Positions 1-52,341 of a stretch of 52,341 bases of DNA are shown piece after piece. Numbering within the stretch: the first letter of the stretch is position 1; the number at the start of each line of letters is the position of its first letter. Both the position numbers and the translations under genes were made by a program. The stretch lies in IMG/VR virus record IMGVR_UViG_3300013126_000013, one strand, 5' to 3'. The notes beneath the pieces are model-generated. The model was not told the DNA's origin. It worked only from the letters and a program-made list of their open reading frames with translations, and ran no database searches. The stretch comes from a virus. Lineage: Duplodnaviria; Heunggongvirae; Uroviricota; Caudoviricetes.

Positions 1-754
1 GGCCCTGAACGGCGTAGTCACCCATAATCCAGTCGATAACTTTCGATTCAGCTTTCAGCGAGTCGATGCATTCACTCTCAATACGCTTTTGGAGCTCTTC
101 ATCAAACAGCTCAGGATATTCTTCACGTAGAGTGTTAATGATCTTGATGCCAACCTGTGCATGAAGCATCTCTTCGTTACGAGTATATTGAACTTGTTGT
201 GCACAGTCTTTGAGAACTGCTTTGTTACGGTTGAAATGCATGATGATATAGAACTGCGAGAACAGAGACACATTCTCGACAAACAAAGTGAAGAGAGTAA
301 TAGCGTAAATATACTGCTTCTTTGCGTCGTCTTTGTAAGTCTTCTTGAGGTACTTACGAAGGTAGTTAACGCGGCCTTTAATCACTTCTTCGTTTAGATT
401 CTGCTCAAACACGTGAGTAAGCTGAAGAACGTCGAGGAGCTTTTCATATGCTAGATTGTGAATCACTTCAGAATTCGCCATTGCAAATCCAAGATCACGA
501 AGTGAAGGATGAGGAAGGTTCTTACCTAGATCAGCCCAGAATGTTTTAACCGCAACTTCAATCTGTCCGATAGCAGATAGTGTTTTTACGATAACTTCCT
601 GTTCCTGCTCAGTTAGATCAGTTTTAAACTGAGAGTAGTCTGATCTAAAATTGAACTCATCGGGAGTCCAGAAGCCTTGCCAGATTGCATCGATGAACTG
701 CTTAGTCCATGGATATAGATCTGGTTTACGTGAAATTTGTTCTTCGAATAACAT
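1..754 (-). CDS. nrdB: Ribonucleotide reductase class Ia beta subunit (3' end runs off the window)
   Basis: Not in the ORF track because it has no stop in the window. Manual translation from ATG 754: MLFEEQISRKPDLYPWTKQF...WTPDEF...SEVIHNLAY...VENVSLFSQF...RNEEMLH, with di-iron ExxH motifs and the radical Tyr. Confidence 0.93.
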   Translation of the reverse strand, partial: MLFEEQISRKPDLYPWTKQFIDAIWQGFWTPDEFNFRSDYSQFKTDLTEQEQEVIVKTLSAIGQIEVAVKTFWADLGKNLPHPSLRDLGFAMANSEVIHNLAYEKLLDVLQLTHVFEQNLNEEVIKGRVNYLRKYLKKTYKDDAKKQYIYAITLFTLFVENVSLFSQFYIIMHFNRNKAVLKDCAQQVQYTRNEEMLHAQVGIKIINTLREEYPELFDEELQKRIESECIDSLKAESKVIDWIMGDYAVQG

Positions 755-776
755 TTATTCCTCTTTCTTATTTTTC

Positions 777-1643
777 TTATACAGCCATCGGAGCTTTCAG
801 CGATTCCATCGGGTCATATCCCACCAACTCAAAATCAGAAGCACATAATGTTTGAATGCTGTCGACGTTAAGTGACTGCAGTTCAGGCATTTTGAGAGTA
901 GGTAATTTTCGAGGAGTTCGCTTAAGTTGTTCACGTACTACATCTTCATGAGTACTATATATATGCGCGTCACCTATGCTATGTACTAAATATGCTACTT
1001 CCAGTGAACAAATTTGCGATATCATATGTGTAAGTAGAGCATAACTTGCGATATTGAATGGTACTCCAAGAAACATATCAGCCGAACGTTGATACAGATG
1101 GCAACTTAGTTTACCGTTGATAACCCGAAACTGCGCGAGTACGTGACAGGGTGGTAGTGCCATTTCGGAGAGTTGTAGAGGATTCCATGCCGAAAGGATA
1201 ATTCGTCTTGAGTCAGGATTGGTTCGTATCTGTTTAACAATGTCTTCGATTTGGTCGTGGCCTTGGCCGTTAAAGTTGCGCCATTGCGATCCGTAGACTG
1301 GCCCAAGCTCTTTGGTGTATTCATCGTGGTGGTGTCCAAGAGCGCGACCTTGAGCGTAGGCATTTGCTGTCCAAATGGTCTGCTTTCCAACCAAGTCAAC
1401 TCGATGCTTCTCATAAGTGATTTCAGCGAGTCTTCTTTCATCTGTACTTCCTTCTAAAAACCAAAGTAGTTCACCGACAACAGCTTTCCATGCGAGACGC
1501 TTTGTTGTAACTGCTGGAAACCCTTCACGAAGATCAAATCGCATCTGGTAACCGAAGACCGAACGTGTACCAACTCCAGTGCGATCAGAACAAACTTCTC
1601 CATTGTCAAGAATATACTGAAGTGCATCATGATACTGTTTCAT
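777..1643 (-). CDS. td: Thymidylate synthase (canonical ThyA)
   Basis: DRTGVGT, ELLWF, LGPVYGSQWR, ALPPCH, YQRSADMFLGVPFNIASY; Asn in PFN indicates dUMP specificity. Start taken at MKQYH. Confidence 0.97.
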   Translation of the reverse strand: MKQYHDALQYILDNGEVCSDRTGVGTRSVFGYQMRFDLREGFPAVTTKRLAWKAVVGELLWFLEGSTDERRLAEITYEKHRVDLVGKQTIWTANAYAQGRALGHHHDEYTKELGPVYGSQWRNFNGQGHDQIEDIVKQIRTNPDSRRIILSAWNPLQLSEMALPPCHVLAQFRVINGKLSCHLYQRSADMFLGVPFNIASYALLTHMISQICSLEVAYLVHSIGDAHIYSTHEDVVREQLKRTPRKLPTLKMPELQSLNVDSIQTLCASDFELVGYDPMESLKAPMAV

Positions 1644-2134
1644 ACTCGACTCCAAACACTAAATGAACAAATGTCAGAATTTTTACTATCAACCAATCGA
1701 ATAAAGGGTTTCAATTGTTCTGGATTGAGAAATGTATCGCATCCATAAGCATCTTTAAATTTAGTCAAGTACAATCTTTCGCAGAATGGAAGAGCTTGAG
1801 CATAGATATTGCCACCGCCGATGACCCAGATATTCTTGTTTGGGTATTCCATCTGTAGGGTTTGTAGCATAGAACCCATGTCTCGAGGGGCGATGTCAAT
1901 TACACGATGTGGAATTCCATGTAATCGTTCTGGGTGATTGCTCAGAATAATGTTTATCCGTTTTGGAAGCTTCATAGAACCAATCGATTCCCAAGTTTTA
2001 CTTCCCATAACAACCACGTCGTCTGTAGTATTATCTCGAAACCATTTCATATCTTCTGCATGATAGGGCCATGGCAGGCCGCCATTTTTACCGATACCAT
2101 GTTCAGTATCACAAGCCACAATCGCACTAATCAT
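1640..2134 (-). CDS. frd: Dihydrofolate reductase
   Basis: IVACD..HGIGKNGGLPW, VVMGSKTWESI, LPKRINIILS, WVIGGGNIY, DTF; ATG after GAGG. Confidence 0.95.
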   Translation of the reverse strand: MISAIVACDTEHGIGKNGGLPWPYHAEDMKWFRDNTTDDVVVMGSKTWESIGSMKLPKRINIILSNHPERLHGIPHRVIDIAPRDMGSMLQTLQMEYPNKNIWVIGGGNIYAQALPFCERLYLTKFKDAYGCDTFLNPEQLKPFIRLVDSKNSDICSFSVWSRV

Positions 2135-2179
2135 ATCCACCTCATTCTTAATACAGTATATCTATACGATCCAGAATCT

Positions 2180-2207
2180 ATACTATCACATATGCAGAAA
2201 ATGTCAA
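2180..2207 (-). promoter_or_regulatory. Host sigma70-type promoter for frd-td-nrdB
   Basis: TTGACA-N16-TAGTAT on the minus strand. Confidence 0.7.
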
Positions 2208-2209
2208 CT

Positions 2210-2217
2210 TATAAATA
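2210..2217 (+). promoter_or_regulatory. T4-type late promoter
   Basis: Exact TATAAATA about 70 nt upstream of the plus-strand ORF at 2288; gp55 is encoded in the window. Confidence 0.75.
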
Positions 2218-2287
2218 TGAAGTGTAATACAACGTGTAACCCTTGACCTATACCATGATTTTGTAATTAACAAGAAAGGATAGGTCT

Positions 2288-2614
2288 ATGAAAGCAGGAC
2301 TTTTAGATATGTACAAATACCTACCAGTTGTGGCTTTACTTCTTGGACTCGTAGTAGTGTTCTTTGCAGATGATAAATATCGTTATGCATGCCAGGATCC
2401 GGCAAATTGGAGCACACCTGAATGCGAACCTCCAATTTGTACAGCATCCGGAACATGCCCAGAGAACTTAGTCACGCTAGACGGTTCACCGGTATCTTCT
2501 GAACAACTAACAGAAATGGTTGCTGAGATTGAAGCATCTCAAGCTGCAGTTGGTATTAAACCGGCTGAAGTTGCGACCGAAGAAGAAACACCACTATATG
2601 AAGAGGTAGAATAA
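2288..2614 (+). CDS. Membrane-anchored Cys-rich small protein (hypothetical)
   Basis: N-terminal hydrophobic helix followed by C-x10-C-x4-C-x5-C and an acidic tail. Confidence 0.7.
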   Translation: MKAGLLDMYKYLPVVALLLGLVVVFFADDKYRYACQDPANWSTPECEPPICTASGTCPENLVTLDGSPVSSEQLTEMVAEIEASQAAVGIKPAEVATEEETPLYEEVE

Positions 2615-2886
2615 TGGCCGGCAAAAAAGATACTATTGAAGAACTCAACGCAAAACTTCGTTTCATTGTAGGTGTTTGCCTCGCATTCACTCTCACCGGA
2701 ACGATCTTTGCAGTTCTTTACTCACTCATTCATGTGACTCAACCGATGTTTGTTTCACCAAACGATCAAAAGTTCTTTGAGCTTATTCAACCAATTGCAA
2801 CGTTCTTGACCGGTACATTATCCGGCATAATGTTGTCTGGTTCAGGTACAAAAGCTTCAAAGAAAGACGAAGACGAAGCTGCCTAA
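2614..2886 (+). CDS. Two-TM membrane protein (holin-like, hypothetical)
   Basis: Two hydrophobic segments with charged termini; coupled to the upstream ORF by a TAATG overlap. Confidence 0.65.
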   Translation: MAGKKDTIEELNAKLRFIVGVCLAFTLTGTIFAVLYSLIHVTQPMFVSPNDQKFFELIQPIATFLTGTLSGIMLSGSGTKASKKDEDEAA

Positions 2887-3911
2887 CAACGGCGCCATTC
2901 GGCAAGAGTTAATCTTCCAGACAGACCAGAATAAGTATTCTCGTCAATAATCAACTCTACCTCAGCGGTCGTAAGTCCGCTGAGTACCATATCATTAATA
3001 TCCTTCACTGTAATCTTTGAAGGCCATATACATATCTTGTATCCACGATCGATCATTTTCTCCATACGAGAAACGATCTCTTTGTTACGTGGTTCGTTAT
3101 CAAACACAAATACCGCATTATCAAGATTTTCAAGACCAGTTGCATTACCATCTGCGCCGGCCATGGCTACAGCATTTGATAGAAACAACGAGTCAATAGG
3201 ACCTTCGACCACATAATACTTCTTATTGAAGTCGACTTGATCGAGCCCAAACAGCTTCGCTTTCTCTTCAAGCATGATAGTAATATATCGAATAGATAGC
3301 TTGTCGAATGCACGGCCCTGAAAACCGAACACTACACCATTCTGATCGATCAGAGGTAGGACAAGACGAGGCAGGTCACGTTCGGGCTGTGGAAGCTTAT
3401 TCGGAATAAGACTATTCACCCAAGTATTGAACTTCGGCGCATAGTAGAGACGATGATGTGCTTTTGTTGGAATATTGCGCTTGTTAATATAAGACCGTGC
3501 AGGATGATCTGCAGGTAACTGTCCCATCCGTTTGATCTTAAGTAGAGGTGATCCGGAACGCTTAAAGTTTGGTACTGGAGCTGTAAGAGTCTCAAGAGCC
3601 TTAGGTTTCTCCTGAGGAGGCTTCAAGGACATCTTATCAAACTTTGAATCGATTACGTAGTCGTTATAGAGACCAACATCTGTAAGCTTGAGCAATCTCC
3701 AGAGCGGGTGGCTTTGACCACAGTTGAAACAATGGAACATTGCAGTTGTATCTTTTTCGATCAACCATCCACGACATAGAGTCTTCGACTTCTGGCTGTC
3801 ACCACATATCGGACACCGAAAGTTAGCTTTGTATGGATTTGATTGCTTGACCTTATATCTCTCTAGACGAGTAGACAGAATGCCACAGTACTTTACATCT
3901 ACGAGATTCAT
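2883..3911 (-). CDS. 61: DNA primase (T4 gp61)
   Basis: NFRCPICGDS...FHCFNC zinc finger, FGFQGRA, VVEGPIDSLFL, FDNEPRNKEI, KDINDM TOPRIM motifs. Confidence 0.96.
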   Translation of the reverse strand: MNLVDVKYCGILSTRLERYKVKQSNPYKANFRCPICGDSQKSKTLCRGWLIEKDTTAMFHCFNCGQSHPLWRLLKLTDVGLYNDYVIDSKFDKMSLKPPQEKPKALETLTAPVPNFKRSGSPLLKIKRMGQLPADHPARSYINKRNIPTKAHHRLYYAPKFNTWVNSLIPNKLPQPERDLPRLVLPLIDQNGVVFGFQGRAFDKLSIRYITIMLEEKAKLFGLDQVDFNKKYYVVEGPIDSLFLSNAVAMAGADGNATGLENLDNAVFVFDNEPRNKEIVSRMEKMIDRGYKICIWPSKITVKDINDMVLSGLTTAEVELIIDENTYSGLSGRLTLAEWRRC

Positions 3912-3990
3912 GATGATTGATCCTAAGTATATTCATAAGCTTAATAGCATTATACTCAGTTCGTAGGGTTTGTACACCAAAAAAGTGTGG

Positions 3991-4452
3991 TTAACCCAAA
4001 AAATTTGTCCAGGGTACCTGTGCGATGATAAAACCGATGATTGCCGCACCACCCATCACATACCACTTCCACTTCTCGAGAACTGCAATTCTTCCATCAA
4101 GTTCCTTGTGGTTATCTGCTATTTCTTTGATTGCCGCGAGCAACTCCTTGTGGTGTTTCTCGCGGTCAGCATAATTTTCGTCTTTCATATCCGATATTCT
4201 TTTGTGTAATAGGTCGACTTGTTTTTCAAAATCAGTTTTTCTTTCCGACATCGAAACCTTTAAGCCATCAATTTGTTGATCATGATTTTGTAACTTATTT
4301 TCATGAACAATTAACATCTTTGAAATGCTATTTGAGATTTCTGCCATCTTTTCGATAGCATCATCAATCTTACCGGAAAAGGTTTGAATTGCGCCAACGT
4401 CACGCTTAATGACTTCAACATCAGTCTTCAGCTTATTTAAATCATCGACCAT
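3991..4452 (-). CDS. Coiled-coil protein with C-terminal TM helix; holin/lysis accessory candidate
   Basis: Heptad-rich body ending LEKWKWYVMGGAAIIGFII; last gene of the lysis cassette. Confidence 0.5.
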   Translation of the reverse strand: MVDDLNKLKTDVEVIKRDVGAIQTFSGKIDDAIEKMAEISNSISKMLIVHENKLQNHDQQIDGLKVSMSERKTDFEKQVDLLHKRISDMKDENYADREKHHKELLAAIKEIADNHKELDGRIAVLEKWKWYVMGGAAIIGFIIAQVPWTNFLG

Positions 4453-4461
4453 CTTATTACC

Positions 4462-4875
4462 TTAGTTAGTTGTATTGATGTTATTTATCTCTTCATTCGC
4501 AGCATCAATAGCAGCATTACTTTCTTTATAATAACCTTCATACGCAACAATGATTGCCTGTTGTTGTTGAATGAATCCACGAATATCACTCAAGTTCAAC
4601 ACTAGGTTTTCATACCCCTTGTCAGTCAATCCAAAAAGTACAATGGGTTTACCCTTTTTCGCGAGGTCATTAAAGACTTCTTCATAGTTATCAGGCGTAA
4701 TGATTACCCATTCAATATCACGTGACTTAATTGGATCAGCATACGGTAAAACTAATTCTGGTTTATCAACTGGTTTTGCCGATATCTGAATCTCTTGTAT
4801 CGGTGGCTTACCGCATCCACTAATGAGGAAGAGTGTTAAAAAGCCAAGGGCACTCACTATTAAATGATTTACCAT
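4462..4875 (-). CDS. o-spanin (Rz1-like lipoprotein)
   Basis: Signal peptide with lipobox LISG/C from MVNHL; Pro-rich; overlaps the 3' end of the i-spanin in another frame. Confidence 0.8.
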   Translation of the reverse strand: MVNHLIVSALGFLTLFLISGCGKPPIQEIQISAKPVDKPELVLPYADPIKSRDIEWVIITPDNYEEVFNDLAKKGKPIVLFGLTDKGYENLVLNLSDIRGFIQQQQAIIVAYEGYYKESNAAIDAANEEINNINTTN

Positions 4876-5281
4876 CAGTAGCATTCCTTTCAGCATCAGA
4901 TAAAGCCGCACCGCTCAAAAGCTCGAAACATCTCGCCGCTTTATCTGATGCGCCATTGACCACTCTTTGAACTAGACCTGGCTTCTTTGATGCAAGATAA
5001 GCTAGATCGTGTTCGCTTAAGCGGTCGGACAATTCACGATTTTGTGCTCTCACCGCCGCAAATGATTCATTCACTCTTGTGATTTCAGCGTTTGCAGCAG
5101 CAAAGTTTTGTTGAAGAGTCGCGATCGTCTCCTCATTGGTTTTGACCGCGATCTCTAATTTTGCGTTATTCTCGACTAGTATTGTAATTCGAGCTTGGCT
5201 ATCTTTGTAATACCAATAGAACCCACCAATCATGGTGAGCATAATCGCGCCCATTATAAGATAACCCTTTATTCCTAGCAT
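4820..5281 (-). CDS. i-spanin (Rz-like)
   Basis: N-terminal TM helix, long coiled coil, two C-terminal Cys; directly after the endolysin. Confidence 0.8.
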   Translation of the reverse strand: MLGIKGYLIMGAIMLTMIGGFYWYYKDSQARITILVENNAKLEIAVKTNEETIATLQQNFAAANAEITRVNESFAAVRAQNRELSDRLSEHDLAYLASKKPGLVQRVVNGASDKAARCFELLSGAALSDAERNATDGKSFNSECPWLFNTLPH

Positions 5282-5283
5282 GG

Positions 5284-6159
5284 TTATCCTAGAAGCTTTG
5301 CGAGTGTTTTTGGGCCTGCTACGCCATCAGCGGTCAAGCCATTCTTTGCTTGCCATGATTTGAGCGAAGCTTCAGTGCCAATTCCGAATACACCATCAGC
5401 CTTGAGACCAAGAGCAGCTTGAAGCTTCTTCACAGTTTCACCTTGTGATCCACGCTTCACAGTAGTGGCAGGAGCAGAAGATTCTGTAACTGATGCTTTA
5501 GCAGGAGCTGGAGCAACAGAGACCTTTCCACCAAGGATCGCAAGGGCCTTTTCCCAACGTGCTTTACGATCTGCAAGACCGATGTCACCGCCGTTGATGA
5601 TTTTAGTCATCTTTACGATGTCGCCAGAATCAGCAATCGTATTGAGCTTCTTTGCATTCCAGAACCAGCATGCTGACTCGATTGCACCCTTTTCAGTTGC
5701 AACATATTCAGCTGCCTCTTCTGCTGTCATGTTAACTGTCTTACCAAAGTTAGTATAGTTTTCACGACCCGTGAGTTGCTTCAAGCCACGACCACGGAAT
5801 CTCCAGCCATCGCCTTCTTTTACGTTACCCATCTTTGAGCTACGGAACTCATCCATGTAAACATAGTTAGCAATCTTTTCTGGATTACGTGCATATTCTT
5901 TTGCATTACGCTTTGGCGCTGGCCCAAAATAACGGCCAAACACTTTAAGCAATGTTTCTTCTTTGTAGTTCAAATTCTCTTCAAGATTATTGAAGTTGTT
6001 TGATTCGTGTGCGCACTGAGCAACAAATCCTGCGATGCGATTTGGCGTATTAATTTCATACTTTGGGAAGATTTCCATCATTGCTTTGTACCATGACGAA
6101 ACATTCTTGTTTGTTGGAATCATCGCTGCTAGATGTTCTTCTTTAAATTCAAAACTCAT
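5284..6159 (-). CDS. Endolysin: GH19 lysozyme/chitinase domain plus C-terminal peptidoglycan-binding domain
   Basis: RIAGFVAQCAHES, EENLNY, DGWRFRGRGLKQLTGRENY, TKIINGG; C-terminal LQAALGLKADGVFG...QAKNGLTADGVAGPKT (PG_binding_1-type repeats). Confidence 0.93.
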   Translation of the reverse strand: MSFEFKEEHLAAMIPTNKNVSSWYKAMMEIFPKYEINTPNRIAGFVAQCAHESNNFNNLEENLNYKEETLLKVFGRYFGPAPKRNAKEYARNPEKIANYVYMDEFRSSKMGNVKEGDGWRFRGRGLKQLTGRENYTNFGKTVNMTAEEAAEYVATEKGAIESACWFWNAKKLNTIADSGDIVKMTKIINGGDIGLADRKARWEKALAILGGKVSVAPAPAKASVTESSAPATTVKRGSQGETVKKLQAALGLKADGVFGIGTEASLKSWQAKNGLTADGVAGPKTLAKLLG

Positions 6160-6713
6160 TTGTTATCTCCTTCAAGTTTACTAAACGTACTAAATCTCTT
6201 GATCACTGATGTTTGATCTTTTTGTATTTTCTTTTGTCTCTTTTTCGAAACACCTGGTTCGCCATCTGGACCTACACCGATTCCAGCAATATTGCCAGAA
6301 CCAGCACTGTTGATTGGTGCTTCTTCAAACATCATTTCAAAATTATTGTTGACACTATACGCTTCTATAGTATAATGAATATATTGGTTTAATCTTGATT
6401 CAATTAGATCTTCAGTGAGTGTGTCGCCGTGATCTTCGATCTCTTTATGCTCTTTAATGAGCCATAGCGCTGCAGCATAGGTTGCTAGTCGAGTTTGACC
6501 AGCTGGAAGCTTAGCAAGTAGCTTCTTAAGTTTCAAGATCATACGGTCATAGATACCATATGCTTGTCTTTCAGCAACCTTTGTGAAGTCTTTTCTCTTC
6601 TTGAGTTCATTGCCCTCAGCATCAATAATGCCAAGTTTATAAGCGTCCCATTGATCAAAAGGTGTAGTAAGTCTCTTGATGAATTGGTAGACAAGGAATA
6701 GATCAACAATCAT
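6156..6713 (-). CDS. Conserved T4-like hypothetical, probable head-internal protein
   Basis: YQFIKRLTTPFDQWDAYKLGIID N-terminus recognised from T4-like phages; internal FEE/APINSAG resembles the gp23 maturation site. Confidence 0.7.
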   Translation of the reverse strand: MIVDLFLVYQFIKRLTTPFDQWDAYKLGIIDAEGNELKKRKDFTKVAERQAYGIYDRMILKLKKLLAKLPAGQTRLATYAAALWLIKEHKEIEDHGDTLTEDLIESRLNQYIHYTIEAYSVNNNFEMMFEEAPINSAGSGNIAGIGVGPDGEPGVSKKRQKKIQKDQTSVIKRFSTFSKLEGDNK

Positions 6714-7084
6714 ATCTTTCTCAACTCTGATATTATTTGTGGATCGAGCGGTACATCCACCGTTTTTAATTTAATGTCTTCGTATTCTACCACTTCTGGC
6801 AGATAGTTTAAAAATAAGACGAATGGCTTTAACATACTGTGATAATCTTTTAATTTAAAGAATAACATATGTGTTGTTTCTGGGCCAAAACAATTATATA
6901 GTACAATGATATGATTCAGAATCAATCTTATTTTTAAATCATCTGCTTCTTCATATCGTTTGAATAATCTTTTTAGGTATTGAAACCTTTTCAGGTCTTC
7001 ATAGAATTCTTCTGAGCTCGATGATTTCTTCACATCGTAAGCTTTCGCAGCATATAGTAAAAAATTAGAATCGTTCAAGATCAT
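6710..7084 (-). CDS. Conserved T4-like hypothetical (DUF7207-like, by recall)
   Basis: NFLLYAAKAY...EEFYEDLKRF.YLKRL...RLILNHIIVLYNCFG. Confidence 0.7.
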   Translation of the reverse strand: MILNDSNFLLYAAKAYDVKKSSSSEEFYEDLKRFQYLKRLFKRYEEADDLKIRLILNHIIVLYNCFGPETTHMLFFKLKDYHSMLKPFVLFLNYLPEVVEYEDIKLKTVDVPLDPQIISELRKI

Positions 7085-7107
7085 TCATTCACTCTTCATA
7101 AAGGTGA

Positions 7108-7129
7108 GAAGGGGGATTTCTCCCCCTTC
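7108..7129 (-). terminator. Stem-loop, possible terminator or processing site
   Basis: 9-bp perfect stem GAAGGGGGA/TCCCCCTTC with a GAAA loop just after the 7133 stop; U-tract is weak. Confidence 0.5.
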
Positions 7130-7132
7130 ATA

Positions 7133-7492
7133 TTAGCTATCAGCGACTGTAGCGTCTTCAATAGCAGTGTTACCAGAAACACCATCATCACCTGCGTCAG
7201 CAGCTGATACCTTCATAGGAATCAGCGACTCAACACGACGACGAGTTGCTCCGTTTGCGTCAGTGTAAGTTGTGAAAAGATTCCAACCAGGTGCGCGAAG
7301 ACCTGCGTCACGGTTAGATTCGATCGTTGCTTCAGTAGTATCAACAAAGAACGCGTTGTTTAGATCAAACTGATCTGGAAGACCTGGATAGTCGCGTGCA
7401 GTATTTGCAGTTGGAACAATGCTCGTGTTTGCGCCATCGATTAGATACTTTGGTGCAGAAGCTGCGGTGTCGGTTTTACCCCATAGTGCCAT
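7133..7492 (-). CDS. Probable virion structural protein (MALWG family)
   Basis: MALWGKTD...GWNLFTTYTD...RRRVESL; late-promoter variant AATAAATA at 7524-7531. Confidence 0.6.
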   Translation of the reverse strand: MALWGKTDTAASAPKYLIDGANTSIVPTANTARDYPGLPDQFDLNNAFFVDTTEATIESNRDAGLRAPGWNLFTTYTDANGATRRRVESLIPMKVSAADAGDDGVSGNTAIEDATVADS

Positions 7493-7556
7493 TGTTATTC
7501 TCCTTATTATTGGCTAATGGTATTATTTATTTGATCATTAAGTTCAGTACGAGTCA

Positions 7557-7865
7557 TTACCACTTTACCTTATCGGCCCAATACGCAGCAGACATTTTGC
7601 CCTTTGCAATATTCTTTGCATGACGAGCTTTAAACGACTTACGTTTCGCTTTCATACGAGCTGACTCACCTTCTTTTGGTGCACCAGCAGTCTCTGCGCC
7701 TTGTTCACCAAAGCGAATTGTCTTTACTTGATCGCCGTCCTTGGCGACCACGATGTGACTCTTTTCTGGATGAGAAGGTGTTGCCTTTGGCTTATTGAAA
7801 CCCTGGACACCGGCTCTTACGAGGCGAGGATCTTTCTCTTCTATGAACTCTCTGAAACCCTGCAT
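7557..7865 (-). CDS. Basic small protein with a capsid-targeting-like N-terminus
   Basis: Starts MQGFREFIEE; ends KSFKARHAKNIAKGKMSAAYWADKVKW. Confidence 0.7.
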   Translation of the reverse strand: MQGFREFIEEKDPRLVRAGVQGFNKPKATPSHPEKSHIVVAKDGDQVKTIRFGEQGAETAGAPKEGESARMKAKRKSFKARHAKNIAKGKMSAAYWADKVKW

Positions 7866-7866
7866 C

Positions 7867-8457
7867 TTATCCTCCGAACTCGTGGCCAGCAACACGACGC
7901 ATCTGCTTGTTGAACTCTTGTTGTGATGGCTTTTCTTTGTAAAGCTTGATCGAGATTTCTGGGCGTTCTTTACCTTTAATACGCCAGTTATAACCCTTCT
8001 CTTTATGCTCGGCTGAAGTAGTTTTTACAACACGACGTTTGTAGCCAGCTTCCCATGATTCAGCTTCGTCAAGATCAACTTCTTCAGTCTTGTTGTACTT
8101 CAAAGCATGAGCAGCTTTCACTTCGCGATCAGCTACCTTATCCATTGCTTTACCGGCATACTTCCAACGTTTATCAGCTTTAGCTTTGTTTTTGTCTTGA
8201 AGCGCGGCTGATGCATAGTCTCTTAGCTTTTCAGTTGATACCTCGTCGATCTGCTCGACTTCTTCTTGAGCGCTTCTAATTGCTTCTTTTGAAGGATACC
8301 CTTTATCTCCAGGTTTCGCGGGTGTCTCTCCACGTTTTCTCTTCGCGTGAATGTTAGTCCATAGGCCGTTGCCTTCTGTAACTTCGGTTGAACACTCATT
8401 ACAGCAATTAGGGGTACCACAATTTGGATGTTCAAGGAATAGCTTAAATGATTTCAT
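7867..8457 (-). CDS. Modular probable head-internal protein
   Basis: Starts MKSFKLFLE; short modules separated by VTE, IDE, LDE. Confidence 0.7.
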   Translation of the reverse strand: MKSFKLFLEHPNCGTPNCCNECSTEVTEGNGLWTNIHAKRKRGETPAKPGDKGYPSKEAIRSAQEEVEQIDEVSTEKLRDYASAALQDKNKAKADKRWKYAGKAMDKVADREVKAAHALKYNKTEEVDLDEAESWEAGYKRRVVKTTSAEHKEKGYNWRIKGKERPEISIKLYKEKPSQQEFNKQMRRVAGHEFGG

Positions 8458-8762
8458 AACTTACTCTTTTCTGCTTTGTGCGCCTGAGCTGCTTCCATTG
8501 AGTCAAACTCTTTGTGGTATGAACGATCGGCGTTATGTACTGCGTATGTTGCTTTCTTTGGAAACTTGTTGTAGACTTTAGTTACGCGAAGATCTGAAGC
8601 TTCTTCGAGGCGGCGAGCTTCTTCTGCCTCCAGCATACGAACCATTTGTGTCTGACGCATGTGGTGTGCTTCGTTTACACCGCGAGATAGATTGCGCTGA
8701 CGGCGATGAAAGTTAATCGCTTCAGAGAGTTCTTTATCTAATAGTTGTGTTACTTCTGTCAT
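8454..8762 (-). CDS. Hypothetical protein
   Basis: Open frame in the same operon, ATGA-coupled to the next gene. Confidence 0.65.
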   Translation of the reverse strand: MTEVTQLLDKELSEAINFHRRQRNLSRGVNEAHHMRQTQMVRMLEAEEARRLEEASDLRVTKVYNKFPKKATYAVHNADRSYHKEFDSMEAAQAHKAEKSKL

Positions 8763-8773
8763 AATTGGTATCC

Positions 8774-9034
8774 TTATTCTGCTGAATCAAAATCTTCTTC
8801 GTCGGCCATCTCTGACTCCATATAATCAGCAGCACCTGTGATGTAGTCTGTGGCAAGAACGATGTTGGCGATCACATGGCCTGGAAGTTCATCATCATCC
8901 TCGAGAAGAGTATGCAATCTTTTTGCCGCAGCAATAATCATTCTCAACTGAGACTTGGCCATGCCGCCTTCTTGGCCGTATTCACCATCGTTCTCGTCTT
9001 TGGCTTCAGCCAGCATTTCTTTAAAGCTTTTCAT
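8774..9034 (-). CDS. Acidic small protein with a capsid-targeting-like N-terminus
   Basis: Starts MKSFKEMLAE; EGGMAKSQL...LP.HV...ATDYI...DYM. Confidence 0.7.
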   Translation of the reverse strand: MKSFKEMLAEAKDENDGEYGQEGGMAKSQLRMIIAAAKRLHTLLEDDDELPGHVIANIVLATDYITGAADYMESEMADEEDFDSAE

Positions 9035-9043
9035 GATTACCTC

Positions 9044-12000
9044 TTAGTACTTAATGACTGGATTCGGCGTTGAGAAATTCTTCTTACGCATGATGGTCTT
9101 TGCTACGATGTCGATCTCATCATTCTTTTCGTCGTACTTGATTACGACTGGCATGTTGAGGTCTGACTGAAGATCTTTTACTACAAGTTCAGCACCGGCT
9201 TTTCCCTTAAGAGGGTTGCCGTTCTTTGCATAGATCTTTTTGATCAAATCTGCAAGTTCTTTAAGCTTAATCTTTGGTGAGTTGCGATCATCATTCATAC
9301 GCTCACCAAAGTGTTTAGTGAACTCAAAGTCAATCTTGAATTTCTCGAACATACGATCGACAAACTTTTCGAAGTCTTTCATCTTTGATGCGGTGATTTC
9401 AACATCAGCTTCTTCTGACAAAGAACCTTCAACTTCCATCAGAGCTTCAAAGGCCTCGTTGATGCCATCAGTGATCTTTGGCTTCTTTGGTGTACCCTTT
9501 TCGCCGGGAGTTGCGGCTTTATAATTCTGAACAAGAGTATCTGTATTTTCAAATCCAGCGCCATATGCTTCATAGTAAGCTCTAAAGTGCTTCATCTTTT
9601 TTGCACGCTTAAGAGCTGCATCGATGTGCTTTTCGACATGATCTTCATCGCCATCGTTTGATTCTGGCGGAATCACTGGAGTAGGAATAGCCTGTTCAAA
9701 TGCTACACCTTTACGGGTGTGCTTCTTTTCGCCGGAATATTTTTTAAGTAATTTTTTCGTATCAGCAGGGTCGCCAATTGTCTCGTCTGGGGCCGCGTAT
9801 TTAAAATCAAACTCATCTACATCACCATCGAGATCTGTATCAATGTGTTTAACATTATCTTTGTACTGATGTTTGAATGGAACACCGATACCAAGGTGAT
9901 GCTTCACCGACATCTTATCTTCTTTTACGGTCTTAGCCGACGCTATCCAATCCTTAGCAGCTGGGTTTGTTGGAAGAACCTTTGCCCACGTGCTGATCTT
10001 ACGATACACGCCAGTGACTGCACCTTCGAAGTTAGATCCTTCGGAGTTGTCGATGATATACATGCGGTTGCCGAAGAAGTTCTGGAACTTACCAAGGTTC
10101 TTCTGTACACCGTTCCACATCGTCTCGACTTCTGAGTCTGGAAGCGAGCGAGCGCGCAGACGGTTACGAGTCTTTGCGGTGGCGAGGTCGGTGTTAACAA
10201 AGATCATTGCAACTTCGTAGCCAAGCTTCTTTAGTTTCTCAGCTTGCTTCTCGATCTTGTCGTAGTCTTTACCGGTTCCGTCGATTACGAGACCAAGACG
10301 ACCATTCAGTGCAAGATCTTGCTTCTTCGCCGTAAGAGCTTTTGCTTCACCACGAATCTCTTGACCCTTTGCAGAGTAGATGTCTTCTGGGGTTGCCTTA
10401 AGTCCTGCCTTTGCAAGTGCTCTTTCGAAGATATCGTCAGAGTTGATCACTTTGAATCCGAGTGCAGTCAATGCGGTCTTACCTACGATGAACGACTTAC
10501 CGGATCCTGGGCCACCTGCAAGGAATACTGCCTTGAAGATTGATGGGTCGTTAACACCTTCATCAAGTAATGTTTCAAACAAATCGTCTGCAGATTCTTT
10601 AATGCCGTGCATGTCACGGTACTTACTTGCCAACTGACGACCAGTCAGGCCAATATCGTAAGATTTTGCGATATCGAAAGCGTATGAGTTTAGGCTTGAA
10701 CGATTGCCCTTTGATTTGTAGAGTCTATCAAGTGCTTCAAGCGCTCTCTTCATTATCACTTCAGTTGGTGATGGAAAGTGCTTATCTTCCTTCAGACCTT
10801 TTGCAAGGTCTGCGTCTGCAGTTGTGCGAGTCTTACCGCCAGTGATGAACGAATTGACACGTGCATATCCCCACTGTTGCGGAGTAGTTCCTGGACGATG
10901 ACCAGTTCTCCACGCAGCAACACCACGGTCAAATACTTTCTTCAGAGTGCCGTACGAGATGCCAGACTTCTCGGCTTTTTTCTTAAGACCTTCCATTGCC
11001 TTTGCTTCGTCGAGATTAATTGAGTTATTGATATCTTCTGCAATCATAATCATTTCGAGAAGATCTGCATCATTCTCTACTTCGATTTCTTCTTGACGAA
11101 CAATATGGCGGAATGCACGGAAACGGCGATCATATTTAAGCGATCCATCTCCATTATACATCATGTGATAACGGCGAGTATGGACAGATGGCTTCGTCTT
11201 AGCAGTAGCATCTCCAGGTGCAGGCTTATATGCAGCTGGATTATCGTCGTCCATCTTTGCATGTTTATTGAAGTGAGCTTTACGCTTTGTTGCAGTCGAC
11301 TTACTTAGACCTGCATAGTAGTCTTCATCAAGGAAAGACTCGAACATCTGATCGATATCCTCTTTCTGCTGGTGCAGCGAAGCAACTCTTTGTAGTTCAG
11401 CCTTGCGTACCTTTGGAAGAAGTCGAGCAGCGATCTTCGCAATTGCGCCTTTTCTCTTCTCGACTTTTTGATCGATCATGATCTTTTCTGAAGGAGAAAG
11501 GTCTGCGTAATTCGCGCCTCGCTCACCTGCTACTCTTTTACGGATAAGTTCAATTGCTTTCTTACGTGCTCTCACTGCAAGCTTTTGATTCGAAGCAATC
11601 CGATTCTTTAATCTCTCACGAGCCGCTTCCATCTTGCGCTCGTACTTTCTCATTACGAGAGCGCGCTTTCTACGCTGGGCATATGAGAGAACATATTCGT
11701 CAAGCTCAACATCTTCTGATAGTTTCATACCAGCTCTTACCATATCGTAGATGTCTTGAGCATGTGATTGAAGCTTCTTTGGAAGGCCGGATTTAAACTT
11801 TTCTTCTTCACCCTTCGAAGCGGCATCTCTCATCTTCGATGCCGACATGCCTTCAACACCATCAGCATCAGGATCTCTTTCACCTGCAGAAACAACGGCG
11901 ATTGATTTCATCGTGTAGTCTTTACCGTTGTACTTGTTAAGAAGAGTTTCAAACTCTTGTACGCGATCTTGTCCAACCACAAGCGTAACATCATCATACT

Positions 12001-12334
12001 TCGACTGAAGTTGTTTCATGAGGTCAATGATAGTTTTTGCAGGTGAAGACTGAATGATACTGCCAAATGCTTCTTTGGCAATCATGACTTTATCAGAATA
12101 TGAAAGTGGATTCTTTTTTGCGTCTTGTGACTGGCTCAAGTAAATTTCGGCTTTGCCACCGATTTTACGAGCAACGTCTTGAACCTTTTTCACTAGCTTT
12201 TCATGACCAATCGTAGGAGGGTTCATTCTTCCCCAAGAGATAACGACTTTTCTCGATGAAGCTTCCTTAAGAACTGGATTTACTTCAATAACGTTCTTGT
12301 TAAGCTTCTCGTCCTTTTTAGACTTCTTTTCCAT
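9044..12334 (-). CDS. 1096-aa multidomain polyprotein: HIGH-family nucleotidyltransferase, basic modules (DUF5824-like), P-loop kinase, C-terminal putative RNase fold
   Basis: GRMNPPTIGH (aa 35-44); AGGPGSGKS (aa 606-614); TKHFGERM (aa 1006-1013); domain boundaries marked by LDE/LKE/VKE/LSE. Confidence 0.85.
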   Translation of the reverse strand: MEKKSKKDEKLNKNVIEVNPVLKEASSRKVVISWGRMNPPTIGHEKLVKKVQDVARKIGGKAEIYLSQSQDAKKNPLSYSDKVMIAKEAFGSIIQSSPAKTIIDLMKQLQSKYDDVTLVVGQDRVQEFETLLNKYNGKDYTMKSIAVVSAGERDPDADGVEGMSASKMRDAASKGEEEKFKSGLPKKLQSHAQDIYDMVRAGMKLSEDVELDEYVLSYAQRRKRALVMRKYERKMEAARERLKNRIASNQKLAVRARKKAIELIRKRVAGERGANYADLSPSEKIMIDQKVEKRKGAIAKIAARLLPKVRKAELQRVASLHQQKEDIDQMFESFLDEDYYAGLSKSTATKRKAHFNKHAKMDDDNPAAYKPAPGDATAKTKPSVHTRRYHMMYNGDGSLKYDRRFRAFRHIVRQEEIEVENDADLLEMIMIAEDINNSINLDEAKAMEGLKKKAEKSGISYGTLKKVFDRGVAAWRTGHRPGTTPQQWGYARVNSFITGGKTRTTADADLAKGLKEDKHFPSPTEVIMKRALEALDRLYKSKGNRSSLNSYAFDIAKSYDIGLTGRQLASKYRDMHGIKESADDLFETLLDEGVNDPSIFKAVFLAGGPGSGKSFIVGKTALTALGFKVINSDDIFERALAKAGLKATPEDIYSAKGQEIRGEAKALTAKKQDLALNGRLGLVIDGTGKDYDKIEKQAEKLKKLGYEVAMIFVNTDLATAKTRNRLRARSLPDSEVETMWNGVQKNLGKFQNFFGNRMYIIDNSEGSNFEGAVTGVYRKISTWAKVLPTNPAAKDWIASAKTVKEDKMSVKHHLGIGVPFKHQYKDNVKHIDTDLDGDVDEFDFKYAAPDETIGDPADTKKLLKKYSGEKKHTRKGVAFEQAIPTPVIPPESNDGDEDHVEKHIDAALKRAKKMKHFRAYYEAYGAGFENTDTLVQNYKAATPGEKGTPKKPKITDGINEAFEALMEVEGSLSEEADVEITASKMKDFEKFVDRMFEKFKIDFEFTKHFGERMNDDRNSPKIKLKELADLIKKIYAKNGNPLKGKAGAELVVKDLQSDLNMPVVIKYDEKNDEIDIVAKTIMRKKNFSTPNPVIKY

Positions 12335-12390
12335 AAGATTCTCCTCACATCGTGGGTTTGCCTTAGCCTGACCACAAGCTTCTATTTAAC

Positions 12391-13071
12391 CTATTTATAG
12401 TTTTGCTGAAATGAATCGATGAATTTGTAGTTTACAGCAGCCGACTTACTCCAAAGCGTCGATTCACGAAGCCAACCAATAGCTGGAGTTGGATCCATAA
12501 TTGCAAGAGGAGTAGCAGTAATTCGTTGATGCCGAATAAAATATGCGTTATCGATACACCCAAGAATACCCTTGGTTTCTATTTCTTTCACCATCGCTCT
12601 TGCAGTATTTGGAGTCAACGCATATGCATGAGCTCCTTCATGCGCGTCTAATTCTCTTACACCCTGAGGAGGACCTGCCTTTATGTGGTCATATCTTGAA
12701 GTATCTGTTAACTTATAGCCGAGTACTACGATTCTATCATCTGGTATATCAACGCTTGGATTGTGCAGCATGATTGCATCATGTTCGAGTACCACTGCTG
12801 CCTCATTACCGTCTGCGATCTTTTTCCATATTGCTGCATGACCAGCAGAACAACATTGTGGATTATTCGGTCTTGTATCGTGTTGAAATAAATGAAGAGT
12901 AGCTGTATTGATCTTAGTTTTTGACCAAGCATCATAAACGGACATGTTCGAATAACCTTCGAAATACTCCCAATCTAATCCAACTGCTTCACAGGACTTA
13001 GCACAAATCCTTGCGTACTCTCTTGATATTGGATTATCAATCGTTAAAATATAAGCTCTAGTTGGTTTCAT
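12391..13071 (-). CDS. Glycosyltransferase family 25-like
   Basis: RAYILTI...WEYFEG...CCSAGHAAIW..I......VVLEHDA...GAHAYALTP..A...ID; start taken at MKPTR. Confidence 0.75.
   Translation of the reverse strand: MKPTRAYILTIDNPISREYARICAKSCEAVGLDWEYFEGYSNMSVYDAWSKTKINTATLHLFQHDTRPNNPQCCSAGHAAIWKKIADGNEAAVVLEHDAIMLHNPSVDIPDDRIVVLGYKLTDTSRYDHIKAGPPQGVRELDAHEGAHAYALTPNTARAMVKEIETKGILGCIDNAYFIRHQRITATPLAIMDPTPAIGWLRESTLWSKSAAVNYKFIDSFQQNYK
12392..12399 (-). promoter_or_regulatory. T4-type late promoter
   Basis: Exact TATAAATA 58 nt upstream of the polyprotein start. Confidence 0.8.
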
Positions 13072-13615
13072 ATTCGATAAGGGCCATCTGCACTGGGTTA
13101 TTATGATAAGCATACTTGTATGTTTCTACAATCTTAAATCCTTCACACGTAGAAGCGTATGCGCTTGGTACACCATACATCGCAAAGTCGTCGATAAGAA
13201 TGTTTTTCAACTTCAGATGTTTAGCCATTTGTATATCATTGATTGCGCCATGTACACTGTGATCGCCATCGATGTTAATAATATCTACACCTTCTGGAAA
13301 TTGAAGAGTGCCATTCTTAAGACCTTTATAGTAATCTACAGTATTCATTTCAATATAGCTGAAACGATTTCCAAATTTTTCTTTCAGAGATTCAACCGCT
13401 ACCCGAGTATAAGGATGAGCTCCAATATCAATAGAGGTGACCTTTACATCTTCAAACATCGTCATAATGATAGCAGCCGAATGACCCGCATTTGTACCGA
13501 TTTCAAAAATATGTTGAAAGTTTGTGCGAGCTTTAACATCTTTCCAGAGATTAAGAACCTCAGTAGATGGTGTCATGTGGCCTTCAGTCGCGTGAGGCAA
13601 AAATGATAAATCCAT
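13058..13615 (-). CDS. Class I SAM-dependent methyltransferase (Methyltransf_24-like)
   Basis: IFEIGTNAGHS (motif I), VTSIDI, INIDGDHS, ILIDD. Confidence 0.8.
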   Translation of the reverse strand: MDLSFLPHATEGHMTPSTEVLNLWKDVKARTNFQHIFEIGTNAGHSAAIIMTMFEDVKVTSIDIGAHPYTRVAVESLKEKFGNRFSYIEMNTVDYYKGLKNGTLQFPEGVDIINIDGDHSVHGAINDIQMAKHLKLKNILIDDFAMYGVPSAYASTCEGFKIVETYKYAYHNNPVQMALIEYETN

Positions 13616-13629
13616 AATAACTCCTTCAT

Positions 13630-13658
13630 AAAACAAAAGGAGAGCCGAAACTCTCCTT
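13630..13658 (-). terminator. Intrinsic terminator
   Basis: AAGGAGAG-tttcgg-CTCTCCTT followed by TTGTTTT on the minus strand. Confidence 0.75.
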
Positions 13659-13684
13659 GACTCAATTCTATTTATTATAATCGA

Positions 13685-13825
13685 TCAGTACCAACGGATT
13701 TTGCGGCGATCAAGTTCTTGCATTCTGCGCTCAAGGTCGACGTGATCGTATGACTCTGCAAGATATTTGTGTGCCCAAGATTTTTCGTCTAATCGTTCGA
13801 AAAATTTAACGATTTTCTTCCACAT
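13685..13825 (-). CDS. 46-aa DUF3563-like protein
   Basis: Manual translation: MWKKIVKFFERLDEKSWAHKYLAESYDHVDLERRMQELDRRKIRWY; the YLAES.D..DLERRM..LDR pattern is recalled for DUF3563. Confidence 0.6.
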   Translation of the reverse strand: MWKKIVKFFERLDEKSWAHKYLAESYDHVDLERRMQELDRRKIRWY

Positions 13826-13880
13826 CACTTGCCACCTTTATTCTTTTCAATGGGTTTAAAATATGAATGATCTGGATCTA

Positions 13881-14111
13881 TCATTTGCGACCTGCCTTGT
13901 AAATGTTAGCAGCCATATTTGTCACATAATCTAGCGATTCATGTGGATACTCAAACTTGAGTGAGTGAGCAAGCTCTTTAATTTTTCTTTTGTCTGATTC
14001 TTCAGAAGGAAGTGCCTTTAGCATAAACTCGATTGAGCGAAGGATTCCATTTGATATTGAGATGCTTAATGGGGTAAGCATTTTAGCAGATTCATTTACT
14101 GCAGCGAACAT
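13881..14111 (-). CDS. Hypothetical protein
   Basis: ORF with GGAG upstream, on the same strand as its neighbours. Confidence 0.55.
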   Translation of the reverse strand: MFAAVNESAKMLTPLSISISNGILRSIEFMLKALPSEESDKRKIKELAHSLKFEYPHESLDYVTNMAANIYKAGRK

Positions 14112-14207
14112 TTCTTTTTCTCCGTATACTGTACCTTTGTCATACGGATATATTTATCACAAAAAGTCGACAGTTTACATTGACATTTAGGAATAGCCGG
14201 TAGTCAC

Positions 14208-15500
14208 TTAAGTAACTTCTTGCCAACTCATTGAACCAAGTACATCATCTCCAGAACCATTTGAACAACACGCTAAGGTAAATGTGAAATAAGTCCCAGT
14301 AAAACTGTTTCTCTCTAACTGGTACTTAAATAAATCACTTTGTGAAGGAATTGATCCGGTTGATTGCGAAGTCGTAGCAAAATATCCTGTATCCGTATCT
14401 TCACCGCCGCTCATTGCTGTGCCAGTGATATTATATTGAACGTTACTATCAGCTAAATCAACCCAAGTGCCAGCCGTGATTGTTGCGTCTTTTGTTAATT
14501 TATAACGATAGTTGCCGTTAGTCACCCCAAGTAATGAAAAACTTGTAGGTATTACTATACAATCTGGTGTAGTCGATTTTAATCTAATAGAGATGATTGG
14601 ATAAAATGTATTTGCGGAAGTTAGATCTCTGGCTGCATTTGTCGCTAAACCTAATGATCTAGATCTGCCACGTATCTCGTATCCACCTTCTGAAATTACT
14701 GTTGAACATACTTGTTTAAGTGTTGAATTTGATGCAGTTGCTCCAATGTTTTCTATCTCAAACCTTAATGGTAAACACGCAGTGGTAATATATGTCGTCG
14801 TGATTATGTTTGAGTGATGAAAACTGTGACAATGTACAAAAGCACCGTTTATAACAAAGCCCATTCTAACAGTGCCTAAGCCCAACCATTCTAAATCTGT
14901 GAACAAAATCTGTGCTTTAGATATATCTAAGGTAAGACCACTTGGTCCAGTACCATCAAGTTTATCAATATTCCAATCGGCCTTTTCAGCAATAGTGTTA
15001 ACGACACTACCGGTCACTGAACTACGTTCTACAAAGCGAATATTCGATCCATTTAATTCAAGGTAGTGCCCATTGTTGGTGCCATAATATCCAACACGTT
15101 GTCTTAAATTGGCCTTTGCCGCATTCATTACAAATGTTGTTAAGATCAGTAAACTTTTACCTGGCTGATAAGCAAATACTCTTTTTGATTCTCTGTATAC
15201 ATAGTCACCAGATGCTGTACCTATGCTAAGATCTACAAGTCCTTGATCAGAGTTAAACGTAGCTGTGCTACTGCCGCCAGCGGTTGCTGTTGCAAACTTG
15301 CCATTATCTGAATACCTATGAAAGCTATCGAACAATGTAAATGGATTTGAAACTCTTGCTCGGCCAAACGCATCAACTGCAACACCAGTTGGGTTCGACG
15401 AGCCAACTAGATTACCATACTGATCGGCTAACATTACTGTTTCAAACAGCGTCTTATTATCACTGGTGTACTGATGAGTATTTTTGTTAAACTGTGCCAT
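14208..15500 (-). CDS. Beta-rich probable virion structural protein
   Basis: Starts MAQFNK (TAATG overlap); DAFGRARVSNPFTLFD, YQPGKS, WLGLGTVRMGF; Thr/Ser/Gly-rich. Confidence 0.65.
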   Translation of the reverse strand: MAQFNKNTHQYTSDNKTLFETVMLADQYGNLVGSSNPTGVAVDAFGRARVSNPFTLFDSFHRYSDNGKFATATAGGSSTATFNSDQGLVDLSIGTASGDYVYRESKRVFAYQPGKSLLILTTFVMNAAKANLRQRVGYYGTNNGHYLELNGSNIRFVERSSVTGSVVNTIAEKADWNIDKLDGTGPSGLTLDISKAQILFTDLEWLGLGTVRMGFVINGAFVHCHSFHHSNIITTTYITTACLPLRFEIENIGATASNSTLKQVCSTVISEGGYEIRGRSRSLGLATNAARDLTSANTFYPIISIRLKSTTPDCIVIPTSFSLLGVTNGNYRYKLTKDATITAGTWVDLADSNVQYNITGTAMSGGEDTDTGYFATTSQSTGSIPSQSDLFKYQLERNSFTGTYFTFTLACCSNGSGDDVLGSMSWQEVT

Positions 15501-16732
15501 TAACGCTGCCATCCTTTGATAATTTCAGGCGAAAAGTTTGCACGGCTAAACTGAAGTCGATCGACTAGTTTTACTGCATTTTTGCCCATGTGATCGATTA
15601 CAACAAATCCTTCTTGCTCTGTGACTTTATAGCCATCAGCAGTTTTAAGGAACGTTCCAATCTGTTTTGCTTTATCTAGTTTTCGTACAATGAGATGCTT
15701 GGCATCAACAATGAGATTATACATATCAAAGATTTTCACAATTTCAGTTTTAGGTGTATTTGCGAAGTACTTCATGACTTCAGCACGTTTCGCTTCACCT
15801 GCGGCCTTTGCCTTATCTGTTGCTTTCTTATCGATCTCTTTCTGATAGAAGTCATGCACGTACTTCGTAAGACCATCGACAAACTGAGTTGTATTACCAA
15901 TACGTTCGCCGACTCGCACCTTTGAGTTAATATATGCTTTTACTCGAATGAGCAGATCGTCATTGTCAGAAATACCATCAAGAGAAGATCTCTTCAAGCC
16001 AGAAAAGATCTTTCCAGCTTTCGACAAGAGTTCAGTAATTTCTTTCGTTTCAGCGGCGTTGAAGTTTGCCGAACCAGAAACGTCTTTATAGGATGCATCT
16101 ACTGACCAGACCGATTTTGTTTTCTTGAGGCCGCTTGCGATCTCCTCTCCAAAACTCGCTGACATTGATTCAAAAGAGTTTCCTCTGTATGTAGTGTGCC
16201 AGACCACACCGATTCTTGAGGCAAGGATTTCACGAGCAAGTTGGCTGTTCTTCGGTATCGCGTAAACAATCGTGTTAGGATGGAAAGTAATATACGGTTC
16301 TCCATCAATATCCACTTCTCGTATATCTTCTTTCGAATATAAGAAGTCACCTTGCACCACTCCTGTAATGCCGAGCTTTGAAAGTTCTTCAAGAGCAACT
16401 TTCAGCTTAGCGTTCAAATCACCTGATGTATCTGCATCAATATCAGCTGGTGTCTTATACACCTTTGGGTCCTTATTGAAGATACCCTTCTTTGCCACAA
16501 AGAATTTACCATCGCTTGGATCAATGCCGGCAAAGACTGCAGGAGCACCATCCCACTTGATCGTTACGTTAACAGACTTTGCAGAGCTTCCTGCTAGCAT
16601 GTCACGAAGAGAACGTAGATAGTTAATAGATTGACGAACACCTTCGACGCCAGCATTTAAGATGTTATCCTCGAGATGCTCCATGTGAGTGTTCTTTGAT
16701 TCTACGAGAAACCGGTCGAATGATAGCATCAT
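15500..16732 (-). CDS. DUF6267-like protein with covalent nucleotidyltransferase (ligase-like) motifs
   Basis: KNTHMEHLED N-terminus; TIKWDG (motif I), VQGDF (III), EQEGFVV (IV), VKLVDR (V). Confidence 0.7.
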   Translation of the reverse strand: MMLSFDRFLVESKNTHMEHLEDNILNAGVEGVRQSINYLRSLRDMLAGSSAKSVNVTIKWDGAPAVFAGIDPSDGKFFVAKKGIFNKDPKVYKTPADIDADTSGDLNAKLKVALEELSKLGITGVVQGDFLYSKEDIREVDIDGEPYITFHPNTIVYAIPKNSQLAREILASRIGVVWHTTYRGNSFESMSASFGEEIASGLKKTKSVWSVDASYKDVSGSANFNAAETKEITELLSKAGKIFSGLKRSSLDGISDNDDLLIRVKAYINSKVRVGERIGNTTQFVDGLTKYVHDFYQKEIDKKATDKAKAAGEAKRAEVMKYFANTPKTEIVKIFDMYNLIVDAKHLIVRKLDKAKQIGTFLKTADGYKVTEQEGFVVIDHMGKNAVKLVDRLQFSRANFSPEIIKGWQR

Positions 16733-17334
16733 ACTTTCCTTACTGATCCGTCATGGTGAACGTGATATGCCTCGAACGATATGTCCGGATACTGCTTTGC
16801 AAGAGCCTTAAACATCGTAATGTTTGACATCGCGTCATCAAAGAAGCGTACTCTCTCGTACTCTCCCTTGCGTAGATATTTATGGAATATGAAGCGTTTG
16901 TTCTTTGCGCTCGATCCTAGACCTAAGTTACCAGCTCTTTCAACATACACCTTATCTATATCTATTCCATATCTACGGAATGTGTCAAGGAACTTTTTCT
17001 TATCGTCGAAGTCCGATCTAGCAGTCACGATAATAACTCTAGACCCAGCATTTACCGCATTGCGTATAATTGCTTTTGCCTTTTGAACCATCTTCATGAT
17101 AGGAACAGAGGTATTCTGGAAGATCTCAGCTGAAGTAAATTCACCGAAGTCGTATGACTCGCCATCCTTAAGCTTATATGTATTAAAAGCTTGGTTATCA
17201 AGAGACTGAACTACTTTTCCGTCCTTCACTACCTTAACTAAAGCCTTAGTCTGAAAAAGTGTCTCATCTATGTCAAAGATCGTTAGACCTTTACCACGAG
17301 CTTGTTCTGTTATAAACGACTTAAATGATAGCAT
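16729..17334 (-). CDS. HAD-superfamily phosphatase
   Basis: IFDIDETL (DxDxT), IVTAR, K, FFDD; starts MLSFKSFITE. Confidence 0.85.
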   Translation of the reverse strand: MLSFKSFITEQARGKGLTIFDIDETLFQTKALVKVVKDGKVVQSLDNQAFNTYKLKDGESYDFGEFTSAEIFQNTSVPIMKMVQKAKAIIRNAVNAGSRVIIVTARSDFDDKKKFLDTFRRYGIDIDKVYVERAGNLGLGSSAKNKRFIFHKYLRKGEYERVRFFDDAMSNITMFKALAKQYPDISFEAYHVHHDGSVRKV

Positions 17335-18416
17335 TATGATACAACCCTAAATTTAATGTCGTTTGGATACTCACCACCCTTTGAGTTTCGAATCTCAATA
17401 AGATATTTTTGATGAGCGTTTTCGCAATGAATGCGAGTTGATTTCGATGTGATTCCTGGATAGTCGATTCGTGTCACTTTTATGCTTTGAGATAACTCAT
17501 CGAGTTTAGCACGGTCGAGCCAGAACACTTTCCAACCACCAGGTTTTTTACGAACATAGAAGTAGTTCAAGCCCCATACTTGCTCAAAGATCTTTTGAAT
17601 TTTTGAGGAATCTACCGCAGGGGTCTTGAATTTCTTGCGAGTATCAGGATTGATATTATTTCGGATATCAAACCCGCTTTGAACTTTATTCAGATCAACT
17701 CCAAATGTACGAAGAAATTCTGCGCCTTCAGAATCTTCGACAAGATCACCCTTTGAATTGAATAAACTTTCACCGCCCGGCCACGCACTTACAGTTGCAC
17801 CGCTTATATCCTTAAGCGAGATGTACCATTTCTTTCCTGTGCTATCAGTAAGAACGATATCGCCAATAACAGCATTCAAATCTTCAAGTGGTATACCAGT
17901 CTTTCGTGTCGATCCCTTGCGCTGATTTACTTTTACAATTTCCGTATTTGCGAATGGTGGGTAAGCTTCTTCCATCTGTCTTACGAGCTTAACAAAGCTT
18001 TGTTCAGACGCGCCCATGAAAAACATATTGAGGTTTTCAACTGTTTTAGTCTCGAAGTTTTCACCTTTGTTTGCCCCGCGAGCAATGACAGCATCAACGA
18101 TTACACCCTTATAGGTAAACGTATAGCTTGGGTATTTTGAACTGTTCGGAGATATATCGTTGTATTTAGCGTCGAAGATCTTATTACCGCGTAAACCAGC
18201 TTTCAGATGAGCTACAAATGATTCAGATGTATCAACGGTCTTTACGATCAATTGCATTCTGAATTCGCGCGTAGTTTTATCTTTACCAGCCTTTCCCATC
18301 GGCAAAGCTGGCGCCACTTGATAGTTCTTGTTTTTCCCGATATTATTCAAAAGATCGGCGATCTCTTTATAAACATCAGATTTTGATTTAGCAAAGCTAG
18401 AAAAGGGCTTAACCAT
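17334..18416 (-). CDS. Putative PD-(D/E)xK-family nuclease
   Basis: KGENFE helix, then IGDIVL and YISLK (D...SxK variant of the catalytic triad). Confidence 0.55.
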   Translation of the reverse strand: MVKPFSSFAKSKSDVYKEIADLLNNIGKNKNYQVAPALPMGKAGKDKTTREFRMQLIVKTVDTSESFVAHLKAGLRGNKIFDAKYNDISPNSSKYPSYTFTYKGVIVDAVIARGANKGENFETKTVENLNMFFMGASEQSFVKLVRQMEEAYPPFANTEIVKVNQRKGSTRKTGIPLEDLNAVIGDIVLTDSTGKKWYISLKDISGATVSAWPGGESLFNSKGDLVEDSEGAEFLRTFGVDLNKVQSGFDIRNNINPDTRKKFKTPAVDSSKIQKIFEQVWGLNYFYVRKKPGGWKVFWLDRAKLDELSQSIKVTRIDYPGITSKSTRIHCENAHQKYLIEIRNSKGGEYPNDIKFRVVS

Positions 18417-18440
18417 AACGACCTCTCATTTCCTTTGAAG

Positions 18441-18448
18441 TATTTATA
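18441..18448 (-). promoter_or_regulatory. T4-type late promoter
   Basis: Exact TATAAATA 25 nt upstream of the 18416 start. Confidence 0.8.
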
Positions 18449-18449
18449 A

Positions 18450-18475
18450 AACAAAGGAGGAACCTCAGTTCCTCC
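18450..18475 (-). terminator. Intrinsic terminator ending the early-gene block
   Basis: GGAGGAAC-tgag-GTTCCTCC followed by TTTGTTTT. Confidence 0.7.
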
Positions 18476-18794
18476 TCATTTGCGATACTTCAATCGCTTG
18501 TTCGCCACTCATGATAGGCACAGCATTCGACTTATGCATGGTAGCAATGCCCATAATGTAATCGCCCGTGTATACTTTAGCTTCTTTCTTTGTACCGTTA
18601 CCAGCAATACCATTCGTGAGCTGTGCGTTCTCAACAATACCTTCACGAAGATTTACGTGTTCAACGCCTTTCAGCGTCTTGCGGCCATTCACTCCAATCG
18701 AGGCAAGCCATTCGTCATGGCGTGCTTGTGCTTCGATCATCCTCTTGGTCGGTTTCCTCTTTTTTGTCTTCGAGTGTATAGTCATAAAAGCCAA
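18465..18794 (-). CDS. Conserved T4-like hypothetical
   Basis: C-terminal YTG..IMGIATMHKSNAVPI motif recalled from T4-like phages. Confidence 0.7.
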   Translation of the reverse strand: MAFMTIHSKTKKRKPTKRMIEAQARHDEWLASIGVNGRKTLKGVEHVNLREGIVENAQLTNGIAGNGTKKEAKVYTGDYIMGIATMHKSNAVPIMSGEQAIEVSQMRRN

Positions 18795-19038
18795 GGGCGA
18801 CTCCTGTGAAGAACGTACGGCTATCAGCTGGAATATAATTTATGTGAAGATAAAAGTCAATCTCTTCTTCATCGGTAAGAATCATTCCACGAGAAGGATA
18901 CGGCATAAAGCCATCCATGTCCCAGTTGATCGCATCTTGCATTGATAGGTTGTAATCACGCATCATCTCAAGAATGCGCTTATAATAGATATCAGTAGGA
19001 TCGCGGCTTTTAGTGAATGTAGCACCAAAGTAGTTCAT
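18715..19038 (-). CDS. Hypothetical protein (acidic)
   Basis: ATGA-coupled to the upstream ORF; 3' end overlaps the next gene by up to 80 nt. Confidence 0.55.
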   Translation of the reverse strand: MNYFGATFTKSRDPTDIYYKRILEMMRDYNLSMQDAINWDMDGFMPYPSRGMILTDEEEIDFYLHINYIPADSRTFFTGVALGFYDYTLEDKKEETDQEDDRSTSTP

Positions 19039-19199
19039 GCGGATGCTCGCTCGTATACAGTTTCGACAAAGGAATACGGTGCACCACTCAAGCGCATTGC
19101 GGTGAGCAGCATATTATCTACATCGAATACTTCTCGAGCAGCCTCCATGATGCGAGCTTCGGTGATAGCTTCTTCGATAAGTTCACGTACAGTTTGCAT
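19035..19199 (-). CDS. Hypothetical early protein
   Basis: MQTVRELIEEA..., with AAGGAA upstream. Confidence 0.6.
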   Translation of the reverse strand: MQTVRELIEEAITEARIMEAAREVFDVDNMLLTAMRLSGAPYSFVETVYERASA

Positions 19200-19209
19200 T
19201 CGTTGTTCC

Positions 19210-19383
19210 TTAGTACCCAGGTTCCATGACGATAACACTGAACCGATTAACTTCTACAATATTACCACCTTCCCACTGAATCGTCAACTGCGAACCGTTA
19301 GTTGCGACAACCTTTCCGCGTGCATTCTTATTGAGAAATGCACGAACGTTTTGGCCGACGGTAACAGACATATCGAGTAGCAT
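19210..19383 (-). CDS. 57-aa early protein (small beta-rich, SH3/KOW-like pattern)
   Basis: Manual translation: MLLDMSVTVGQNVRAFLNKNARGKVVATNGSQLTIQWEGGNIVEVNRFSVIVMEPGY; GAGG RBS and promoter directly upstream. Confidence 0.65.
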   Translation of the reverse strand: MLLDMSVTVGQNVRAFLNKNARGKVVATNGSQLTIQWEGGNIVEVNRFSVIVMEPGY

Positions 19384-19411
19384 GGCTTTTCCTCTTTGCT
19401 TCTATTAGATC

Positions 19412-19440
19412 TATATAAGCTACTTCAAACCGAATGTCAA
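19412..19440 (-). promoter_or_regulatory. sigma70-type early promoter
   Basis: TTGACA-N17-TATATA. Confidence 0.75.
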
Positions 19441-19520
19441 CTCTTATTTTAGGTATATTGCACTTTTGTTGCAGCAATCAGATCACGAAGTTCTTGTTTG
19501 GTCATCTTTGGTTACCGCAT

Positions 19521-19682
19521 TCAGTCGTAATCAACGATGTATTCAGCCCAGACAGAATCGTAGCCGATATCCATCTGAGCTTTCCATTGACCGATGGTTG
19601 CAGGCTCAGTTACTGCAATCATGAACATGATGAACCCAATGAACTTGTAGATCTGGTTCAGAATAAGGCTATACTCAAACAT
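19521..19682 (-). CDS. 53-aa membrane-associated early protein
   Basis: Manual translation: MFEYSLILNQIYKFIGFIMFMIAVTEPATIGQWKAQMDIGYDSVWAEYIVDYD; TAATG-coupled. Confidence 0.55.
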   Translation of the reverse strand: MFEYSLILNQIYKFIGFIMFMIAVTEPATIGQWKAQMDIGYDSVWAEYIVDYD

Positions 19683-19771
19683 TAGTTTTTCTCCTCAAAG
19701 AAGGTTTCGATGATAGCACCAGCAAACACAATTACCACCAAAAAGACAACAGGGATGATTGCAGCAGTCAT
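19682..19771 (-). CDS. 29-aa single-TM peptide
   Basis: Manual translation: MTAAIIPVVFLVVIVFAGAIIETFFEEKN; TAATG overlaps on both sides. Confidence 0.55.
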   Translation of the reverse strand: MTAAIIPVVFLVVIVFAGAIIETFFEEKN

Positions 19772-19989
19772 TAGAAGTCACTCCAGTTCATTGCCATACC
19801 GACGTTGCATTCTGCGTTACGCTTAGCCGATTCGAAGTCTACGAAAGGACCAGCCGAGGTGAAGTTGTCGAGCAGGCGACCTTCGGGGGTAAACAGCATA
19901 TACTGGTTAGCATAGTTCTTGTTGATGATAACCGGCTTGATCGAGTTGGTGGCGGTGAAGACGGTTCCGGTTTGTTCGAAGGTCATCAT
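19771..19989 (-). CDS. Hypothetical early protein
   Basis: First ORF after the promoter at 20022-20049; AAAGG RBS. Confidence 0.65.
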   Translation of the reverse strand: MMTFEQTGTVFTATNSIKPVIINKNYANQYMLFTPEGRLLDNFTSAGPFVDFESAKRNAECNVGMAMNWSDF

Positions 19990-20021
19990 GATCGTTCTAC
20001 CTTTGCTCTGTTTATATTAGT

Positions 20022-20049
20022 AATATAAGTATTTTTTTACAAATGTCAA
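20022..20049 (-). promoter_or_regulatory. sigma70-type early promoter
   Basis: TTGACA-N16-TATATT, preceded by AAAAAAGTGCGC-N8. Confidence 0.75.
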
Positions 20050-20070
20050 TAGGCCAAGCGCACTTTTTTG

Positions 20071-20078
20071 TATAAATA
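20071..20078 (+). promoter_or_regulatory. T4-type late promoter for the homing endonuclease
   Basis: Exact TATAAATA 31 nt upstream of GTG 20109. Confidence 0.75.
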
Positions 20079-20108
20079 ATCGTATGGGTAGGAAACTTGG
20101 AGTAGATC

Positions 20109-20756
20109 GTGGTAGAGCATTCGCCATATACATATTTAGTGGGTTGGACCAAACATGATCTTTGGTACTATGGCGTGCAGTATAATTCAAAGGCTCGACC
20201 AGAGAATCTTTGGACTACATATTTTACATCTTCTAAGATAGTCAAGACCATAAGAGAAAAATATGGCGAACCTGATGTAATTGAAGTACGAAAAATCTTT
20301 AGTAATAAAGACGACGCAAGATTGTGGGAACATAAAGTCTTACGTAGAATTGGTGCAAGAAAGTCTAAACGATGGTTGAACCAAACCGACAATTTACATC
20401 ATTATCCTAGAAGTCCAAAATCACCTTGGAATAAGGGTAAAAAACTATCGGCCGAGCAAAAAGAAAAGATCCGTGATAGTCTTAAAGGTCGAACTCTGTC
20501 AGACGAACACAAAGCAAAGATGTCAGTTGCACAACAAAAACGTGACAAGTCTATATCAGATGAAACCAGACTCAAAATGAGAAATTCAAAGGTCGGAAAG
20601 AATACGACACCCGAGACAAAGGAAAAGATGAGAATTGCAAAACTTGGGATAAAGAAAGAACTAGTTAAATGCCCATACTGTGATAAAGGTGTCTCACCAC
20701 ATCTTTTTAATCGCTGGCACAACAAAAAATGCAAATTTTTTGAAGCGATTACGTAA
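20109..20756 (+). mobile_element. Free-standing Seg-like GIY-YIG homing endonuclease with NUMOD3 repeats
   Basis: YTYLVGW...WYYGV (GIY-YIG variant), YFTSS, E..WE..L, LN; repeated S.E.K.K(M/I)(R/S) NUMOD3 units; C-terminal CPYC...RWH...C; opposite strand to its neighbours. Confidence 0.85.
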
Positions 20757-20774
20757 AATCATAATAAATACTTG

Positions 20775-20900
20775 TATGGGTGCGTGTAATCACGTTAATT
20801 AACGTAGAGGCAAGTGTGATAGCATACAAAAACACAGATGGAACAGTTGGGGTCGCATCAAGAATGCCGGTGGGGTTCCGCCCAACATTCACGTATCGTG
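20775..20900 (+). ncRNA. Candidate structured non-coding RNA
   Basis: No ORF; AATAAATA late-promoter variant at 20763-20770; five manually found helices including an end-closing stem; terminator immediately downstream. Confidence 0.5.
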
Positions 20901-20906
20901 CACGGT

Positions 20907-20940
20907 GAAAAGCCGCTCAGTTTTGGGCGGCTTTTCCTTT
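20907..20940. terminator. Bidirectional intrinsic terminator
   Basis: GAAAAGCCGCTC-agtttt-GGGCGGCTTTTC, 12-bp stem with A and T tracts on the flanks, between convergent units. Confidence 0.8.
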
Positions 20941-21129
20941 TGCAGGATCATCTGGATACTTAAGAGTAAAGAACGGTGGAGTGAATCCATCGAACCCAGA
21001 TCCAAGGTTAAGCGAACGACATAGCTTGACTGCAGAATCTTTATCTACACGGCGTGCTACGATGAGTTCGGATCCTTTTTCAACGATCTCGTACGCGTTT
21101 TTGTTTTCATTTACTCGGTAACCCATCAA
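20917..21129 (-). CDS. Hypothetical protein
   Basis: Directly downstream of gp41; CRSLNLGSGFDGFTPPFF. Confidence 0.65.
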   Translation of the reverse strand: MMGYRVNENKNAYEIVEKGSELIVARRVDKDSAVKLCRSLNLGSGFDGFTPPFFTLKYPDDPAKGKAAQN

Positions 21130-22577
21130 TTAAGTCCTCCAAAATTCGGTTTCTTTTTCTTAAAGCTGCTTAGCCGCTGTGGTTCAAGCTCATAGCCTGG
21201 CTGAAAATCTGCTTCTTGCATCATCGACGAACCATCAAAGAGAGGTCGATCTCTTTGCTCGATCTGCTTAGGTCCACCAGTGATACCTTCTTGTGCAGAC
21301 TCTTCGACATCAAAGAGGCGCATCTTCGAACGGTCAATACCAACCACGAAGCGCTTAGGACTGTCAACACTACCCCAACGATTCTTTAGCTGTTTGACGA
21401 GAAGCTGTCCACGACTTTCATGATCTTCTGTTGAGATGAGAGCAAACATGAAGTCAGCAGTTGCAGGTAGACCAAACGATTCTGATGTATCTGTTAGTTC
21501 AACATCAGAGTTACCATAGCCAGAACGAGTGGTTTGTGTCGCAGTCATAACTGGAACATTGAACTCCATTGCAAGGCCACGAAGCTCTTCTGCGATCGCT
21601 TTAATCATCATATAAGAGTTCATGTTAGCGCCGTGCTTCAACCGAGCACTCATACAGATGTTCAAGTAATCGATAAAGATAACATCAGGCGCAAAGTTCT
21701 TCTTCAACTTCAATTCATTCAACAGATGACGGAAGTGGTTTGCACCAGCAGAACTCGTAGGATATTCTTTTACGATTAGTTTGCCCACTGTTCTTGCTTT
21801 TATTTTTGCGATCTTCGAGTTATAGATAGGCTTTGGCAGTAAACGAAGATCATCAAGAGTCACATCAAGAAGATTTGAATCGATGCGTTCTGCAATACGC
21901 TCTTCAGCCATTTCCATTGTAATATACAGAACGTTCTTACCAGCAGATAGAGATGCAGCAGCACAATGAGTCATGAACAAAGTCTTACCAACACCGGTGC
22001 CGGCAAGAGCAACCGATAACGATTTCTTACTCAAGCCACCCTTTGTAATCTTGTTGAAGTACTCAAGATCAAACTCGAGCTTCTCTTCTACTCGATGATA
22101 GAAGTCAAAGCGTTCATCTGCGTTCTCAAGAAAGTCGTGACCAACATTCGTATCAAAGCTTACGCCGAGTGCGGTACTCAATAGCTCTGGGATTGCTCCT
22201 TTGTCGAGATCTTTAATCTTTCCATCGAGAACAAGAATCGATTGACGAACGGCATTATAGATCGCTTTGTCTTGACAGAACTTTTCGGTGGTATTGACCA
22301 ACCAAGTCATATCAGTCTTTTCGTCGTAAGTCAGCGAATCAAGAGTTGCATTGACTTGTTTGTATCGTTCTTCGTTCAGCGAATTTGATGCATCGACTGC
22401 GATCTTAAGAGCAGCAATCGTAGGCAATCCATTATACTGGTCGATATATGATTTGATTGTAGAGTAGATAAACTTTTCGTTCTGGTCTTCGAAATATTCA
22501 TCTTTGAGAAACGGTAGAACAGTTCTTACATACCCCTCATTATGAATCATGCCTGCTAAGATTGTCTGTTCGATCAT
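21126..22577 (-). CDS. 41: Replicative helicase (T4 gp41)
   Basis: LAGTGVGKT, YITMEMAEERIAERID, IKEYPT-like VKEYPT, IFIDYLNI, TATQTTRSG, TSESFGLPATAD, QLKNR. Confidence 0.97.
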   Translation of the reverse strand: MIEQTILAGMIHNEGYVRTVLPFLKDEYFEDQNEKFIYSTIKSYIDQYNGLPTIAALKIAVDASNSLNEERYKQVNATLDSLTYDEKTDMTWLVNTTEKFCQDKAIYNAVRQSILVLDGKIKDLDKGAIPELLSTALGVSFDTNVGHDFLENADERFDFYHRVEEKLEFDLEYFNKITKGGLSKKSLSVALAGTGVGKTLFMTHCAAASLSAGKNVLYITMEMAEERIAERIDSNLLDVTLDDLRLLPKPIYNSKIAKIKARTVGKLIVKEYPTSSAGANHFRHLLNELKLKKNFAPDVIFIDYLNICMSARLKHGANMNSYMMIKAIAEELRGLAMEFNVPVMTATQTTRSGYGNSDVELTDTSESFGLPATADFMFALISTEDHESRGQLLVKQLKNRWGSVDSPKRFVVGIDRSKMRLFDVEESAQEGITGGPKQIEQRDRPLFDGSSMMQEADFQPGYELEPQRLSSFKKKKPNFGGLN

Positions 22578-22634
22578 ACGTACCTCATATAAATTGAACT
22601 GGTGGCAGCGGATCTGCCACCAGTGATATCACGC

Positions 22635-23714
22635 TTATTCGTCTTCAAGATCTTCGTCGTCAATGTCAACTTGCGCCTCGTCATCGTTGATGAGAGTACG
22701 AGTTGCGACAGTGTATTTGTTCTTAATATATTCTGCAAATCCAGTTTTGTCAAACATCATTTTCCAGAATACACCGTTGTCAGCGATTTCTTTTGCACGA
22801 AGAAGTTTATCGGAAAGGACTTCACCAGTCTCAGGATCAAACGCTTCATACCAGCCGACCTTTGGCTTACGAAGGTAACCACCTTCTTCAGCGACCTCCA
22901 TCAAGCCTGACCACTTAGCAATACCACCTTCAAAAGTAACAGTGATCGGAATCTTCGACTTTTCACGAACGTGACGAGACTTCTCGATGTTGATGACGAA
23001 GTGGTAGCCTTTGATCTCGGTGCCTTCCTTCTCCTGCTGACGACCAAGAATCCAGATATTGTCAGCCGACAGGTAGATACCAGTACCACCCGAGACGATT
23101 GCTTTTGGATACAGACCTTGTTCCATGTAGATGTGGTTGACCACGACCATTGGAATGTCTTTCAGGTTCAGGTGAGGAGTGACGATACGGAATACCGACT
23201 TCAGCTGTTTTGCACGAGACATGTCAGCGACCGACTTACCGTCAGCAGCATCGTCGACTTCTTTCTTCGATGCAAGGTTACCAATCGAGTCGATAACGAT
23301 AATGACATGATCTTTCTTCTCGATTGCTTCGAGTTGCTGAACGATGTCGAACTTGAGCTCTTCGATGTTCGTGATAGGAGTATGAATTACTCGGGCCATG
23401 TCGACACCAAAAGCTTCGAAGTATGCTTGAGGCGTACCAAATTCTGAGTCATAGAAAAGAATAATAGCGTCGTCATACTTCTTTTGATAAGCCGCAGCCA
23501 TAAGCAGAGCGAATGCTGACTTAAAGTGTTTCGATGGACCTGCGAGCATGGTCAGACCCGGCAAGAGGCCTCCATCCACACTACCGGATAGCGCAACGTT
23601 CACCATCGGAACCTGCGTCGGTACCATTTCTTTTTTACCAAATACTTTTGAGTCAAGCAACGGTGCGGTCATTTTGACCGTCGACGCCTTAAGCAATTTA
23701 TCCATTAGCGACAT
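22635..23714 (-). CDS. uvsX: RecA-like recombinase
   Basis: LAGPSKHFKS, FYDSEFG, IDSIGNLASKKE, DMSRAK, GGTGIYLSAD, IEKSR.VREKSK. Confidence 0.97.
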   Translation of the reverse strand: MSLMDKLLKASTVKMTAPLLDSKVFGKKEMVPTQVPMVNVALSGSVDGGLLPGLTMLAGPSKHFKSAFALLMAAAYQKKYDDAIILFYDSEFGTPQAYFEAFGVDMARVIHTPITNIEELKFDIVQQLEAIEKKDHVIIVIDSIGNLASKKEVDDAADGKSVADMSRAKQLKSVFRIVTPHLNLKDIPMVVVNHIYMEQGLYPKAIVSGGTGIYLSADNIWILGRQQEKEGTEIKGYHFVINIEKSRHVREKSKIPITVTFEGGIAKWSGLMEVAEEGGYLRKPKVGWYEAFDPETGEVLSDKLLRAKEIADNGVFWKMMFDKTGFAEYIKNKYTVATRTLINDDEAQVDIDDEDLEDE

Positions 23715-23989
23715 TATTCTTCTCCTTTACGAATGCGTTCTAGCTTGAGACGAAACTCTGCGATTCGCTCAAGTCTGTTCGGCCACTTAATTAACTCTTG
23801 TTGCGGATTTTTTGACAGATTTGTAAGTAGTTTATCAATAGCGGTTTGCATCTTTTCGAGCCTAGATTTTAAATCTTCGTTCTCGACTAAAAGATTGTCT
23901 ATTTCTGATTGATTATAACTCAGGATCTCCTCGGTGTCAACCGTTGAGAAGCCGAAGTCGTCGTCGAAGTCTTTGATTGTATTAGACAA
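23714..23989 (-). CDS. Hypothetical coiled-coil protein
   Basis: DFDDDFGFS...IKWPNR..RI; probable TTG start overlapping the gp43 stop. Confidence 0.6.
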   Translation of the reverse strand: MSNTIKDFDDDFGFSTVDTEEILSYNQSEIDNLLVENEDLKSRLEKMQTAIDKLLTNLSKNPQQELIKWPNRLERIAEFRLKLERIRKGEE

Positions 23990-26498
23990 AGAAACTCTCC
24001 AGTGTGTTACGGTATTCAAGTTCCCAGTTGATAGCATCAGATACGAGCTTCAGAGGTTCTTTGAATGTTTTGTTGAATTGAGTATCATAGTCAATATAGC
24101 GATGAGCATTCAATTCTTTCGGTAGAAACTGTGGGAATGCAATCACATTTGATCCAAGAGTATTCGGCATCTTCAAATAACAGAACTTCACTTTGTTGCC
24201 GTCTTTGATCTCATCATCCCGAAGTTTTAGTTCTTTCACATGATGATTGTAAACAATAGCACCTCGAACATGAATAGGGCACCCGCTCTTTACAAGAGCA
24301 CCGCTGTCGCGCCACTTAGCGATTTCACTTACACCACGAGGGAAACTGACTTCTTCTGGTGCGAGACCTTTAAACACTTCGTAGAAGTTAGAAACGAACT
24401 TTTGAAGATCACTTTCAGATCCACTCAACATGATACGATAAGCTTCTTTGAACTTACCACGAACGACTGCTGGAGTTGAAGATTTAACAGCTTCGATGCC
24501 CATGATCTTGAGTTTAGGCTCAGCGTATTGAACGCCTTCTGAGTTATGAACATTCAGGATGTAACGCTTCTTTGCAGTCCAGATACCAGCATCTGCAATT
24601 GCTTCTCGCTTCATCACCATCGTATTCTTAAAAGCATTCTGTTGTTCGAACAGAATACCGTAAGCGTTCTCAAGAACCTTTTCAAACTTTTGGTCACATG
24701 CTTTATCGAGGAAAGCCACTGCATCTGCAGGTTTCACTTGCTTAACGAGTGGTGCCATGTTGAGATACAGAGAGTCGGTGTCCATATACAAAACATAATC
24801 AACTGCAGTGGTATTCATGATTTTGTTCATAGCAATATTCATGTGCTTCTCAGCCCAGCGAATAGACAGCTGGCCAGAAAGAGTAATTCCTTCTGCAATA
24901 CGAATATCGAAGTACCTAAAGTATTTATTACCCAAAGCGCCATAAAGCGAGTTCATAAGAATTTTAATTGCTTGCTGTGTATTATCAAGCTGGTTCATCT
25001 CTCGCTTTAGATCTTCGGCATGAGTCTCTTCATACTTTTGCTTTACTCCAAGCATTTGCTTCTTTGTTGCTTTACGTTCGGCATAGTAGCTTTCAATGAT
25101 CTCTGGTAGGAATCCTTGCTTGTCTTTCCTGAACATAGCACCGTTTGCAGCAACTGCTACGTTCATATCACGAATCTCTTGAGGCAGATCAACGCCCTTC
25201 AGATAGAAGTCAACGTCGCACGGCATGCCATATGAAGCGTTTTCAACAATCGTCTCAGGCGACATGTTGTATTGGACAATCGTCATCGGATATAGAGAGT
25301 TCAAGTCAAACGATACAACCCACTCGTGACGACCAACCTGAGGATCTTTCACATAACCACCAGGATACTCTGGGCGATGCTTTTCAGTTGATGGAGGAAT
25401 AGCAATATTCTTTTCACTCAGATATCGATAGATGATCGAATCCCAGATAGCAGTTGTGCCAAGAGTATCAGGATAGTTTACACCACCTTTATATGCGATA
25501 ATCAAAGCTAGTGCGAGAAGCCCGGTTTGTTCTTCGAGTTTGTCGACAAGAACGACGTCTCGAATGTTATAGTCGATAAACTTCTGGTGATCTCGTTCAT
25601 ACAGATTATGCAGCGAACCGTACTCTTCATACGATAGTTTTTTCTCGCCGAGGATTACGTGACAGATATGGTTCAACGAATATGACTCTTGTGGGCCGTA
25701 TACATAACCAAACTTTTGGAACAGATCCATGTAGTCGAGTTGCTGCACGCCATAGATCTCGAAGGTATCAAGCGACTTACCCTTTACGCCGATCTGACGG
25801 TAGTTTACAATGTTCCAAGGCGATAGCTTCTTTGACCAATCCTCATTGAGAATACGTTTGATTCGATTAATCAGATACGGAATATCGAAGAGTCGGACGT
25901 TCCAACCGGTGATAACATCTGGATAGTGTTCTTCCCAGTAAGTCAAGAACTTCATGAGAAGCTCGGCTTCGTTTGCACATTTCACATAACGAACCATACA
26001 ACCTTCCGGCACGGTTTCGCACTTAGACGAATCGTAGTTCTTCAAGCCCCATACGTGATAGATTGAGCTCTTGCTGTTCTTCATTGCAATAGAAGTAACA
26101 GGATACGCTGCTTGTTCTGGATATGGAAAGCCATCGTTAGATTGAACTTCGATGTCGATGTTACCAATCGCAACATGGCGAAGATCCGGCTTAATGTTTC
26201 CTGGAAACCGTTCATTGATGAACTGAGCTACATAGTTGCTATTGCCAAAGACTTTGAAGTTAGCAACATCGCTGTTCGTATCGATGAACTCTTTTGCATC
26301 ATTAATCGAGTCAAATTGAATCGGTTCGACTCGAGTCCCATCTAGAGCAGTCCATTCACCAGACCATCGGTCAGCAGACGTGCTTACATAGAATGTCGGA
26401 GAAAACTTTACTTTTTCATGAATACGAGAACCGTTGTCGGTGTATCCGCGATACAGAATGCTGCCACCCATGCGATGGACTGAAGTATAAAACGACAT
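23982..26498 (-). CDS. 43: Family B DNA polymerase (T4 gp43)
   Basis: DIEV exonuclease I motif, SFDLNSLYP, KILMNSLYGALG, YMDTDS, KKRY; C-terminal clamp peptide NTLESFF. Confidence 0.98.
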   Translation of the reverse strand: MSFYTSVHRMGGSILYRGYTDNGSRIHEKVKFSPTFYVSTSADRWSGEWTALDGTRVEPIQFDSINDAKEFIDTNSDVANFKVFGNSNYVAQFINERFPGNIKPDLRHVAIGNIDIEVQSNDGFPYPEQAAYPVTSIAMKNSKSSIYHVWGLKNYDSSKCETVPEGCMVRYVKCANEAELLMKFLTYWEEHYPDVITGWNVRLFDIPYLINRIKRILNEDWSKKLSPWNIVNYRQIGVKGKSLDTFEIYGVQQLDYMDLFQKFGYVYGPQESYSLNHICHVILGEKKLSYEEYGSLHNLYERDHQKFIDYNIRDVVLVDKLEEQTGLLALALIIAYKGGVNYPDTLGTTAIWDSIIYRYLSEKNIAIPPSTEKHRPEYPGGYVKDPQVGRHEWVVSFDLNSLYPMTIVQYNMSPETIVENASYGMPCDVDFYLKGVDLPQEIRDMNVAVAANGAMFRKDKQGFLPEIIESYYAERKATKKQMLGVKQKYEETHAEDLKREMNQLDNTQQAIKILMNSLYGALGNKYFRYFDIRIAEGITLSGQLSIRWAEKHMNIAMNKIMNTTAVDYVLYMDTDSLYLNMAPLVKQVKPADAVAFLDKACDQKFEKVLENAYGILFEQQNAFKNTMVMKREAIADAGIWTAKKRYILNVHNSEGVQYAEPKLKIMGIEAVKSSTPAVVRGKFKEAYRIMLSGSESDLQKFVSNFYEVFKGLAPEEVSFPRGVSEIAKWRDSGALVKSGCPIHVRGAIVYNHHVKELKLRDDEIKDGNKVKFCYLKMPNTLGSNVIAFPQFLPKELNAHRYIDYDTQFNKTFKEPLKLVSDAINWELEYRNTLESFFV

Positions 26499-26525
26499 TC
26501 AAACTCCTATGATGTAATTAGTACC

Positions 26526-26554
26526 ACTATACACCATCATTCAAGAGGTGTCAA
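26526..26554 (-). promoter_or_regulatory. sigma70-type promoter for gene 43
   Basis: TTGACA-N17-TATAGT. Confidence 0.75.
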
Positions 26555-26558
26555 CTAC

Positions 26559-26580
26559 TTAGGGGACCGAAGCCCCCTAA
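26559..26580 (-). terminator. cUUCGg stem-loop after hsp20
   Basis: TTAGGGGGC-TTCG-GTCCCCTAA; U-tract is absent or short. Confidence 0.6.
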
Positions 26581-26601
26581 GATTTAGTCTTTTGATTTTT
26601 G

Positions 26602-27054
26602 TTATTCGCTAAGATAGCCGTAAGAACCTTGGCTTGAATCACTCGGTTCTGTGATATTTACTTTACGCGGCTTCTTCTCTGGAAGAATGTTATCAAGCCA
26701 TACACGAAGCATACCGTTGATAAGCTCGGCGTTCTTGATTTCAACAGTGTCAGCAAGCGTAAAGGTGCGGCTGAATGGGCGTTCAGCGATTCCTTTAAAG
26801 AGATAGTTCTTTTCGTCAGCTTCGTCTCGCTTAACGTGACCATCGATCTTTAGGATATTTTCGTCAAGAGTAATCTCGATATCGTGCTTACCAAAGCCAG
26901 CAACTGCCATCTCGATAACATATGTGTTATCTCCGGTCTTCTTAATGTTGTACGGCGGGTAAGTGATAGCCTTGGCGGTTTGAGACTGGATTTCTTTGAA
27001 TCGATCAAAGAACTTGTCAAAGCCAATAGCAAATGGGTCGAATTGATTAGTCAT
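26602..27054 (-). CDS. hsp20: Small heat-shock protein (Hsp20/IbpA family)
   Basis: IGFD..F, YPPYNI, IEMAVAGF, YLFKGIAERPFSRTFTLA, AELINGMLRV. Confidence 0.95.
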   Translation of the reverse strand: MTNQFDPFAIGFDKFFDRFKEIQSQTAKAITYPPYNIKKTGDNTYVIEMAVAGFGKHDIEITLDENILKIDGHVKRDEADEKNYLFKGIAERPFSRTFTLADTVEIKNAELINGMLRVWLDNILPEKKPRKVNITEPSDSSQGSYGYLSE

Positions 27055-27108
27055 AAAAGCCTCCAATTAGCAAGGATAAAGGTGGGACCCATTATGGCAT
27101 CCCACATT

Positions 27109-27139
27109 TATTTATATACCAAATGGCTCAAAATGTCAA
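27109..27139 (-). promoter_or_regulatory. Composite early/late promoter for hsp20
   Basis: TTGACA-N17-TATAAA, where the -10 is the start of an exact TATAAATA late box. Confidence 0.75.
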
Positions 27140-27142
27140 CAA

Positions 27143-27538
27143 TTATTTTCTTTTGCCAATACTGTATTTGGCGACAAGCGACCATTCGTCTTTTTCTTTA
27201 TGAGGCAGCACTTTAATCTGCGACAGAGCAGCTACTGGATCCTGAACCTTTTCAGGATTTACAGCCTTTACAAGACCCCACTCTTCAAGAAGATTTACGA
27301 TCGTGTTTCTGCGAGCTGCGTCTTCTTCAGAAAGGGTGTTCGCCTTTCCATCAAGAATAAAAAGTTCTTTAAAATGTACGATATAATATTTGCCTTGCTT
27401 GTGCAATATATGACAAGACTGATACAAGATCTTATCTTTCTTTGAGGCAACACCAATACGGGTCAGTGTTTCTTTTACCTTTAAGAAAGAATCTTGTGAT
27501 GGCAGAGTAACCTCTACAAGATCATCAACGATATTCAT
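27143..27538 (-). CDS. regA: Translational repressor RegA
   Basis: FLKVKETLTRIGVAS, LYQSCHILHKQGKYYIVHFKELF.LDG, RRNTIV.LL.EWGL. Confidence 0.97.
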   Translation of the reverse strand: MNIVDDLVEVTLPSQDSFLKVKETLTRIGVASKKDKILYQSCHILHKQGKYYIVHFKELFILDGKANTLSEEDAARRNTIVNLLEEWGLVKAVNPEKVQDPVAALSQIKVLPHKEKDEWSLVAKYSIGKRK

Positions 27539-27540
27539 CC

Positions 27541-27933
27541 TTATGTTCCACCTTTGTGTCGCTGTTTTCTCAGCGATTCTAATTGTTCGGCGCTCAATAA
27601 AGATAGATACTCGTTTCCTACTGTTCGGTTACATTTATAAACTTCACATACGAGATCTAAGTCTTCACTGACCGTTGTTTTAGCCCATTTATGAAACTGT
27701 CGTTTCTTGGGTCTAACCATATTTATAAGGATGTCGTATTGTGCAAACTTTGGTAGATGATGCAAGCCGTTTACAAGATTTGCCATCAAGATGGTATCGG
27801 CATGATATGATAGAGCTGTATTTGTGAGCCACGGATTATAATCACTCTCAGCGAGTTTATCATTCTCGGTGCCACGCATCATATGTGTTTTCGTCTGAAG
27901 AATACTTGTCACATAATCAAATGGGTTCGTCAT
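27541..27933 (-). CDS. 62: Clamp loader small subunit (T4 gp62)
   Basis: NPFDYV.SI, YNPW..N.ALS, RP.KR.F.KWAK; lies between 44 and regA. Confidence 0.9.
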   Translation of the reverse strand: MTNPFDYVTSILQTKTHMMRGTENDKLAESDYNPWLTNTALSYHADTILMANLVNGLHHLPKFAQYDILINMVRPKKRQFHKWAKTTVSEDLDLVCEVYKCNRTVGNEYLSLLSAEQLESLRKQRHKGGT

Positions 27934-28114
27934 ACTCTTCTACCTCTTGATTACTGTACTTATCATTGCAAGTATTGCACATATGTGCGGTGCCAATTGT
28001 GCCTTCACCTCCGCCGTATCTGTATTTGATTTCGATCATATCTTTATGTTGATATTTCTTCTCACAAATCAGGCAAGGTATTTTCTTTTTCTTAAAGTTG
28101 CTGAACCAAGACAT
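27917..28114 (-). CDS. Small zinc-ribbon protein
   Basis: CLIC...CNTC. Confidence 0.6.
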   Translation of the reverse strand: MSWFSNFKKKKIPCLICEKKYQHKDMIEIKYRYGGGEGTIGTAHMCNTCNDKYSNQEVEEYDEPI

Positions 28115-28115
28115 A

Positions 28116-29057
28116 TCATTTCCAATCAGATAATTCAGCCATCAGCGTAGCCATGGCTGCAGCTCGGTTGATCTCTGGATTTGCTACAAATGCTTCTTTG
28201 TATTCGTATTCGGCCAGAATGATGATAGCATTTGCAATTGAGGATGTGCTAACGATTTTAGTTGGGAGAATATCATACAATGCTCGATAGAGAGTCGAAG
28301 AATCAATATCAGAGTTCTCGCCGACCCATTTACGGACATCATTAAAACGCTTCTCTTTCAGTAGACCGATAAGAGATTCGATCGATTCAGAACCCTTGTT
28401 ACGAAGGATACCTGCATCAATACGACCTGTTGCAGCATACCGCTGCAACTCGTTTAGCACTCGACGCCAGTCCGGAAAGTAAGTGTTGATGAGTTCGGCT
28501 ACAGCTTTCTGTTCATACTCGACATTCTCAGCATCGAGAATGGTTAGCACTCGTTTAAAGAACTGTGCAGCAAGCTTAGGCCGATCACTCGTATTAATAC
28601 TAAAGTTCACCACAGAGCATCGAGACTGAAGAGGCTCGATGATACGATTTGCAAAGTTACAAGTAAGAATAAAGCCGCAGTTCTTCGAGAACTCTTCCAT
28701 AAAGTTACGAAGTGCTGGCTGAGTTGAGTTTGCATTGAGGTAGTCTGCCTCATCAAGGATGACGTATTTACGGCCACCAGAGAATGAAACAGTCGAAGCA
28801 AAGTTTTGAATATCAACTCGAAGTGTATCGATATTGCCGTTCATCGAGCCGTTGATGATGATATAATCGGCACCAAGCTCATCAAGCATTGCTCGAGCGA
28901 CTGTCGTCTTACCTACACCTGCTCGACCAGACAACAACAGGTTAGGCACGTTTCGGTCGTCAACAAACTTCTGAAAAGTATCCTTCAGATCTTTAGGTAG
29001 AATAGCTTCCTCGACGGTACGAGGACGGTACTTTTGCACCCACAAAAATTCTTCCAT
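28116..29057 (-). CDS. 44: Clamp loader large subunit (T4 gp44)
   Basis: LWVQKYRP, GRAGVGKTT, ILDEAD, LRNFMEEFS, PLQSRC, PDWRR.LNELQRY. Confidence 0.97.
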   Translation of the reverse strand: MEEFLWVQKYRPRTVEEAILPKDLKDTFQKFVDDRNVPNLLLSGRAGVGKTTVARAMLDELGADYIIINGSMNGNIDTLRVDIQNFASTVSFSGGRKYVILDEADYLNANSTQPALRNFMEEFSKNCGFILTCNFANRIIEPLQSRCSVVNFSINTSDRPKLAAQFFKRVLTILDAENVEYEQKAVAELINTYFPDWRRVLNELQRYAATGRIDAGILRNKGSESIESLIGLLKEKRFNDVRKWVGENSDIDSSTLYRALYDILPTKIVSTSSIANAIIILAEYEYKEAFVANPEINRAAAMATLMAELSDWK

Positions 29058-29074
29058 GTTCACTCCAATCATAA

Positions 29075-29109
29075 TAAAAGATAAAGCGACTACGCCGAAA
29101 CGTAGTCGC
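29075..29109 (-). terminator. Intrinsic terminator
   Basis: GCGACTACG-tttcgg-CGTAGTCGC followed by TTTATCTTTT. Confidence 0.75.
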
Positions 29110-29125
29110 TGCAGTATAGTTTATA

Positions 29126-29326
29126 TTACTCTGCTTCTGCAGAGGTGTCAACTGCTTCTTCAGCCGACTGAGCTTCTTGGCTCGCTTGGCTCGCTTTCAC
29201 GAAGGCTGCAAGCTTATCACGAAGTGCACCAACTTGAGAAAGCTCATCTCCGCGGAAGGCTCCTCTAGAGGTTACGATGTCGATAACCTGTAGAGCAGCG
29301 GCGATATCATTGATGGTAAGTTGCAT
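29126..29326 (-). CDS. Hypothetical protein
   Basis: LTINDI...LQVID....RGAFRGDEL..VG.LRDKL. Confidence 0.7.
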   Translation of the reverse strand: MQLTINDIAAALQVIDIVTSRGAFRGDELSQVGALRDKLAAFVKASQASQEAQSAEEAVDTSAEAE

Positions 29327-29335
29327 AGTAACTCC

Positions 29336-29986
29336 TTATTTTGCTTCGAGGGCGATAAAATATTCGGCTTTGCTCGACTTAAAATGAGCAAGACCTTTTG
29401 CTGAAAGTGAAACTTCATAGTCATGTGGCATGAGCTTCAGATTTTCGACCTTTACGATCATTCTGAACGGAGCAGCACCGGTGTTCTCAGCAATAATAAC
29501 ACTGTATGAGTCAGCCGTCGGATTTTTCGAGTCAACCGCAGACAAGGAAACATTCGACCCATCGCTGGTAAAAGCAACCTCAGACAGCTTAAGAACGCCG
29601 GATGCTTTAATAACAGAATCAAGGTCTTTCCACTTAACTGGAACTACTGCTTCTGGTGACGGGAAATTGATTTCTTTTTCGGGTGGAGCCACAACCATTG
29701 CTTCTGCCGCATAGGTATAAGATACTTTGCTTTTGCCTGAAGAGATAATAAATTTATCATCGGTGAACTCGACATCGGGGTCGTCAAACAAAGACAATGT
29801 TGCAAGGAACCGAGATAGGTCGTAAACCCGAGCAGAACCTTCGATATTCTCAGACACTGTAGCAGAAGCCATTACAGTCTTTTGTGGATGCATGGTGCGA
29901 ATAACAGACCCGGGTTTAAATACAAGCCCAGGATTAATCATCGAAAAGTTTTTCAATACACTAATAGTTTCATTACTAAATTTCAT
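29336..29986 (-). CDS. 45: Sliding clamp (T4 gp45)
   Basis: MKFS.ET..VLKNFS.IN, IYDL-like VYDLSRFL, YFIALE C-terminus. Confidence 0.95.
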   Translation of the reverse strand: MKFSNETISVLKNFSMINPGLVFKPGSVIRTMHPQKTVMASATVSENIEGSARVYDLSRFLATLSLFDDPDVEFTDDKFIISSGKSKVSYTYAAEAMVVAPPEKEINFPSPEAVVPVKWKDLDSVIKASGVLKLSEVAFTSDGSNVSLSAVDSKNPTADSYSVIIAENTGAAPFRMIVKVENLKLMPHDYEVSLSAKGLAHFKSSKAEYFIALEAK

Positions 29987-29988
29987 AA

Positions 29989-30921
29989 TCACTTACCCTT
30001 CTTCATGGCAGCGCGACGTTGCTGCCGGTTTAATTGTTGCATAGGTTTCACTATATCATCATTTTCTTTTGGTGTCAAATAGTTCTTTTGATTAGACGCA
30101 GCGCTTGCAGTCGGAGAAGTCTGAATCGCTGCCATTGCTGCAAGCGAACCACCAAAGGTATATGAACCAACGTGCTTCAACTGGATCCATGGGCAAAGCC
30201 ATACGTTAATACCAATTGCTCGAGCGTATTGACTAAACATGTAGTCTTCTGACAGATAACGCTTACTCTTCGGATCAATCACGCAGTCAAAGAACGCAGT
30301 GATTTCACGACTGCCGTCAAAGTGTTCGGTGCGTACGTGGTCTGGAATATAGCTAAGTTCTGGGTATGCTGCTGCATACTTCTCGAATACACTACGATGA
30401 ATCATCATGAAACCATTACCGCCTTCACGGATCTTTACGGGCTCATCAATTCGAAACGAAGTAGAGTTCTCATCGGGATTAAAGACATAATCGCCGACAA
30501 AGTTGTCAAGTTGGAACGGATTCGGGTCAGCAAATCCTTTTTCAACTGCAGTCTTAATCTTTTCCCAGGCGATCGTCTTTTTCGGATACGCCCCGGTAAT
30601 TACGCCATACTCATCTGCCGATTCACAAAGATGCATAAGAGTATAGACATCTTTATAATGGAATCCAATATCAGAATCGATAAACATAAGATGTGTGTAG
30701 TCTGACCGAAGGAATTCATCGACACAATAGTTACGAGCACGAGTAATGAGAGACTCATTAAACAAGTAGTAGAACTTTACATCAATATCATACTTAGCAC
30801 AACTCATCGCCAAATCATTTGTCGATTTAGTATACAACCCAGCGCAAGCACCGCCGTACATAGGTGTAGCAATAAAGAGCTTCTTCTTACGAAGCTTTTC
30901 GATTTCAATCTTAATTTCCAT
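29989..30921 (-). CDS. GT-A fold (GT2-like) glycosyltransferase
   Basis: LFIATPMYGG, ESLITRARN, LMFIDSDI (DxD), GFMMIHR.VF, YLSEDY.F, L.HVG. Confidence 0.7.
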   Translation of the reverse strand: MEIKIEIEKLRKKKLFIATPMYGGACAGLYTKSTNDLAMSCAKYDIDVKFYYLFNESLITRARNYCVDEFLRSDYTHLMFIDSDIGFHYKDVYTLMHLCESADEYGVITGAYPKKTIAWEKIKTAVEKGFADPNPFQLDNFVGDYVFNPDENSTSFRIDEPVKIREGGNGFMMIHRSVFEKYAAAYPELSYIPDHVRTEHFDGSREITAFFDCVIDPKSKRYLSEDYMFSQYARAIGINVWLCPWIQLKHVGSYTFGGSLAAMAAIQTSPTASAASNQKNYLTPKENDDIVKPMQQLNRQQRRAAMKKGK

Positions 30922-31343
30922 TATTTACCTTTCACTGGTCTTGAATTCTCAAGTTGCCCTTTAATAAATTTGGCGCATTGTTTCGCAGATAGCGCATGTT
31001 CATCCGTGGCGATAAGTCGGTCATCTACACCAATGCCACGAATGACTGAAGCTGAAAGCATCATAGCCGAAGCCATAATCATGCATACTTGGTGAAGATC
31101 TGATCCATCTTCACCGTTATCATAGTCATGCCCTCGCTCAAAATCCTCAACGTGTCGCTTCAGACTATCAATCATCTGCTGCCATGGGAGACCTTTCTCC
31201 CAATTACGATCCGAGTATTTTTTCGCGCCGTACTCAAGAGAAGCTGCTGCTGCAGCGATTGCTTCAAGAGGAATGTGCCGAGTATATGGCATACCGAGAG
31301 CTTCGCGAACAGCTCCGGTTTCAGTCTCATTATATTTATTCAT
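30921..31343 (-). CDS. dNTP diphosphohydrolase (DUF5664, dATP/dGTP diphosphohydrolase-like)
   Basis: LEYGAKKYSDRNWEKG.PW..MIDSL.RH...D...G..LH. Confidence 0.8.
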   Translation of the reverse strand: MNKYNETETGAVREALGMPYTRHIPLEAIAAAAASLEYGAKKYSDRNWEKGLPWQQMIDSLKRHVEDFERGHDYDNGEDGSDLHQVCMIMASAMMLSASVIRGIGVDDRLIATDEHALSAKQCAKFIKGQLENSRPVKGK

Positions 31344-31978
31344 CGTGTAGGTTGTTCCATATCATTTTCGAGTCGAGCAATTGTTTGCAAACGAAGAATG
31401 TCCGCAGCAATATCGAAGCGGCTGTCATGATGGACAAATGTGCTGTTCCAATATTCCTCGTCAGCAAGAGGAATAAACCCGTTCTTCTTTGGGAAATTCA
31501 GCTTTGCATCAATCCATGTACGAGTATCACGAACAAGCCAAAACTTCAGAAGTTCACCGATTTCATCTTGGCGGCCAAAAACAGATGCCCATCTCTGGAG
31601 AATAATAGGATCGAATGAATTTGATCGAGACCACCAGTAGTTGATCTTACCTGCTTCCTTCAGATATTCGATGAAGTTGTCGATGAAAGTTTCGGCTCGT
31701 ATATCTGATTTGCTTGGGCGTAGTACTTTCTTTGCTTCTTCAGACTGAGACAACCACCAATCAAGATCACGCTGAGTATATTTAGCACCATGCTCTTGAA
31801 CTTGGTGAGCCATTTCAAGTTTGTCTTTGCGAGCAAGACTTACGATTTCTTCTAGAGTGTACGGGTTGTCAGAAGTAAAACGATCCCAATCAAATGCTAC
31901 ATAAGAGCATTCAAGCATTGGAATTTGAAACACATCCTGACCAAGGGTTTCAAAGTCGAAAATAAAGTGTTGGTTCAT
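31340..31978 (-). CDS. dexA: 3'-5' exonuclease A (DexA-like, DEDD)
   Basis: FIFDFETLG, WWLSQS.EA, WSRSNSFD..IL, FW.VRD.RT, HDS..D...D. Confidence 0.85.
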   Translation of the reverse strand: MNQHFIFDFETLGQDVFQIPMLECSYVAFDWDRFTSDNPYTLEEIVSLARKDKLEMAHQVQEHGAKYTQRDLDWWLSQSEEAKKVLRPSKSDIRAETFIDNFIEYLKEAGKINYWWSRSNSFDPIILQRWASVFGRQDEIGELLKFWLVRDTRTWIDAKLNFPKKNGFIPLADEEYWNSTFVHHDSRFDIAADILRLQTIARLENDMEQPTR

Positions 31979-33177
31979 TCGAAAAAGCTCTCAAGGGTGT
32001 TTTCAGCAGCGGTGAATTCCTCTGTCTGAGTTCCATTATACTGCAAAATATAATCAGTGTCAACCATTTTTCTTTGGCCATTGAGCACAGCAAGAACTTC
32101 CGTCGCCATATCAGTAGCAGTCTGAACAGGAACGTTTTGGCAGATGTGGTTAGCATTCTTTGGGCTAGCATCTACAAGCTCAAAGTTCTCCGGAAGACCC
32201 ATAATAGTCATGGCTTCGCGGTAGGTAATGAAGCGATCTTCATCAGGATGTGTAAGCATGATCGGATAGTGTCCTACAAAAGCGCCGATGCGATCCTTAG
32301 GGACAATTACACCTCTCCGCATGATGCTTCCGCCTTCTTCAAGCTTCTTGTACTTATAGAGGCACTTCTCAACTTCATCAGGGAATCCATTTGCTTTCAT
32401 CCAATCAGCAACTTGCTTGTAGTTGTGACCCATCTTTTCGATGTAACCGAAAGCGTCATTGCCACGAGCTGACGACGGATCAATCTCATGTGAGTGCTGT
32501 ACGTGAGTACGACCACCATGAATAGCCTCGAGGATGTACTTGTAGTACGGATTTTCAGATGGCTTCTTCTTATTGATCGGCTCATGCTGGAAGTTAGACT
32601 TCACATTACGAATGACTTCTTCAATTGGAGTGTAAGGACGATTGTAGTAATGCAAAAGTGGAGTCTGATTACCTTTCCAGAAGAAGTAGAAAGAACGTTC
32701 ACGAATCTGTGGAACGCCATGAAGCAAAGACTTCGTACGATAGACTGTCATCGTGTAGCCGTTCTCTTGTCCGATCTTTTTCAGGTTCTCACGAACGTTC
32801 TTACCGATCTTACCAGCAAAGCCGGGAGCATTCTCTCCCCAGAACACTTTTGGCTTATATTCGCCAAGGATGTACTTTGCAGTAATGTCCATCCACTTGT
32901 TGTTTTCATTATGATCGCCATAGCCATGGGACATCATAGACAACCCCGCGCACGGGCACACGGACGCAACCACATCCGCGCGCTCGGAAGGTGCTTGGCC
33001 TTTATCAAGAACGTAGTATGGAATAAGATTTTCGTAGTGATTCAGAATATGAGAGTCGTTTGCAGCAAAAGCTTCATATGACATGAAGTGGATAGGAGGA
33101 GAGCCGAAAGCTCTTTCCGATCCAATGGTTTCGCCGCCGATAAGAGGAACGATTGAAGCGTGGGTGAAGTTACTCAT
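31975..33177 (-). CDS. Divergent C5-cytosine DNA methyltransferase homolog with a C-terminal clamp peptide
   Basis: Motif IV CPCAGLS, VI GENAP, VIII PQIRER, IX ITYREAMTIMGLP, X ICQNVP; motif I is non-canonical (VPLIGG); ends NTLESFFE. Confidence 0.8.
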   Translation of the reverse strand: MSNFTHASIVPLIGGETIGSERAFGSPPIHFMSYEAFAANDSHILNHYENLIPYYVLDKGQAPSERADVVASVCPCAGLSMMSHGYGDHNENNKWMDITAKYILGEYKPKVFWGENAPGFAGKIGKNVRENLKKIGQENGYTMTVYRTKSLLHGVPQIRERSFYFFWKGNQTPLLHYYNRPYTPIEEVIRNVKSNFQHEPINKKKPSENPYYKYILEAIHGGRTHVQHSHEIDPSSARGNDAFGYIEKMGHNYKQVADWMKANGFPDEVEKCLYKYKKLEEGGSIMRRGVIVPKDRIGAFVGHYPIMLTHPDEDRFITYREAMTIMGLPENFELVDASPKNANHICQNVPVQTATDMATEVLAVLNGQRKMVDTDYILQYNGTQTEEFTAAENTLESFFE

Positions 33178-34180
33178 TCTTAAATTTTCTCGCTATAGCT
33201 AAGGCCGAGTTGACCGCTTGATGCATATCGAGATAAGCATAGAGGCCACAACGACCAATAAAGGTCGTATTGCTCGGAGTCATGGATTTGTACTTCTCAT
33301 ACAACTCTCGGTTCTTACCATCACGGTCTTTCACTGGATAGAACCGTTCGCGGTTGTTATCACGGTAATCGCATGGCTCTTCGTAAGTCAGAGTTGTGCA
33401 ATATTTATTGTCTCCGTGATGAGGCAGTTTCTTCCATTCAGTCACGCGAGTATATGAACCATCATTCGTGAAGTTGACGGTTGCAGTCGGCAAAACATGA
33501 GGGTTCGGCAGTGTCGTGGTATGAAACTTAATCGAACGATACGGAAGTTCACCATGAACGAAGTCAAAGTATTCATCAATCGGCATAGAGTTAAAAATAT
33601 GATCAAATAGATGGTCATAGTCTTTTGAATATTCGGTGTTAAGCTTAACAATGATGTTTGGGTGATCTAGTATGCTTGCAACCATCTCAGTGTAGCCATC
33701 TTTCGGCATAGCCTGATACTGATCATCGGGAAAGTACAGCTCGTTCATGTCATTACGAATCGGTACGCGATTGATGATGTCAGGATTCAGCTCGTCAAGT
33801 TCCATTCCCCACATCTTCTTAGTGTAAGGACGGAAGAAGATGTCAAGAACATTCTCTTCACCTACGATCTCTTTAGTTTCCTTATTCACTGGAAGCGTAA
33901 CGTATCGGCCATCGTCAAGTTGAGCCTTTACTTTATGTTTGTACTCTACCCACTCTGTAAAGCGGCTTAGATAATCAAACACTTCTTTGTTGTTTGTATG
34001 GAACAAGTGAGGACCGTATTCATGAACACGAATGCCATGAATGTTGGTGTAGTCATACGCGTTACCTGCAATATGACTACGCTTATCGAACACCCAGACT
34101 TTGTATTGCTCAGTTTCTGCAAGCTCACGAGCAATAGTGGCGCCGGACAAGCCAGCGCCAACTACGAGAATCTGTTTCAT
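33170..34180 (-). CDS. glf: UDP-galactopyranose mutase
   Basis: VVGAGLSG (FAD), HIAGNAYD, HEYGPHLFHT, YTKKMWG, RVPIR, YF.D.YQAMP..GY, LPYRS, TRVTEWK, FYPV, GRCG.YAYLDMHQ. Confidence 0.96.
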   Translation of the reverse strand: MKQILVVGAGLSGATIARELAETEQYKVWVFDKRSHIAGNAYDYTNIHGIRVHEYGPHLFHTNNKEVFDYLSRFTEWVEYKHKVKAQLDDGRYVTLPVNKETKEIVGEENVLDIFFRPYTKKMWGMELDELNPDIINRVPIRNDMNELYFPDDQYQAMPKDGYTEMVASILDHPNIIVKLNTEYSKDYDHLFDHIFNSMPIDEYFDFVHGELPYRSIKFHTTTLPNPHVLPTATVNFTNDGSYTRVTEWKKLPHHGDNKYCTTLTYEEPCDYRDNNRERFYPVKDRDGKNRELYEKYKSMTPSNTTFIGRCGLYAYLDMHQAVNSALAIARKFKNE

Positions 34181-35280
34181 GCTTCAAGGATCTTTCTCAG
34201 TTCTTCACGCTGAACTGCTTTATCAAGAGGATGGTTAGCATACAGTGCTTCTTTCTGAGCAGCGGCTGTAGCTTTCAGCTGAGTAACATCCATCGCTTCG
34301 ATATCAAGAACACGTAGACCGGCAATGGCTTCATCTTTATAATACACCATCATCTCTGGCTTGTCACCAATAATGATTGATCCAGCATCAGCAACCTGCA
34401 GAGGTCGAGCTCGCCACCAGCCAGAACCGGCATGGAAGTAACCTGGCATCAGACAACCCCATTGCTGTTCGAACACTTTCACCATCTCAGGTTCGGTCTT
34501 ACGCTCAGACTTGTACTTACCACGCTTTGCACCGAAGTACTCGATTTCCCATTGCCACTTCTCAGGGTTCTGTAGCTTCAGCCACTTACGAGTCTTCTCT
34601 TGAACAAGAGAAGCAAAGTTCCAGCGGAACAGTTTCTCTGGCTCTTCATTGAAGAACGAATCAAGCGTCGAAGTAACTACACCGGTGCCGTATCCGTTGT
34701 CAGCACGACGGTTCAAGTGATAAGGGTTCGGGTTGAACACATGAACCTTTGATTCTTCCCATCCAAGGTTCAGCAGAGAGATGTTTCCACCAGCAAAAGC
34801 ACTGACCAACAGTCGGTTCTGTTTCGACACGATGATTTTGCATGCATCAATATATGACTGATGATACTTCTTTACAGTCTCACGATCTTCTTTGCCTGCC
34901 CACAGATCGAACAGATAGTCACGATAGACTGAGTCGTCGCCGGCTACAAGGTCGTCGTGATACGTCTGGATAGCGCCATAAATCTGATTAAATTGCCAGT
35001 CATCAAATGCAATAATGCAATTCGGACGTGCGGCAACAGCATATAAACCGGACCAAATATGTTGGCAAAACGCTTGAATGCTGTGGATGTAAACGATTAC
35101 TTCATCATACGAGGATAGATCTTCACCAAGAGCAACTTCGCGTTGCTCGACTTCGTATCCCATATCTTCAAGGCAACGAATAACCGAATAATGGGATGGA
35201 ACAACTTGTAGTTGCTGCTTCAGATAGAAGTCTTTATTGCACTGCAACCGGTTCATACCGGTAATCAGAATCTTTTTCAT
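34177..35280 (-). CDS. GT-B DNA glycosyltransferase, distant T4 beta-glucosyltransferase-like
   Basis: Segments parallel to recalled T4 BGT: VPSHYSVIRCLEDMGYEV, YDEVIVYIHSIQAF, IEYFGAKR, WRARPLQVADAGSIII; internal STLDSFF clamp-like peptide. Confidence 0.7.
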   Translation of the reverse strand: MKKILITGMNRLQCNKDFYLKQQLQVVPSHYSVIRCLEDMGYEVEQREVALGEDLSSYDEVIVYIHSIQAFCQHIWSGLYAVAARPNCIIAFDDWQFNQIYGAIQTYHDDLVAGDDSVYRDYLFDLWAGKEDRETVKKYHQSYIDACKIIVSKQNRLLVSAFAGGNISLLNLGWEESKVHVFNPNPYHLNRRADNGYGTGVVTSTLDSFFNEEPEKLFRWNFASLVQEKTRKWLKLQNPEKWQWEIEYFGAKRGKYKSERKTEPEMVKVFEQQWGCLMPGYFHAGSGWWRARPLQVADAGSIIIGDKPEMMVYYKDEAIAGLRVLDIEAMDVTQLKATAAAQKEALYANHPLDKAVQREELRKILEA

Positions 35281-36137
35281 TTCAACTCCATAGTGTACGC
35301 CGAACGGCACATATCTTTCAAATCATGATCAATCTTAACATACTTTGATACAGTGTCAACAAGAAGTTTCGCTGGATCTCCAGAACGTCGAGGACCGAAC
35401 TCTACAGGAAAGTCGATACCAGTGACTTCCTTCATTGTATTTATGACCTCAAGATTTGAATATCCACGGCCAGAACCGATGCATTCGTATTTTGAATTTG
35501 CAGCGAGAGGAACACTTCTTACAATCGCTTCAGCAAGATCAATAACATGTACATAATCACGAACACACGTACCATCGTGTGTATCATAATCATTTCCAAA
35601 GATTACCATCTTGTCTCTCTTGCCAGCTGCAGCTTCTGCAGCAATTCGAATGATGTGGCTCGCTGGATATGGTTGGCCGAGCTCTCCGTCATTGCCCGCA
35701 ACGTTAAAAAACCGAAAGATAGAATATTCGGGCGCGATCTGTCGTACTGCTTCTTCGGCAATGATCTTCGACTTAGCGTAGGGTGAAATAGGATCGAACG
35801 CGCCGCCGGTCGAAGCAAAGATAAAATGATTGTACTTGAGACTCTGAAGAAGCTTAAGTGTACCATTCGTATTTACATCATAGTAAGACTCAGGCATTCT
35901 CATCGACTCTTCGACCGAAATAAGCGCAGCACAGTGAATTACAGCGTCATAATGATCAGTAATGTGAATATGTTCAGTGATATCTCCGTGGTGAATCGCA
36001 TTCACCATATGCTGAATCATTCCAGTATTCGGAGTAATGCGCTGATCGAGAGTATCGATAGTATAACCCTTACTATGAAGAGCTTTTACGATATGTGATC
36101 CAATATATCCACTTGCGCCAGTTACAAGTACTTTCAT
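35277..36137 (-). CDS. galE: UDP-glucose 4-epimerase (extended SDR)
   Basis: VTGASGYIGSH, VIHCAALISV.ES, FAST, PYAKSK, RFFNVAG, DGTCVRDYVHV.DLA. Confidence 0.92.
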   Translation of the reverse strand: MKVLVTGASGYIGSHIVKALHSKGYTIDTLDQRITPNTGMIQHMVNAIHHGDITEHIHITDHYDAVIHCAALISVEESMRMPESYYDVNTNGTLKLLQSLKYNHFIFASTGGAFDPISPYAKSKIIAEEAVRQIAPEYSIFRFFNVAGNDGELGQPYPASHIIRIAAEAAAGKRDKMVIFGNDYDTHDGTCVRDYVHVIDLAEAIVRSVPLAANSKYECIGSGRGYSNLEVINTMKEVTGIDFPVEFGPRRSGDPAKLLVDTVSKYVKIDHDLKDMCRSAYTMELK

Positions 36138-36138
36138 G

Positions 36139-36504
36139 TTATTCTCCAATAAATGCTTTACACTTCATCAAACATTCGTGTTCAAATACGTTGTCATTCA
36201 ACTGTCGGTTCAGAGGCGACGGATGGGGAAGTGTAAAGTGGTTGATGTGTGCTCTATTTAGTGATTTTGAAACAAAGGGGCCTAGAGCAATAATCTTATT
36301 AGCGTCTGACGTGAACGATATCAGTGTTTCAAAATCAACAAGATCTTGTGCGTACTTTCCAGCTGTATGGATCACGTTTGTAAACGAATAGTGTTTCACA
36401 TGAAGAAAGTCCATCCAGCGGTTAAGTCGCTGGATGGTTGCGCTGGTCTTGTTCGGTTTACCACTCGAGGGATTAATGCCCAGGATCAAAATCGATGAAG
36501 TCAA
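36139..36504 (-). CDS. Minimal uracil-DNA-glycosylase-superfamily protein
   Basis: LILGINPS (motif A-like), IIALG, LPHPSPLN (motif B-like). Confidence 0.7.
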   Translation of the reverse strand: MTSSILILGINPSSGKPNKTSATIQRLNRWMDFLHVKHYSFTNVIHTAGKYAQDLVDFETLISFTSDANKIIALGPFVSKSLNRAHINHFTLPHPSPLNRQLNDNVFEHECLMKCKAFIGE

Positions 36505-36925
36505 AATCTACTCCGGCTTCTGTAAAGAAAGATTCGCTTTGCATCCATGAATCAAGCCACTTACCGTCGATTTTTTGGTTTGGCATAACTACTCGGCGAA
36601 TGCCAACTTGAATAATACCTTTGGCACACTCAAAGCAAGTTGGAAGACCGTACACATACAACGTAGCACCATCAAGAGATACACCATTGTATGTAGCGTT
36701 ATAGATAGCATTCATCTCAGCATGAACTACATAACGGTACTTCGTCTCTCTATCGTTCAGGCGAGTAGGATCGTCTTTCAGACCACGAGGGAATCCGTTG
36801 AATCCTTGAGACAAGACCTGCCCCTTAGATCCAACGGTGACTGCACCGATCTTACTCGATGGATCTTTCGACCATTGAGCGATCTGATAAGCGAGTTTAA
36901 GATAACGGTGATCCCACTTGTTCAT
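36473..36925 (-). CDS. cd: dCMP deaminase
   Basis: SKDPS..IGAV, GFNGFPRG, VHAEMNAI, LPTCFECAK.IIQ.GI. Confidence 0.95.
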   Translation of the reverse strand: MNKWDHRYLKLAYQIAQWSKDPSSKIGAVTVGSKGQVLSQGFNGFPRGLKDDPTRLNDRETKYRYVVHAEMNAIYNATYNGVSLDGATLYVYGLPTCFECAKGIIQVGIRRVVMPNQKIDGKWLDSWMQSESFFTEAGVDFDFIDFDPGH

Positions 36926-37593
36926 TCAACTAATCCAAAGTGTCTTTCGTAGATGTGAAGGCTGCCAGCGGCCCAGATGATGTCACCTGGAGCATAACCA
37001 GTATCTTGAGCAACTTTATTCAACACATGTTCTTGCCATGCACGATCATTCTTGTAGCCAAAGATGGCGTCATTTGATCGCATCTGAACAATGGCATGAA
37101 CCTTGTCGTTGCGAACAAGATACTGTACAGAGTTCGTGCACATGAAGTCAGAGCGACCATTCTTATTGTAATCATACCACATTTGTGGCCGAGTGTAAAT
37201 CATAATTGCACGACGTGAGTCACGATTTTTCTTCAACTCAGCAACACAGTGTTCGTATTGATCACAATTGTCTTTGTGCCAGATTGCCCAGCCATAATTC
37301 GAATTGATCAGGCCGTCAGGATCGGCAACAGACATCCAGATCTGAGGAGGATTCGTTTCCTGTTTTACGCCGCCGGGAATGTCATTCACGTTAAGCGACA
37401 TAGACTTATACCACTCGAGCTCACGCTCGACGTAATCCCAGTTCACTTGACCAAAGATAGCGTCTTCGTCTGCAATGAAACTGGTGCCAATGAGTTCGAT
37501 CGTCTTCACACCGGTCTTATCAGTGACAAAGTCTCGTTTGTGTAGCTTGTCACGAAGCGCGATACGGATGTCTTGTACTCTATACTGTTTCAT
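36922..37593 (-). CDS. 42: dCMP hydroxymethylase (T4 gp42-like)
   Basis: DKTGVKTIE, RELEWYKS, INSNYGWAIW, DSRRAIMIYTRP, SDFMCTN (catalytic Cys), MRSND, GYKND (Asp for dCMP), GSLHIYERHF; closely follows the recalled T4 gp42 sequence. Confidence 0.93.
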   Translation of the reverse strand: MKQYRVQDIRIALRDKLHKRDFVTDKTGVKTIELIGTSFIADEDAIFGQVNWDYVERELEWYKSMSLNVNDIPGGVKQETNPPQIWMSVADPDGLINSNYGWAIWHKDNCDQYEHCVAELKKNRDSRRAIMIYTRPQMWYDYNKNGRSDFMCTNSVQYLVRNDKVHAIVQMRSNDAIFGYKNDRAWQEHVLNKVAQDTGYAPGDIIWAAGSLHIYERHFGLVE

Positions 37594-38141
37594 GTTCTTA
37601 CTCCGTTAAGAAACCGAGTCACGGTGTCATAAGTATTCTTGAACCCACCGTTCTCAGTGATATTGATGTGAAGTTTATTTGGAATGATCGATCGTTTAAA
37701 TGCTTCTTCGAAAGACTGACGTGTTTCATCAAACTCTGAAGCAGATGATTCGAGTGACTCATCGTCGTCGCGTTCAAGAATAGCCGAAGTATGATCAGTC
37801 AGAAGCACAAGAGCGATCTCATCGTTCGGATAGATGTACATGTTTTCGATTGCATAAATGTCTTCGGGATCTGCGTTGCGATACTTCTTACCATAGACGA
37901 TAGCACCGAGGTGGAAGCGATCATAGATTACGTCAAATTCATGAGCATAGTTCAGCATGTAGCTCGCATCAAATAGTGACTTGTAGTGATGCACTTCCCA
38001 CTCGTTGGGGTTCTCTACCTTAGGCGGAGAAGACGAGTGGTGTACAAGCACTCGGGTGTTATTCAGAAAATATCGCTTACGCAGTTGTTCGACGAGTGTC
38101 GACTTACCGCAACGATCCATGCCTTCGATGATTAGAATCAT
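37590..38141 (-). CDS. dNMP (thymidylate-kinase-like) kinase, probable hm-dCMP kinase
   Basis: IIEGMDRCGKST, IYDRFHLG..VYG; translationally coupled to gene 42. Confidence 0.85.
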   Translation of the reverse strand: MILIIEGMDRCGKSTLVEQLRKRYFLNNTRVLVHHSSSPPKVENPNEWEVHHYKSLFDASYMLNYAHEFDVIYDRFHLGAIVYGKKYRNADPEDIYAIENMYIYPNDEIALVLLTDHTSAILERDDDESLESSASEFDETRQSFEEAFKRSIIPNKLHINITENGGFKNTYDTVTRFLNGVRT

Positions 38142-38899
38142 GTAAACCTCGGAACAGTTGAAATTTCTTTCGAGTACTTCAGCAACAAAGAAGACTCTTC
38201 ATCTCCTAGTATAAACTGAAATAGGCAATTTGTCAACGGATATTCTCGAAGTGTCTTACCTTCGTGTTTAATCGTGTTGAACACAGAAGTATCGTAGTAG
38301 AGATAAGCAGTTGCGTTCTCGCCATCTTTCTCAGGTACTTTCACGAAGTACAAAAGATCTACGCCGTCGAGCTTATTCCACTGAGACGGTTTGATCCAAA
38401 ACGCCTTTTTCATCTGAATCAAGCGTTGTGTCTTAACTTCGAATGTGATGTGGTCGTTGATGAGTCCGTCTTTTTTGTGGTCATACCGATTTTCGCTGAG
38501 TAGACCATTGGTGAAGCGTGCCACAGCGTTTTCACCAATATCTCCCATCAGTTTTTTGTAATCGATTTCAGGCTCAACATACTGTTCAACGTGTGTGATC
38601 GGGTTAGATAGCGGAATCGTTCCCTTGCGAGTCACTTGGAATCGTTCGTCATACAGCTTGAGCGCGCCGGACTTATACAAAGCCCACGTCGGTAGCCAAA
38701 CCTCAGAATACTTTGTGTATTGCTCGTACACGAATGGGTTTGTCATGACTACGTCGTATGGTTCAAATATAGCAACGAGCTTGCTACCATCCTTGATAAC
38801 AAGCTTCTCGCCGCTTTTTGCCCAAGCCTTAGCTTTGTCTTTGTAGTGATAGAAGATGTTTGTGATCTCAGTAAGCTTTGGTGGAAGTTGTAGTTCCAT
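38138..38899 (-). CDS. Two-domain protein with a C-terminal PD-(D/E)xK nuclease-like domain
   Basis: MGDIGE.AV helix, then KD...and FEVKT. Confidence 0.55.
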   Translation of the reverse strand: MELQLPPKLTEITNIFYHYKDKAKAWAKSGEKLVIKDGSKLVAIFEPYDVVMTNPFVYEQYTKYSEVWLPTWALYKSGALKLYDERFQVTRKGTIPLSNPITHVEQYVEPEIDYKKLMGDIGENAVARFTNGLLSENRYDHKKDGLINDHITFEVKTQRLIQMKKAFWIKPSQWNKLDGVDLLYFVKVPEKDGENATAYLYYDTSVFNTIKHEGKTLREYPLTNCLFQFILGDEESSLLLKYSKEISTVPRFT

Positions 38900-38901
38900 G
38901 T

Positions 38902-39150
38902 TCAAATTCCGTTATAATGTTGTTTCCAAGAAGAGTTAATTACACCATAGCCAGTGCCAGACATGTAAGTATACCACATAATACGCGTAACTTCTTTTGC
39001 GGTTCGCGCCTTCGTGATGTCATACACCAAGCGGTTCATTGGAGCCGGTTTTGTCTTACTGGCTTTGACAATGCCAATAGAAACTGATTGAGCCTCTTTA
39101 AGAGAAAGCTTTTCAAGGTCACGCAGGATGTCAAGATCAAAGGTTGCCAT
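38902..39150 (-). CDS. Hypothetical early protein
   Basis: Open frame in the early operon. Confidence 0.65.
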   Translation of the reverse strand: MATFDLDILRDLEKLSLKEAQSVSIGIVKASKTKPAPMNRLVYDITKARTAKEVTRIMWYTYMSGTGYGVINSSWKQHYNGI

Positions 39151-39152
39151 GA

Positions 39153-39386
39153 TTAGTTCCGTTCGTAAATGTAGACGTCAGCGGTTTTTGCAAGAGGAAG
39201 CGGAAGCGACTGATTGTAACGACGGTTGCCGAGACGAGGGCCACGACCCTGCAGCTTCACGTACTTTTTCGAACCAGTGTACTTGTTCTCAAGACGAACG
39301 AGCATCTTCACGAGGTTCAGAACTTCGTCGTTGGCTTTGCCATTTTCGAGTTCGACGGTCATAACGTAGTTGGAAGTGCGGGTCAT
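39153..39386 (-). CDS. Hypothetical early protein
   Basis: YVKLQGRGPR...QSLPLPLA..ADVY.Y.R; first gene after the promoter. Confidence 0.65.
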   Translation of the reverse strand: MTRTSNYVMTVELENGKANDEVLNLVKMLVRLENKYTGSKKYVKLQGRGPRLGNRRYNQSLPLPLAKTADVYIYERN

Positions 39387-39415
39387 AATGTTCTCTTTCT
39401 GTTGGTTACCAGATA

Positions 39416-39444
39416 GATATAAGTTAAGAGGGGAAGAATGTCAA
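39416..39444 (-). promoter_or_regulatory. sigma70-type early promoter; -35 sits inside an inverted repeat
   Basis: TTGACA-N17-TATATC; arms AAGAGGGG (39426-33) and CCCCTCTT (39445-52). Confidence 0.7.
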
Positions 39445-39460
39445 CCCCTCTTTTCACAAA

Positions 39461-39823
39461 TTAAGCAGCGAACCGCATTTTCGCCATACGCTCGTCGCAC
39501 TTGTAACGCTTACCGTCAGCAGCGTTGGTATAGACGAAGGGCATCTTGTGAGCGCGAGTGTTGTAGTCGACGAGCTCGTCGCCGAATTTGTTTTTGATCT
39601 TCAAGCCGAGAGCAGCGACGCGAGACTCGAGGATCACATTCGTGAAAGTCTTGGCACCGGTAACTTTCGCTTTCACTTTGATTTCGACTTCAGCTTCGCT
39701 GAACTTCATGTTACCGACTTCGAACTCGAGGTTAGAGTCGATACCGTACTTGCTCAAGAGAGCGCTCATTTCAGCGCGAAGGGCGGTGAGATTCTTACGG
39801 TCAAATTTGGAGAACTTCGTCAT
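39461..39823 (-). CDS. Hypothetical early protein
   Basis: Strong RBS (GAAGG) and promoter upstream; codon usage skewed toward C-ending codons. Confidence 0.7.
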   Translation of the reverse strand: MTKFSKFDRKNLTALRAEMSALLSKYGIDSNLEFEVGNMKFSEAEVEIKVKAKVTGAKTFTNVILESRVAALGLKIKNKFGDELVDYNTRAHKMPFVYTNAADGKRYKCDERMAKMRFAA

Positions 39824-39857
39824 TTTCGTTACCTTCTCTGTTTTGCCTTACTATATG

Positions 39858-39886
39858 TATATAGTACATCGCTCAGCCAATGTCAA
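39858..39886 (-). promoter_or_regulatory. sigma70-type early promoter; -35 in the loop of a 10-bp inverted repeat
   Basis: TTGACA-N17-TATATA; arms CGCTCAGCCA (39870-79) and TGGCTGAGCG (39888-97). Confidence 0.75.
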
Positions 39887-39900
39887 CTGGCTGAGCGCAC

Positions 39901-39934
39901 TTTTTTCACATTTTTTCACATTTTTTCACATTTT
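39901..39934. repeat. Tandem decamer repeat (TTTTTTCACA)x3, UP-element-like
   Basis: Read directly from the sequence; phased A-tracts at 10-bp spacing upstream of the promoter. Confidence 0.9.
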
Positions 39935-40258
39935 GTCGTAAGGTTGCGGCCAAAGATTTGTGGGAGTGTAATTGCAGTTATAAGGTATGGGTTCCAAAGA
40001 TTGTTTGAAAGATTTTTTGATTTTTCCGGTAGGAGTCCAAATGTCGTGAGGGAATGCGATGACAGAATATTTGTATTTTCCGTCGATAGTATATTCCGCG
40101 ATGACTAAATTTCCGTTAATCTCAGCCGTTTGGGGGTCGATGGATGTGATGTAGTCAAGAATTTGTTGAGATGTGAAAGGAGTTTTGTCAGTGTCGAGTT
40201 GGGGGTTATAGGGGTTGTCAATGAAAAAACGATTGGTAGGAGTGTAGGTATAGTACAT
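39926..40258 (-). CDS. Hypothetical early protein
   Basis: AAAGGAAA RBS and promoter upstream. Confidence 0.6.
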   Translation of the reverse strand: MYYTYTPTNRFFIDNPYNPQLDTDKTPFTSQQILDYITSIDPQTAEINGNLVIAEYTIDGKYKYSVIAFPHDIWTPTGKIKKSFKQSLEPIPYNCNYTPTNLWPQPYDKM

Positions 40259-40285
40259 GTGATTTCCTTTTCACGTTAGAGTATA

Positions 40286-40314
40286 CCTATAAACTACGCT
40301 TCTCTAAATGTCAA
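40286..40314 (-). promoter_or_regulatory. sigma70-type promoter
   Basis: TTGACA-N17-TATAGG. Confidence 0.6.
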
Positions 40315-40332
40315 CCCCTAAAATGTGTTATT

Positions 40333-40749
40333 TTACAATTTTCCCATGATCGAGTGATTGTCTTCATGAGAAGGAGCAGTCCACCCTTCAGGCTTGATCA
40401 GATCTGGTAGACCAAGAGGGTTAGGGCGAGAAGGCTTCACACCAGGTTCCTTACTCATATTGGCCGCATGAACCGCATCCCATGCTTTATGAGCATCCAC
40501 ACCAAAGGCATCAAGTGTACCGATAGCAACAACACAGAGATCGATGAGACCATCTACGATCTCTTCGGCGTCGTATGTATTAAATGCCTTTTCAGTTTCT
40601 GTTAGTTCTTCTTTGAGAAAATCGATACGAAACTGCATGAACTTACGAAGAGACTCGATGTCGCCTTCAGCAACCTTTTGACCTACCCACTTATGAACGC
40701 CAAACTTAGCATGCATATCGTTGATGTCTTGAACCCAGTTAGTCGACAT
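40333..40749 (-). CDS. MazG/PRA-PH-like NTP pyrophosphohydrolase (dCTPase/dUTPase candidate)
   Basis: FLKEEL.E.......EEIVDGLIDL.VV.IG, V..ANMSK, DLIKPEGW..P. Confidence 0.85.
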   Translation of the reverse strand: MSTNWVQDINDMHAKFGVHKWVGQKVAEGDIESLRKFMQFRIDFLKEELTETEKAFNTYDAEEIVDGLIDLCVVAIGTLDAFGVDAHKAWDAVHAANMSKEPGVKPSRPNPLGLPDLIKPEGWTAPSHEDNHSIMGKL

Positions 40750-41194
40750 TCTTTAATTTCTCCATATCATAAATTCGTTTGCGCAGACCCGAGCTGCTGA
40801 AGCGGTGGTCTCGCTTATTGAAGTACAAATCGATGCCACGAGCTTGACACACATCCTTACCCGTGAAGTCTTTGTCTTTATACTCGTCACCAAGTATCCT
40901 TACATTTATATCATACATCTGAAGAATGTCAACAAGATCTTGCTCGGTCACATAACATACGATCTCATCGACATACTTTACTGCAGACAGTTGAACGTAC
41001 CGTTCTACGAGTGTTTGTACCGGTTTATTCTTTTCTTTACGATCGATAGAAGGATCTACCTGTAGAGCAGCAATCAGATACGTGCAATGCTCCTTTGCTT
41101 CTCGTAGCATCGAGATGTGACCAGCATGAAGAAGGTCAAACGTTGATGCAGTAAATCCTACGATCTTTTCAGATGGTGCCATGTCTCTCTCCAA
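40739..41194 (-). CDS. HIGH-family cytidylyltransferase (TagD/RfaE-II-like)
   Basis: STFDLLHAGHISMLREAK, LI.ALQ.D, ER...L.AVKYVDE, G.EY, FSSS.LR.RI. Confidence 0.88.
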   Translation of the reverse strand: MERDMAPSEKIVGFTASTFDLLHAGHISMLREAKEHCTYLIAALQVDPSIDRKEKNKPVQTLVERYVQLSAVKYVDEIVCYVTEQDLVDILQMYDINVRILGDEYKDKDFTGKDVCQARGIDLYFNKRDHRFSSSGLRKRIYDMEKLKNVD

Positions 41195-41859
41195 TCTCTC
41201 ACACTGTAAACACTACCGCTTTTTTTGATTACTTCTGTAGCAAGAGTATAATCATTACCACCAGGCATAATTTTATCACCAAAGAAGTGTAGCCTATCAT
41301 CTGAAGCGAAGTCACGAATGATCTGAGACTTGTCTTCTCCAGCTCTCATAATATCGATACCCGTCTCACCTGCTACTTGAGCAACGAATCCAGGCCGAAA
41401 GTAGTTATTAAACGCTTCAGTAATCGTACGACGCTCGTTGTGTTCTTCGTCGTACTTCACATAAGCTGAACGTTGATCCCTTGTTGCACCACGTCCAAGA
41501 ATACTAAAGTTGATAAGCCCTGGACGTACATCGACATGTTGGCCAGTCCGTACTGAATAGTTGCTCAGATTCAACCACACTGAGAAGAATTTGTTCATAT
41601 CATCAGTCGGTTCGAACGAGTTCACTCGAATGTTCTGGTCTTGTTCCCATACATCATTGCCAGAGCACTGATACACTCGAGCACAAGCATGCCAGACATC
41701 CTCTCCAATCTGCTCGATCGTCTTTGCTTTATCACTACCAGTCACAATGTATACTGCGTTGTTTAGGCAAAAACGCAAAAACCAAGTTTTGAAGATAGGA
41801 TCGATCACGTCACGAGATGGCGTAAGAGTGCCATCTACATCAAAAATAAATCTATTCAT
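41158..41859 (-). CDS. Eukaryote-type phosphomannomutase-like HAD (IIB) phosphomutase
   Basis: FDVDGTLTPSR, VTGSD, R.GLINFSILGR, R..YV.YD....ER, GETGIDI, DKSQ, FFGDK..PGGNDY. Confidence 0.85.
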   Translation of the reverse strand: MNRFIFDVDGTLTPSRDVIDPIFKTWFLRFCLNNAVYIVTGSDKAKTIEQIGEDVWHACARVYQCSGNDVWEQDQNIRVNSFEPTDDMNKFFSVWLNLSNYSVRTGQHVDVRPGLINFSILGRGATRDQRSAYVKYDEEHNERRTITEAFNNYFRPGFVAQVAGETGIDIMRAGEDKSQIIRDFASDDRLHFFGDKIMPGGNDYTLATEVIKKSGSVYSVRDWRETWHHLKRS

Positions 41860-42001
41860 TGGTCTCCCACCATTTTTGAATCATTTTTGACCGCTCAGTG
41901 TAGAGCGGCTGAATATATTTTTCATTTACCTTTTCGGTCTCAAGAACCACAATGCGGTCTGTGATATTTTTTAGTTCTTCTTCAAATTGTTTCTTCGACA
42001 T
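41852..42001 (-). CDS. 49-aa hypothetical protein
   Basis: Manual translation: MSKKQFEEELKNITDRIVVLETEKVNEKYIQPLYTERSKMIQKWWETNE; GAGG RBS. Confidence 0.55.
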   Translation of the reverse strand: MSKKQFEEELKNITDRIVVLETEKVNEKYIQPLYTERSKMIQKWWETNE

Positions 42002-42008
42002 GTTATCC

Positions 42009-43718
42009 TCATGCTGCTATTTGACTGAAGTTCTTTTTCTTTTCAAATTTAATTACATGGTCAAACTTGTCGTGTAGAGAGTCTCCCTTATGGCTAATGA
42101 TGAAAACGTTCGAGTCAGCAGTGATCTCGTTCACGATCTTCAGGAACTCGTCAGTGCCAGCTTGGTCAAGAGAACCATCAAGCACCTCGTCCATGATAAG
42201 AAGGTTTGTTGTCACAGAGTTACGGAGCTTTGAAACTGCTCGCCAAGTAAACATCAAAGCCAAGTCGATGCGAAGCTTTTCACCTTCACTGAACGAAGCA
42301 TATGAAAACTCATCACGAAACCGAGACAGAATCTTTTCGTTGAAGCTTTCATCGAGCTGAAAATCAACGAAGAATTCCATGGCGGCAAGGTATTTATTAA
42401 TCAACTTATTCATGATAGGAACATATTGTTTAATAATACGAGTCTTGATGCCGCCGTCTTTCAGCATCGAACCAACTACAGCAAGAGTTTCTTTATCTTC
42501 AGATAACTCTTTTGCTTTATCCATAAGAGCCTTTAGCTCTTCCTTGTATCCGATGATCTTACTAGTGTCGATTTCAGCAACGTTCTTTTCTGCTTCGTCA
42601 AGCTCATTTTTAAGTCCAACAATCGTCGACTTTGCGATTCGTATGTTCGCGGTATGCTCATTTCGAGCGAGACTGAGTCTATGTATTTCCGTTTCAATCT
42701 CGGCAATATCGGACAACCGTTCTTCGACTTTCGCTGCCTTGTCATCAAGGACCAGTATGGCGTTTTCGATCTCAGAAATTTTTCCAGACTTTTCGCTAAT
42801 GGTCGATACTTTAAAGTCGTGTTCAATTCCTTGTCGACAAGTGGGACAATTGTCATGCGCATGATAAAATTTAACATCCTTATGAAGAGTGCTCAACTTC
42901 GTATTCAGGTCGCCTCTAAGAGTCTTAAACTGTTGCAGTTTGCTTAGAGTATCAGGTTTATCAGAAACTGTGCCGATAAGTGCGGTTACTTGTTCTTCGA
43001 GCTCTTCTGATCGGCTCTCTTCGCCTTCAATAAACTCAATACGCTCTCGCATCTTCTCTTTAATGCGAGACACTTCGCTTTCCTTCAACTTACGAATAGA
43101 CTCATTATGTTCTTTTGCAGAATCGATCTTTGTCTTTACAAGATCAACATCGTACTTAATCTGCATCAGATCGGCCTTGTTCGTATTTACTTTCTCTTTT
43201 AAGAGATTGTTCATCGTGCTAAAGATCTGAATATCAAGAAGATCTTCGATTACTTCTCGACGGTGCTGAGCTGGAAGTTGCATGAAAGGAACAAACGTAG
43301 AACTACCGAGCACAACAACTTGCCCAAAGGACTTGTAGTTCATCTTAAGAATATTATCTTCAAGGTATGCCTGATAGTCACGAGCAGATGCGTCTTGATT
43401 GAGAAGCTCGCCATTCTTCCAGATCTCAAAGATGTTTGGCTTCATACCACGTTTGATTACAAACTCGGCGCCGTTGGAGGAAAAGTAAACTTCAACTGCG
43501 AGATCTCGCTGGTTAATCGAGTTCATTAACTGCGGTTTATTGATCTTACGAAAAGCTTTACCATACAGAGCAAAAGAGATGGCGTCAAGGATAGTTGACT
43601 TACCTGCGCCATTTTCGCCGACTATCAGCGTACTTTTATTACGATTGAGTTCGATTGTCGTCCAAGCATTACCTGTCGACAGAATGTTTTTATATTTTAC
43701 TTGTGTAAAGGTTAACAT
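42009..43718 (-). CDS. 46: Recombination nuclease ATPase subunit (T4 gp46, Rad50/SbcC-like)
   Basis: GENGAGKST, CPTC hook, FSEGEK.RIDLAL, LIMDEVLDGSLD, IISH. Confidence 0.97.
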   Translation of the reverse strand: MLTFTQVKYKNILSTGNAWTTIELNRNKSTLIVGENGAGKSTILDAISFALYGKAFRKINKPQLMNSINQRDLAVEVYFSSNGAEFVIKRGMKPNIFEIWKNGELLNQDASARDYQAYLEDNILKMNYKSFGQVVVLGSSTFVPFMQLPAQHRREVIEDLLDIQIFSTMNNLLKEKVNTNKADLMQIKYDVDLVKTKIDSAKEHNESIRKLKESEVSRIKEKMRERIEFIEGEESRSEELEEQVTALIGTVSDKPDTLSKLQQFKTLRGDLNTKLSTLHKDVKFYHAHDNCPTCRQGIEHDFKVSTISEKSGKISEIENAILVLDDKAAKVEERLSDIAEIETEIHRLSLARNEHTANIRIAKSTIVGLKNELDEAEKNVAEIDTSKIIGYKEELKALMDKAKELSEDKETLAVVGSMLKDGGIKTRIIKQYVPIMNKLINKYLAAMEFFVDFQLDESFNEKILSRFRDEFSYASFSEGEKLRIDLALMFTWRAVSKLRNSVTTNLLIMDEVLDGSLDQAGTDEFLKIVNEITADSNVFIISHKGDSLHDKFDHVIKFEKKKNFSQIAA

Positions 43719-44779
43719 TAAAGACTCACTGCCTCTTGGTAAAGATCATGTAAAAATGTATTGATTCGTTCTTTATTCGTCTTTACTTCAAGGCTATCTA
43801 CATAGACACGGAGCAAAGACAATGTATCCTGTGCCTCATCAACAAGCTCGCCTTCATCGATGATGTCAAAGTTAAGGTGGTCTTCAACAACTTTGATGTC
43901 AGCAGCTCCGGCCGATTGAAGCTTGTCGATGAACAAATCAAAGATGTATGGGTTGTTCTTCTTCTTAACTATAACCTTAACGTAGGCAGATGTCAACATC
44001 GAAACATCAAGAGAGTCAATATCTTCAACGGTAAGGTCTGCATCATCATAGTCCAGCTTGTGGAAGATCGAGAATGGATTCTGAATGAACTCCATCTCAA
44101 GTGTTTCAGTATCAAAAATATGGAATCCGCGTTTACCTGCGTAGTCAGTCCAAGTCATCTCATACGGTGCACCGAGGTATGTGATGTTCTCGTGGCTTGA
44201 TGGGTGGTGATAGTGGCCAGAGTACACTGCAAGAAACTTCTTGAATTCACCTCGATCGAGACCGTGATCTGATACTTGTCCCTTCATCATCTCAAAACCA
44301 GCAAATTCGAAGTGACCCATTACGATCTTCGCCGTAGTTTCTTTGAAAGTTTTGAAAGAAACTTCCGCGTTGCTGGGGCAGATCCAAGGCGATAGCAGAA
44401 CATCACAAGTTCCAAGAGTAACAGTAACCGGCTCATGAGTGTAAACATTGTAGTTGTCATACTCCTTGAGTAGTAACTCCATCGTGTTGATTTCGTTCGT
44501 GTTCTTAAAATAAGTGGTATGATTGCCGACAACAGAATGTACAGTGATGCTACGTTCTTTCAGAGGCTCAAAGTACATTTGTTTGGCCCTGCGCAGAGTA
44601 ACGAAATTTATGTATTTGCGGCGGTCGAACGTGTCTCCAAGATCGAGAACCGTGTCAATACCACGAGCATCAAGTGTCGGGAAGAACACTTCGCGGTAAA
44701 ACTTTTCGTAGTAATCAAGGAACAGCAGGCTATCACCTCGAACACCAAAGTGTTGGTCAGTAATGACTGCTACCTTCAT
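43718..44779 (-). CDS. 47: Recombination nuclease subunit (T4 gp47, Mre11/SbcD-like)
   Basis: ITDQHFG, LGDTFDRRK, VGNH, GHFE, SGHYH, YLGAPY..TW.D. Confidence 0.97.
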   Translation of the reverse strand: MKVAVITDQHFGVRGDSLLFLDYYEKFYREVFFPTLDARGIDTVLDLGDTFDRRKYINFVTLRRAKQMYFEPLKERSITVHSVVGNHTTYFKNTNEINTMELLLKEYDNYNVYTHEPVTVTLGTCDVLLSPWICPSNAEVSFKTFKETTAKIVMGHFEFAGFEMMKGQVSDHGLDRGEFKKFLAVYSGHYHHPSSHENITYLGAPYEMTWTDYAGKRGFHIFDTETLEMEFIQNPFSIFHKLDYDDADLTVEDIDSLDVSMLTSAYVKVIVKKKNNPYIFDLFIDKLQSAGAADIKVVEDHLNFDIIDEGELVDEAQDTLSLLRVYVDSLEVKTNKERINTFLHDLYQEAVSL

Positions 44780-45339
44780 TCTTCGTCACCCATGAACTTT
44801 TCAAGACCCTTCTTCTTCGTAGAAGTCTTCTTCTTGCTTTCAATCTTTGCTTCATACTTTTCAACAAAGTCGTTCATACGGTCATTTGACATTTCACGCA
44901 TCGAGGCAGCGTTGAAGTCACTATCAACTCCGCGTTCGAATGCAGTATCTGAGATGAGAGAATTTTCCATCACTTTGTGACGAATGTATGTTTGCTTCTT
45001 TTCTTTATGAATGCGACGAATAAAAGCAAACCAAATGACCTGAGTGAAATATGCGAATGGGTTGCTCGACTTCTCAGGATCAAAGTTGTTAACACACATT
45101 ATCGCGTTCTCTAAACCATCTGCAATCATATCGTCACGATAAGTGTAGTTAATGAAGTTTGGCTTATATGCGAGTCTGTTTGCAATCTGGTAGAGGCATT
45201 CACCAATGTAGTTTGGAATACGTGGTGGCTCTTCACCACTGTCTTCTGCCTCACGTACAGCCTTTTTGTACCTGATCATTGCTTCAAGGAACTCAGCGTT
45301 GTTCACATAGTTCCGCTTTTTTCTCGGTGTAAGGGTCAT
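44776..45339 (-). CDS. 55: Late sigma factor (T4 gp55)
   Basis: NYVNN.EFL.A, YIGEC...IA, PNFINYTYRDDMI.DG.EN, FDPEKS.NPFAYFTQ; C-terminal LEKFM clamp-like peptide. Confidence 0.96.
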   Translation of the reverse strand: MTLTPRKKRNYVNNAEFLEAMIRYKKAVREAEDSGEEPPRIPNYIGECLYQIANRLAYKPNFINYTYRDDMIADGLENAIMCVNNFDPEKSSNPFAYFTQVIWFAFIRRIHKEKKQTYIRHKVMENSLISDTAFERGVDSDFNAASMREMSNDRMNDFVEKYEAKIESKKKTSTKKKGLEKFMGDEE

Positions 45340-45368
45340 TCTCCCTCCTTTTCTTGTTGTATTGACTA

Positions 45369-45397
45369 AGTATATCACGTACAAACAAAAATGTCAA
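45369..45397 (-). promoter_or_regulatory. sigma70-type promoter for 55-47-46
   Basis: TTGACA-N17-TATACT. Confidence 0.75.
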
Positions 45398-45422
45398 CAA
45401 GTCTTTTCTTTCAACTTTTTTG

Positions 45423-45450
45423 TTGACATCTTCGCAGAAGTGAGTATAAT
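45423..45450 (+). promoter_or_regulatory. Consensus sigma70 promoter facing antisense into the uvsW operon
   Basis: TTGACA-N16-TATAAT on the plus strand, with no plausible plus-strand ORF downstream. Confidence 0.55.
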
Positions 45451-45470
45451 GAATTTATGGTATTGAAATA

Positions 45471-45842
45471 TTAATTCTTAGTAGCTGTCTTGGACTCTAC
45501 TAAGGCTGCAAAGAGTTCTTCTAGCTCAGAAGTAAATTCTGAGTCTTCTTCCATTTGTTTGATCTGTGATTTCTCATGAATACGGTGCATAAACTCTTCG
45601 TAATAATCAATAGCTTTACTGGAAGCTTTGCTTGCAAAGATTACAAAGTCCATGGGTATAAGAATACTATTTCCATCGGTGAGTAGCAACCAGCTTTTTG
45701 CAAAAAGTCCGAGGGTCGGATCGATCTGCACAGAGATCGGAGCATGCAGCTCTACCTGATTTCCTTTGTAAGCAACAAAGGACAGTAGATCTTCTCCGTT
45801 TTTTAATTTGACGTGCTGTAAAACTTGATCTTTCATGTTCAT
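45471..45842 (-). CDS. Conserved hypothetical protein between uvsW and 55
   Basis: HVKLKNGEDLL...P...W; typical synteny of T4-like phages. Confidence 0.7.
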   Translation of the reverse strand: MNMKDQVLQHVKLKNGEDLLSFVAYKGNQVELHAPISVQIDPTLGLFAKSWLLLTDGNSILIPMDFVIFASKASSKAIDYYEEFMHRIHEKSQIKQMEEDSEFTSELEELFAALVESKTATKN

Positions 45843-47296
45843 CCTTTCACATCCACATTGTAGATCTTAAATTCAAAACCCTCTTCACTATAGATTTTTA
45901 CTCTTTCCATGAAGTGCTTAACAGCAAAGTTTTGAGTATTCTTCCACTGTAAGTCGTCAACGACATCATACAATACTGCAGATGATTTGTCTTTACCTTT
46001 ACGAAGTACTCGGCCGATTGATTGAAGATTCCGAATTCGACCTTTTGAAGGAGAAGCAAAGATAAGATTATCCAACTCTGGAATATTTATACCTGTAGAA
46101 AACGTGCCATACGAGGCACAGATGATGTTGCCTTTCGTCTTTCGTACGTCATGTCGAATCGATTCACGGTCATCAGTTTTTACACCGCCGTGCACAAAGT
46201 AGACGTTGTGTTCTTCAGATTTGTTGAGCATGTCAAACAGTGCTTGGCCATGTTTATCCACATACTGAAACAGTATGAGAGTATTGCCAGGTAAATTCCA
46301 AGCAAGGTTTCGAATGAATAGATTACGAGATTGGTTTCTTACAATCCAGTCAATTTCTTCCTGATATGACTTACCTTTGTTCGCTTTCTTTACGTCATCC
46401 GGGTATTTGAGTACTAATGCTTTGATCTTGAAGCTTGCGAGAACGTTGTCGTCGATCAGCTTCTTTGTCTTTGTCACAGTAAATACTGTACCAAATAATC
46501 CTTCAAGAACAAGCTTGTGCGTCTGAGTGCCGTCAAGTGTACCAGTAAGACCATAACGATATTTTACATGCGGCATCTTCTCGAGAATCGAAGTAAGAGA
46601 CTTTGCTTTAAAGTTGTGAGCTTCATCGCCGAATACAACATCAAATTTTTCAAAGAATGTCTTAGGCATCTTGTATACAGACTGCCATGTCGTAATTGTA
46701 ATCTCAGCATCTACATTCTTATCAATACCACCTCGAATCTTATGAATATCTAACTTCTTTCCCTTATTATATTCGATAAAGTCAGAAGCCATCTGATCAA
46801 CAAGAGACGTAGTCGGCACTACAATCAGAATCTTACGGTCAAACATAAGATGATGTGCCATAATGAGATAAATGATAAATGATTTACCAGAAGCCGTTGG
46901 CGAGAGAAATAAAGCTCTATTTTGTCGAATGGCATGCACAATCGCATCATTTTGATAATCACGAACTTCAAATGCTGCATCTACCTGTTTTGCTAGATCA
47001 TACCCGTAATCATCAGGTACTGCTTCTGTTTCTCCAAGCTCTTTTGCTACAGAGCATTCATAGCCTCTTTGATCACAAAACTTTTTGATGTATGGGACTA
47101 GACCTGCATATATGTAGCCAGTCATAGTATTTAATAGTCGAACTTTGCCGTCCCAAACTTTGTTCCGAACGGCTGGCATAAATTTAGCTCCAGGTACTTC
47201 AAACGTGAAGTACTCTGACATTTCCATTTTCAGTGAAGGTTCTGCTAGAACACGCACAAACACCTCATTCACTTTTTCAACAGTTACTAAATCCAT
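45839..47296 (-). CDS. uvsW: SF2 DNA helicase UvsW
   Basis: WDGKVRL, RDYQ, SPTASGKS, VPTTSLV.QM, GDEAH, GLTGT, TFSTGINI, LQSIGR.LR. Confidence 0.97.
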   Translation of the reverse strand: MDLVTVEKVNEVFVRVLAEPSLKMEMSEYFTFEVPGAKFMPAVRNKVWDGKVRLLNTMTGYIYAGLVPYIKKFCDQRGYECSVAKELGETEAVPDDYGYDLAKQVDAAFEVRDYQNDAIVHAIRQNRALFLSPTASGKSFIIYLIMAHHLMFDRKILIVVPTTSLVDQMASDFIEYNKGKKLDIHKIRGGIDKNVDAEITITTWQSVYKMPKTFFEKFDVVFGDEAHNFKAKSLTSILEKMPHVKYRYGLTGTLDGTQTHKLVLEGLFGTVFTVTKTKKLIDDNVLASFKIKALVLKYPDDVKKANKGKSYQEEIDWIVRNQSRNLFIRNLAWNLPGNTLILFQYVDKHGQALFDMLNKSEEHNVYFVHGGVKTDDRESIRHDVRKTKGNIICASYGTFSTGINIPELDNLIFASPSKGRIRNLQSIGRVLRKGKDKSSAVLYDVVDDLQWKNTQNFAVKHFMERVKIYSEEGFEFKIYNVDVKG

Positions 47297-47730
47297 TATG
47301 CTCCAGTTCTGAACTTCTCCCAATCAACGATTGTTTTAAGCAGAAAGTTTCTATTACTAATATGTTTAATGATTGATTCGAGATATGCTACGATCTCTTC
47401 TTGAAGTCCTATCTTTAAAGATAGTTTGATCACTTCTGGATCTGCTTCAAGATAGGAAGGTACATCAGCGCGAAGAATTTTAAGAGGCTGAGGTTTCCAC
47501 CCATGCTCTTTCAGTTCTTCATCGTCAAGTTCTCCTCGGTACCACTCGCCTTTGCGCTTGTAGAGAACTTTGTATTCGGCTTTTAGTTTCTTCAGCTTTA
47601 AGCCTTCTTCAACATACCATCTGAAGTATTTATTGTGAAGCTTCGGGATATCTGTAGTTGACTTTGAGATGTTAGCTTGATCAATCTCACCATCTTTTGC
47701 CCATTCATTATATAGCGTTTCAATATCCAT
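47296..47730 (-). CDS. uvsY: Recombination mediator UvsY
   Basis: W.KD..ID, IPKLH.KY, EWY.G, YLEAD, YLESII..I.NR.F.....DW.KF..G. Confidence 0.92.
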   Translation of the reverse strand: MDIETLYNEWAKDGEIDQANISKSTTDIPKLHNKYFRWYVEEGLKLKKLKAEYKVLYKRKGEWYRGELDDEELKEHGWKPQPLKILRADVPSYLEADPEVIKLSLKIGLQEEIVAYLESIIKHISNRNFLLKTIVDWEKFRTGA

Positions 47731-47757
47731 AACCAATCTCCTTCGCGTTTACATAAC

Positions 47758-47786
47758 ATACTATCACACGTTAGAAAGAATGTCAA
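47758..47786 (-). promoter_or_regulatory. sigma70-type promoter for uvsY-uvsW
   Basis: TTGACA-N17-TAGTAT. Confidence 0.7.
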
Positions 47787-48274
47787 CCACTGATTCTCTT
47801 TACAGTATGCCCGTTGTGTTCGAAAGTGATATCACAGGTGACGTAGTTGATCGAAGATTGAGTTGTATCAAACCGAATATCACTTATTGATACTGGAAAT
47901 ACATCCTTGTAGTATACTTCGAGGGCAGGATTTTGTCTGCTATTCAGTACGATTAGAGAAGCATCAGAGTAGATTCCGTATTCGCCAGATTCGAGAGCAG
48001 CAAACTGCGAATATGATTCATTCTTCGTGAGTGCAACCATCCAATTGTATATTTCGTTATACGATTCCATGTATTCATCTACACGAATAGTCACAGTAAA
48101 TGAGTCATGATTTAGTTTATCACCAGCGAACTTAAGTGTTTTAAAGGGTGTAGGAGAAGGAGTGAATCCCATGCTCATACCTGGAATACTTGCAGACTGA
48201 ATATAAAATGAAACGTTTGGCAGTCTTTTGACCACAAATCTAAATCCAGTTGGAGAAAGAAAGTTTTGCTGCAT
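47783..48274 (-). CDS. 3: Tail completion / tube terminator (T4 gp3-like)
   Basis: NFLSPTGF.F....PNV.F..QSA.IPG, F.V...VDE.M..Y.EI.NW, SDASL.VL, F.DVFP-like YKDVFPVS. Confidence 0.85.
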   Translation of the reverse strand: MQQNFLSPTGFRFVVKRLPNVSFYIQSASIPGMSMGFTPSPTPFKTLKFAGDKLNHDSFTVTIRVDEYMESYNEIYNWMVALTKNESYSQFAALESGEYGIYSDASLIVLNSRQNPALEVYYKDVFPVSISDIRFDTTQSSINYVTCDITFEHNGHTVKRISG

Positions 48275-48299
48275 AGTTTACCTCAGTTGATACTTACTA

Positions 48300-48307
48300 T
48301 ATTTATA
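48300..48307 (-). promoter_or_regulatory. T4-type late promoter (gene 3)
   Basis: Exact TATAAATA. Confidence 0.8.
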
Positions 48308-48311
48308 GCAC

Positions 48312-48339
48312 CAAAGAAAAAGGGAGCCCGAAGGCTCCC
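48312..48339 (-). terminator. Intrinsic terminator after gene 23
   Basis: GGGAGCC-TTCG-GGCTCCC followed by TTTTTCTTT. Confidence 0.85.
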
Positions 48340-48369
48340 AGTTCTGGTAGGTTATCCCTACTCTTTTTA

Positions 48370-49653
48370 TTAGAGGATGTTGGTAACGCGAACGCGACGG
48401 TAGTACTTGTTCGAGTTAGCGGTGAGACCGGAGTCACCATCGCCGTCAACCCACTTGGTCGAACCTTTTGCGAATGGGTTAGCAACCATGCCGTAGCGGG
48501 TTTTGAAGCCGATTTTAGCCTGGAAGCTGTTCTCGCCAACTGCACGAACCATCTGTAGTGGGACGTATGGGCAGTAGAACATACCTGCGTCGAAAGGTGA
48601 AGAGCCCTTGTAACCAACGACCATGTAGTTTGCACCAGCATATGGGTCGATGTATACACGGAAGCGACCATTGAGAACACCTGCGAAGGTATTGCCAGTG
48701 TCGTCTACGTTAAGAGCGTTGCTGTTAAGTGCTGGGGTATAGTCAAGGATACCAGCCATCTGAAGAGCAGATGCAACATCTGACGAGCAGATGATGATGT
48801 TACCCTTACCACGACGGGTGTCTTTTGCAAGCTGGTTAGCTTCGCGCTCGATCTGGAACATAAGACCCTTGAACTTCTCAACTGACCAGCGGCCATTTGC
48901 GTCAACGTCAAGGTCGAAGATACCAGCAGTTGCGGTACCAGTTTGTGCACCGGTGACTGCAGTGTTGTAGACTGTGCGAACAACTTCACGGTTGATTTCT
49001 GCAAGAAGCTCAGCCTGAAGCATATTTGCAAGCTCAGTCTCTGCGTCAAGGCCGTGAATTGCTTTCAAGTCCTGTGCAAGTTCACTGGTGTATTCTGCTT
49101 TAAGCGCACGGCTCTTAGCAGTAACCGAAACCTTCGAAATGTCGAATGACATTTGTGCGAAGTCAGTGCCAGCGCCGTCGCCAAGAGCTTCAGCAGCTGC
49201 GGTTGACATACCAGTACCGGTGTTTGCAGTATCTGCAGTACCAGTTGTACCAGCCATTGTGCCGGTGCCTGAGAAGTCGGTGTCAGCTTCGCCGTAGAAA
49301 GCTTCTGCTGTTGCAGCAGTGGTGTTTGCGTAGTTTGAACGCATTGCGAAGATCAAGCCGGTTGGGCCAGTCATTGGCTGAACGCCAGCAATATCGTATG
49401 CGATCAAGTTAGGCATTGCACGACGAACGAGGCTAATAAGCACTGGGTCGTAGTTTGCAGCAACACCTGTGGCATTCACTGGTGCTTCTGTTAGGAAAGA
49501 ACCGGAACCGTATGTCTGACCTTCCTTGATAGCGACTTCGGTGTTCTCGAGAAGCTGAGCGGTGACAGCTTTACGATGCGCATCCTTGATCGATGGAAGA
49601 GCAGTGTGCTCAAGCACTGGGCCCCACTTCTTCAATAGTTCTTCGTTTCTCAT
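48370..49653 (-). CDS. 23: Major capsid protein (T4 gp23)
   Basis: KW.PVL, AQLLEN, YDPVLISLVRRAMPNL.AYDI.GVQPMTGPTGLIFAMR, KSRALKAEY..ELAQDL.AIHGLDAE, YCPYVPL; maturation site FLTE/APVN. Confidence 0.99.
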   Translation of the reverse strand: MRNEELLKKWGPVLEHTALPSIKDAHRKAVTAQLLENTEVAIKEGQTYGSGSFLTEAPVNATGVAANYDPVLISLVRRAMPNLIAYDIAGVQPMTGPTGLIFAMRSNYANTTAATAEAFYGEADTDFSGTGTMAGTTGTADTANTGTGMSTAAAEALGDGAGTDFAQMSFDISKVSVTAKSRALKAEYTSELAQDLKAIHGLDAETELANMLQAELLAEINREVVRTVYNTAVTGAQTGTATAGIFDLDVDANGRWSVEKFKGLMFQIEREANQLAKDTRRGKGNIIICSSDVASALQMAGILDYTPALNSNALNVDDTGNTFAGVLNGRFRVYIDPYAGANYMVVGYKGSSPFDAGMFYCPYVPLQMVRAVGENSFQAKIGFKTRYGMVANPFAKGSTKWVDGDGDSGLTANSNKYYRRVRVTNIL

Positions 49654-49688
49654 TTTTTATGATCTCCTTTGATGGATTTAATCTAGTA

Positions 49689-49696
49689 TATTTATA
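49689..49696 (-). promoter_or_regulatory. T4-type late promoter (gene 23)
   Basis: Exact TATAAATA. Confidence 0.8.
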
Positions 49697-49700
49697 TAAA

Positions 49701-50618
49701 TTAAGATTTACTAAATTTGTTTAGCGATGCGACGTAAGCCGAAACCGAAGGATCGAGTACAGGAGTTTTTACTTCTTCTACTTCCTCTTCAAGGACTTCT
49801 GCTTGATCTTCTGCACGAACAACTTGCTCGGTGAAGTATGATTCTTTGATGGTTTCAAGCTTCTTTGCAAAGTCATCAACTGACTCATAAGAAACACCTT
49901 CTGCAAGAACCTTAAAGCGCTCTGCATCAGTAGCTACCATGCCTTCAGTGAAGTGTGCAAGTGCTGCATTCTTCTGAAGCTCTTCTTTTTCTGCACGCTC
50001 TGCAAGAAGCTCTTCGAATAGAGCATTGTACTTAGCGTTTGACTGAGCAACTTCTTCTTCCATTGCAGCAAGTGCTTCAAGCTCTTCGTCTGCAACTTCG
50101 ATATTATGATCTTCAACAAGTGACTTAAGACCAGCGATGATCGACTCAGCTACTTCAACTTTGTAGCCAGACTCAAGAGCGACTTCGTTTTCTTTCATCC
50201 AGTTCTCAACTACGTAGTCAAGGTATGAATCAACTTTGTCGGTAAGGTCTTCTACAATCGCTTCAACCTGCTCAGCAAGATCAGCTTCGAACTGCTCTTC
50301 AAGCTCTGCGCGGGCTGCTTCTACTTTCTCGTGAAGTGCTGCTTCAAAAATAGTAGTAGTCTTAGTCTTGAAGTCTTCGGAAAGATCTGCATCACCAAAG
50401 ATAGCTTCGATCATTTCATGAAGACCGGCATTGTTGCTACCCTGTGGGGTCTTAACATTCTTTTCAATGTTGTCTGCTTGTGCAGTCGAGTCAGATTTGA
50501 AAGCATCTGCTTTGCGCTTTTTTACAGCGCCGCCAGCTGGTGTAACTGGATCGGCTGACATGGAGTCTTCGCCAGTTGCTTTTGCTTCTTCTAACCCTTT
50601 TTCTAGATTTACATCCAT
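49701..50618 (-). CDS. 22: Prohead core scaffold (T4 gp22)
   Basis: LSEDFK.K...IFEAA, VD.YLDYVVE.WM.EN, KL..IKESYF, M/V..Y...L. Confidence 0.92.
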   Translation of the reverse strand: MDVNLEKGLEEAKATGEDSMSADPVTPAGGAVKKRKADAFKSDSTAQADNIEKNVKTPQGSNNAGLHEMIEAIFGDADLSEDFKTKTTTIFEAALHEKVEAARAELEEQFEADLAEQVEAIVEDLTDKVDSYLDYVVENWMKENEVALESGYKVEVAESIIAGLKSLVEDHNIEVADEELEALAAMEEEVAQSNAKYNALFEELLAERAEKEELQKNAALAHFTEGMVATDAERFKVLAEGVSYESVDDFAKKLETIKESYFTEQVVRAEDQAEVLEEEVEEVKTPVLDPSVSAYVASLNKFSKS

Positions 50619-50656
50619 TTAAGGTTCTCCTTTGTGATGATTCAAATAATCAATAT

Positions 50657-50664
50657 TATTTATA
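50657..50664 (-). promoter_or_regulatory. T4-type late promoter (gene 22)
   Basis: Exact TATAAATA. Confidence 0.8.
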
Positions 50665-50684
50665 ATATTTCAAATTTGGTTAAA

Positions 50685-51344
50685 TTACATGCTCTTTAAG
50701 AATTTTTCGAACATCTTTAAAGCAGCGGCTTCATCGATCTGCTTCGATTTTTTTACTTCTTCTTCAATTTGATCAAATGTGTTTGCCACTGTCCATGAAG
50801 AAGCCGCAACGTCGTAGATCCATTCTACGCCTTCCATGATACCTTTTACAAAAGCATCTGGAGCTGAAGGATCTGCGACAATATCACCTGCCGTAGCAAG
50901 CATAAAGTCATTTTGTACTTCCATGATGCCCTTTTCATTTGGCTTCACAGATCCCATTCCACGGGAAGAAATTCCTAATTGCGCACCACTATCGATAAGT
51001 CCTTTTACGACATCACCCATAGGGGTTTTAGTAATTTTAGCTCTACCTACAACGTTCGAACCATCAGCTTTTAATTCTGTGAATAGGTGTGAAACTCTGT
51101 CGAGGTTAATAGTTGGTCCTTGTGGGTGACCAAGTTCACCAAAGGCGCGATTCTTCGATACATAGTTTTCATTGTAGCGATTCATTTCGCGCATTAAAAC
51201 GTTTGATGGGTAAATACGACCATTACGGTTCTTAATATCACCCTGCATGATGATACCTTCGATGTAATAGTTCTTTTCACCCTTTTCGGTCGCTTCAGTA
51301 ATATAATGAACTTCTTCGACAATATCTTTAATGAGTAAGGCCAT
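50685..51344 (-). CDS. 21: Prohead protease (T4 gp21)
   Basis: YIEGI.MQ...KNRNGR.YP, AFGELGHP.GP.INL.RVSH, LG.SSRGMGS, DIVADPSAPDAFV.GIME. Confidence 0.97.
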   Translation of the reverse strand: MALLIKDIVEEVHYITEATEKGEKNYYIEGIIMQGDIKNRNGRIYPSNVLMREMNRYNENYVSKNRAFGELGHPQGPTINLDRVSHLFTELKADGSNVVGRAKITKTPMGDVVKGLIDSGAQLGISSRGMGSVKPNEKGIMEVQNDFMLATAGDIVADPSAPDAFVKGIMEGVEWIYDVAASSWTVANTFDQIEEEVKKSKQIDEAAALKMFEKFLKSM

Positions 51345-51361
51345 ATTGATCTCCTTTTTCT

Positions 51362-51610
51362 TTATTTATAAGCCAATGGAGTAGCCCATACTGTTGTATT
51401 AGCCGAGAGTTTATCTGTTCGAAGTTTTTCCATAATCTCAACAAATCCTGCCGGAATTGTAATAGTACCAATTACTGTATCAGCAGAATCAGAATAAGTA
51501 ACAAGAGCTTCTGTTGGTGCGTAAACACGCACCAACGTTGAGTTATGAACGGTATTCGCAGTCGAGATATTTACTTGCGTACCAGTCGGCTTGAGGATAA
51601 TATCAACCAT
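51362..51610 (-). CDS. Small beta-rich hypothetical protein in the head module
   Basis: MVDIILKP.G......AN.V..S.LVRV...LRTD.L. Confidence 0.65.
   Translation of the reverse strand: MVDIILKPTGTQVNISTANTVHNSTLVRVYAPTEALVTYSDSADTVIGTITIPAGFVEIMEKLRTDKLSANTTVWATPLAYK
51363..51370 (-). promoter_or_regulatory. T4-type late promoter (gene 21)
   Basis: Exact TATAAATA overlapping the upstream stop. Confidence 0.8.
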
Positions 51611-52341
51611 GCTGCACCGCTTCCTTTGCAAATGCTAGGATTTGATTAAATTCTTTTTTACTAGATAACACTTGATCCTGCATTTTGGATTGATTAGCGC
51701 TATTAAGAAGTTTAGACAAGTCATTTAGTGCATCAACATCTTCACGACTAAGAGTTACTGAAGAACCATCTTTGAGCTTCATCACACCGATCTTGAAAGC
51801 TTCATCAAGTTCGACTTCTTCTTTTGTAGCAAGAACCTTTGCTCTACCAGTCTGCTTAGCAAATGCTAGGTCACGACCAAACTTACGCTTACGATACTTA
51901 TCAGAACCATCGTCACCTGATGGCTGATCCGCAAAAGCTTTCTGACGGTATGCGTCGAGCTTCTTATCGGATACTTCGTCAAGCTCTACAGACTCTCTAG
52001 CAGGAACTTTTGCCTTACCACCAATGTCATATGCTTTCTTACCAGCAGTCTCAATACCTTTTTCACGAGACTTCATTTTCTTGTACTGAGAAACGTTCTT
52101 ATCCATATCCTTTGAATTGAACGGTTTCATCACCTCTGATCTACGCTCTTTATTATCAGCAGTAGCTTTACGGATATATGAACGAGCAAGGTCGCGTGAG
52201 ATTTCATCGAGACCTTCAGCTTCTTCTTTAGTAAGACGATCAGTTGCCTTTTTTATGTTTCTAAGTCTGTCCATAGACTTAGAAAATGTCTTAGAACTTC
52301 CAGTGTGGCCGTATTCAGCTGCACGACTTGCTGCATCAGAA
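51603..52341 (-). CDS. Modular prohead-core/internal protein (gp67/68 position), 5' truncated by the window
   Basis: The frame stays open from 52274 to the window edge (SDAASRAAEYGHTGSSKTFSKSM); repeated LDE modules; upstream of gene 21. Confidence 0.7.
   Translation of the reverse strand, partial: SDAASRAAEYGHTGSSKTFSKSMDRLRNIKKATDRLTKEEAEGLDEISRDLARSYIRKATADNKERRSEVMKPFNSKDMDKNVSQYKKMKSREKGIETAGKKAYDIGGKAKVPARESVELDEVSDKKLDAYRQKAFADQPSGDDGSDKYRKRKFGRDLAFAKQTGRAKVLATKEEVELDEAFKIGVMKLKDGSSVTLSREDVDALNDLSKLLNSANQSKMQDQVLSSKKEFNQILAFAKEAVQHG

Follow-up and report, generated by a model that had tools for sequence, protein, structure and literature searches.

Capsid-targeting-type leaders on predicted enzymes and small proteins in a variable gene cluster of an environmental T4-like phage

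RESULTS

A ten-residue leader in the gene cluster

Genes of a cluster in the phage DNA analysed here (the window; 52,341 nucleotides of the Caudoviricetes record IMGVR_UViG_3300013126_000013) share a ten-residue N-terminal motif that we interpret, with a probability of about two in three, as a capsid targeting sequence (CTS) of the T4 type, the tagged proteins being packaged, clipped and probably ejected with the DNA. The features are itemized in Table 1.

The motif itself is real. The minus-strand gene starts at 7865 (MQGFREFIEE), 9034 (MKSFKEMLAE), 16729 (MLSFDRFLVE) and 17334 (MLSFKSFITE) are an exact fit to M-x-x-[FY]-x-x-[FYM]-[ILV]-x-E, and also to the narrower form M-x-x-F-x-x-(F/M)-(I/L)-x-E that the original prediction assigned to six N-termini. 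All six N-termini are found at the minus-strand starts predicted for them, but two depart from this form. The leader at 8457 (MKSFKLFLEH) has its glutamate at position 9, one residue early, placing Phe rather than I/L at P3, and that at 18416 (MVKPFSSFAKS) is degenerate, keeping the F-x-x-F spacing with the pair shifted by one residue and lacking Glu. Five genes (7865, 8457, 9034, 16729 and 17334) have F at position 4 with F/M at position 7, while (I/L)-x-E at positions 8–10 is present in four genes, with F-L-E at 8457.

Written as a degenerate DNA pattern, the motif matches five times in the window compared with 0.42 expected from shuffled sequences, and none of 100 shuffles reached five. Four of these matches are cluster gene starts, and the other lies antisense to the protease gene. 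Among 77 non-overlapping ORFs of the window the motif is confined to those of the cluster, at the called start in three and at an internal ATG in the 7865 gene, which the ORF list opens at GTG 7895. All replication and modification genes in this set lack it, as predicted. The chosen start codons are backed by ribosome-binding sites and ATGA-type stop/start overlaps, and evidence of this kind favours ATG 7865 over GTG 7895. A Rad50-like gene at 43718 begins MLTFTQV, with the remainder of the motif missing.

Outside the leader, all-against-all BLASTP gave no significant similarity among the tagged proteins, which are mostly basic. The codons for F, I/L and E are not the same across the four genes with exact leaders. 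In 104 orthologues of the HAD-type protein and 120 of the DUF6267 protein, leader positions 4, 7, 8 and 10 are fixed or conservatively replaced, and positions 2, 3, 5, 6 and 9 are variable. Across the wider DUF6267 family (representatives with leaders of at least 10 aa) [ILVMF]-x-E occurs at most 12 residues before the domain start in 98 of 106, compared with 13% of control windows, and in DUF6267 fusion proteins a hydrophobic-x-E site is retained at the domain junction.

In the T4 record ipII and ipIII begin MKTYQEFIAE, as stated in the original prediction, with the same motif positions as here, and ipI begins MKTFKEF. Mutagenesis of the T4 CTS has shown that targeting needs residues 4 and 7, and processing residues 8 and 10 (PMC9026906). 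The same positions are the constrained ones here, in favour of the capsid-targeting reading. Scanning related genomes, proposed with the original prediction, gave four genes in phage C48C1, all in the syntenic locus, a single match in the 174 kb of cyanophage S-SM1, which is the cytidylyltransferase, and ipII and ipIII in T4. The T4 scan also matched gene 61.1 (MKTFKEFIKE), however, which has no known head role and is not a known internal protein; the motif alone is thus not proof of packaging.

Late promoters and head assembly genes

Both gene blocks of the cluster are headed by an exact minus-strand copy of TATAAATA, in agreement with the original prediction. The window contains 11 exact copies compared with 1.9 expected, together with a gp55-type late sigma factor gene (44776–45384). 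The sequence AATAAATA is found at 7524–7531, by the 119-aa gene. This phage encodes a gp21-family protease, a gp22 scaffold and a major capsid protein, and the cut site of the capsid protein is of the F-L-x-E type, as in the leaders. The ORF upstream of the protease gene is from its sequence a candidate prohead-core protein.

Table 1. Features of the cluster and of the head assembly region, in window coordinates.
Feature	Position	Strand	Remarks
119-aa homologue of cyanophage 'S-layer domain' virion protein (T4-GC425)	7133..7492	-	by N-terminal likeness, shared annotation and position
102-aa very basic protein	7557..7865	-	mature pI 10.4; CTS-type leader MQGFREFIEE encoded at 7836-7865
196-aa basic protein	7867..8457	-	near-CTS leader MKSFKLFLEH, Glu at 9; relative has MKSFLKFVEH
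Internal VDLDE of 196-aa protein	8065-8079	-	precedes module found as a CTS-led gene of its own in relative
102-aa protein without leader	8454..8762	-	family grown to 449 and 1019 aa in relatives
86-aa acidic protein	8774..9034	-	mature pI 4.1; CTS-type leader MKSFKEMLAE encoded at 9005-9034
1096-aa multi-module protein	9044..12334	-	cytidylyltransferase/NMNAT-like, basic helical, DUF5824, P-loop Zeta/AAA_33 kinase and C-terminal modules
CTS-core FETLLDE, residues 586-592 of 1096-aa protein	10559..10579	-	internal, directly ahead of kinase domain
CTS-core FESFLDE, residues 331-337 of 1096-aa protein	11324..11344	-	internal
VELDE, residues 209-213 of 1096-aa protein	11696..11710	-	following module aligns with separate C48C1 gene having its own CTS
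Late promoter TATAAATA	12392..12399	-	exact; 58 nt upstream of 1096-aa gene
434-aa homologue of 'virion structural protein' family (phrog_1645)	14208..15512	-	without leader
409-aa DUF6267 protein	15500..16729	-	predicted RNA-ligase-like nucleotidyltransferase fold, KxDG; leader MLSFDRFLVE at 16700-16729; alternative ATG 16732
201-aa HAD-type phosphatase	16729..17334	-	DIDET, VTAR and FFDD motifs; CTS-type leader MLSFKSFITE encoded at 17305-17334
360-aa basic protein	17334..18416	-	degenerate leader MVKPFSSFAKS; predicted structure with Pol-beta nucleotidyltransferase-like N-domain and HinP1I/MspI restriction-endonuclease-like C-domain
T4-type late promoter TATAAATA	18441..18448	-	exact; 25 nt upstream of 360-aa gene
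Terminator/late-promoter composite	18454..18477	-	10-bp G+C-rich hairpin with T-run passing straight into late promoter
gp23-type major capsid protein	48370..49653	-	propeptide ends SFLTE before APV
gp22-type scaffold (T4_CASP)	49701..50618	-	two internal CTS-core motifs
gp21-type prohead protease (Peptidase_S77)	50685..51344	-	N-terminus MALLIKDIVE, I-x-E ending at residue 10
ORF upstream of protease gene, open at window end	51603..52341	-	two VELDE copies (51815, 51989)

The enzymes of the cluster

The original prediction named a phosphatase, a ligase-like protein and a nuclease as cargo. The phosphatase assignment is supported for the 201-aa protein, which has the HAD motifs (motif I DxDxT, the S/T of motif II and an acidic motif IV) and one Pfam match over its cut-off (DUF2608, 24.2 bits against 22.6). 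Its match to Acid_phosphat_B falls under the cut-off, it matches phrog_415 'polynucleotide kinase' at 2.5e-10, and there is no PDB sequence match.

The ligase-like assignment of the DUF6267 protein is supported by its invariant motif residues and by the best fold matches of its structure model. K58, D60 and G61 (motif I, KxDG), E373 and G374 (motif IV, EG) and K387 (motif V) are invariant in 104 DUF6267 sequences of 34–94% identity. The best matches to the model (pLDDT 93.6) are RNA ligases, namely REL1 (Z 8.3, 193 residues aligned with rmsd 4.1), Naegleria Rnl (Z 8.2) and T4 Rnl2 (Z 7.7), at a level of Z that the tool rates middling; a Foldseek search with the same model gave no row below E 0.001.

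The 360-aa protein has no family-model match. In its model (pLDDT 90) residues 8–118 resemble Pol-beta-type nucleotidyltransferases (Z about 9), and residues 120–360 give a borderline fold match to HinP1I (Z 8.5, 167 residues aligned) and MspI (Z 7.7). Members of the family have no leader, half of one or a complete one (e.g. MKTFREFMSE). The nuclease assignment draws on the borderline fold match, and as tagged cargo the protein is a weaker candidate, with a leader that is degenerate here and absent in most orthologues.

The 1096-aa protein lacks an N-terminal CTS in this lineage, though tag-like sites lie where its modules meet, and its homologues in S-SM1, Melnitz and S-SZBM1 carry one. What is fused in the window occurs in phage C48C1 and metagenome relatives as independent CTS-led genes, and L-x-E sits at the matching border. 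Judged from the sequence, pieces of the protein may be part of the cargo, freed at the tag-like L-x-E sites.

Small proteins and variability of the locus

The body of the very basic 102-aa protein matches a phrog_220 domain ('minor head protein and DNA pilot'), and the T4-GC425 'S-layer domain' protein was detected in S-SM1 virions. The T4 internal proteins are basic, whereas the 86-aa protein is acidic; given its pI it may belong to the core and not to the cargo. The content of the locus varies even between relatives with 75–87% identical DUF6267 proteins, and among relatives the tag has been gained or lost on the same protein families.

Tagged homologues in cyanophage virions

An NMNAT-like cytidylyltransferase is found in purified particles of S-SM1, S-SZBM1, S-SCSM1 and S-CREM2 (PMC3037559, PMC9146016, PMC9602691, PMC10665884). 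The first module of the 1096-aa protein is a homologue of this cyanomyovirus enzyme, whose gene occupies the same locus, flanked by those for the gp41 helicase and the gp61 primase. The enzyme has a leader of the same type in S-SM1 and S-SZBM1, whereas the module here has lost its leader and is one part of a longer fusion protein. The tagged S-SM1 enzyme and five neighbours are present in purified virions (PMC3037559), as is the S-SZBM1 enzyme, which starts MRFRQFIIE (PMC9146016). In S-SM1 the DUF6267 homologue, which is untagged, lacks a proteomic flag, and in S-SZBM1 neither it nor the two small CTS-led genes with locus tags 191 and 192 are among the virion proteins in the accessible part of the 30-protein table (PMC9146016). 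Several of the S-SM1 cluster proteins in virions carry no tag, so the tag is not the sole route into the particle. The cyanomyovirus papers give no route of capsid entry and mention no targeting sequence (PMC3037559, PMC9146016, PMC9602691, PMC10665884).

DISCUSSION

The original prediction of capsid targeting finds support in the motif positions shared with T4, the presence of protease and scaffold, the conservation in orthologues and the tagged homologues in cyanophage virions; packaging, clipping and injection by this phage we infer. The genes of the cluster would be transcribed late from the TATAAATA promoters. With its aromatic residue at position 4 and a second aromatic residue or Met at position 7, the tag would bind the assembling gp22 scaffold core, and the protein would be enclosed as the gp23 shell forms. 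The gp21-type protease would then cut after Glu10 using the I/L at position 8, at an F-(I/L)-x-E site like the one with which the capsid propeptide ends, leaving mature, mostly basic proteins in the head with the DNA. Going by T4 alone (PMC9026906, PMC12373910), they would probably be ejected into the next host together with the DNA and could then act before phage genes are read. The cargo would consist of the HAD-type phosphatase, the DUF6267 enzyme with its RNA-ligase likeness, and three small proteins, two of them basic and one acidic. The tagged proteins, the two enzymes among them, probably travel in the virion and enter the host with the DNA.

The tagged proteins might instead be core or scaffold accessories or pro-enzymes, cut up and expelled in maturation like T4 gp67 and gp68 and not injected, which we consider unlikely. 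The 86-aa protein is strongly acidic as core proteins are, the scaffold itself has two CTS-core motifs, and the ORF beside the protease gene shares VELDE sites with cluster proteins. Moreover gp67 and gp68 are reported missing in cyanophage-type phages (PMC2984593), so that substitutes are plausible. Yet the HAD-type and DUF6267 proteins are predicted to be folded enzymes with invariant catalytic motifs, pointless if degraded, their bodies have few L/I-x-E-rich linkers, and mature virions of both S-SM1 and S-SZBM1 still contain the tagged cytidylyltransferase.

It is very improbable that the shared start is kept at the level of nucleic acid, as a recombination linker for cassette swaps or a favourable translation-initiation region with no capsid role. 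The locus is indeed highly plastic between close relatives, with modules moving between genes, and the A/T-rich gene starts are in tight coupling with the preceding stops. However, the conservation is that of protein, with different codons for F, I/L and E in the four genes and free variation of the residues between, the hydrophobic-x-E site is kept at internal fusion junctions where no initiation happens, and the constrained positions coincide with those of the T4 mutagenesis. Slighter still is the chance that the decapeptide is a recognition tag for some other partner (e.g. a chaperone, a modifying enzyme or the membrane) and merely resembles the T4 sequence, as T4 61.1 might suggest. In the loci compared, the tag is not accompanied by a gene for any candidate partner. 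A protease, a scaffold and a capsid cut site that fit it are all present, and tagged homologues sit in virions.

Interpreted as capsid targeting, the mechanism is the known one of the T4 CTS, and the phage would have a variant of it with larger enzymes as predicted cargo. In both systems the leader has ten residues, beginning with Met1 and ending with Glu at 10; position 4 is aromatic, position 7 aromatic or hydrophobic, and position 8 is I/L. It is carried by otherwise unrelated proteins, whose genes are late in T4 and predicted to be late here, with a gp21-family protease and a gp22 scaffold in the same phage; both loci are hypervariable and adjoin a lysozyme gene. The T4 cargo comprises small inhibitors of 8–20 kDa, whereas here packaging is predicted also for enzymes of 22 and 44 kDa, and unlike in T4 tag-like sites occur inside a 123-kDa multi-enzyme protein. 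The phage also differs from T4 in lying in the cyanophage/pelagiphage-type branch (Kyanoviridae-like), with a DNA polymerase only 52% identical to that of the nearest isolate.

Enzyme cargo is not new in principle, because T4 Alt is a packaged, protease-trimmed enzyme, an ADP-ribosyltransferase that is trimmed by gp21 at both ends and injected so as to act ahead of phage gene expression (PMC9026906). The proposed cargo would resemble it as head-carried enzymes processed by the head protease and injected, but Alt has a 7-residue propeptide of other sequence, and an Alt homologue is absent here; alt is reported missing in cyanophage-type phages (PMC2984593). The giant phages SPN3US and phiKZ have ejection proteins with propeptides of 80–130 residues and the cut motif A/S-x-E (PMC5694885). 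There too an N-terminal propeptide targets head-internal cargo and a gp21-related protease cuts after Glu, but the propeptides are much longer and have no sequence likeness to the decapeptide.

A bolder interpretation, speculative and on balance doubtful, is that an abundant environmental T4-like lineage loads into its head a kit for nucleic-acid repair and attack. This would comprise a 3′-phosphatase, an RNA-ligase-like enzyme, polynucleotide-kinase-like and NMNAT-like modules freed by the head protease from the 123-kDa polyprotein at tag-like sites and, for some of the relatives, a restriction-type nuclease. Once injected, the kit would reverse host defences directed at tRNA or NAD before a first phage transcript is made. 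If that were true, the ten-residue tag would make it possible to tell from sequence alone which proteins thousands of uncultured phages inject.

Leaders of the cluster and their promoters

The 52 kb derive from a T4-like phage genome in which nearly all genes lie on the minus strand. They encode family-B DNA polymerase, UvsX, gp41 helicase, gp61 primase, clamp loader, gp46/47, the late sigma factor gp55 and proteins of nucleotide metabolism, and the high-coordinate end holds a head module of gp21 protease, gp22 scaffold, gp23 capsid protein and tail tube. No near-identical relative turned up when the region was compared by megablast with 50,697 phage records; close relatives in metagenomes are very many. 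By protein the nearest isolate is Phage C48C1 (polymerase 52% identical), the other nearest being Stenotrophomonas phage DLP6, Methylophilales phage Melnitz, Pelagibacter phage HTVC008M and cyanomyoviruses, and the phage thus belongs with the Kyanoviridae-type branch and not with the T-evens.

Six genes of a minus-strand cluster had been predicted to begin with leaders like the capsid targeting sequence (CTS) of T4, and all six N-termini are present (Table). Four conform fully to M-x-x-[FY]-x-x-[FYM]-[ILV]-x-E. The other two conform in part: the leader of the 196-aa protein is near the motif but has its Glu one position early, and that of the 360-aa protein retains only the F-x-x-F spacing, one residue out of register, and has no Glu. 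The start codons are backed by Shine-Dalgarno sequences and ATGA-type stop/start overlaps. The degenerate DNA motif occurs five times in the window against 0.42 expected, with four of the five at the exactly fitting gene starts, and, as was claimed, no gene outside the cluster starts with the motif (77 non-overlapping ORFs of the window). In their mature form the tagged proteins have basic pI values (9-10.4), with the exception of the 86-aa protein.

The late promoters expected at the head of both operons are exact copies of TATAAATA; the window has 11 such copies where 1.9 would be expected. The copy ahead of the cluster overlaps a G+C-rich hairpin (10 bp) with a T-run, and the two together are a putative terminator/late-promoter composite; another strong hairpin lies at 13637-13658. 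Variants of NATAAATA, reportedly the late-promoter form of cyanophage S-PM2, are located upstream of the 119-aa head-protein gene, the 76-aa gene and the DUF6267 gene, and near the hairpin before the methyltransferase gene. With these variants, late starts in the cluster may number more than two. Among the few plus-strand ORFs, one with a NUMOD3 motif (homing-endonuclease-like) is also preceded by an exact TATAAATA.

Table. Coordinates of features in the window and in other phage records
Feature	Record	Coordinates	Strand	Note
Endolysin	window	5284-6159		
NATAAATA variants	window	7524, 13669, 14151, 16877	-	
102-aa protein	window	7557-7865	-	MQGFREFIEE, exact fit
196-aa protein	window	start 8457	-	MKSFKLFLEH
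Second 102-aa gene	window	8454-8762		
86-aa protein	window	start 9034	-	MKSFKEMLAE, exact fit
1096-aa protein	window	9044-12334	-	
Glycosyltransferase family 25 and Methyltransf_24 genes	window	12391-13615	-	leaderless
TATAAATA	window	12392-12399	-	exact
Strong hairpin	window	13637-13658		
434-aa protein	window	14208-15512	-	
DUF6267 protein, 409 aa	window	start 16729	-	MLSFDRFLVE, exact fit
HAD protein, 201 aa	window	start 17334	-	MLSFKSFITE, exact fit
360-aa protein	window	start 18416	-	MVKPFSSFAKS
TATAAATA	window	18441-18448	-	exact
Hairpin with TATAAATA	window	18441-18477	-	
TATAAATA	window	20071	+	exact
NUMOD3 ORF	window	20109-20756	+	
gp23-type capsid protein	window	48370-49653		
gp22-type scaffold	window	49701-50618		
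gp21-type protease	window	50685-51344		
ORF upstream of protease gene	window	51603-52341	-	open at window end
Gene 61.1	T4, NC_000866	18966-19130		MKTFKEFIKE
Gene 57B	T4, NC_000866	73952-74410		MMEFKDF
137-aa gene	HTVC008M	20762-21175		MKSFKDFQNVNEKTTPVNAPSE
Genes 191 and 192	S-SZBM1	122311-123125		MKSFKSFLSE, MKTFKQYITE

Comparison with the T4 sequence

The principle of CTS, internal proteins and Alt is textbook T4 biology. In the T4 record ipII and ipIII both begin MKTYQEFIAE, and ipI begins MKTFKEF. The mutagenesis of Mullaney and Black placed targeting by the T4 CTS mainly in residues 4 and 7, and processing rests on positions 8 and 10; a CTS with Asp as residue 10 still targets but is not cleaved (PMC9026906). 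The same four positions are the constrained ones here, which upholds the reading of the leaders as T4-type CTSs. The 120 DUF6267 orthologues have F at position 4 (two have L), F/Y at 7, L/I at 8 and E at 10, while 2, 3, 5, 6 and 9 are variable; F4 and E10 are found in 104/104 HAD orthologues. The capsid propeptide of this phage ends S-F-L-T-E, followed by A-P-V, and the N-terminus of its protease, MALLIKDIVE, has a counterpart in the L-I-E-9 site described for T4 gp21. The internal-protein locus of T-even phages is hypervariable and lies beside the lysozyme gene, and the cluster is likewise accompanied by an endolysin gene.

The motif pattern was scanned in seven related or control genomes. 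Matches in T4 are ipII, ipIII and gene 61.1, the match in DLP6 is the DUF6267 gene (AAY80_066, beginning MMKFTQFLAE), and C48C1 gives five, of which four lie at the syntenic position. A caveat is that T4 genes 61.1 and 57B both have CTS-like starts; to our knowledge neither is an internal protein, and we know of no head role for 61.1. The AT-rich genomes of Melnitz and HTVC008M give one or two matches with the backwards-pattern control itself, so single matches there carry little weight. The 137-aa gene of HTVC008M has a start resembling the long leader of T4 IPI, MKTFKEFTSTTTPVSTITE.

Tagged proteins in cyanophage virions

The one match in the 174 kb of S-SM1 is the cytidylyltransferase SSM1_190, which begins MKKFSAFLNE; purified particles yielded 25 peptide counts for it (Sullivan et al. 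2010, PMC3037559). S-SM1 virions also hold the neighbours T4-GC1453, 1454, 1455, 425 and 426 (PMC3037559). T4-GC1455 begins MLSFKELQE; several cluster proteins of S-SM1 are found in virions without a leader, and the leaderless DUF6267 homologue (T4-GC71) has no proteomic flag. In S-SZBM1 the available text reports the cytidylyltransferase (SSZBM1_140), which begins MRFRQFIIE, in virions, and the leaderless DUF6267 protein is not among the virion proteins listed there (PMC9146016). Several papers describe metabolic enzymes from purified cyanophage virions; NMNAT-like cytidylyltransferases are reported from those of S-SCSM1 and S-CREM2, with S-CBWM1 and S-SZBM1 named as earlier cases (PMC9602691, PMC10665884). 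Neither of the latter papers gives a route into the capsid for these enzymes, one regards contamination as not excludable and in need of further work (PMC10665884), and the available text of the virion cytidylyltransferase papers mentions no targeting sequence (PMC9146016, PMC9602691, PMC10665884).

Genes 191 and 192 of S-SZBM1 have full leaders, yet are absent from the 30 virion proteins detected (PMC9146016). These small genes lie between the terminase genes, at what would be a second CTS site of that phage. They adjoin a 424-aa gene whose product was detected in virions and which is annotated 'virion structural protein', as is the 434-aa protein of the window, the two being likened by annotation.

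A movable tag and internal cut-like sites

Comparison of the protein families indicates that the tag is a movable module. Among 150 representatives of the DUF6267 family (50% clustering) the leader is strict in 39, many have near variants, and ∼19 are leaderless. Where at least 10 residues precede the domain, [ILVMF]-x-E falls within the last 12 in 98/106, against 13% of control windows, and N-terminal fusions retain the junction site (for example ...FTDFITE before the domain). Most orthologues of the 360-aa protein start directly at the domain; some carry all ten residues of a leader ahead of it (MLGFKSFMAE, MKTFREFMSE, MLTFLEYLNE, MKRFREYMVE), one member has Asp at position 10, others carry half a leader in the manner of IPI (for example MLTFKQFSSS), and the leader of the window copy is degenerate. 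DUF6267 is 75-87% identical between relatives, yet the gene content of their loci is very different; none of the three relatives examined has the HAD gene, and other locus genes range from 102 to 1019 aa.

The 1096-aa protein comprises cytidylyltransferase/NMNAT-like, DUF5824 and Zeta/AAA_33 P-loop kinase modules. It has no N-terminal leader, although the homologues in S-SM1, Melnitz and S-SZBM1 each begin with one. Residues 215-322 align with a 123-aa C48C1 gene beginning MLSFKQFVSE, the border being ...VELDE at residue 213, and residues 437-511 (DUF5824) are 60% identical to a 90-aa C48C1 gene beginning MITFKKYLEE. CTS cores lie within the chain at FESFLDE (331-337) and FETLLDE (586-592, immediately N-terminal to the kinase domain). 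With modules matching separate CTS-led genes and borders with L-x-E, the ORF looks like a polyprotein. In the 196-aa protein VDLDE is followed by a C-terminal module that is a separate 76-aa gene in a metagenome relative, beginning MLRFSEYISE. V-[ED]-L-D-E occurs four times in the six frames of the window, all in coding frames, two in the cluster and two in the ORF adjoining the protease gene. The latter copies are both VELDE, the string that marks module borders of the cluster proteins, and this ORF, just upstream of the protease gene, may encode a prohead-core protein that the protease cuts.

Nature of the tagged proteins

The phosphatase assignment of the 201-aa protein is borne out by the HAD motifs DIDET, VTAR and FFDD, a Pfam match barely over the cut-off and a PHROG match to the polynucleotide-kinase/phosphatase family; PDB sequences gave chance matches only. 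DUF6267, with >2600 cluster representatives, has the invariant residues K58-x-D-G, E373-G and K387. The best solved matches to its model (pLDDT 93.6) are RNA ligases (REL1, Z 8.3; Naegleria Rnl, 8.2; T4 Rnl2, 7.7; Trl1, 7.5), so that the predicted ligase-like character is reasonable, though the Z values are middling. The 360-aa protein is covered by no family model. Its structural model (pLDDT 90) has two domains, the first resembling Pol-beta-type nucleotidyltransferases (Z about 9) and the second HinP1I (Z 8.5) and MspI (Z 7.7); the proposed nuclease has this resemblance in its favour but stays a lead and not a finding. Foldseek against the PDB gave no match below E 0.001 for the 360-aa and DUF6267 models, and NCBIfam had no match for eight cluster proteins. 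The 102-aa protein at 7557-7865, which is very basic, resembles a domain of 'minor head protein and DNA pilot' proteins; this independently supports its placement within the head. The cargo claim leaves out the 434-aa, second 102-aa, methyltransferase and glycosyltransferase genes. The last two lie between the cargo blocks, where two genes of each kind are found in one relative.

DISCUSSION

In the proposed mechanism the cluster would be transcribed late, and the leader would bind the scaffold core, whereupon the shell would enclose the tagged protein. The protease would cut after Glu10, and the mature protein would stay with the DNA and probably be ejected with it. We put the probability of capsid targeting and clipping of the tagged proteins at about 0.7; that active enzymes would be delivered into the host is closer to an even bet.

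The main rival to delivery is that some tagged members are expendable parts of the core, and the acidic 86-aa protein (pI 4.1) fits this best. An explanation of the shared leader purely at the nucleic-acid level fits poorly, because it is the protein sequence that is conserved, with the site retained at internal junctions too. Shuffle counts rule out a chance origin of the motif, paralogy is rejected because the tagged proteins have no similarity beyond the leader, and a signal peptide is rejected because the leader is charged and has a length of ten residues.

A review of T4 already proposes the CTS as a possible general loading route for varied proteins in T4-like phages (PMC9026906). Our literature search, with most subscription journals outside its scope, found no paper tying a CTS to cyanophage-type phages and none naming DUF6267 or DUF5824. 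In the papers searched, the T4 tag in the cyanophage/pelagiphage-type branch appears to be undescribed, as do its presence on full enzymes, with a seemingly protease-cut multi-enzyme protein beside them, and its match to the 'virion-associated enzymes' left unexplained in cyanophage proteomes.

A T4-type tag on cyanophage enzymes found in virions offers a testable mechanism for their entry into the capsid, and a rule by which the proteins delivered to hosts by environmental T4-like phages could be predicted from sequence. The internal-protein principle of the T-even phages, so far one of small restriction inhibitors, would extend to full enzymes and a protease-cut polyprotein, and this extension would concern a very abundant group of phages.

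Follow-up and report, generated by a model that had tools for sequence, protein, structure and literature searches.

An open reading frame encoding 1096 residues is read here, with a probability of roughly 0.6, as the precursor of a capsid cargo, i.e. a chain of cassettes (protease/targeting peptide plus module), whose joints bear the motif of the head protease that this T4-like phage itself encodes; on this view the chain probably goes into the capsid, is cleaved at its joints by that gp21-type enzyme and is delivered together with the DNA. This reading is built on the anatomy of the chain, the conservation of its joints, the promoter motif of its gene and the homology of its modules, as observed in the window (the whole stretch of DNA that was analysed, 52,341 nucleotides, IMG/VR record IMGVR_UViG_3300013126_000013) and in its relatives. 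A preliminary description had proposed a targeted polyprotein cut at its joints into about eight effectors; promoter, linkers, P1/P3 residues, standalone modules and a virion homologue all agree computationally with such a putative precursor, and the number eight is to be taken as an upper bound, the joint before residue 339 not being conserved as a site in relatives.

Gene context and modules of the chain

The frame at 9044-12334 is real and its strand was corrected to minus; a plus-strand translation was rejected, having stop codons throughout. The product has 1096 aa, 123.1 kDa and a pI of 9.3, and an AGGAG ribosome-binding site lies 8 nt 5′ of the ATG. The T4-type late promoter motif TATAAATA upstream of the gene (Table 1) has 11 copies within the window against 1.9 expected (5.7-fold enrichment); other copies stand directly 5′ of the gp21-, gp22- and gp23-like genes, and the motif is also found 5′ of the homologous gene in the relative L005 and of S-CREM2 ORF154. 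By this motif the polyprotein gene is classed as putatively late transcribed, and it sits in a late operon in which one neighbour is annotated as a virion structural protein. A megablast search of phage records with the gene gave zero matches and the NCBIfam scan gave no family for the 1096-aa protein; the polyprotein family comprises 9127 clusters at 50% identity.

It is quite improbable that the product stays out of the capsid altogether and works in the cytoplasm as an ordinary multifunctional enzyme (an NAD-salvage or RNA-repair fusion, for instance) in which L-x-E is incidental to acidic linkers. The gene lies near replication genes in HTVC008M, Melnitz and phiM12, and JGI calls the relatives adenylyltransferase/kinase fusions, as such an enzyme would have it, but the late-promoter motif here and in relatives argues against it.

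Table 1. Positions of the modules of the chain and of related features in the window; residues are those of the 1096-aa product.
Feature	Residues	Position	Strand	Remarks
Downstream small genes		7557..9034	-	T4-type targeting N-termini or internal E-E-V-x-L-D-E linkers
CTD	975-1096	9047..9412	-	phrog_14518
M6	806-967	9434..9919	-	low-confidence model; VKE805 before, INE960 and LME967 after
KIN module	593-805	9920..10558	-	P-loop kinase, Zeta_toxin/AAA_33
M5	517-592	10559..10786	-	small, helical; found in few relatives
DUF5824 C-half	444-516	10787..11005	-	pI 10.3; Pfam E 2.7e-19
M3 module	338-443	11006..11323	-	DUF5824 N-half plus acidic insert; ends I-N-L-D-E443
HEL module	214-337	11324..11695	-	Arg/Lys-rich, helical, pI 10.5
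Acidic linker	208-213	11696..11713	-	between tandem sites LSE207 and LDE213; pLDDT <50 at 210-216
CT module	25-207	11714..12262	-	NadD/NMNAT-like nucleotidyltransferase
Leader	1-24	12263..12334	-	Lys-rich, ends N-P-V-L-K-E; proposed propeptide/targeting signal, cut after E24
Late promoter motif TATAAATA		12392..12399	-	T4-type; 57 nt upstream of the polyprotein ATG
Upstream late-operon genes		15500..17334	-	DUF6267 protein and HAD phosphatase-like protein; T4-type targeting N-termini
gp22-type scaffold		49701..50618	-	T4_CASP, E 3e-59
gp21-type prohead protease		50685..51344	-	Peptidase_S77; proposed processing enzyme

The nucleotidyltransferase that had been placed after LKE24 was recovered by PHROG as a cytidyltransferase (7e-91), and its predicted fold is NadD/NMNAT-like. 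Its match to Pfam CTP_transf_like is weak (E 0.0013, under the gathering cut-off), its motifs T41-I-G-H44 and S164-A-S-K-M-R169 are intact and nearly invariant in relatives, and its predicted fold matches NadD and NMNAT at TM ~0.6. By T-x-G-H, S-x-S-x-x-R and a Rossmann-like fold in the model, CT is a predicted member of the nucleotidyltransferase alpha/beta phosphodiesterase superfamily. The P-loop kinase expected after LDE592 was likewise found, as a Pfam Zeta_toxin/AAA_33 match in KIN. Its best TM-scores are with the Clostridium thermocellum Pnkp kinase and T4 Pnk (0.71-0.73, rmsd 3.6-3.9), the E-values against zeta toxin and adenylate kinases being similar to those for Pnkp/Pnk, and its G-G-P-G-S-G-K-S P-loop, D633, D685, R723 and R727 are invariant. 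Searches of the CT and KIN sequences against solved structures gave weak matches only.

The Arg/Lys-rich helical module after LDE213 also stood as described, with a net charge of +17, and the two DUF5824-like modules turned out to be the halves of one DUF5824, a weak match at 337-395 and a strong one at 453-509. HEL and M5 terminate in the heptads F-E-S-F-L-D-E (331-337) and F-E-T-L-L-D-E (586-592), where the T4 targeting (CTS) pattern occurs inside the polyprotein. M6 has a conserved loop D-x-D-x-D-G-D-V-D at 832-840, and this loop occurs in 65 of 264 relatives. The EF-hand-like reading of DTDLDGDVDEFD (residues 832-843) was not upheld: Pfam EF-hand_8 reaches only E 0.074, a Leu stands in the loop at a position which we take to be disallowed by the canonical PROSITE EF-hand pattern, and the segment is called here a DxDxDG-type acidic loop. 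For CTD the protein-atlas search returned unnamed viral clusters only. Pfam, PHROG and NCBIfam scans of the whole protein and of the unassigned modules gave no peptidase family, and the low-confidence modules could hide one.

Protease-type joints and their conservation

The cleavage rule of the T4 gp21 protease is L/I-x-E, and the enzyme requires little except that this motif be accessible (PMC9026906, a review); an L/I-x-E exposed inside the prohead is expected to be cut because of this. The gp21 gene named as cognate in the preliminary description carries the Peptidase_S77 domain at E 3.6e-34. The gp22-type scaffold of the window contains 14 [LI]xE against 5.6 expected (P 0.0002) and served as the positive control for the site preference of the protease, and the gp23-like protein has F-L-T-E/A, with the presumed cut between E and A, immediately before its Pfam domain. 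By its motif L22-K23-E24, and by the S77 protease gene in the same phage, the end of the leader is a candidate cleavage site.

All of the tripeptides that had been listed are at the given residues (LKE24, LSE207, LDE213, LDE337, LDE443, LKE516, IKE580, LDE592, VKE805, INE960 and LSE974). The [LI]xE density of the polyprotein is ordinary, 1.5 per 100 aa against ~1.2 for other proteins of the window, as would suit a cytoplasmic enzyme. The counts are 16 [LI]xE against 10.1 expected (P 0.036), 12 LxE against 5.5 (P 0.007) and, post hoc, four LDE against 0.4. The proposed joints coincide with segments of pLDDT <50 in the AlphaFold model, and the leader also has pLDDT <50; 11 of the 16 [LI]xE fall in low-confidence linkers against 4.2 expected (P 0.001, composition-matched shuffling), and few internal sites are contained in the folded domains. 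The signal beyond chance is the placement and conservation of the motif, the raw counts being only modestly raised.

The scarcity of sites within folded domains bears on a very unlikely alternative, in which the chain would serve as an accessory in building or sizing the prohead core, above all through its long basic helices, and would end as peptides leaving the head, with no delivery of active enzymes. T4 core proteins are known to be cut at several places and to lose the fragments, and HEL is a long helical module, but such a role would sit poorly with this scarcity or with the intact and nearly invariant enzyme motifs (T-x-G-H and S-x-S-x-x-R of CT; P-loop, Asp and Arg of KIN).

Conservation was counted in the 120 closest homologues, and architectures and upstream logos in 264 relatives, the homologues being phylogenetically non-independent in all these counts. 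Among the closest homologues E24 is invariant (118/118) together with P20, and L/I stands at P3 in 111/118. They also keep E207 (110/111), E213 (118/118), E443 (111/120) and E960 (80/82), the neighbouring residues being variable. F331 is invariant and E337 is kept in only about one third of close homologues, the Glu there being shifted by one residue. LKE516 and IKE580 fall within M5, which is rare in relatives.

The 264 relatives show 74 module orders, and whatever module precedes, P1 before CT, KIN and M6 is Glu in 87-97% and P3 is aliphatic. The upstream logo of KIN (111 contexts) has P1 Glu 87%, P3 L/I/M 90%, P7 Phe 47% and P1′ Gly 100%, and that of M6 has P1 Glu 97% and P3 Val/Leu 89%. 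Conservation is lower ahead of HEL, the DUF5824 C-half and CTD (P1 Glu 46-63%; for the DUF5824 C-half P1 Glu 63% and P3 Leu 50%, in an alignment with register slips). In most relatives the start of M3 is preceded by G-T-Q-P-A-K, with no protease-type site, and serves as a negative control. An L-x-E conserved right before a domain could also be a piece of the domain fold and not a cleavage site. The P1/P3 conservation is far above the ~1% background, which argues against motifs incidental to the linkers of a cytoplasmic enzyme.

These joints have also to be weighed against an unlikely reading in which the packaged chain loses no more than its leader and possibly a piece at its C-terminus, so that a multidomain protein of ~120 kDa is ejected whole and the internal L-x-E peptides are fusion relics or uncut extra scaffold-binding helices. 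T4 Alt, a large cargo protein, is trimmed at its ends only (PMC9026906); the F-x-x-[FL]-L-x-E peptides inside the chain look like targeting peptides and might serve binding; and several internal joints are imperfectly conserved. Set against this are the P1 Glu that KIN, M6 and CT keep in front of them in many upstream contexts unrelated to one another and the position of the joints in exposed low-confidence linkers, where an accessible L/I-x-E is expected to be cut.

The leader is carried by 134 members of the family; the module that follows it is CT in 124 of them and HEL in 10. Of the 228 CT-bearing relatives, 34 (~15%) begin at the enzyme domain without any leader, which would fit a cytoplasmic enzyme; capsid targeting is therefore non-universal or achieved by other means.

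Targeting peptides on homologues and neighbouring genes

In the T4 targeting decapeptide M-K-T-Y-Q-E-F-I-A-E, residues 4 and 7 act in targeting and residues 8 and 10 in processing (PMC9026906). The N-terminus of the polyprotein does not follow this pattern and has instead the conserved 24-residue Lys-rich leader ending N-P-x-L-x-E; since the leader is unlike the decapeptide, a role in targeting is an assumption. Standalone genes, including ones of cultured phages, open with T4-type targeting peptides whose end is the same bond: Melnitz_18, S-CREM2 ORF154, P0244 and P0264 for CT, Melnitz_118, HTVC008M gp129, P0215 and P0254 for KIN, and for CTD GD1_42, which begins M-K-S-F-E-Q-Y-I-E-E.

The neighbouring genes show the same pattern. 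M-K-S-F-K-E-M-L-A-E and M-Q-G-F-R-E-F-I-E-E are N-termini among the downstream small genes, and M-M-L-S-F-D-R-F-L-V-E and M-L-S-F-K-S-F-I-T-E among the upstream ones, whose operon has its own late promoter motif at 18441-18448. Altogether the targeting heptad opens four neighbouring genes at residue 4 or 5, against ~0.05 expected by chance. The module that follows LDE131 in the downstream 196-aa protein has a 94% identical counterpart in L005, where it stands as a gene by itself and has an N-terminal targeting peptide. The targeting peptides on standalone homologues of three modules and on neighbouring genes speak against an enzyme that is never packaged.

The DUF6267 protein, with its K-W-D-G motif, was considered as an RNA/DNA ligase completing an RNA-repair kit; this was unconfirmed, Foldseek giving no match below E 0.1 and VIA-align giving helical-bundle matches only (Z <=7). 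Several ligases and capping enzymes are included in the weak Foldseek rows.

S-CREM2 ORF154, annotated as a cytidylyltransferase in a cyanophage, is a homologue of the first module (33% identity to CT, E 2e-27). It resembles the cassette proposed here in its late promoter and targeting peptide and differs in being a single module of 286 aa, without the kinase or other modules. Its presence in virions is taken from the literature: it was found by mass spectrometry in CsCl-purified virions by three peptides, and the authors caution about carry-over of abundant proteins. A CT homologue that persists in mature virions tells against both the cytoplasmic enzyme and the degraded core protein. In phiM12 the homologue gp159 is annotated as a hypothetical protein and its neighbour as a virion structural protein, which may mean that gp159 was not detected in virions.

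Proposed processing and known systems

For the capsid-cargo precursor, targeting, cleavage, ejection and cellular role are inferred as follows. The gene would be transcribed late, and the 123-kDa chain would enter the prohead core via its Lys-rich leader and/or the internal CTS-like amphipathic peptides. The S77 protease would cleave after Glu at exposed [L/I/V]-x-E joints, of which 24, 207/213, 443, 592, 805 and 960/967 are the most secure, and would free mostly basic modules of 8-24 kDa that remain with the DNA. At infection the modules would enter the cell together with it, so that the NadD/NMNAT-like nucleotidyltransferase and the polynucleotide-kinase-like P-loop kinase would be present before phage gene expression and could plausibly counteract NAD-depleting or RNA-cutting defences.

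There is about an even chance that this extends to a cassette grammar in ocean and lake T4-like phages, in which a targeting/cleavage peptide and a cargo module occur standalone or concatenated in any order, the head protease acts as polyprotein processor and the capsid delivers a changeable enzyme kit before phage expression. The kit would hold an NAD-type nucleotidyltransferase, a polynucleotide-kinase-like enzyme and small basic DNA-associated modules. If the chain is indeed cut and delivered, T4 capsid targeting would be a modular delivery platform evolving by fusion and splitting of cassettes at the protease site, and not just a route for single small proteins; the giant unannotated ORFs that are so abundant in aquatic myophages would be accounted for, pre-packaged metabolic and RNA-repair enzymes would join the counter-defence tools of the first minute, and natural linker and targeting peptides would be at hand for loading several proteins into T4-type heads.

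Several known systems share parts of this arrangement. The preliminary statement that only single-site processing is known was too strong, since in T4 cleavage yields many fragments of gp22, gp67 and gp68 and trims Alt at both ends (PMC9026906). T4 IPI, IPII, IPIII and Alt are products of late genes with a short N-terminal peptide, whose positions 4, 7, 8 and 10 are aromatic, hydrophobic, L/I and Glu respectively, that is removed by the S77 protease; they are diverse basic cargo entering the cell with the DNA, and their genes are highly plastic between related phages. Each of them has one module and one targeting peptide, whereas the chain here would have up to eight modules, protease-type joints and a 24-residue Lys-rich leader. 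In gp22, gp67 and gp68 the same protease acts on numerous L/I-x-E sites, and the motif is strongly enriched in the gp22 homologue of this window; these T4 proteins are, however, structural helices whose peptides mostly leave the head, while the pieces here would be enzymes and domains that are folded and contain few internal sites. In phiKZ, 201phi2-1 and SPN3US, compared here for their ejection and inner-body proteins, a diverged gp21 homologue cuts many head proteins after Glu, with redundant sites in long propeptides, but it strips propeptides from single mature proteins, and separation of several functional modules is not described there.

Literature searches found no paper describing polyproteins processed by the prohead protease in T4-like phages. 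The concept is not wholly new: polyvalent proteins of phages and conjugative elements, described in 2017 (Iyer et al., PMC5512222), are capsid-delivered multidomain proteins freed by embedded peptidases, and the apparent variant here would be processing in trans by the head protease. They likewise carry many unrelated conflict-related domains, and their predicted course is packaging in the capsid, delivery along with the DNA and proteolytic release, for which their authors drew the analogy to RNA-virus polyproteins; such a polypeptide has two to fifteen unrelated domains and a virion or late-gene setting, and the about eight modules found here lie within that range. In polyvalent proteins an embedded metallopeptidase (MPTase) releases the domains, whereas none is detectable here and the head protease would act in trans at joints that resemble targeting peptides; the domain repertoire also differs.

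Gene and module layout of the putative polyprotein

The gene proposed in the preliminary description was recovered as a single open reading frame at 9044-12334, lying on the minus strand, with an AGGAG ribosome-binding site ahead of its ATG. The product has 1096 residues (123.1 kDa, pI 9.3), and every tripeptide previously listed is present at the given residue. The module layout (Table) was drawn from family scans along with an AlphaFold model (58 homologues, mean pLDDT 65.5). CT, HEL, the DUF5824 C-half, KIN and CTD are basic, at pI 9-10.5. The catalytic motifs of CT (T-x-G-H and S-x-S-x-x-R) are intact, as are the P-loop and the invariant Asp and Arg residues of KIN.

Table. Polyprotein modules (residues) and neighbouring or related genes (nucleotides of the window unless another genome is named); a slash marks the proposed cut bond
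Feature	Position	Strand	Description
Leader	residues 1-24		Lys-rich, conserved
CT	residues 25-207		NadD/NMNAT-like nucleotidyltransferase
Acidic linker	residues 208-213		six residues
HEL	residues 214-337		Arg/Lys-rich helical module, net charge +17
M3	residues 338-443		DUF5824 N-half with acidic insert
DUF5824 C-half	residues 444-516
M5	residues 517-592		small helical module
KIN	residues 593-805		P-loop kinase
M6	residues 806-967		poorly modelled, conserved acidic loop
M6 acidic loop	residues 832-840; 9827-9853	-	D-x-D-x-D-G-D-V-D
CTD	residues 975-1096		C-terminal domain
DUF6267 protein	15500-16732	-	T4-type N-terminal decapeptide
HAD phosphatase-like protein	16729-17334	-	T4-type N-terminal decapeptide; 201 aa
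Neighbouring gene	8774-9034	-	T4-type N-terminal decapeptide
Neighbouring gene	7557-7895	-	T4-type N-terminal decapeptide
196-residue protein	7867-8457	-	E-E-V-x-x-D-E linkers
Glycosyltransferase-like and methyltransferase genes	12391-13636	-	directly upstream of polyprotein
S77 (gp21-type) prohead protease	50685-51344
666-aa chain and separate 75-aa gene	L005:13407-15634		six E-E-V-x-x-D-E linkers in the chain
Locus of sigma-factor and virion-detected cytidylyltransferase genes	S-CREM2 (L004) 3052-3609
Standalone CT			Melnitz gene 18, M-K-K-F-S-E-I-I-E/A; S-CREM2 ORF154, M-K-N-F-S-S-F-L-T-E/A
Standalone KIN			Melnitz gene 118, M-K-T-F-A-E-L-Q-E/G; HTVC008M gp129, M-I-P-F-I-L-K-E/G; two metagenomic proteins
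Standalone CTD			Paraglaciecola virus GD1 gp42, M-K-S-F-E-Q-Y-I-E-E/Q

The acidic loop of M6, kept in 65 of 264 relatives, may bind metal; it had been read as EF-hand-like and does not match a canonical EF-hand. A similar loop ends HTVC008M gp133. The DUF5824 C-half occurs also in small phages that are not T4-like (Roseobacter phage CRP-831 and Salinibacter phages, the latter in 117 records). In one of these, a gene labelled as major capsid protein overlies it, and an association with capsids may be a general property of the module.

Position and conservation of the cleavage-type motifs

The T4 protease gp21 cuts after the Glu of L/I-x-E (PMC9026906). Raw counts of this motif are unimpressive: the polyprotein holds 16 [LI]xE motifs where 10.1 would be expected (P 0.036), a density of 1.5 per 100 residues that is like the DNA polymerase and other proteins of the window. 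The case stands on position and conservation. The low-confidence segments of the model (1-24, 210-216, 323-338, 408-438, 517-521, 579-595, 802-823 and 949-977) match the proposed joints and contain 11 of the 16 motifs, where 4.2 were expected from shuffling residues separately inside linkers and inside domains (P 0.001). Among the 120 closest homologues, whose counts are not phylogenetically independent, the Glu is near-invariant at E24 (118/118), E207 (110/111), E213 (118/118), E443 (111/120) and E960 (80/82), with Leu or Ile two residues ahead and variable flanks. Only about one homologue in three keeps E337, and LKE516 and IKE580 sit in a module found in few relatives. A conserved L-x-E right before a domain could be part of that domain's fold. 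A packaged chain trimmed at its ends alone is an unlikely reading; T4 provides examples of both kinds, Alt being trimmed at both ends and gp22, gp67 and gp68 cut at multiple sites (PMC9026906).

The wider family comprises 9127 clusters at 50% identity (E <= 0.001), and seven modules appear in 74 different orders among 264 proteins. Profiles were built for each module and the 12 residues upstream of each occurrence were collected, P1 being the residue before the proposed cut, P3 the one two before it and P1' the first after. Upstream of KIN (111 distinct contexts), P1 is Glu in 87%, P3 is Leu/Ile/Met in 90%, P7 is Phe in 47% and P1' is Gly in 100%, while the background of [LI]xE at any fixed position is about 1%. 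M6 is preceded by Glu at P1 in 97% and Val/Leu at P3 in 89%, and CT by Glu in 87% and Leu/Ile in 80%; the same pattern, smeared by one-residue register slips, stands before HEL, the DUF5824 C-half and CTD. M3 served as an internal negative control, since most proteins have G-T-Q-P-A-K upstream of it and no protease-type site. The figure of about eight products is therefore an upper bound. The leader precedes CT in 124 relatives and HEL in 10, and is lacking in 34 of the 228 CT-bearing relatives (about 15%; P0122, P0130, P0133, P0182 and 30 others), which start at the nucleotidyltransferase domain; these keep multi-module chains, and most retain [LI]xE near the joints.

Targeting-type peptides, head protease and late-promoter motif

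The window is from a T4-like phage, with Pelagibacter phage HTVC008M, Methylophilales phage Melnitz and Sinorhizobium phage phiM12 as closest cultured relatives, and it encodes also a gp23-type capsid protein and a gp22-type scaffold. Cultured phages with a multi-module relative of the polyprotein are phiM12 (gp159, leader-CT-HEL-CTD, 603 aa and about 67 kDa at full length), Melnitz (gene 18) and HTVC008M (gp129/gp130). The scaffold has 14 [LI]xE motifs where 5.6 would be expected (P 0.0002) and the capsid protein carries F-L-T-E/A just ahead of its conserved domain, which suggests that the protease of the window retains T4 specificity. That the polyprotein plays a scaffold-like role is the least probable of the readings considered. 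The T4 late-promoter motif TATAAATA was found in 11 copies against 1.9 expected: directly 5' of the gp21-, gp22- and gp23-like genes and of an operon starting at 18416, 57 nt 5' of the polyprotein frame, and likewise 5' of homologues of this gene in L005 (a related contig), Melnitz (operon start) and S-CREM2.

In the T4 capsid targeting sequence, M-K-T-Y-Q-E-F-I-A-E, targeting depends on residues 4 and 7 and processing on residues 8 and 10; Asp in place of the Glu prevents processing in T4 while targeting persists (PMC9026906). The leader of the polyprotein is unlike this decapeptide. Over 16.5 thousand residues, the window has 11 matches to the heptad [FYW]-x-x-[FLMIV]-[LI]-x-E; two are the polyprotein joints ending at 337 and 592, one lies in the scaffold, and four stand at position 4 or 5 in the products of genes grouped around the polyprotein, with about 0.05 expected by chance. 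These four neighbours have an aromatic residue at 4, a hydrophobic one at 7, L/I at 8 and Glu at 10. In 7557-7895 the peptide counts from an internal Met, suggesting that translation really begins 30 nt downstream from the GTG listed; that of the DUF6267 protein is missing from some public gene calls (394 aa) because the start was placed at Met16. The DUF6267 protein has an invariant K-W-D-G that appears to resemble ligase motif I; in fold searches, Foldseek gave nothing below E 0.1, with several ligases and capping enzymes among its weak matches, and VIA-align gave only helical bundles at Z 7 or less. No targeting peptide was found in the glycosyltransferase-like (family 25) or methyltransferase gene, a pair which lies inside the late cargo operon and is conserved in L005.

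CT, KIN and CTD are also encoded as genes of their own in cultured phages and metagenomes, with an N-terminal peptide of the targeting type that ends exactly at the joint position of the polyprotein. Just downstream of the polyprotein, the 196-residue protein carries one module after an internal linker E-E-V-D-L-D-E; this last module, 94% identical, is a separate 75-aa gene in L005 starting M-L-S-F-V-E-Y-L-N-E. Homology starts right after the Glu in both copies, and so evolution can exchange an internal joint for an N-terminal targeting peptide and vice versa. The 196-residue protein is itself a small polyprotein, and its parts have a different arrangement in L005, with the 666-aa chain beside the 75-aa gene.

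Proposed processing and relation to known systems

We favour, at a probability of about 0.6 and from sequence comparison, a packaged precursor that is processed at multiple sites. The gene would be transcribed late, the chain would enter the prohead core by its conserved Lys-rich leader and/or internal targeting-like helices, and the S77 protease would cut the exposed joints. Small acidic linkers would then leave the head, and the mostly basic modules would stay with the DNA and go into the host along with it.

The targeting sequence, gp21 processing and plastic sets of internal proteins are already known in T4. Phages of the phiKZ type are likewise known to process proteins extensively after Glu. 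Capsid-delivered multidomain proteins released by proteolysis have been described as 'polyvalent proteins' (PMC5512222); those are cut by an embedded metallopeptidase, whereas here the head protease is proposed to act in trans. Our literature search found no concatenated targeting-peptide cargo cassettes split in trans by a head protease; the parts and the delivery concept are known, and such trans-separation would apparently be new.

The fold of KIN is nearest to polynucleotide kinases (TM 0.71-0.73, rmsd 3.6-3.9 to Cth Pnkp and T4 Pnk), with zeta toxin and adenylate kinases at similar E-values. The HAD phosphatase-like neighbour, which has D-I-D-E-T and matches a PHROG named polynucleotide kinase, together with the Pnk-like KIN hints at a packaged RNA-end-repair set. 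Such a role is attractive, and a NAD-related role of CT is equally conceivable.

The protein might instead be a purely cytoplasmic enzyme, which we consider rather improbable. The single experimental finding is from a relative: mass spectrometry of virions purified on CsCl identified S-CREM2 ORF154, which is 33% identical to CT (E 2e-27). The authors of that study add that virions of cyanophages often contain cytidylyltransferases and kinases, and warn of carry-over (PMC10665884). The phiM12 homologue is annotated as hypothetical only, beside a 'virion structural protein'. In S-CREM2 the cytidylyltransferase gene comes immediately after that of the late-transcription sigma factor, and a terminator-like hairpin and TATAAATA lie between the two.

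Follow-up and report, generated by a model that had tools for sequence, protein, structure and literature searches.

DUF6267, a predicted RNA-ligase-type family in the probable head cargo of an aquatic T4-like phage

Bacteriophage T4 counters the PrrC nuclease with Pnkp (PseT) and Rnl1, tRNA-repair enzymes that are made after infection; to our knowledge, all known phage RNA repair is likewise made after infection. The same three chemistries, those of a kinase, a phosphatase and a ligase, are predicted for the phage locus described here. In contrast to T4, however, the kinase and phosphatase are encoded apart, the ligase belongs to a family other than Rnl1, the genes are late and carry head leaders, the kinase has no Arg38 and the three are not conserved as a set. 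Single-strand break repair in eukaryotes (PNKP, Pol beta, Lig3) follows the same logic of 5'-kinase, 3'-phosphatase, optional gap filler and ligase, although this is an analogy only and DUF6267, the ligase-type family at our locus, lacks an OB or DNA-binding domain.

Two groups of virion proteins are also relevant. T4's IPI-III and Alt are head cargo with capsid-targeting sequences, cleaved by gp21, and our locus shares with them a leader of ten residues with a final Glu, L/I-x-E cleavage sites and a late promoter; here, however, the cargo would consist of nucleic-acid end enzymes, one of them excised from a polyprotein. S-CREM2 gp154, S-SCSM1 ORF91 and S-SZBM1_140 are cyanomyovirus virion proteins described as 'cytidyltransferase/NMNAT-like'. 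They are homologous to the first domain of our polyprotein and are usually encoded beside DUF6267, but in our phage this domain is fused to DUF5824, a kinase and further domains. The literature on these proteins has proposed NAD synthesis and has left the adjoining ligase unrecognised.

The window, that is, the whole 52,341-nucleotide stretch analysed, belongs to an aquatic, T4-like, Kyanoviridae-like phage, and all of the genes discussed lie on its minus strand. A T4-type late promoter, TATAAATA (18441-18448), precedes an operon of three genes: a 360-aa ORF (17334-18416), a 201-aa HAD phosphatase (16729-17334) and the 410-aa DUF6267 protein (15500-16732). The initial annotation had described the last two as adjacent and translationally coupled, and the polyprotein as late. 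This was confirmed, as the stop codon of the 360-aa ORF overlaps the ATG of the HAD gene, whose own stop overlaps the ATG of the ligase gene, and late-promoter motifs precede both the operon and the polyprotein gene. The latter (9044-12334) encodes 1096 aa with many L/I-x-E sites between domains, among them, as the first, a HIGH (HxGH) nucleotidyltransferase domain (11714-12253), a DUF5824 segment (10808-10978, E 2.7e-19) and a P-loop kinase resembling T4 Pnk, zeta and AAA_33 proteins (9920-10558). The kinase lies about 5 kb from the ligase, with three unrelated genes and a separate late-promoter motif (12392-12399) in between; its ATAAATA occupies 12392-12398, and the preceding T is taken from the last codons of the upstream ORF. 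Over the whole window there are 24 copies of ATAAATA, compared with an expectation of 9.8. Short ORFs that overlap these genes in different frames were counted as non-genes. The window contains no tRNA genes, PADLOC returned no match and NCBIfam gave weak generic matches only. The 360-aa ORF, which matched nothing in Pfam, PHROG or NCBIfam, is a probable PD-(D/E)xK nuclease-like protein by a reading of its motif (E..D..SLK). In many relatives a homologue directly adjoins the ligase, and nuclease-like genes are those found most often immediately upstream of it.

The product of 15500-16732 matches DUF6267 (Pfam E 5e-111), and by motifs and fold it is a divergent ATP-grasp member of the covalent nucleotidyltransferase (ligase/capping) superfamily with RNA-ligase architecture, for which strand joining is predicted. 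Residues K59-x-D61-G62, K82, D129, E374-G375 and K388 are invariant in 119 diverse homologues, and superfamily motifs I (KxDG), III, IV (EGxV) and V (K) occur in order. The predicted structure (pLDDT 94) lies nearest to REL1 (Z 8.3), Rnl5 (8.2), Trl1 (7.9) and T4 Rnl2 (7.3); RNA ligases fill the best six rows of the comparison (Z 7.2-8.3, rmsd about 4, 173-202 residues aligned), whereas DNA ligases reach a Z of up to 6.4. Ligase Z-scores of about 8 are middling. A BFVD comparison gave an RNA ligase match (E 1.8e-4), while Foldseek against the PDB gave nothing at E<=0.001, with ligases recurring near the top, and sequence searches against the PDB gave no significant match. DUF6267 has no Pfam match to PF09511, and HHalign against T4 RnlA gave 0.4%. 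The family shares core motifs I, Ia, III, IV and V with TbREL1 (1xdn), Naegleria Rnl5 (5cot), fungal Trl1 and T4 Rnl2, together with the absence of an OB domain, the model having one helix beyond K388. It differs from them in its low identity (10-16%), in the Asp of motif III, in a helical bundle of about 130 residues inserted between motifs IIIa and IV and in ending 22 residues past motif V. DUF6267 thus appears to be a previously unrecognised ligase-type family. It was not named in the literature searched; Burroughs and Aravind 2016 might still cover it.

In the HAD phosphatase, the motifs DIDET, TAR, K146 and DD are invariant in 30 homologues, with the exception of E24. Residues D21, D23, T104, K146 and D167 correspond to T4 Pnkp Asp165, Asp167, Ser211, Lys258 and Asp278, a set common to many HADs. 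The predicted structure (pLDDT 89.5) best matches the T4 Pnkp phosphatase (5uj0, Z 13.9, rmsd 2.7, 133 residues aligned), followed by Pnkp1 (4xrp, Z 13.3); the best three folds are all Pnkp, 1.3-2 Z units above the others, the next fold standing at 11.9. The protein matches phrog_415 (E 2.5e-10), and no member of its alignment matched the Swiss-army-knife or PNKP HAD Pfam models.

The kinase (residues 593-805 of the polyprotein) aligns with T4 PseT (HHalign 94.6%, E 7e-8) and keeps five of the six essential T4 Pnk residues: K20, S21, D40, D92 and R134 correspond to Lys15, Ser16, Asp35, Asp85 and Arg126 (PMC2831316). The sixth, Arg38, which binds the acceptor's 3'-phosphate, is missing, and an invariant Phe43 stands in its place. 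Since mammalian Pnkp also lacks an Arg38 counterpart (PMC2831316), polynucleotide substrates are still possible. The kinase lies immediately behind an LDE that is a predicted prohead-protease site; all 45 kinase homologues directly follow a Glu, 40 of them an L/I-x-E.

The HAD phosphatase, DUF6267 and the kinase polyprotein are probably packed into the head. The leaders of the first two, MLSFKSFITE and MMLSFDRFLVE, match the capsid-targeting pattern, which opens 66 of 119 ligase homologues but 0 of the window's 35 genes for replication and metabolism. The N-terminus of the polyprotein is not a typical leader. Its kinase has a 43%-identical counterpart, located after VTE, in gp53 (87 kDa) of Atu_ph07, for which 31 virion peptides were reported, most of them from a band of about 21 kDa (PMC6102473), and homologues of the HIGH domain were found in virions of S-CREM2, S-SCSM1 and S-SZBM1 (PMC10665884, PMC9602691, PMC9146016). 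No DUF6267 homologue was seen in two cyanophage virion proteomes. Those homologues are leaderless; S-SZBM1 virions yielded the HIGH protein, which has a leader, but not the ligase, which has none. The ligase can thus also work unpackaged. The annotated phosphatase, ligase-like and Pnk-like kinase identities are supported by motifs, folds and the PseT match, and release of the kinase from a late polyprotein by the Glu boundaries and the small Atu_ph07 virion pieces; capsid loading remains probable.

Based on these observations, we tentatively favor, at slightly under an even chance, an injected modular end-repair kit built around DUF6267. The nearest solved relatives of all three enzymes are nucleic-acid end-repair enzymes (RNA ligases, the Pnkp/Pnkp1 phosphatase and T4 Pnk). 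Gene order and fusions also speak for this reading: the HAD and ligase genes are coupled, HAD-ligase adjacency is kept in most loci with a HAD of 74-99% identity, 14 of 22 kinase loci have the ligase within 10 kb, one fusion (P0127) joins kinase and ligase, and A0A6J5MBE6 (915 aa) matches both HAD and ligase models. Adjacency or fusion inside a cargo block may, however, mean co-packaging alone. The nuclease-like protein, HAD, ligase and polyprotein, as part of a head-cargo block, would be made late in infection and drawn into the prohead, where the prohead protease would trim after L/I-x-E and free the kinase and HIGH domains. The leaders and the virion proteomes of homologues suggest that the cargo would then be injected with the DNA. 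DUF6267 would be the constant core, its motifs and fold pointing to adenylylation of Lys59 and joining of a 5'-phosphate to a 3'-OH. The kinase and HAD would be optional end-healing additions that make 5'-OH and 3'-phosphate ends fit for ligation; in their place, other phages have the kinase or HAD alone, a nuclease or a Pol-beta-like domain. Because this lineage has both additions, the full heal-and-seal chemistry could precede phage gene expression. The substrate could, with roughly equal likelihood, be RNA cut by the host or nicks in the phage DNA as it enters.

Cargo proteins may also be packaged together for separate tasks, an explanation we regard as possible but unlikely. The HIGH domain and kinase would serve NAD or nucleotide metabolism in the manner of NadR, a protein that combines a HIGH domain with a P-loop kinase (PMC9503650), the HAD would be a nucleotidase, and DUF6267 and the HIGH enzyme would adenylylate or cap another target. 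The HIGH domain, which the initial annotation had not mentioned, belongs to the phage 'cytidyltransferase/NMNAT-like' family (phrog_3041, E 7e-91) and is 33% identical to the virion-detected S-CREM2 gp154. In counts that are uncorrected for kinship and include near-duplicate loci, it accompanies DUF6267 at 20 of 20 ligase loci, with many fusions in both orders, and it lies near the kinase at 17 of 22 loci, more than have the ligase within 10 kb (14/22); here it shares a chain with the kinase. These links speak for separate tasks, as do the many unrelated leader-bearing proteins of the cargo block and the adenylate kinases that are the kinase profile's best PDB sequence matches (E about 1e-3). 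Against this, Pnk phosphatases lead the HAD comparison, the general-base Asp of Pnk is retained in the kinase, and the HIGH domain, below cut-off for PF01467, gave weak PPAT matches only and no NMNAT match in the PDB; in jumbo phages it is present where the ligase is not. End repair leaves the role of this constant partner unexplained.

The initial annotation had proposed a narrower case of the end-repair kit, namely a dedicated, injected three-part system that would mend tRNA or rRNA after cleavage by RNases of abortive infection, and whose genes should co-occur in relatives. As a fixed system this is not supported: none of the 10 complete ligase-bearing genomes has the trio, which was found only in near-identical genomes, and kinase and HAD never occurred together in 25 records, a biased sample with many partial records. 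The HAD is missing beside the ligase in a relative whose ligase is 94% identical. NT5C-type HADs were rejected as stand-ins where this HAD is absent, the genes in three relatives (G001, G007, G008) being leaderless and distant from the ligase; HTVC008M is the only genome with one inside the cargo block. Dedicated tRNA or rRNA repair is improbable, even though the ligase has no OB domain and RNA ligases rank first among its folds, the closest match of the HAD is T4 Pnkp, an enzyme that opens 2',3'-cyclic phosphates as well (PMC3592404), and the trio is present here and probably packaged. Besides the missing trio, seven IMG/VR relatives encode a separate Rnl1, which in two cases adjoins a leaderless HAD of the Pnk type, the window lacks tRNA genes, T4 copes with enzymes produced after infection, and any one cargo protein is present in a head at only about 20-200 copies (PMC9026906).

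Least probable, and by a wide measure doubtful, is that DUF6267 is mainly an intracellular substitute for the gp30 DNA ligase missing in marine T4-like phages, with incidental leaders: cyanomyoviruses carry it almost as a core gene (456 records), some homologues are leaderless, and S-PM2, S-CREM2, HTVC008M, C48C1 and G008 have it without PF01068 or Rnl1, but it lacks an OB domain, is leader-bearing and downstream of a late promoter here, and is accompanied by a normal DNA ligase in the genomes G001-G004, G006, G007, G014 and DLP_6. The statement that these phages have no other ligase is true for cyanophages and HTVC008M and false for the closest relatives.

Returning to the end-repair kit, its broadest form would be an injected counter-defence of aquatic T4-like phages, in which a capsid-borne kit built on the near-core DUF6267 family mends host-nuclease or oxidative breaks in RNA or the incoming genome before phage expression; this is conceivable but rather unlikely. 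If true, the capsid-loaded version would place nucleic-acid repair among the few injected counter-defences (IPI*, Alt). DUF6267, present in more than 450 records of sequenced marine T4-like phages and with 2,676 relatives as 50%-identity clusters, ranks among the most common genes of unknown function in ocean and freshwater phages, and its assignment to the ligase superfamily makes a direct assay available. The family may have unusual substrate properties that would be useful for reagents.

Genes for the major capsid protein, scaffold, prohead protease, gp43, UvsX, gp41 and primase, read from translations, mark the genome in the window as T4-like. The block containing the HAD phosphatase ORF (17334-16729, minus strand), the DUF6267 ligase-like ORF (16732-15500, minus strand) and a 1096-aa polyprotein ORF (12334-9044, minus strand) occupies the gp41-primase interval, where many short genes start with F-x-x-F-x-x-E. 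The initial annotation described the first two as adjacent and coupled, with leaders resembling capsid-targeting sequences (CTS). This was confirmed by their stop-to-start overlap and by the leader pattern, which begins 66 of 119 ligase homologues and 0/35 control genes of the window. A 360-aa ORF precedes the pair, with TATAAATA (18441-18448) upstream of all three. The polyprotein's kinase lies 5 kb downstream of the ligase, in an ORF with its own late promoter; a structural gene, a Methyltransf_24 gene and a GT25-like glycosyltransferase (the latter two at 12391-13636, minus strand) intervene. The glycosyltransferase has the same location in many relatives. Isolated phages with relatives of the ligase gene are of the Kyanoviridae type, e.g. 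C48C1, DLP_6, Melnitz, HTVC008M and cyanomyoviruses.

Alignment of the 119 homologues showed that K59-x-D61-G62, K82, D129, E374-G375 and K388 of DUF6267 are invariant. In its AlphaFold model (pLDDT 94), a helical bundle separates motifs IIIa and IV, and an OB domain is absent. When the model was compared with 48,161 chains, RNA ligases filled all six top places (REL1, Z 8.3; Rnl5, 8.2; Trl1, 7.9 and 7.5; Rnl2, 7.3 and 7.2), and DNA ligases reached Z ≤ 6.4. BFVD matches carrying names were likewise mostly RNA ligases. These Z values are middling but consistent with the motifs, and membership of DUF6267 in the ligase superfamily is well supported by motifs and predicted fold. Identity with Rnl1 was ruled out. 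A variant of about 295 aa (locus L220 2391-3278, S-CREM2 gp87, and many cyanophage matches) is missing the leader and apparently has a much shorter helical insert. Two annotated ORFs share DUF6267 in S-PM2 NC_006820 (L084 8007-9786), possibly through a sequencing frameshift; the domain is whole in LN828717 and joined to the HIGH nucleotidyltransferase domain in A0A0M6VVW4.

The HAD model (pLDDT 89.5) best matched the T4 Pnkp phosphatase (Z 13.9 and 13.2) and Pnkp1 (13.3), with remaining HAD folds at Z ≤ 11.9. Counterparts of the T4 residues Asp165, Asp167, Ser211, Lys258 and Asp278 (PMC3592404) are invariant among its homologues. Since these are general HAD features, we can only infer action on RNA 3' ends. 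At 40739-41859 (minus strand) lie another HIGH cytidylyltransferase, resembling TagD by eye, and a different HAD coupled to it, neither with a leader.

The kinase (9920-10558; residues 593-805) shares its polyprotein with an initial HIGH domain (11714-12253) and DUF5824. It matches T4 PseT (HHalign, 94.6%, E 7e-8) and keeps five of six essential residues; an invariant Phe occupies the position of Arg38, whose counterpart is missing from mammalian Pnkp too (PMC2831316). Glu immediately precedes the kinase in 45/45 distinct homologues, within L/I-x-E in 40, and 20 of the 45 stand alone, most preceded by a leader only. Because this boundary is conserved, the proposed release of the kinase at LDE has strong comparative support. 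The polyprotein's C-terminal domain of ~120 aa (9047-9409, minus strand; phrog_14518 match) is retained in many relatives, even those without the kinase. Downstream (7557-9034, minus strand) are further small ORFs of no known family; their starts resemble capsid-targeting sequences, and L/I-x-E sites recur in them.

The T4 capsid-targeting sequence has ten residues, and gp21 cleaves after L/I-x-E (PMC9026906). In Atu_ph07, AUZ94865.1 (CDS 53 by count) contains a kinase with 43% identity, preceded by VTE. The proteome of its PEG-purified virions includes gp53 (87 kDa; 31 peptides for the whole protein), with peptides peaking in a gel band of 21-22 kDa proteins (PMC6102473). In that gel the polyprotein occurs chiefly as small pieces; within gp53-55 (L221 1-4578) the kinase stands beside paralogous domains with a YRGM motif. 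HIGH-domain homologues are present in virions of S-CREM2, S-SCSM1 and S-SZBM1. The DUF6267 homologues S-CREM2 gp87 and S-SZBM1 141, which have no leader, were not detected in those virions, whereas the leader-bearing HIGH-domain protein S-SZBM1_140 was. In this small sample the leader therefore tracks with packaging, and the ligase sometimes goes unpackaged.

The initial annotation took a lack of co-occurrence of the three genes in relatives as grounds for refutation, and a conserved three-part system was not borne out. Among loci with flanks of 7 kb or more on both sides, the HIGH domain accompanied the ligase in 20/20 cases, the kinase in 4/20 and the HAD in 1/20. Kinase loci held the ligase in 14/22 and the HAD in 1/22 (a near-identical contig); HAD loci held the ligase in 5/6 and the kinase in 0/6. 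Twenty of 25 whole records carried the ligase, 12 the kinase family, five the HAD and none both kinase and HAD. Among ten complete ligase-bearing genomes, five had the kinase, one the HAD and none all three, in a sample that is biased and redundant. Isolate records numbered 456, 14 and 1 for ligase, kinase and HAD. Clearly, the three genes do not form a fixed unit. In L004 (94%-identical ligase) the HAD is absent and a nuclease-like gene abuts the ligase; by a loose motif test, such genes are the most frequent immediate upstream neighbours. Ligase fusions are chiefly with the HIGH domain, in either order, and once with the kinase. P0230, a ligase homologue, has a C-terminal extension that is Pol-beta-like by eye, and one 915-aa protein was matched by the HAD and ligase models alike. 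The jumbo enterophages RaK2, PBECO4 and pEa_SNUABM_12 (L214-L216) have the HIGH domain alone, next to an annotated DNA methyltransferase gene; DUF6267 is absent from their genomes.

Elsewhere in the window, a minus-strand cluster (29989-38141) contains by eye glycosyltransferases, UDP-galactopyranose mutase, GalE, a cytosine-methylase-like ORF, dCMP deaminase, a dCMP hydroxymethylase-like ORF and dNMP kinase, and resembles the glycosylated-cytosine clusters treated in PMC13326640. A GIY-YIG homing endonuclease-like ORF with basic repeats reads on the counter-strand (20109-20756, plus), bracketed by plus-strand ATAAATA sites (20072, 20764). An endolysin with a peptidoglycan-binding tail and, after it, two spanin-like genes were recognized by eye at 4462-6159 (minus strand).

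The proteins may be independent cargo, the kinase and HIGH domain serving nucleotide metabolism; we regard this as possible but unlikely. Strict tRNA repair as anti-defence is more doubtful still. The ligase architecture favours RNA as substrate. DNA is favoured by the nuclease-like and Pol-beta-like partners, by the separate, ordinary Rnl1 of seven IMG/VR relatives (in two it adjoins a leaderless Pnk-type HAD and a DNA ligase), and by our expectation that a few dozen injected molecules would fit one genome better than the tRNA pool. That DUF6267 stands in for gp30 is improbable. Cyanophages, HTVC008M and C48C1 have neither Rnl1 nor a gp30-type ligase.

Each of the chemistries, and CTS cargo, is already known; our literature search found neither a ligase assignment for DUF6267 nor its co-packaging with end-healing enzymes. 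Taken together, we tentatively favour, at somewhat less than an even chance, a modular, injected end-repair kit built around DUF6267. Its cargo would be packaged, cleaved and injected, and its enzymes would act on polynucleotide ends and may cooperate there.

Follow-up and report, generated by a model that had tools for sequence, protein, structure and literature searches.

A gene for a structured non-coding RNA lies downstream of the replicative helicase gene of a T4-like phage, and we regard it as very likely that the gene is genuine and that its product has the fold described here (Table 1). The window, i.e. the whole 52,341-nucleotide stretch of DNA that was analysed, is part of a T4-like phage genome from lake water and encodes gp41, UvsX, gp43, the clamp, the clamp loader, RegA and gp23. 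Within it the RNA gene is flanked by a homing endonuclease gene (20109-20756, + strand) on one side and by a convergent 70-aa ORF, followed by gp41, on the other. The original prediction of a novel structured late small RNA at this place is borne out by covariation, by a promoter and terminator that are kept in homologues, by the lack of an Rfam match for the window and eight homologous loci, and by a transcript contig. The family is new but of a familiar sort, namely small stand-alone RNAs of phages without assigned function, and it is common in the sequences of uncultured aquatic T4-like phages.

The late promoter box AATAAATA occurs 19 times in the window versus 4.85 expected, a four-fold enrichment, and it stands upstream of 57/57 structured matches in the promoter-bearing, sequence-only set among the matches listed. 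We infer that a gp55-type late polymerase makes the approximately 160-nt RNA, its late timing being predicted from the promoter alone. The terminator hairpin folds with a z-score of -5.4; a consensus terminator scanner missed the terminator of the window and detected that of the relative L099. Since an A-tract precedes the hairpin and a U-tract follows it, the terminator probably acts in both directions. All stretches of sequence named in the original prediction are present at the positions given there. The region had been called ORF-free, which is correct for frames above about 50 aa; below that length, ORFs of 41-47 aa cross it, and homologues carry frame-breaking indels there. Taken by itself, the 131-nt stretch folds like its shuffles (z -0.23), so that the single-sequence fold is at chance level and the case rests on homologues.

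Homologues downstream of gp41 were collected as the original prediction had proposed, and compensatory changes proved abundant. A gp41 protein search yielded 80 viral loci, 16 of which carry the RNA downstream of gp41, and one further locus (L073) holds a diverged, longer member. Pattern scans of viral and metagenome contigs enlarged the set to at least 100 distinct cores in at least 175 loci. Among the matches listed, 57 distinct promoter-bearing matches of a sequence-only pattern all have a P4 of 6 bp, and 56 of them have the full 3-bp P6; the UGGGGUU loop is present in 57/57, an invariance that is partly imposed, as the loop's GGGGUU belonged to the search pattern. Sequence-only matches without the promoter were truncated members or lacked P4. 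The carrier phages share only about 55-65% identity in their gp41 proteins, and across them the RNA is maintained by its structure.

When three members of the family were compared with 50,697 phage records by BLASTN, only chance matches came up, and none of ten genomes from cultured T4-like phages (T4, HTVC008M, Melnitz, DLP6, OC, ACP17, C48C1, BUDD, S13 and S-H38) contained a convincing match to the covariance model. A scan of bacterial genomes, with 100 loci rescored, gave only chance pattern matches among the matches listed, which leaves absence from cells unproven. The diverged member (L073:6274-6512, + strand, with identical copies in L533 and L534) measures about 230 nt from promoter to terminator; it keeps the late promoter, GGAA and P4, its P6 carries GGGGUU within a loop of 9 nt, and GGCA is missing. 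This member suggests that the family extends past the present model.

The fold was derived from a main alignment of 49 sequences by RNAalifold, plus pairing counts for the full model. RNAalifold recovered P4 and P6 with zero broken pairs and with compensatory changes in 9/9 pairs. In the full model 89% of cells are paired, versus 69% in shuffles and 32-50% when the model is slid, and two-sided changes occur in 26 of 29 pairs. A model-fitted alignment of metagenome matches agrees with the full model, but leans towards the model. Covariation upheld much of the fold that had been proposed from the single sequence, namely the core of the closing helix P1, the hairpin P2, the helix P4 and, inside P4, the hairpin P5, though the last is optional among members. 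Two proposed elements did not survive comparison. The hairpin GTGTG/CATAC (20814-27) is strain-specific and gives way to the conserved P3, which a T at base 20832 lengthens in other strains. The crossing pair GGAAC/GTTCC, offered as a possible pseudoknot, shows zero compensatory changes, has its outer pairs broken in 9 and 15 of the 49 sequences and competes with P6, a helix with a conserved loop that the original prediction did not contain; the two invariant A-U pairs of the crossing pair cannot be judged by covariation.

Table 1. Features of the RNA gene and its surroundings, in window coordinates.
Feature	Position	Strand	Remarks
Original late promoter and first 6 RNA nt, left behind	20071-20089	+	16/18 identical to 20764-81
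Homing endonuclease gene, optional, NUMOD3 motif	20109-20756	+	Interrupts the RNA's 5' end at base +6
T4-type late promoter box AATAAATA	20763-20770	+	Predicted +1 is A20776
Non-coding RNA gene	20776-~20938	+	~163 nt including terminator; conserved core 20780-20896; stand-alone, with its own signals
P1, closing helix	20780-86/20890-96	+	87.5% of cells paired; 6/7 pairs compensatory
P2, hairpin	20792-20805	+	Variable length; 96% paired and 5/5 compensatory (model-fitted alignment, metagenome matches)
GGCA junction segment	20806-20814	+	Near-invariant GGCA; GGCU in two later members
P3, hairpin	20815-18/20833-36	+	Variable loop
GGAA junction segment	20840-20843	+	Invariant
P4	20846-51/20881-86	+	Encloses P5 (optional) and P6; 100% paired; 6/6 compensatory
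P5, hairpin, optional	20855-58/20864-67	+	4-6-nt bulge instead in 16/49
P6	20868-70/20878-80	+	3-bp stem, 7-nt loop UGGGGUU (20871-77); 100% paired in 49; nine stem variants
Intrinsic terminator	20907-20941	+	Hairpin 20907-36, A-tract before, U-tract after; overlaps the stop codon of the 70-aa ORF
70-aa ORF, conserved, between gp41 and RNA	20917-21129	-	Not an obligate partner of the RNA
gp41-type replicative helicase gene	21126-22577	-	Constant neighbour of the RNA

The 3' strands of P6 and P4 are contiguous, without a linker, and P1 follows directly in most members. This arrangement suggests that P1, P4 and P6 probably form a continuous coaxial stack with the UGGGGUU loop at its tip. The GGCA and GGAA segments flank P3. 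The invariant bases show no compensation among themselves, and a search for tertiary covariation between junction positions found none, except that the base preceding P4 may be linked to the second pair of P4, a signal that may be phylogenetic. The energy of the comparative fold exceeds the predicted minimum by about 10 kcal/mol, so that this fold probably gains stability from a partner or from tertiary contacts.

Transcript data support both ends of the gene. A 195-nt contig from a freshwater metatranscriptome (X16) covers 20775-20919, its loose ends being terminator sequence on both sides. The same 30 bases open and close it, as is characteristic of a cycle, here of 165 nt. At the join, the first U of the tail of the terminator meets the A that lies six bases past the promoter box, where a T4 late transcript is expected to start. 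Since the join thus connects the predicted +1 to the terminator, both predicted ends are independently supported, and the claim that the RNA has its own late promoter and terminator, signals conserved in homologues, agrees with the ends of this contig. A second RNA run (X24) gave a linear contig only through the locus. None of the DNA loci examined contains the joined form, nor is it reported for two DNA runs. The X16 contig is one contig of one study, from a related strain, and contigs carry no strand; its depth of 26 versus 4.4 for its neighbours mixes strains and hence gives no expression level. The contig supports a discrete transcript with both predicted ends, and its joined ends reflect either a ligated circle or a library artefact of end-to-end template switching.

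What precedes the endonuclease gene is identical to the promoter and the first six RNA bases of L099 and L148, relatives that lack the endonuclease; what follows the gene is a variant of this promoter and 5' end. Moreover, in runs X12 and X24 contigs pass straight from 20068 to 20764, skipping 20069-20763. The skipped gene and the duplicated promoter and 5' end thus identify the endonuclease as an invader of the RNA's 5' end, whose entry left the RNA with its expression signals. Because the insertion came with a rebuilt promoter, it suggests that the phage needs the RNA. An 85% identical endonuclease copy occupies the same site in G047. A role of the endonuclease as a partner, in the manner of an RNA-guided nuclease, was ruled out: among 74 loci inspected it stands beside the RNA only in the window, G047 is a second case, and close strains lack it.

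The position of the RNA is highly conserved. Among the members listed, 77 of 78 distinct ones lie 3' of gp41, in either orientation and mostly within 0.2-1.7 kb, and most gp41-adjacent members were found without the use of gp41 in the search. The sole member without gp41 in its fetched 6.9-kb locus (L372:657-780, + strand) was excluded from the model, yet scores 46 bits. In a FastTree phylogeny of gp41, 43 carriers with the convergent arrangement of the window cluster in a single supported group, joined by one contig that is probably cut off too soon; the co-directional arrangement recurs in several deep lineages, and the lineage with the cyanophage S-H38, HTVC008M and Melnitz is without the RNA. 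On this unrooted tree, the distribution agrees with an ancient gene that was inverted once and lost several times. RNA-less relatives often have a late promoter at the same place, where it drives the next gene, and RNA-less gp41 contigs checked for a relocated copy had none on these fragments. The 70-aa ORF was ruled out as an obligate partner, as the RNA occurs without the ORF in 5 loci and the ORF without the RNA in 11. It represents a family of small phage proteins with a C-terminal LNxGxGFxGxTPxFF motif, usually directly after gp41, and matches no Pfam family.

Two complete carrier genomes each have one copy of the RNA, an alphaproteobacterial-type permuted tmRNA, and 10 or 42 tRNAs. From this tmRNA type, the hosts would be alphaproteobacterial. 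Permuted tmRNAs of this type were located at L677:11305-11644 (-) and L681:598-968 (-), and the tmRNA of G047 has its own late promoter box and a tag frame ending in ALAA. The 42 tRNAs of the closest complete relative include one with a CUA anticodon (L670:18607-18682, - strand), a possible amber suppressor.

Comparison with known RNAs gave no match to a catalogued family. The original prediction, which could match the RNA to no tRNA, tmRNA, RNase P or known riboswitch, had proposed an Rfam search; with Rfam 15, no family came at or near its gathering threshold for the window (to E 10), for eight homologous loci (to E 5) or for most of two complete genomes. ARAGORN and Rfam identify the RNA as neither tRNA nor tmRNA, and carriers have a separate tmRNA. 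The RNase P and self-cleaving ribozyme families are likewise Rfam-negative, and GAGGCAAG is only superficially CR-I-like, the complementary CR-V being absent from the alignment. Y RNA/YrlA, the partner of Ro60, was also Rfam-negative, and a TROVE gene is absent from two complete and two partial carrier genomes. The position is not that of a riboswitch or cis-acting leader, as the RNA has its own terminator and the next gene is convergent in the window's clade. As to antisense or guide targets in the phage's own genome, the longest matches in two complete genomes were 11 and 14 nt, versus 11-14 nt for shuffles.

Several phage RNAs share features with the family, and the literature searched held no description of it. 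Stable RNAs C and D of T4 (rnaC/rnaD; species 1 and 2) are likewise small stable RNAs (139 and 119 nt) of a T4-type phage with function unassigned, and lie near a GIY-YIG endonuclease gene; unlike the present RNA they stand in a tRNA cluster, with no late promoter or terminator of their own in the T4 record, and the covariance model finds no match in them even with filters off; homology was found in neither sequence nor structure. The manA, wcaG and PhotoRC-II motifs (PMC2864571) are also covariation-found structured RNAs of aquatic T4-like phages, but they are putative cis-regulatory 5' UTR elements present in Rfam, and did not match here. The RNA anti-CRISPR rAcrIIA1 (10.64898/2026.06.03.729762) may be a parallel as a structured small phage RNA that acts in trans by mimicry; it differs in that no CRISPR repeat or guide-like segment was seen here and that our RNA has a late promoter. 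The viral candidates of Fremin et al. 2023 (PMC10690425) come from the same source, IMG/VR, with the same kind of evidence, and the family may be among their >10,000 unnamed candidates; the main text mentions neither helicase nor DnaB.

A further likeness concerns P6. T-box and RNase P RNAs, like the P-loop of 23S rRNA, read CCA ends, and they do so via short UGG or GGU segments. The P-loop (helix 80) has a 3-bp stem and a 7-nt loop starting with UGGGG, as P6 does, the E. coli element at 2246-58 having the loop UGGGGCG. However, the P6 loop ends in UU rather than CG, its closing pair is G-C in 48/49 sequences, the fold around P6 is unrelated, and the rest of the RNA shows no other resemblance to E. 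coli 23S rRNA. In the P-loop, G2251 and G2252 pair with the CCA end of tRNA (PMC7049736).

Five readings of function were weighed, ranked in the order of a translation-linked decoy or adaptor, virion cargo, a small-molecule sponge, a ribozyme, and a role at the DNA level or in cis. The first, which we favour tentatively and by analogy as plausible though short of probable, is that the RNA may act in trans as a decoy or adaptor whose P-loop-like loop binds a host translation partner. The RNA is a stand-alone unit of free orientation with no target in its own genome, with invariant unpaired bases and a native fold above the predicted minimum, which indicates binding of an outside partner; an outside partner is also expected from invariant bases that do not compensate one another. 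The P-loop architecture of P6 and the tRNAs and tmRNA encoded by carriers place a translation-linked role first, and the covariation with its invariant unpaired islands and the endonuclease insertion accompanied by a restored promoter and 5' end count in the same direction. Against it, the P-loop likeness amounts to 7 nt and a stem length and could be chance, tmRNA and tRNAs are also present in related RNA-less phages (Melnitz), and the loop, whose invariance is partly pattern-imposed, has 9 nt in L073.

As a mechanism, we propose that the transcript of the gp55-type late polymerase would form the long P1-P4-P6 helix capped by the UGGGGUU loop, with GGCA and GGAA closing the junction around P3 and the loops of P2, P3 and P5 free to vary. 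The RNA would be stable, possibly through end-to-end ligation, and its unpaired bases would bind in trans a conserved host partner that does not co-evolve with it. The likeliest partner would be in translation: the loop could base-pair with the CCA ends of tRNA or tmRNA, or it could be bound by a protein that recognises loops of this type. Translation would in this way be protected or redirected while virions are made. A bolder version, in which an abundant, end-ligated circular RNA captures tRNA or tmRNA 3' ends or their reader proteins through the P-loop-like hairpin and is possibly delivered by the virion, is a long shot. If true, such a mechanism would mean RNA-based phage control of host translation or evasion of tRNA-directed defence. 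Binding of CCA ends, or travel in the virion, would constitute a new mode of phage control over the host.

A well-supported structure with defined ends is rare among stand-alone phage RNAs. The family offers about 100 natural variants, a precise fold, a promoter and a terminator at mapped positions, a small number of invariant bases and some indication of circularity. It can thus be probed in vitro, screened for ligands and partners and taken to structure determination even though no phage that carries it is in culture.

Virion cargo is the next reading, and we consider it unlikely: the late RNA would be circularised by a phage ligase, packaged in the head and delivered with neighbouring capsid-targeted proteins for anti-defence or host takeover early in the next infection. 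The RNA borders a late cluster in which the ORF proteins at 16729 and 15500 start with leaders like T4 capsid-targeting ones, a cyclic 165-nt contig was seen, and G047 encodes Rnl1- and Rnl2-type ligases; yet the circle comes from a single contig, and G048 carries the RNA with neither ligase family. The DUF6267 protein has weak fold matches to DNA and RNA ligases, but they are not significant (best E 0.035), and DUF6267 occurs near gp41 equally often in RNA-less phages and carriers. Not being restricted to carriers, it was ruled out as a specific partner of the RNA. This protein (window 15500-16732, - strand) has a capsid-targeting-like leader and an invariant KxDG motif, and its confidently predicted model weakly resembles ligase-type nucleotidyltransferases.

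It is rather improbable that the GGCA/GGAA junction and the loop form a small-molecule pocket, e.g. for an immune signalling nucleotide that an abundant RNA would soak up. Invariant purine-rich junctions with variable peripheral hairpins are typical of riboswitch aptamers, and the RNA has both, in a terminated unit that controls no downstream gene. However, riboswitch matches in Rfam were zero even at E up to 10, and late expression is ill-timed against early immune signals unless the RNA is packaged. A ribozyme that cleaves itself, or that processes the tRNA or tmRNA precursors of the phage in trans, is equally hard to credit. The small conserved multi-helix core and the processing needs of the carriers' many tRNAs and two-piece tmRNA would accord with one, but known ribozyme families are unmatched and the P4 and CR-V elements of RNase P are not visible in the alignment. 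Self-cleavage is also not favoured by the X16 contig, which is unbroken through the core and joined at the +1 and terminator rather than internally.

Least likely is a role in cis at the helicase gene, as an R-loop primer or origin or as a mere bidirectional terminator insulating the replication operon from the late cluster, for although the near-constant place 3' of gp41, the G-rich loop and the A- and U-tracts of the terminator speak for it, several observations speak against it. The RNA keeps its promoter and terminator whichever way it is oriented to gp41, which disfavours a cis or antisense role, and a terminator needs no covarying core of 115 nt. In one clade the whole unit is inverted, one member lacks gp41 in its locus, late promoters at this place in RNA-less relatives mean that synteny may be inertia, and the T4 late polymerase is not known to prime origins.

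Other elements also occupy the region after gp41. A different conserved non-coding element stands directly after gp41 at approximately L047:5400-5520, L056:5420-5520 and L057:5425-5520; it is Rfam-negative and consists of a hairpin, whose loop is rich in CUCUCUCAC, and the sequence GACCUGAGYAUGUC after it. In L194, L225, L237 and L239, IscU- and IscA-like iron-sulphur assembly genes, identified by inspection only, lie between gp41 and the RNA.

Follow-up and report, generated by a model that had tools for sequence, protein, structure and literature searches.

The gp45 sliding clamp of phage T4 is bound at one and the same patch by the tails of gp43, gp33, and gp55 and by an internal loop of T4 DNA ligase (PMC6212786; PMC7892883). 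The gp43 tail EKASLDFLFG and the ligase loop EPEGLDFLFD both bind gp45, the latter with a Kd of 10.7 uM and with a solved structure (PDB 6DRT) (PMC6212786); the clamp-binding motif of gp55 is also C-terminal (PMC7892883). T4 alpha-glucosyltransferase (alpha-GT) co-purifies with gp45, while T4 beta-glucosyltransferase (beta-GT, BGT) does not (PMC13216743); the binding of alpha-GT goes back to Sommer et al. (2004), whose finding PMC13216743 cites and confirms anew. Hence, gp45 binding by a DNA glucosyltransferase is not new. Clamp binding by alpha-GT matters little for the alpha/beta glucosylation ratio in T4 (PMC13216743), so the effect of tethering may be modest.

A further parallel is DNMT1, a C5 DNA methyltransferase recruited to PCNA via a PIP-box (PMC9690074), i.e., an enzyme with the C5-methyltransferase fold brought to new DNA by a short clamp motif. 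The analogy with the locus described here is one of mechanism only, as the two clamps belong to different families, the motifs sit at different places, DNMT1 serves maintenance methylation, and the cytosines here are probably hydroxymethylated. In DNMT1, the clamp motif lies in the N-terminal region.

We analyzed a 52 kb stretch of DNA (the window) from an uncultured marine T4-like phage; a search of the phage collection for near-identical DNA gave no match to it. The relevant genes are listed in Table 1. The gp45 gene lies 2 kb from the gene of the methylase-like protein, so the presumed receptor is present in the window, and the phage carrying the tails encodes both the clamp and its loader. 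Alignments of gp45 with the RB69 (PDB 1b77/1b8h, E=8.7e-30) and T4 (1czd, E=4.8e-29) clamps start at residue 3, and the ATG at 29986 is the more probable start codon. The gp42-type enzyme matches deoxycytidylate hydroxymethylase far better than any thymidylate synthase (best E=2.5e-12); given this enzyme, the phage DNA most likely contains 5-hydroxymethylcytosine. The gene for UDP-galactopyranose mutase, a context of sugar-donor supply, sits between the genes of the glycosyltransferase (GT) and the methylase-like protein.

Table 1. Features of the window discussed in the text.
Feature	Coordinates	Strand	Evidence
PolB (gp43-type family B DNA polymerase)	23982..26498	-	Pfam DNA_pol_B 7e-30; phrog_262 E=0
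gp44-type clamp-loader large subunit	28116..29072	-	Pfam AAA, Gp44_lid; phrog_168 1e-114
gp45 sliding clamp, presumed tail receptor	29336..29992	-	Pfam gp45-slide_C 6e-17; phrog_223 3e-70
C5-cytosine-methyltransferase-like protein	31975..33177	-	Pfam DNA_methylase 1.1e-19
NTLESFF heptapeptide of methylase-like protein	31981..32001	-	translation; identical to polymerase tail
UDP-galactopyranose mutase (Glf)	33170..34180	-	Pfam GLF 2.8e-55
BGT-like GT-B glycosyltransferase (GT)	34177..35310	-	phrog_14998 1e-28; fold match to T4 BGT
dCMP hydroxymethylase (T4 gp42 type)	36922..37593	-	PDB 1b49/1b5e deoxycytidylate hydroxymethylase E=1.6e-84
gp55 late sigma factor	44776..45384	-	phrog_234 4.5e-59

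The original prediction was that the polymerase and the methylase-like protein end in the same peptide, that the GT carries a related one between its domains, and that gp55 ends in LEKFM. The observations on the first three proteins stand. The translation and the raw sequence agree on the polymerase end ...YRNTLESFFV (NTLESFF at 23988–24008, NTLESFFV at 23985–24008); the methylase-like protein ends in ...AAENTLESFFE (NTLESFFE at 31978–32001); and STLDSFF occupies residues 214–220 of the GT (34651–34671), in the loop joining the two Rossmann domains of its GT-B fold. For gp55, LEKFM (44791–44805) is followed by four further residues, the real end being GLEKFMGDEE, a looser tail resembling the clamp motif. 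The heptapeptides of the polymerase (AAC ACA CTG GAG AGT TTC TTT) and of the methylase-like protein (AAC ACC CTT GAG AGC TTT TTC) agree at 7/7 residues, with 5/7 codons differing at the third position, so one is not a recent copy of the other at the DNA level, and recent DNA duplication as the origin of the identity is ruled out.

Shuffling the 79 ORF products of the window 5000 times gives, per proteome, an expectation for the pattern [ST]L[ED].FF of 0.05 occurrences overall and 0.0008 within the last eight residues. It is seen three times, two of them C-terminal; hence, chance does not explain it. A fourth six-frame match, TLDKFF, falls in a 38-aa ORF (3956–4072) overlapping a longer gene, and was dismissed as noise.

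The methylase-like protein aligns with motifs IV, VI, and VIII of M.HhaI, its PCAGLS, GENAP, and QIRER being the counterparts of the Pro-Cys of motif IV, ENV of motif VI, and QxRxR of motif VIII. In a set of 121 orthologues (64–94% identical), CPCAGLS, GENAP, QxRERSFYFF, and NHICQNVPVQ are invariant; the motif I region reads VPLIGGE, is kept in 119–120 of the 121, and differs from the canonical FxGxG of the S-adenosylmethionine binding loop. Motifs IV, VI, and VIII would thus place the protein in the C5-cytosine DNA methyltransferase family (PF00145), with methyl transfer to C5 of cytosine in DNA as a putative activity.

The protein consists of a catalytic core, a linker (about residues 389–393), and the terminal motif. 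Conservation of this motif among orthologues, on which the original prediction had staked itself, proved nearly complete: T-L-E-x-F-Φ (Φ, hydrophobic) stands at the extreme C-terminus in 119/121 orthologues, followed by zero or one residue in 115/121. Linker positions 389–393 are variable (2.2–3.2 bits), while the tail is nearly fixed (T394, 0.98; L395, 0.39; E396, 0.57; F398, 0.24 bits); judged by sequence, the tail is a conserved short linear motif behind a variable linker. In the window, and also in a related locus, L013, the polymerase tail matches the methylase tail at all seven residues. In another locus, L009, the polymerase ends in NNLDEFFG and the methylase in NNLDQFFS, so that both carry substitutions that are rare among the methylase orthologues (N at –1 in 7/121, D at +1 in 5/121). 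Distant homologues from S-TIM5 and Pseudoalteromonas phage XG4 (31–33% identical) have no tail, so the tail was added within a single clade; the XG4 polymerase ends in SLDDLFM. We also considered S-TIM5, with its tailless methylase homologue and no gp45 match, as a negative control, but it is a weak one, as an empty search shows nothing.

The same tail terminates other enzymes in related phages. Scanned in six frames, 148 kb of the 156 kb genome of C48C1, the closest cultured-type phage genome, yields [ST]L[ED].FF exactly three times, always C-terminal: in the polymerase (ATLEDFFG), in a Dam-type N6-methylase (STLDAFFG), and in a Tet_JBP dioxygenase (ISLEEFFV). We also surveyed 84 related loci and the window with a regular expression for the C-terminal motif, which matched 109 of 1743 ORFs, against 0–8 in a control with the tails chopped off. 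The matches include 71 methylase orthologues, 23 homologues of T4 DNA alpha-GT, and 9 polymerases. In the related loci, the tail ends seven kinds of proteins: the polymerase, Dam-type N6-methylases, Tet/JBP dioxygenases, alpha-GT homologues, a TET-associated GT (PF20691, 7e-22), a GT4 (PF00534, 4e-7), and a 5-hmdU DNA-kinase-like protein (PF18723, 2e-8). All tail-bearing proteins that could be named are either polymerases or belong to families described as DNA-acting; structural and metabolic proteins in the scanned C48C1 genome and related loci have no tail.

The homology of the tail-bearing alpha-GT-like proteins (~474 aa) of related loci to T4 alpha-GT is full-length: their profile matches PDB 1xv5/1y6f with E=9e-34, profile positions 1–404 of 474 covering chain residues 2–399, and the protein of one locus (L076) matches PF11440 with 3.5e-31. 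An AF2 model of this family (12 sequences) was poor (pLDDT 54.7) and was set aside in favor of the profile match. T4 alpha-GT, a clamp-associated DNA glycosyltransferase of a hydroxymethylcytosine phage, has 400 aa and ends in ...KEQFDIITK without a polymerase-type tail, while most of the marine homologues add a C-terminal extension of ~70 residues ending in ATLEGFF.

The tails resemble those of T4 and RB69 gp43, gp55, and gp33 (clamp–peptide structure 1B8H for RB69) in being short hydrophobic–acidic peptides that close the protein behind a flexible linker, are carried by several proteins per phage, and occur with a clamp of the gp45 family encoded nearby; the polymerase tail of the window occupies the position homologous to the T4/RB69 gp43 tail. 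There are two differences. The tails here follow the consensus (S/T)-L-(E/D)-x-F-(F/L/I), compared to LDFLF or LFDMFDF in T4/RB69; and the carriers here are DNA-modifying enzymes (methylase-like, dioxygenase, GTs, DNA kinase-like) as putative binders, while those of T4/RB69 are replication and transcription factors.

Given the homology of the polymerase tail with that of T4/RB69, we consider it likely that the terminal T-L-E-x-F-Φ of the methylase-like protein is a gp43-type clamp motif docking on gp45. The tail, on its flexible variable linker, would enter the hydrophobic pocket of gp45 that the T4/RB69 polymerase tail uses. A gp45 trimer offers three such pockets and remains on DNA after loading, so the enzyme would stay, and act, on phage DNA that has just been replicated. 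Many DNA-modifying enzymes of the marine T4-like group probably use the same device after replication, and modification of DNA is thus probably tied physically to replication. The comparison shows where the motif lies, that it is conserved, and that it is restricted to the polymerase and to enzymes that modify DNA; from this we infer that it binds gp45 and that its carriers would act on nascent DNA, with any gain in speed, completeness, or self-specificity that this may bring.

The GT may dock in the same way through the motif within its loop, as T4 DNA ligase does, but this is much less certain. The AF2 model of the GT has a mean pLDDT of 91.6 (64 in block 211–220), and its top Foldseek matches are T4 BGT structures 1nzd, 1qkj, and 1j39 (E=8e-8 to 6e-7, TM 0.52–0.58, 12–14% identity), the best PDB match being 1nzd (E=7.8e-8). 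The model thus suggests a two-Rossmann-domain GT-B fold nearest T4 BGT, the likeness being one of fold: against Pfam the GT has no family at E<=0.01, BGT included, and is assigned to phrog_14998, whose function is unknown. The ligase is a direct precedent: a flexible loop within this folded enzyme bears, midway, a motif like the polymerase tail, which demonstrates that gp45 accepts such an internal motif (PMC6212786). The two cases differ in that the ligase loop is an insertion while the GT loop is the natural linker of two domains, and in that ligase binding is proven by a Kd, a crystal structure, and loop deletion, while the case for the GT consists of a similar sequence, uneven conservation, and a weak co-fold pass.

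The opposing explanation, which comes close to an even chance, is that only C-terminal tails dock, and that STLDSFF is a structural piece of the linker, i.e., a short amphipathic helix packing on the GT or gating the closure of its domains, whose resemblance to the tails is in part convergent hydrophobic patterning. Indeed, DSSP assigns a short helix to residues 217–220 of the model, and T4 BGT, the nearest fold, is the enzyme that does not co-purify with gp45. The expected conservation of the motif among GT orthologues holds for the closest ones and fails further out: Φ..FF is present in 27/30 closest orthologues and 48/121 overall (0.05% of control windows), and most orthologues at intermediate distance have lost it or keep a degenerate form. 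It decays to forms such as GLSAFA, NIMSFV, and GTASIF, with hydrophobicity kept. In the C48C1 homologue the loop is shortened and has no motif; Aeromonas phage 25 and Erwinia FBB1 have RL(R/D)EMGL in the GT, unlike their polymerase tails NLFDMFDI and SLFDIFDF. On the other hand, the loop is length-variable, gap-rich, and modeled with lower confidence than the rest of the protein; conservation in it peaks at F219 (1.18 bits); small-Φ-x-x-F-Φ with acidic residues behind it, a pattern shared with clamp motifs, survives in most variants; and the rarity of the strict motif in shuffled proteomes also speaks against a mere linker. Covariation of the GT loop with the tails within genomes (TLDSFF and TLESFF in the window, TFDDFF and TLVDFA in locus L096) gave too few and too noisy cases to be used. 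None of the related loci has both a BGT-like GT (internal motif) and an alpha-GT-like GT (terminal motif) upstream of its methylase gene.

Co-folding, suggested in the original prediction, leans toward docking, if weakly. Full-length GT with gp45 scored 0.38, compared to 0.04 for the best of three controls; at least 81% of the contacts are shared between runs, partner pLDDT is at least 83, and the verdict is weak support with no interface reported. The mark was passed by 58/80 solved complexes and 2/110 mismatched pairs; passes at 0.60 or below comprise 7/80 solved complexes and both mismatches, so that a low pass is more often wrong than right unless the pairing is likely beforehand. All in all, docking of the GT on gp45 via its internal motif appears about evenly balanced.

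As the phage encodes a dCMP hydroxymethylase, the C5 position of cytosine may already be occupied, and the substrate of a clamp-tethered C5-methylase-like enzyme is a puzzle. One bolder reading, which seems rather unlikely, is that the tail is a portable label for nascent-DNA enzymes sharing the gp45 trimer as an assembly line, and that the C5-methyltransferase-like protein is perhaps not a methylase, but a base-flipping or C5-covalent enzyme working on hydroxymethylcytosine beside a clamp-tethered galactofuranosyl-transferase.

Could the tails bind something other than gp45? Short, hydrophobic, acidic tails can be promiscuous, and the partner might be the single-strand binding protein, the clamp loader, or a protease, or the tail might be a packaging or degradation tag, with the enzymes not on the clamp at all. 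We regard this as improbable: the tail is common to the polymerase, where it stands at the site through which T4/RB69 gp43 bind gp45 (PMC6212786; RB69, 1b8h); its nameable carriers are confined to polymerases and DNA-acting families; and gp55 of the window has a looser version, like gp55 of T4. Recombination or gene conversion of 3' ends, or chance, with no function in the methylase, might be suggested by the seven-residue identity of the two tails, but we give it hardly any credence, as it is contradicted by the differing codons, the shuffle expectation, the persistence of the motif in nearly all orthologues behind a variable linker, and its presence at the ends of unrelated enzymes elsewhere.

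Our literature search, of incomplete coverage and thus leaving novelty unproven, found no paper on polymerase-type clamp tails for phage methylases, Tet/JBP enzymes, or glycosyltransferases. The known clients of gp45 are the polymerase, ligase, gp33, gp55, and alpha-GT; if docking on gp45 is true, this list gains methylases, Tet/JBP dioxygenases, several GT families, and a DNA-kinase-like protein. In a large group of ocean phages, hypermodification of DNA would then be linked to the clamp used in replication, as DNMT1 is to PCNA, which would account for modification that is restricted to phage DNA and fast enough to evade host nucleases. It also sharpens the question of the role of a C5-methylase-like enzyme in a hydroxymethylcytosine-producing phage. 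Finally, it provides a sequence rule for new DNA-modifying enzymes, also among unannotated genes: a C-terminus matching the tail of the phage's own polymerase.

The methylase-like protein, a C5-methyltransferase homologue, ends in AAENTLESFFE and the polymerase in YRNTLESFFV; they share NTLESFF at seven of seven residues, and the BGT-like glycosyltransferase (GT) has STLDSFF at residues 214–220. All three motifs lie where the original prediction placed them. Of the seven codons for the shared peptide, five have different third bases, hence, the identity is maintained at the protein level. Shuffling the window proteome 5000 times puts the chance expectation for the pattern [ST]L[ED].FF at 0.05 anywhere and 0.0008 at a C-terminus, vs. 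three observed occurrences, two of them terminal. The C-terminus of gp55 is GLEKFMGDEE, not LEKFM as had been claimed. TLDKFF is also seen in a 38-aa ORF (3956–4072, minus strand) overlapping a longer gene, most probably a coincidental hit in a frame that does not code.

Features of the window (all genes at 21–38 kb are on the minus strand)
Feature	Position	Strand	Match
DnaB-like helicase	21–38 kb region	-	
UvsX-type recombinase	21–38 kb region	-	
gp43 PolB	23982–26498	-	
Hsp20	21–38 kb region	-	
gp44 clamp loader	28116–29072	-	
gp45 clamp	29336–29992	-	RB69 gp45 (1b77/1b8h, E=9e-30); T4 gp45 (E=5e-29)
phrog_1574 protein, 310 aa	29989–30921	-	also weak Glyco_transf_21 (E=0.0019)
MazZ-like dNTP pyrophosphatase	21–38 kb region	-	
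DnaQ-like exonuclease	21–38 kb region	-	
C5-methyltransferase-like protein	31975–33177	-	
UDP-galactopyranose mutase (Glf)	33170–34180	-	
Glycosyltransferase (GT)	34177–35310	-	
Sugar epimerase	21–38 kb region	-	
Small UDG-fold protein	21–38 kb region	-	
dCMP deaminase	21–38 kb region	-	
Thymidylate-synthase-fold enzyme (T4 gp42-type dCMP hydroxymethylase)	36922–37593	-	PDB 1b49 (E=1.6e-84), vs. 2.5e-12 for thymidylate synthases
gp55	44776–45384	-	phrog_234 (4.5e-59)

The window belongs to an uncultured marine T4-like phage. The phage collection searched had no near-identical DNA, its nearest record being that of phage C48C1 (Kyanoviridae; polymerase identity 52%); the orthologous contigs were from marine metagenomes, TARA among them.

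A search of 5.8 billion proteins yielded 2459 relatives of the methylase-like protein, the best 120 of which (identity 64–94%, length about 400 residues) were analyzed together with the query. Φ-x-x-[FYW]-Φ (Φ, hydrophobic) lies at most four residues from the C-terminus in 119 of these 121 sequences, with zero or one trailing residue in 115, so the predicted conservation among methylase orthologues is borne out. The linker 389–393 is variable (column entropy 2.2–3.2 bits); entropies in the tail are 0.98 (T394), 0.39 (L395), 0.57 (E396), and 0.24 bits (F398), the position between E396 and F398 is free, and position 399 is Phe, Leu, or Ile. Such a variable linker with a conserved terminal motif resembles a flexibly tethered docking peptide. 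The catalytic core is also strongly constrained: CPCAGLS (motif IV), GENAP (VI), QxRERSFYFF (VIII), and NHICQNVPVQ (X) show no variation and can be aligned with the motifs of M.HhaI. In place of FxGxG, motif I has PLIGGE. Absence of the tail from the distant homologues in S-TIM5 and Pseudoalteromonas phage XG4 (polymerase C-terminus SLDDLFM) points to an appendage acquired in one clade.

In T4, the tails of gp43 (EKASLDFLFG), gp33, and gp55 and a loop inside DNA ligase share one binding site, a hydrophobic patch of gp45 (PMC6212786, PMC7892883). The window polymerase is homologous to T4 gp43 and its tail is the homologous end; by homology, the methylase tail would bind gp45. At one related locus (L009) the polymerase and methylase tails agree (NNLDEFFG and NNLDQFFS), with N at −1 seen in 7/121 and D at +1 in 5/121 methylase tails of the best 120 relatives plus the query; another locus (L089) has SLEDFF and SLEEFI. 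This within-genome agreement is only suggestive, because it amounts to a single clear event. The longest gp45 ORF has a GTG start at 29992; the RB69 and T4 alignments start two codons on, at ATG 29986, the likelier start. The stop of the phrog_1574 gene, directly upstream, overlaps the gp45 start; its product ends in a strongly basic stretch (RQQRRAAMKKGK), its orthologues at four related loci (L007–L010) also have Lys/Arg-rich C-terminal tails, and a tail of this kind may provide another means of staying attached to DNA.

The same tail occurs on other enzymes in relatives. Scanning 148 kb of the 156-kb C48C1 genome in six frames gave exactly three strict-motif matches, all C-terminal: the polymerase (ATLEDFFG), an adjacent Dam-type N6-methylase (PF02086; STLDAFFG), and a Tet_JBP dioxygenase (PF12851; ISLEEFFV) directly upstream of homologues of the window GT and Glf. 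Across 84 related loci and the window, a C-terminal regular expression matched 109 of 1743 ORFs, vs. 0–8 when 5–40 C-terminal residues were removed first. The matches include 71 methylase orthologues, nine polymerases, 23 AGT-like proteins (414–479 residues, ending in ATLEGFF or similar), and single cases of a TET-associated GT (PF20691, 7e-22; DTLESFFV), a GT4 (PF00534, 4e-7; SSLESFFE), and a 5-hmdU DNA-kinase-like protein (PF18723, 2e-8; STLEAFL). The AGT-like family is homologous over its whole length to T4 DNA alpha-glucosyltransferase (1xv5/1y6f, E=9e-34, profile positions 1–404 of 474); most members have about 70 additional residues ending in the motif, whereas the T4 enzyme ends at residue 400 (...KEQFDIITK) without a tail. 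All tail-bearing proteins that could be named are polymerases or members of enzyme families for which action on DNA after its replication has been described.

The kinase-like protein (L083, 4188–5261, plus strand; 357 aa, helical domain PF18723, 1.9e-8), whose locus also carries a methylase-like orthologue, is a hint that a relative carries out hypermodification of the thymidine type. Two unannotated proteins with tail-like C-terminal peptides, encoded directly upstream of methylase-like genes, one of 361 aa (L009, 8919–10004, plus strand; NSILDFFE; no match in a Pfam search) and one of 419 aa (L007, 8724–9983, plus strand; TLGLESFF; weak GT10 match, E=0.005), are candidate new DNA-modifying enzymes.

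The GT model is confident (AF2, pLDDT 91.6) and structurally closest to entries of T4 beta-glucosyltransferase (1nzd, E=7.8e-8, TM about 0.55), hence, the label "BGT-like" is correct as to fold, though no Pfam family matches. The motif is indeed inter-domain, between the last N-terminal-domain strand (189–192) and the first C-terminal-domain strand (227–233); here model confidence drops to 64 and the orthologue alignment is gappy. Several points favor an internal clamp motif. Φ..FF is present in this loop in 48/121 orthologues, vs. 0.05% of control windows, including 27/30 of the closest, where the expected conservation holds, and 14/31 of the most distant, so that conservation overall is patchy; many others retain small-Φ-x-x-F-Φ followed by acidic residues. 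By sequence, the GT loop also resembles that of T4 DNA ligase, whose polymerase-like motif in a flexible loop within the protein is accepted by gp45 (PMC6212786). Other points count against it: the loop of the C48C1 homologue lacks the motif, the homologues of Aeromonas phage 25 and Erwinia FBB1 have RL(R/D)EMGL there, a sequence unlike the tails of their polymerases (NLFDMFDI and SLFDIFDF), and the beta-GT of T4 was not co-purified with gp45 (PMC13216743). Co-folding of gp45 with the GT, both as alignments, gave "weak support" to the proposed binding (0.38 vs. 0.04 for the best of three controls), a score for the full-length GT with no interface reported; contacts agree in at least 81% between runs, and partner pLDDT is at least 83. 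The co-folding mark is attained by 58/80 solved complexes and 2/110 mismatched pairs, and at scores up to 0.60 by 7/80 solved complexes and both passing mismatches. The odds that the internal motif is a clamp motif are about even.

At the related loci (L007–L090), the slot between the dCMP deaminase and methylase-like genes holds a BGT-like GT with Glf, a tailed AGT-like GT, or other GTs, nucleotidyltransferases, or unknown proteins, between constant flanks (gp42-like, cd, methylase-like, exonuclease, gp45), and resembles an exchangeable sugar module. No locus has both a BGT-like GT, with the internal motif, and an AGT-like GT, with the terminal one, upstream of the methylase gene; the two are alternative cassettes. 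This alternation speaks for an internal clamp motif in the GT, but weakly, as many of the loci are short. Bacillus phage G (JN638751.1), not T4-like, encodes distant homologues of the methylase-like (gp301, 219402–220349; 25% identical) and AGT-like proteins (gp306, 223211–224575; 25.5% over 98% of the query), about 3 kb apart.

Since it encodes a gp42-type dCMP hydroxymethylase, the phage very likely makes hydroxymethylcytosine DNA. This enzyme coexists with a methylase-like protein whose catalytic motifs do not vary across 121 orthologues; cytosine C5 should already bear a hydroxymethyl group, which makes the chemistry and substrate of the latter a puzzle.

The clamp-binding tails of gp43, gp33, and gp55, the ligase loop, and binding of alpha-GT to gp45 are already known, and DNMT1 on PCNA has been described (PMC9690074); in the literature covered, which is incomplete, no paper was found on polymerase-type tails of phage methylases, Tet/JBP dioxygenases, glycosyltransferases, or DNA kinases. 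In T4, the glucosylation pattern depended more on expression level than on clamp binding of alpha-GT (PMC13216743). The proposal that clamp tethering would give self/non-self specificity is reasonable as a hypothesis. The window adds the seven-of-seven match on a C5-methylase-like enzyme of a hydroxymethylcytosine phage, an AGT-like family with an appended tail, and, for a GT of the BGT-like type, a candidate internal motif.
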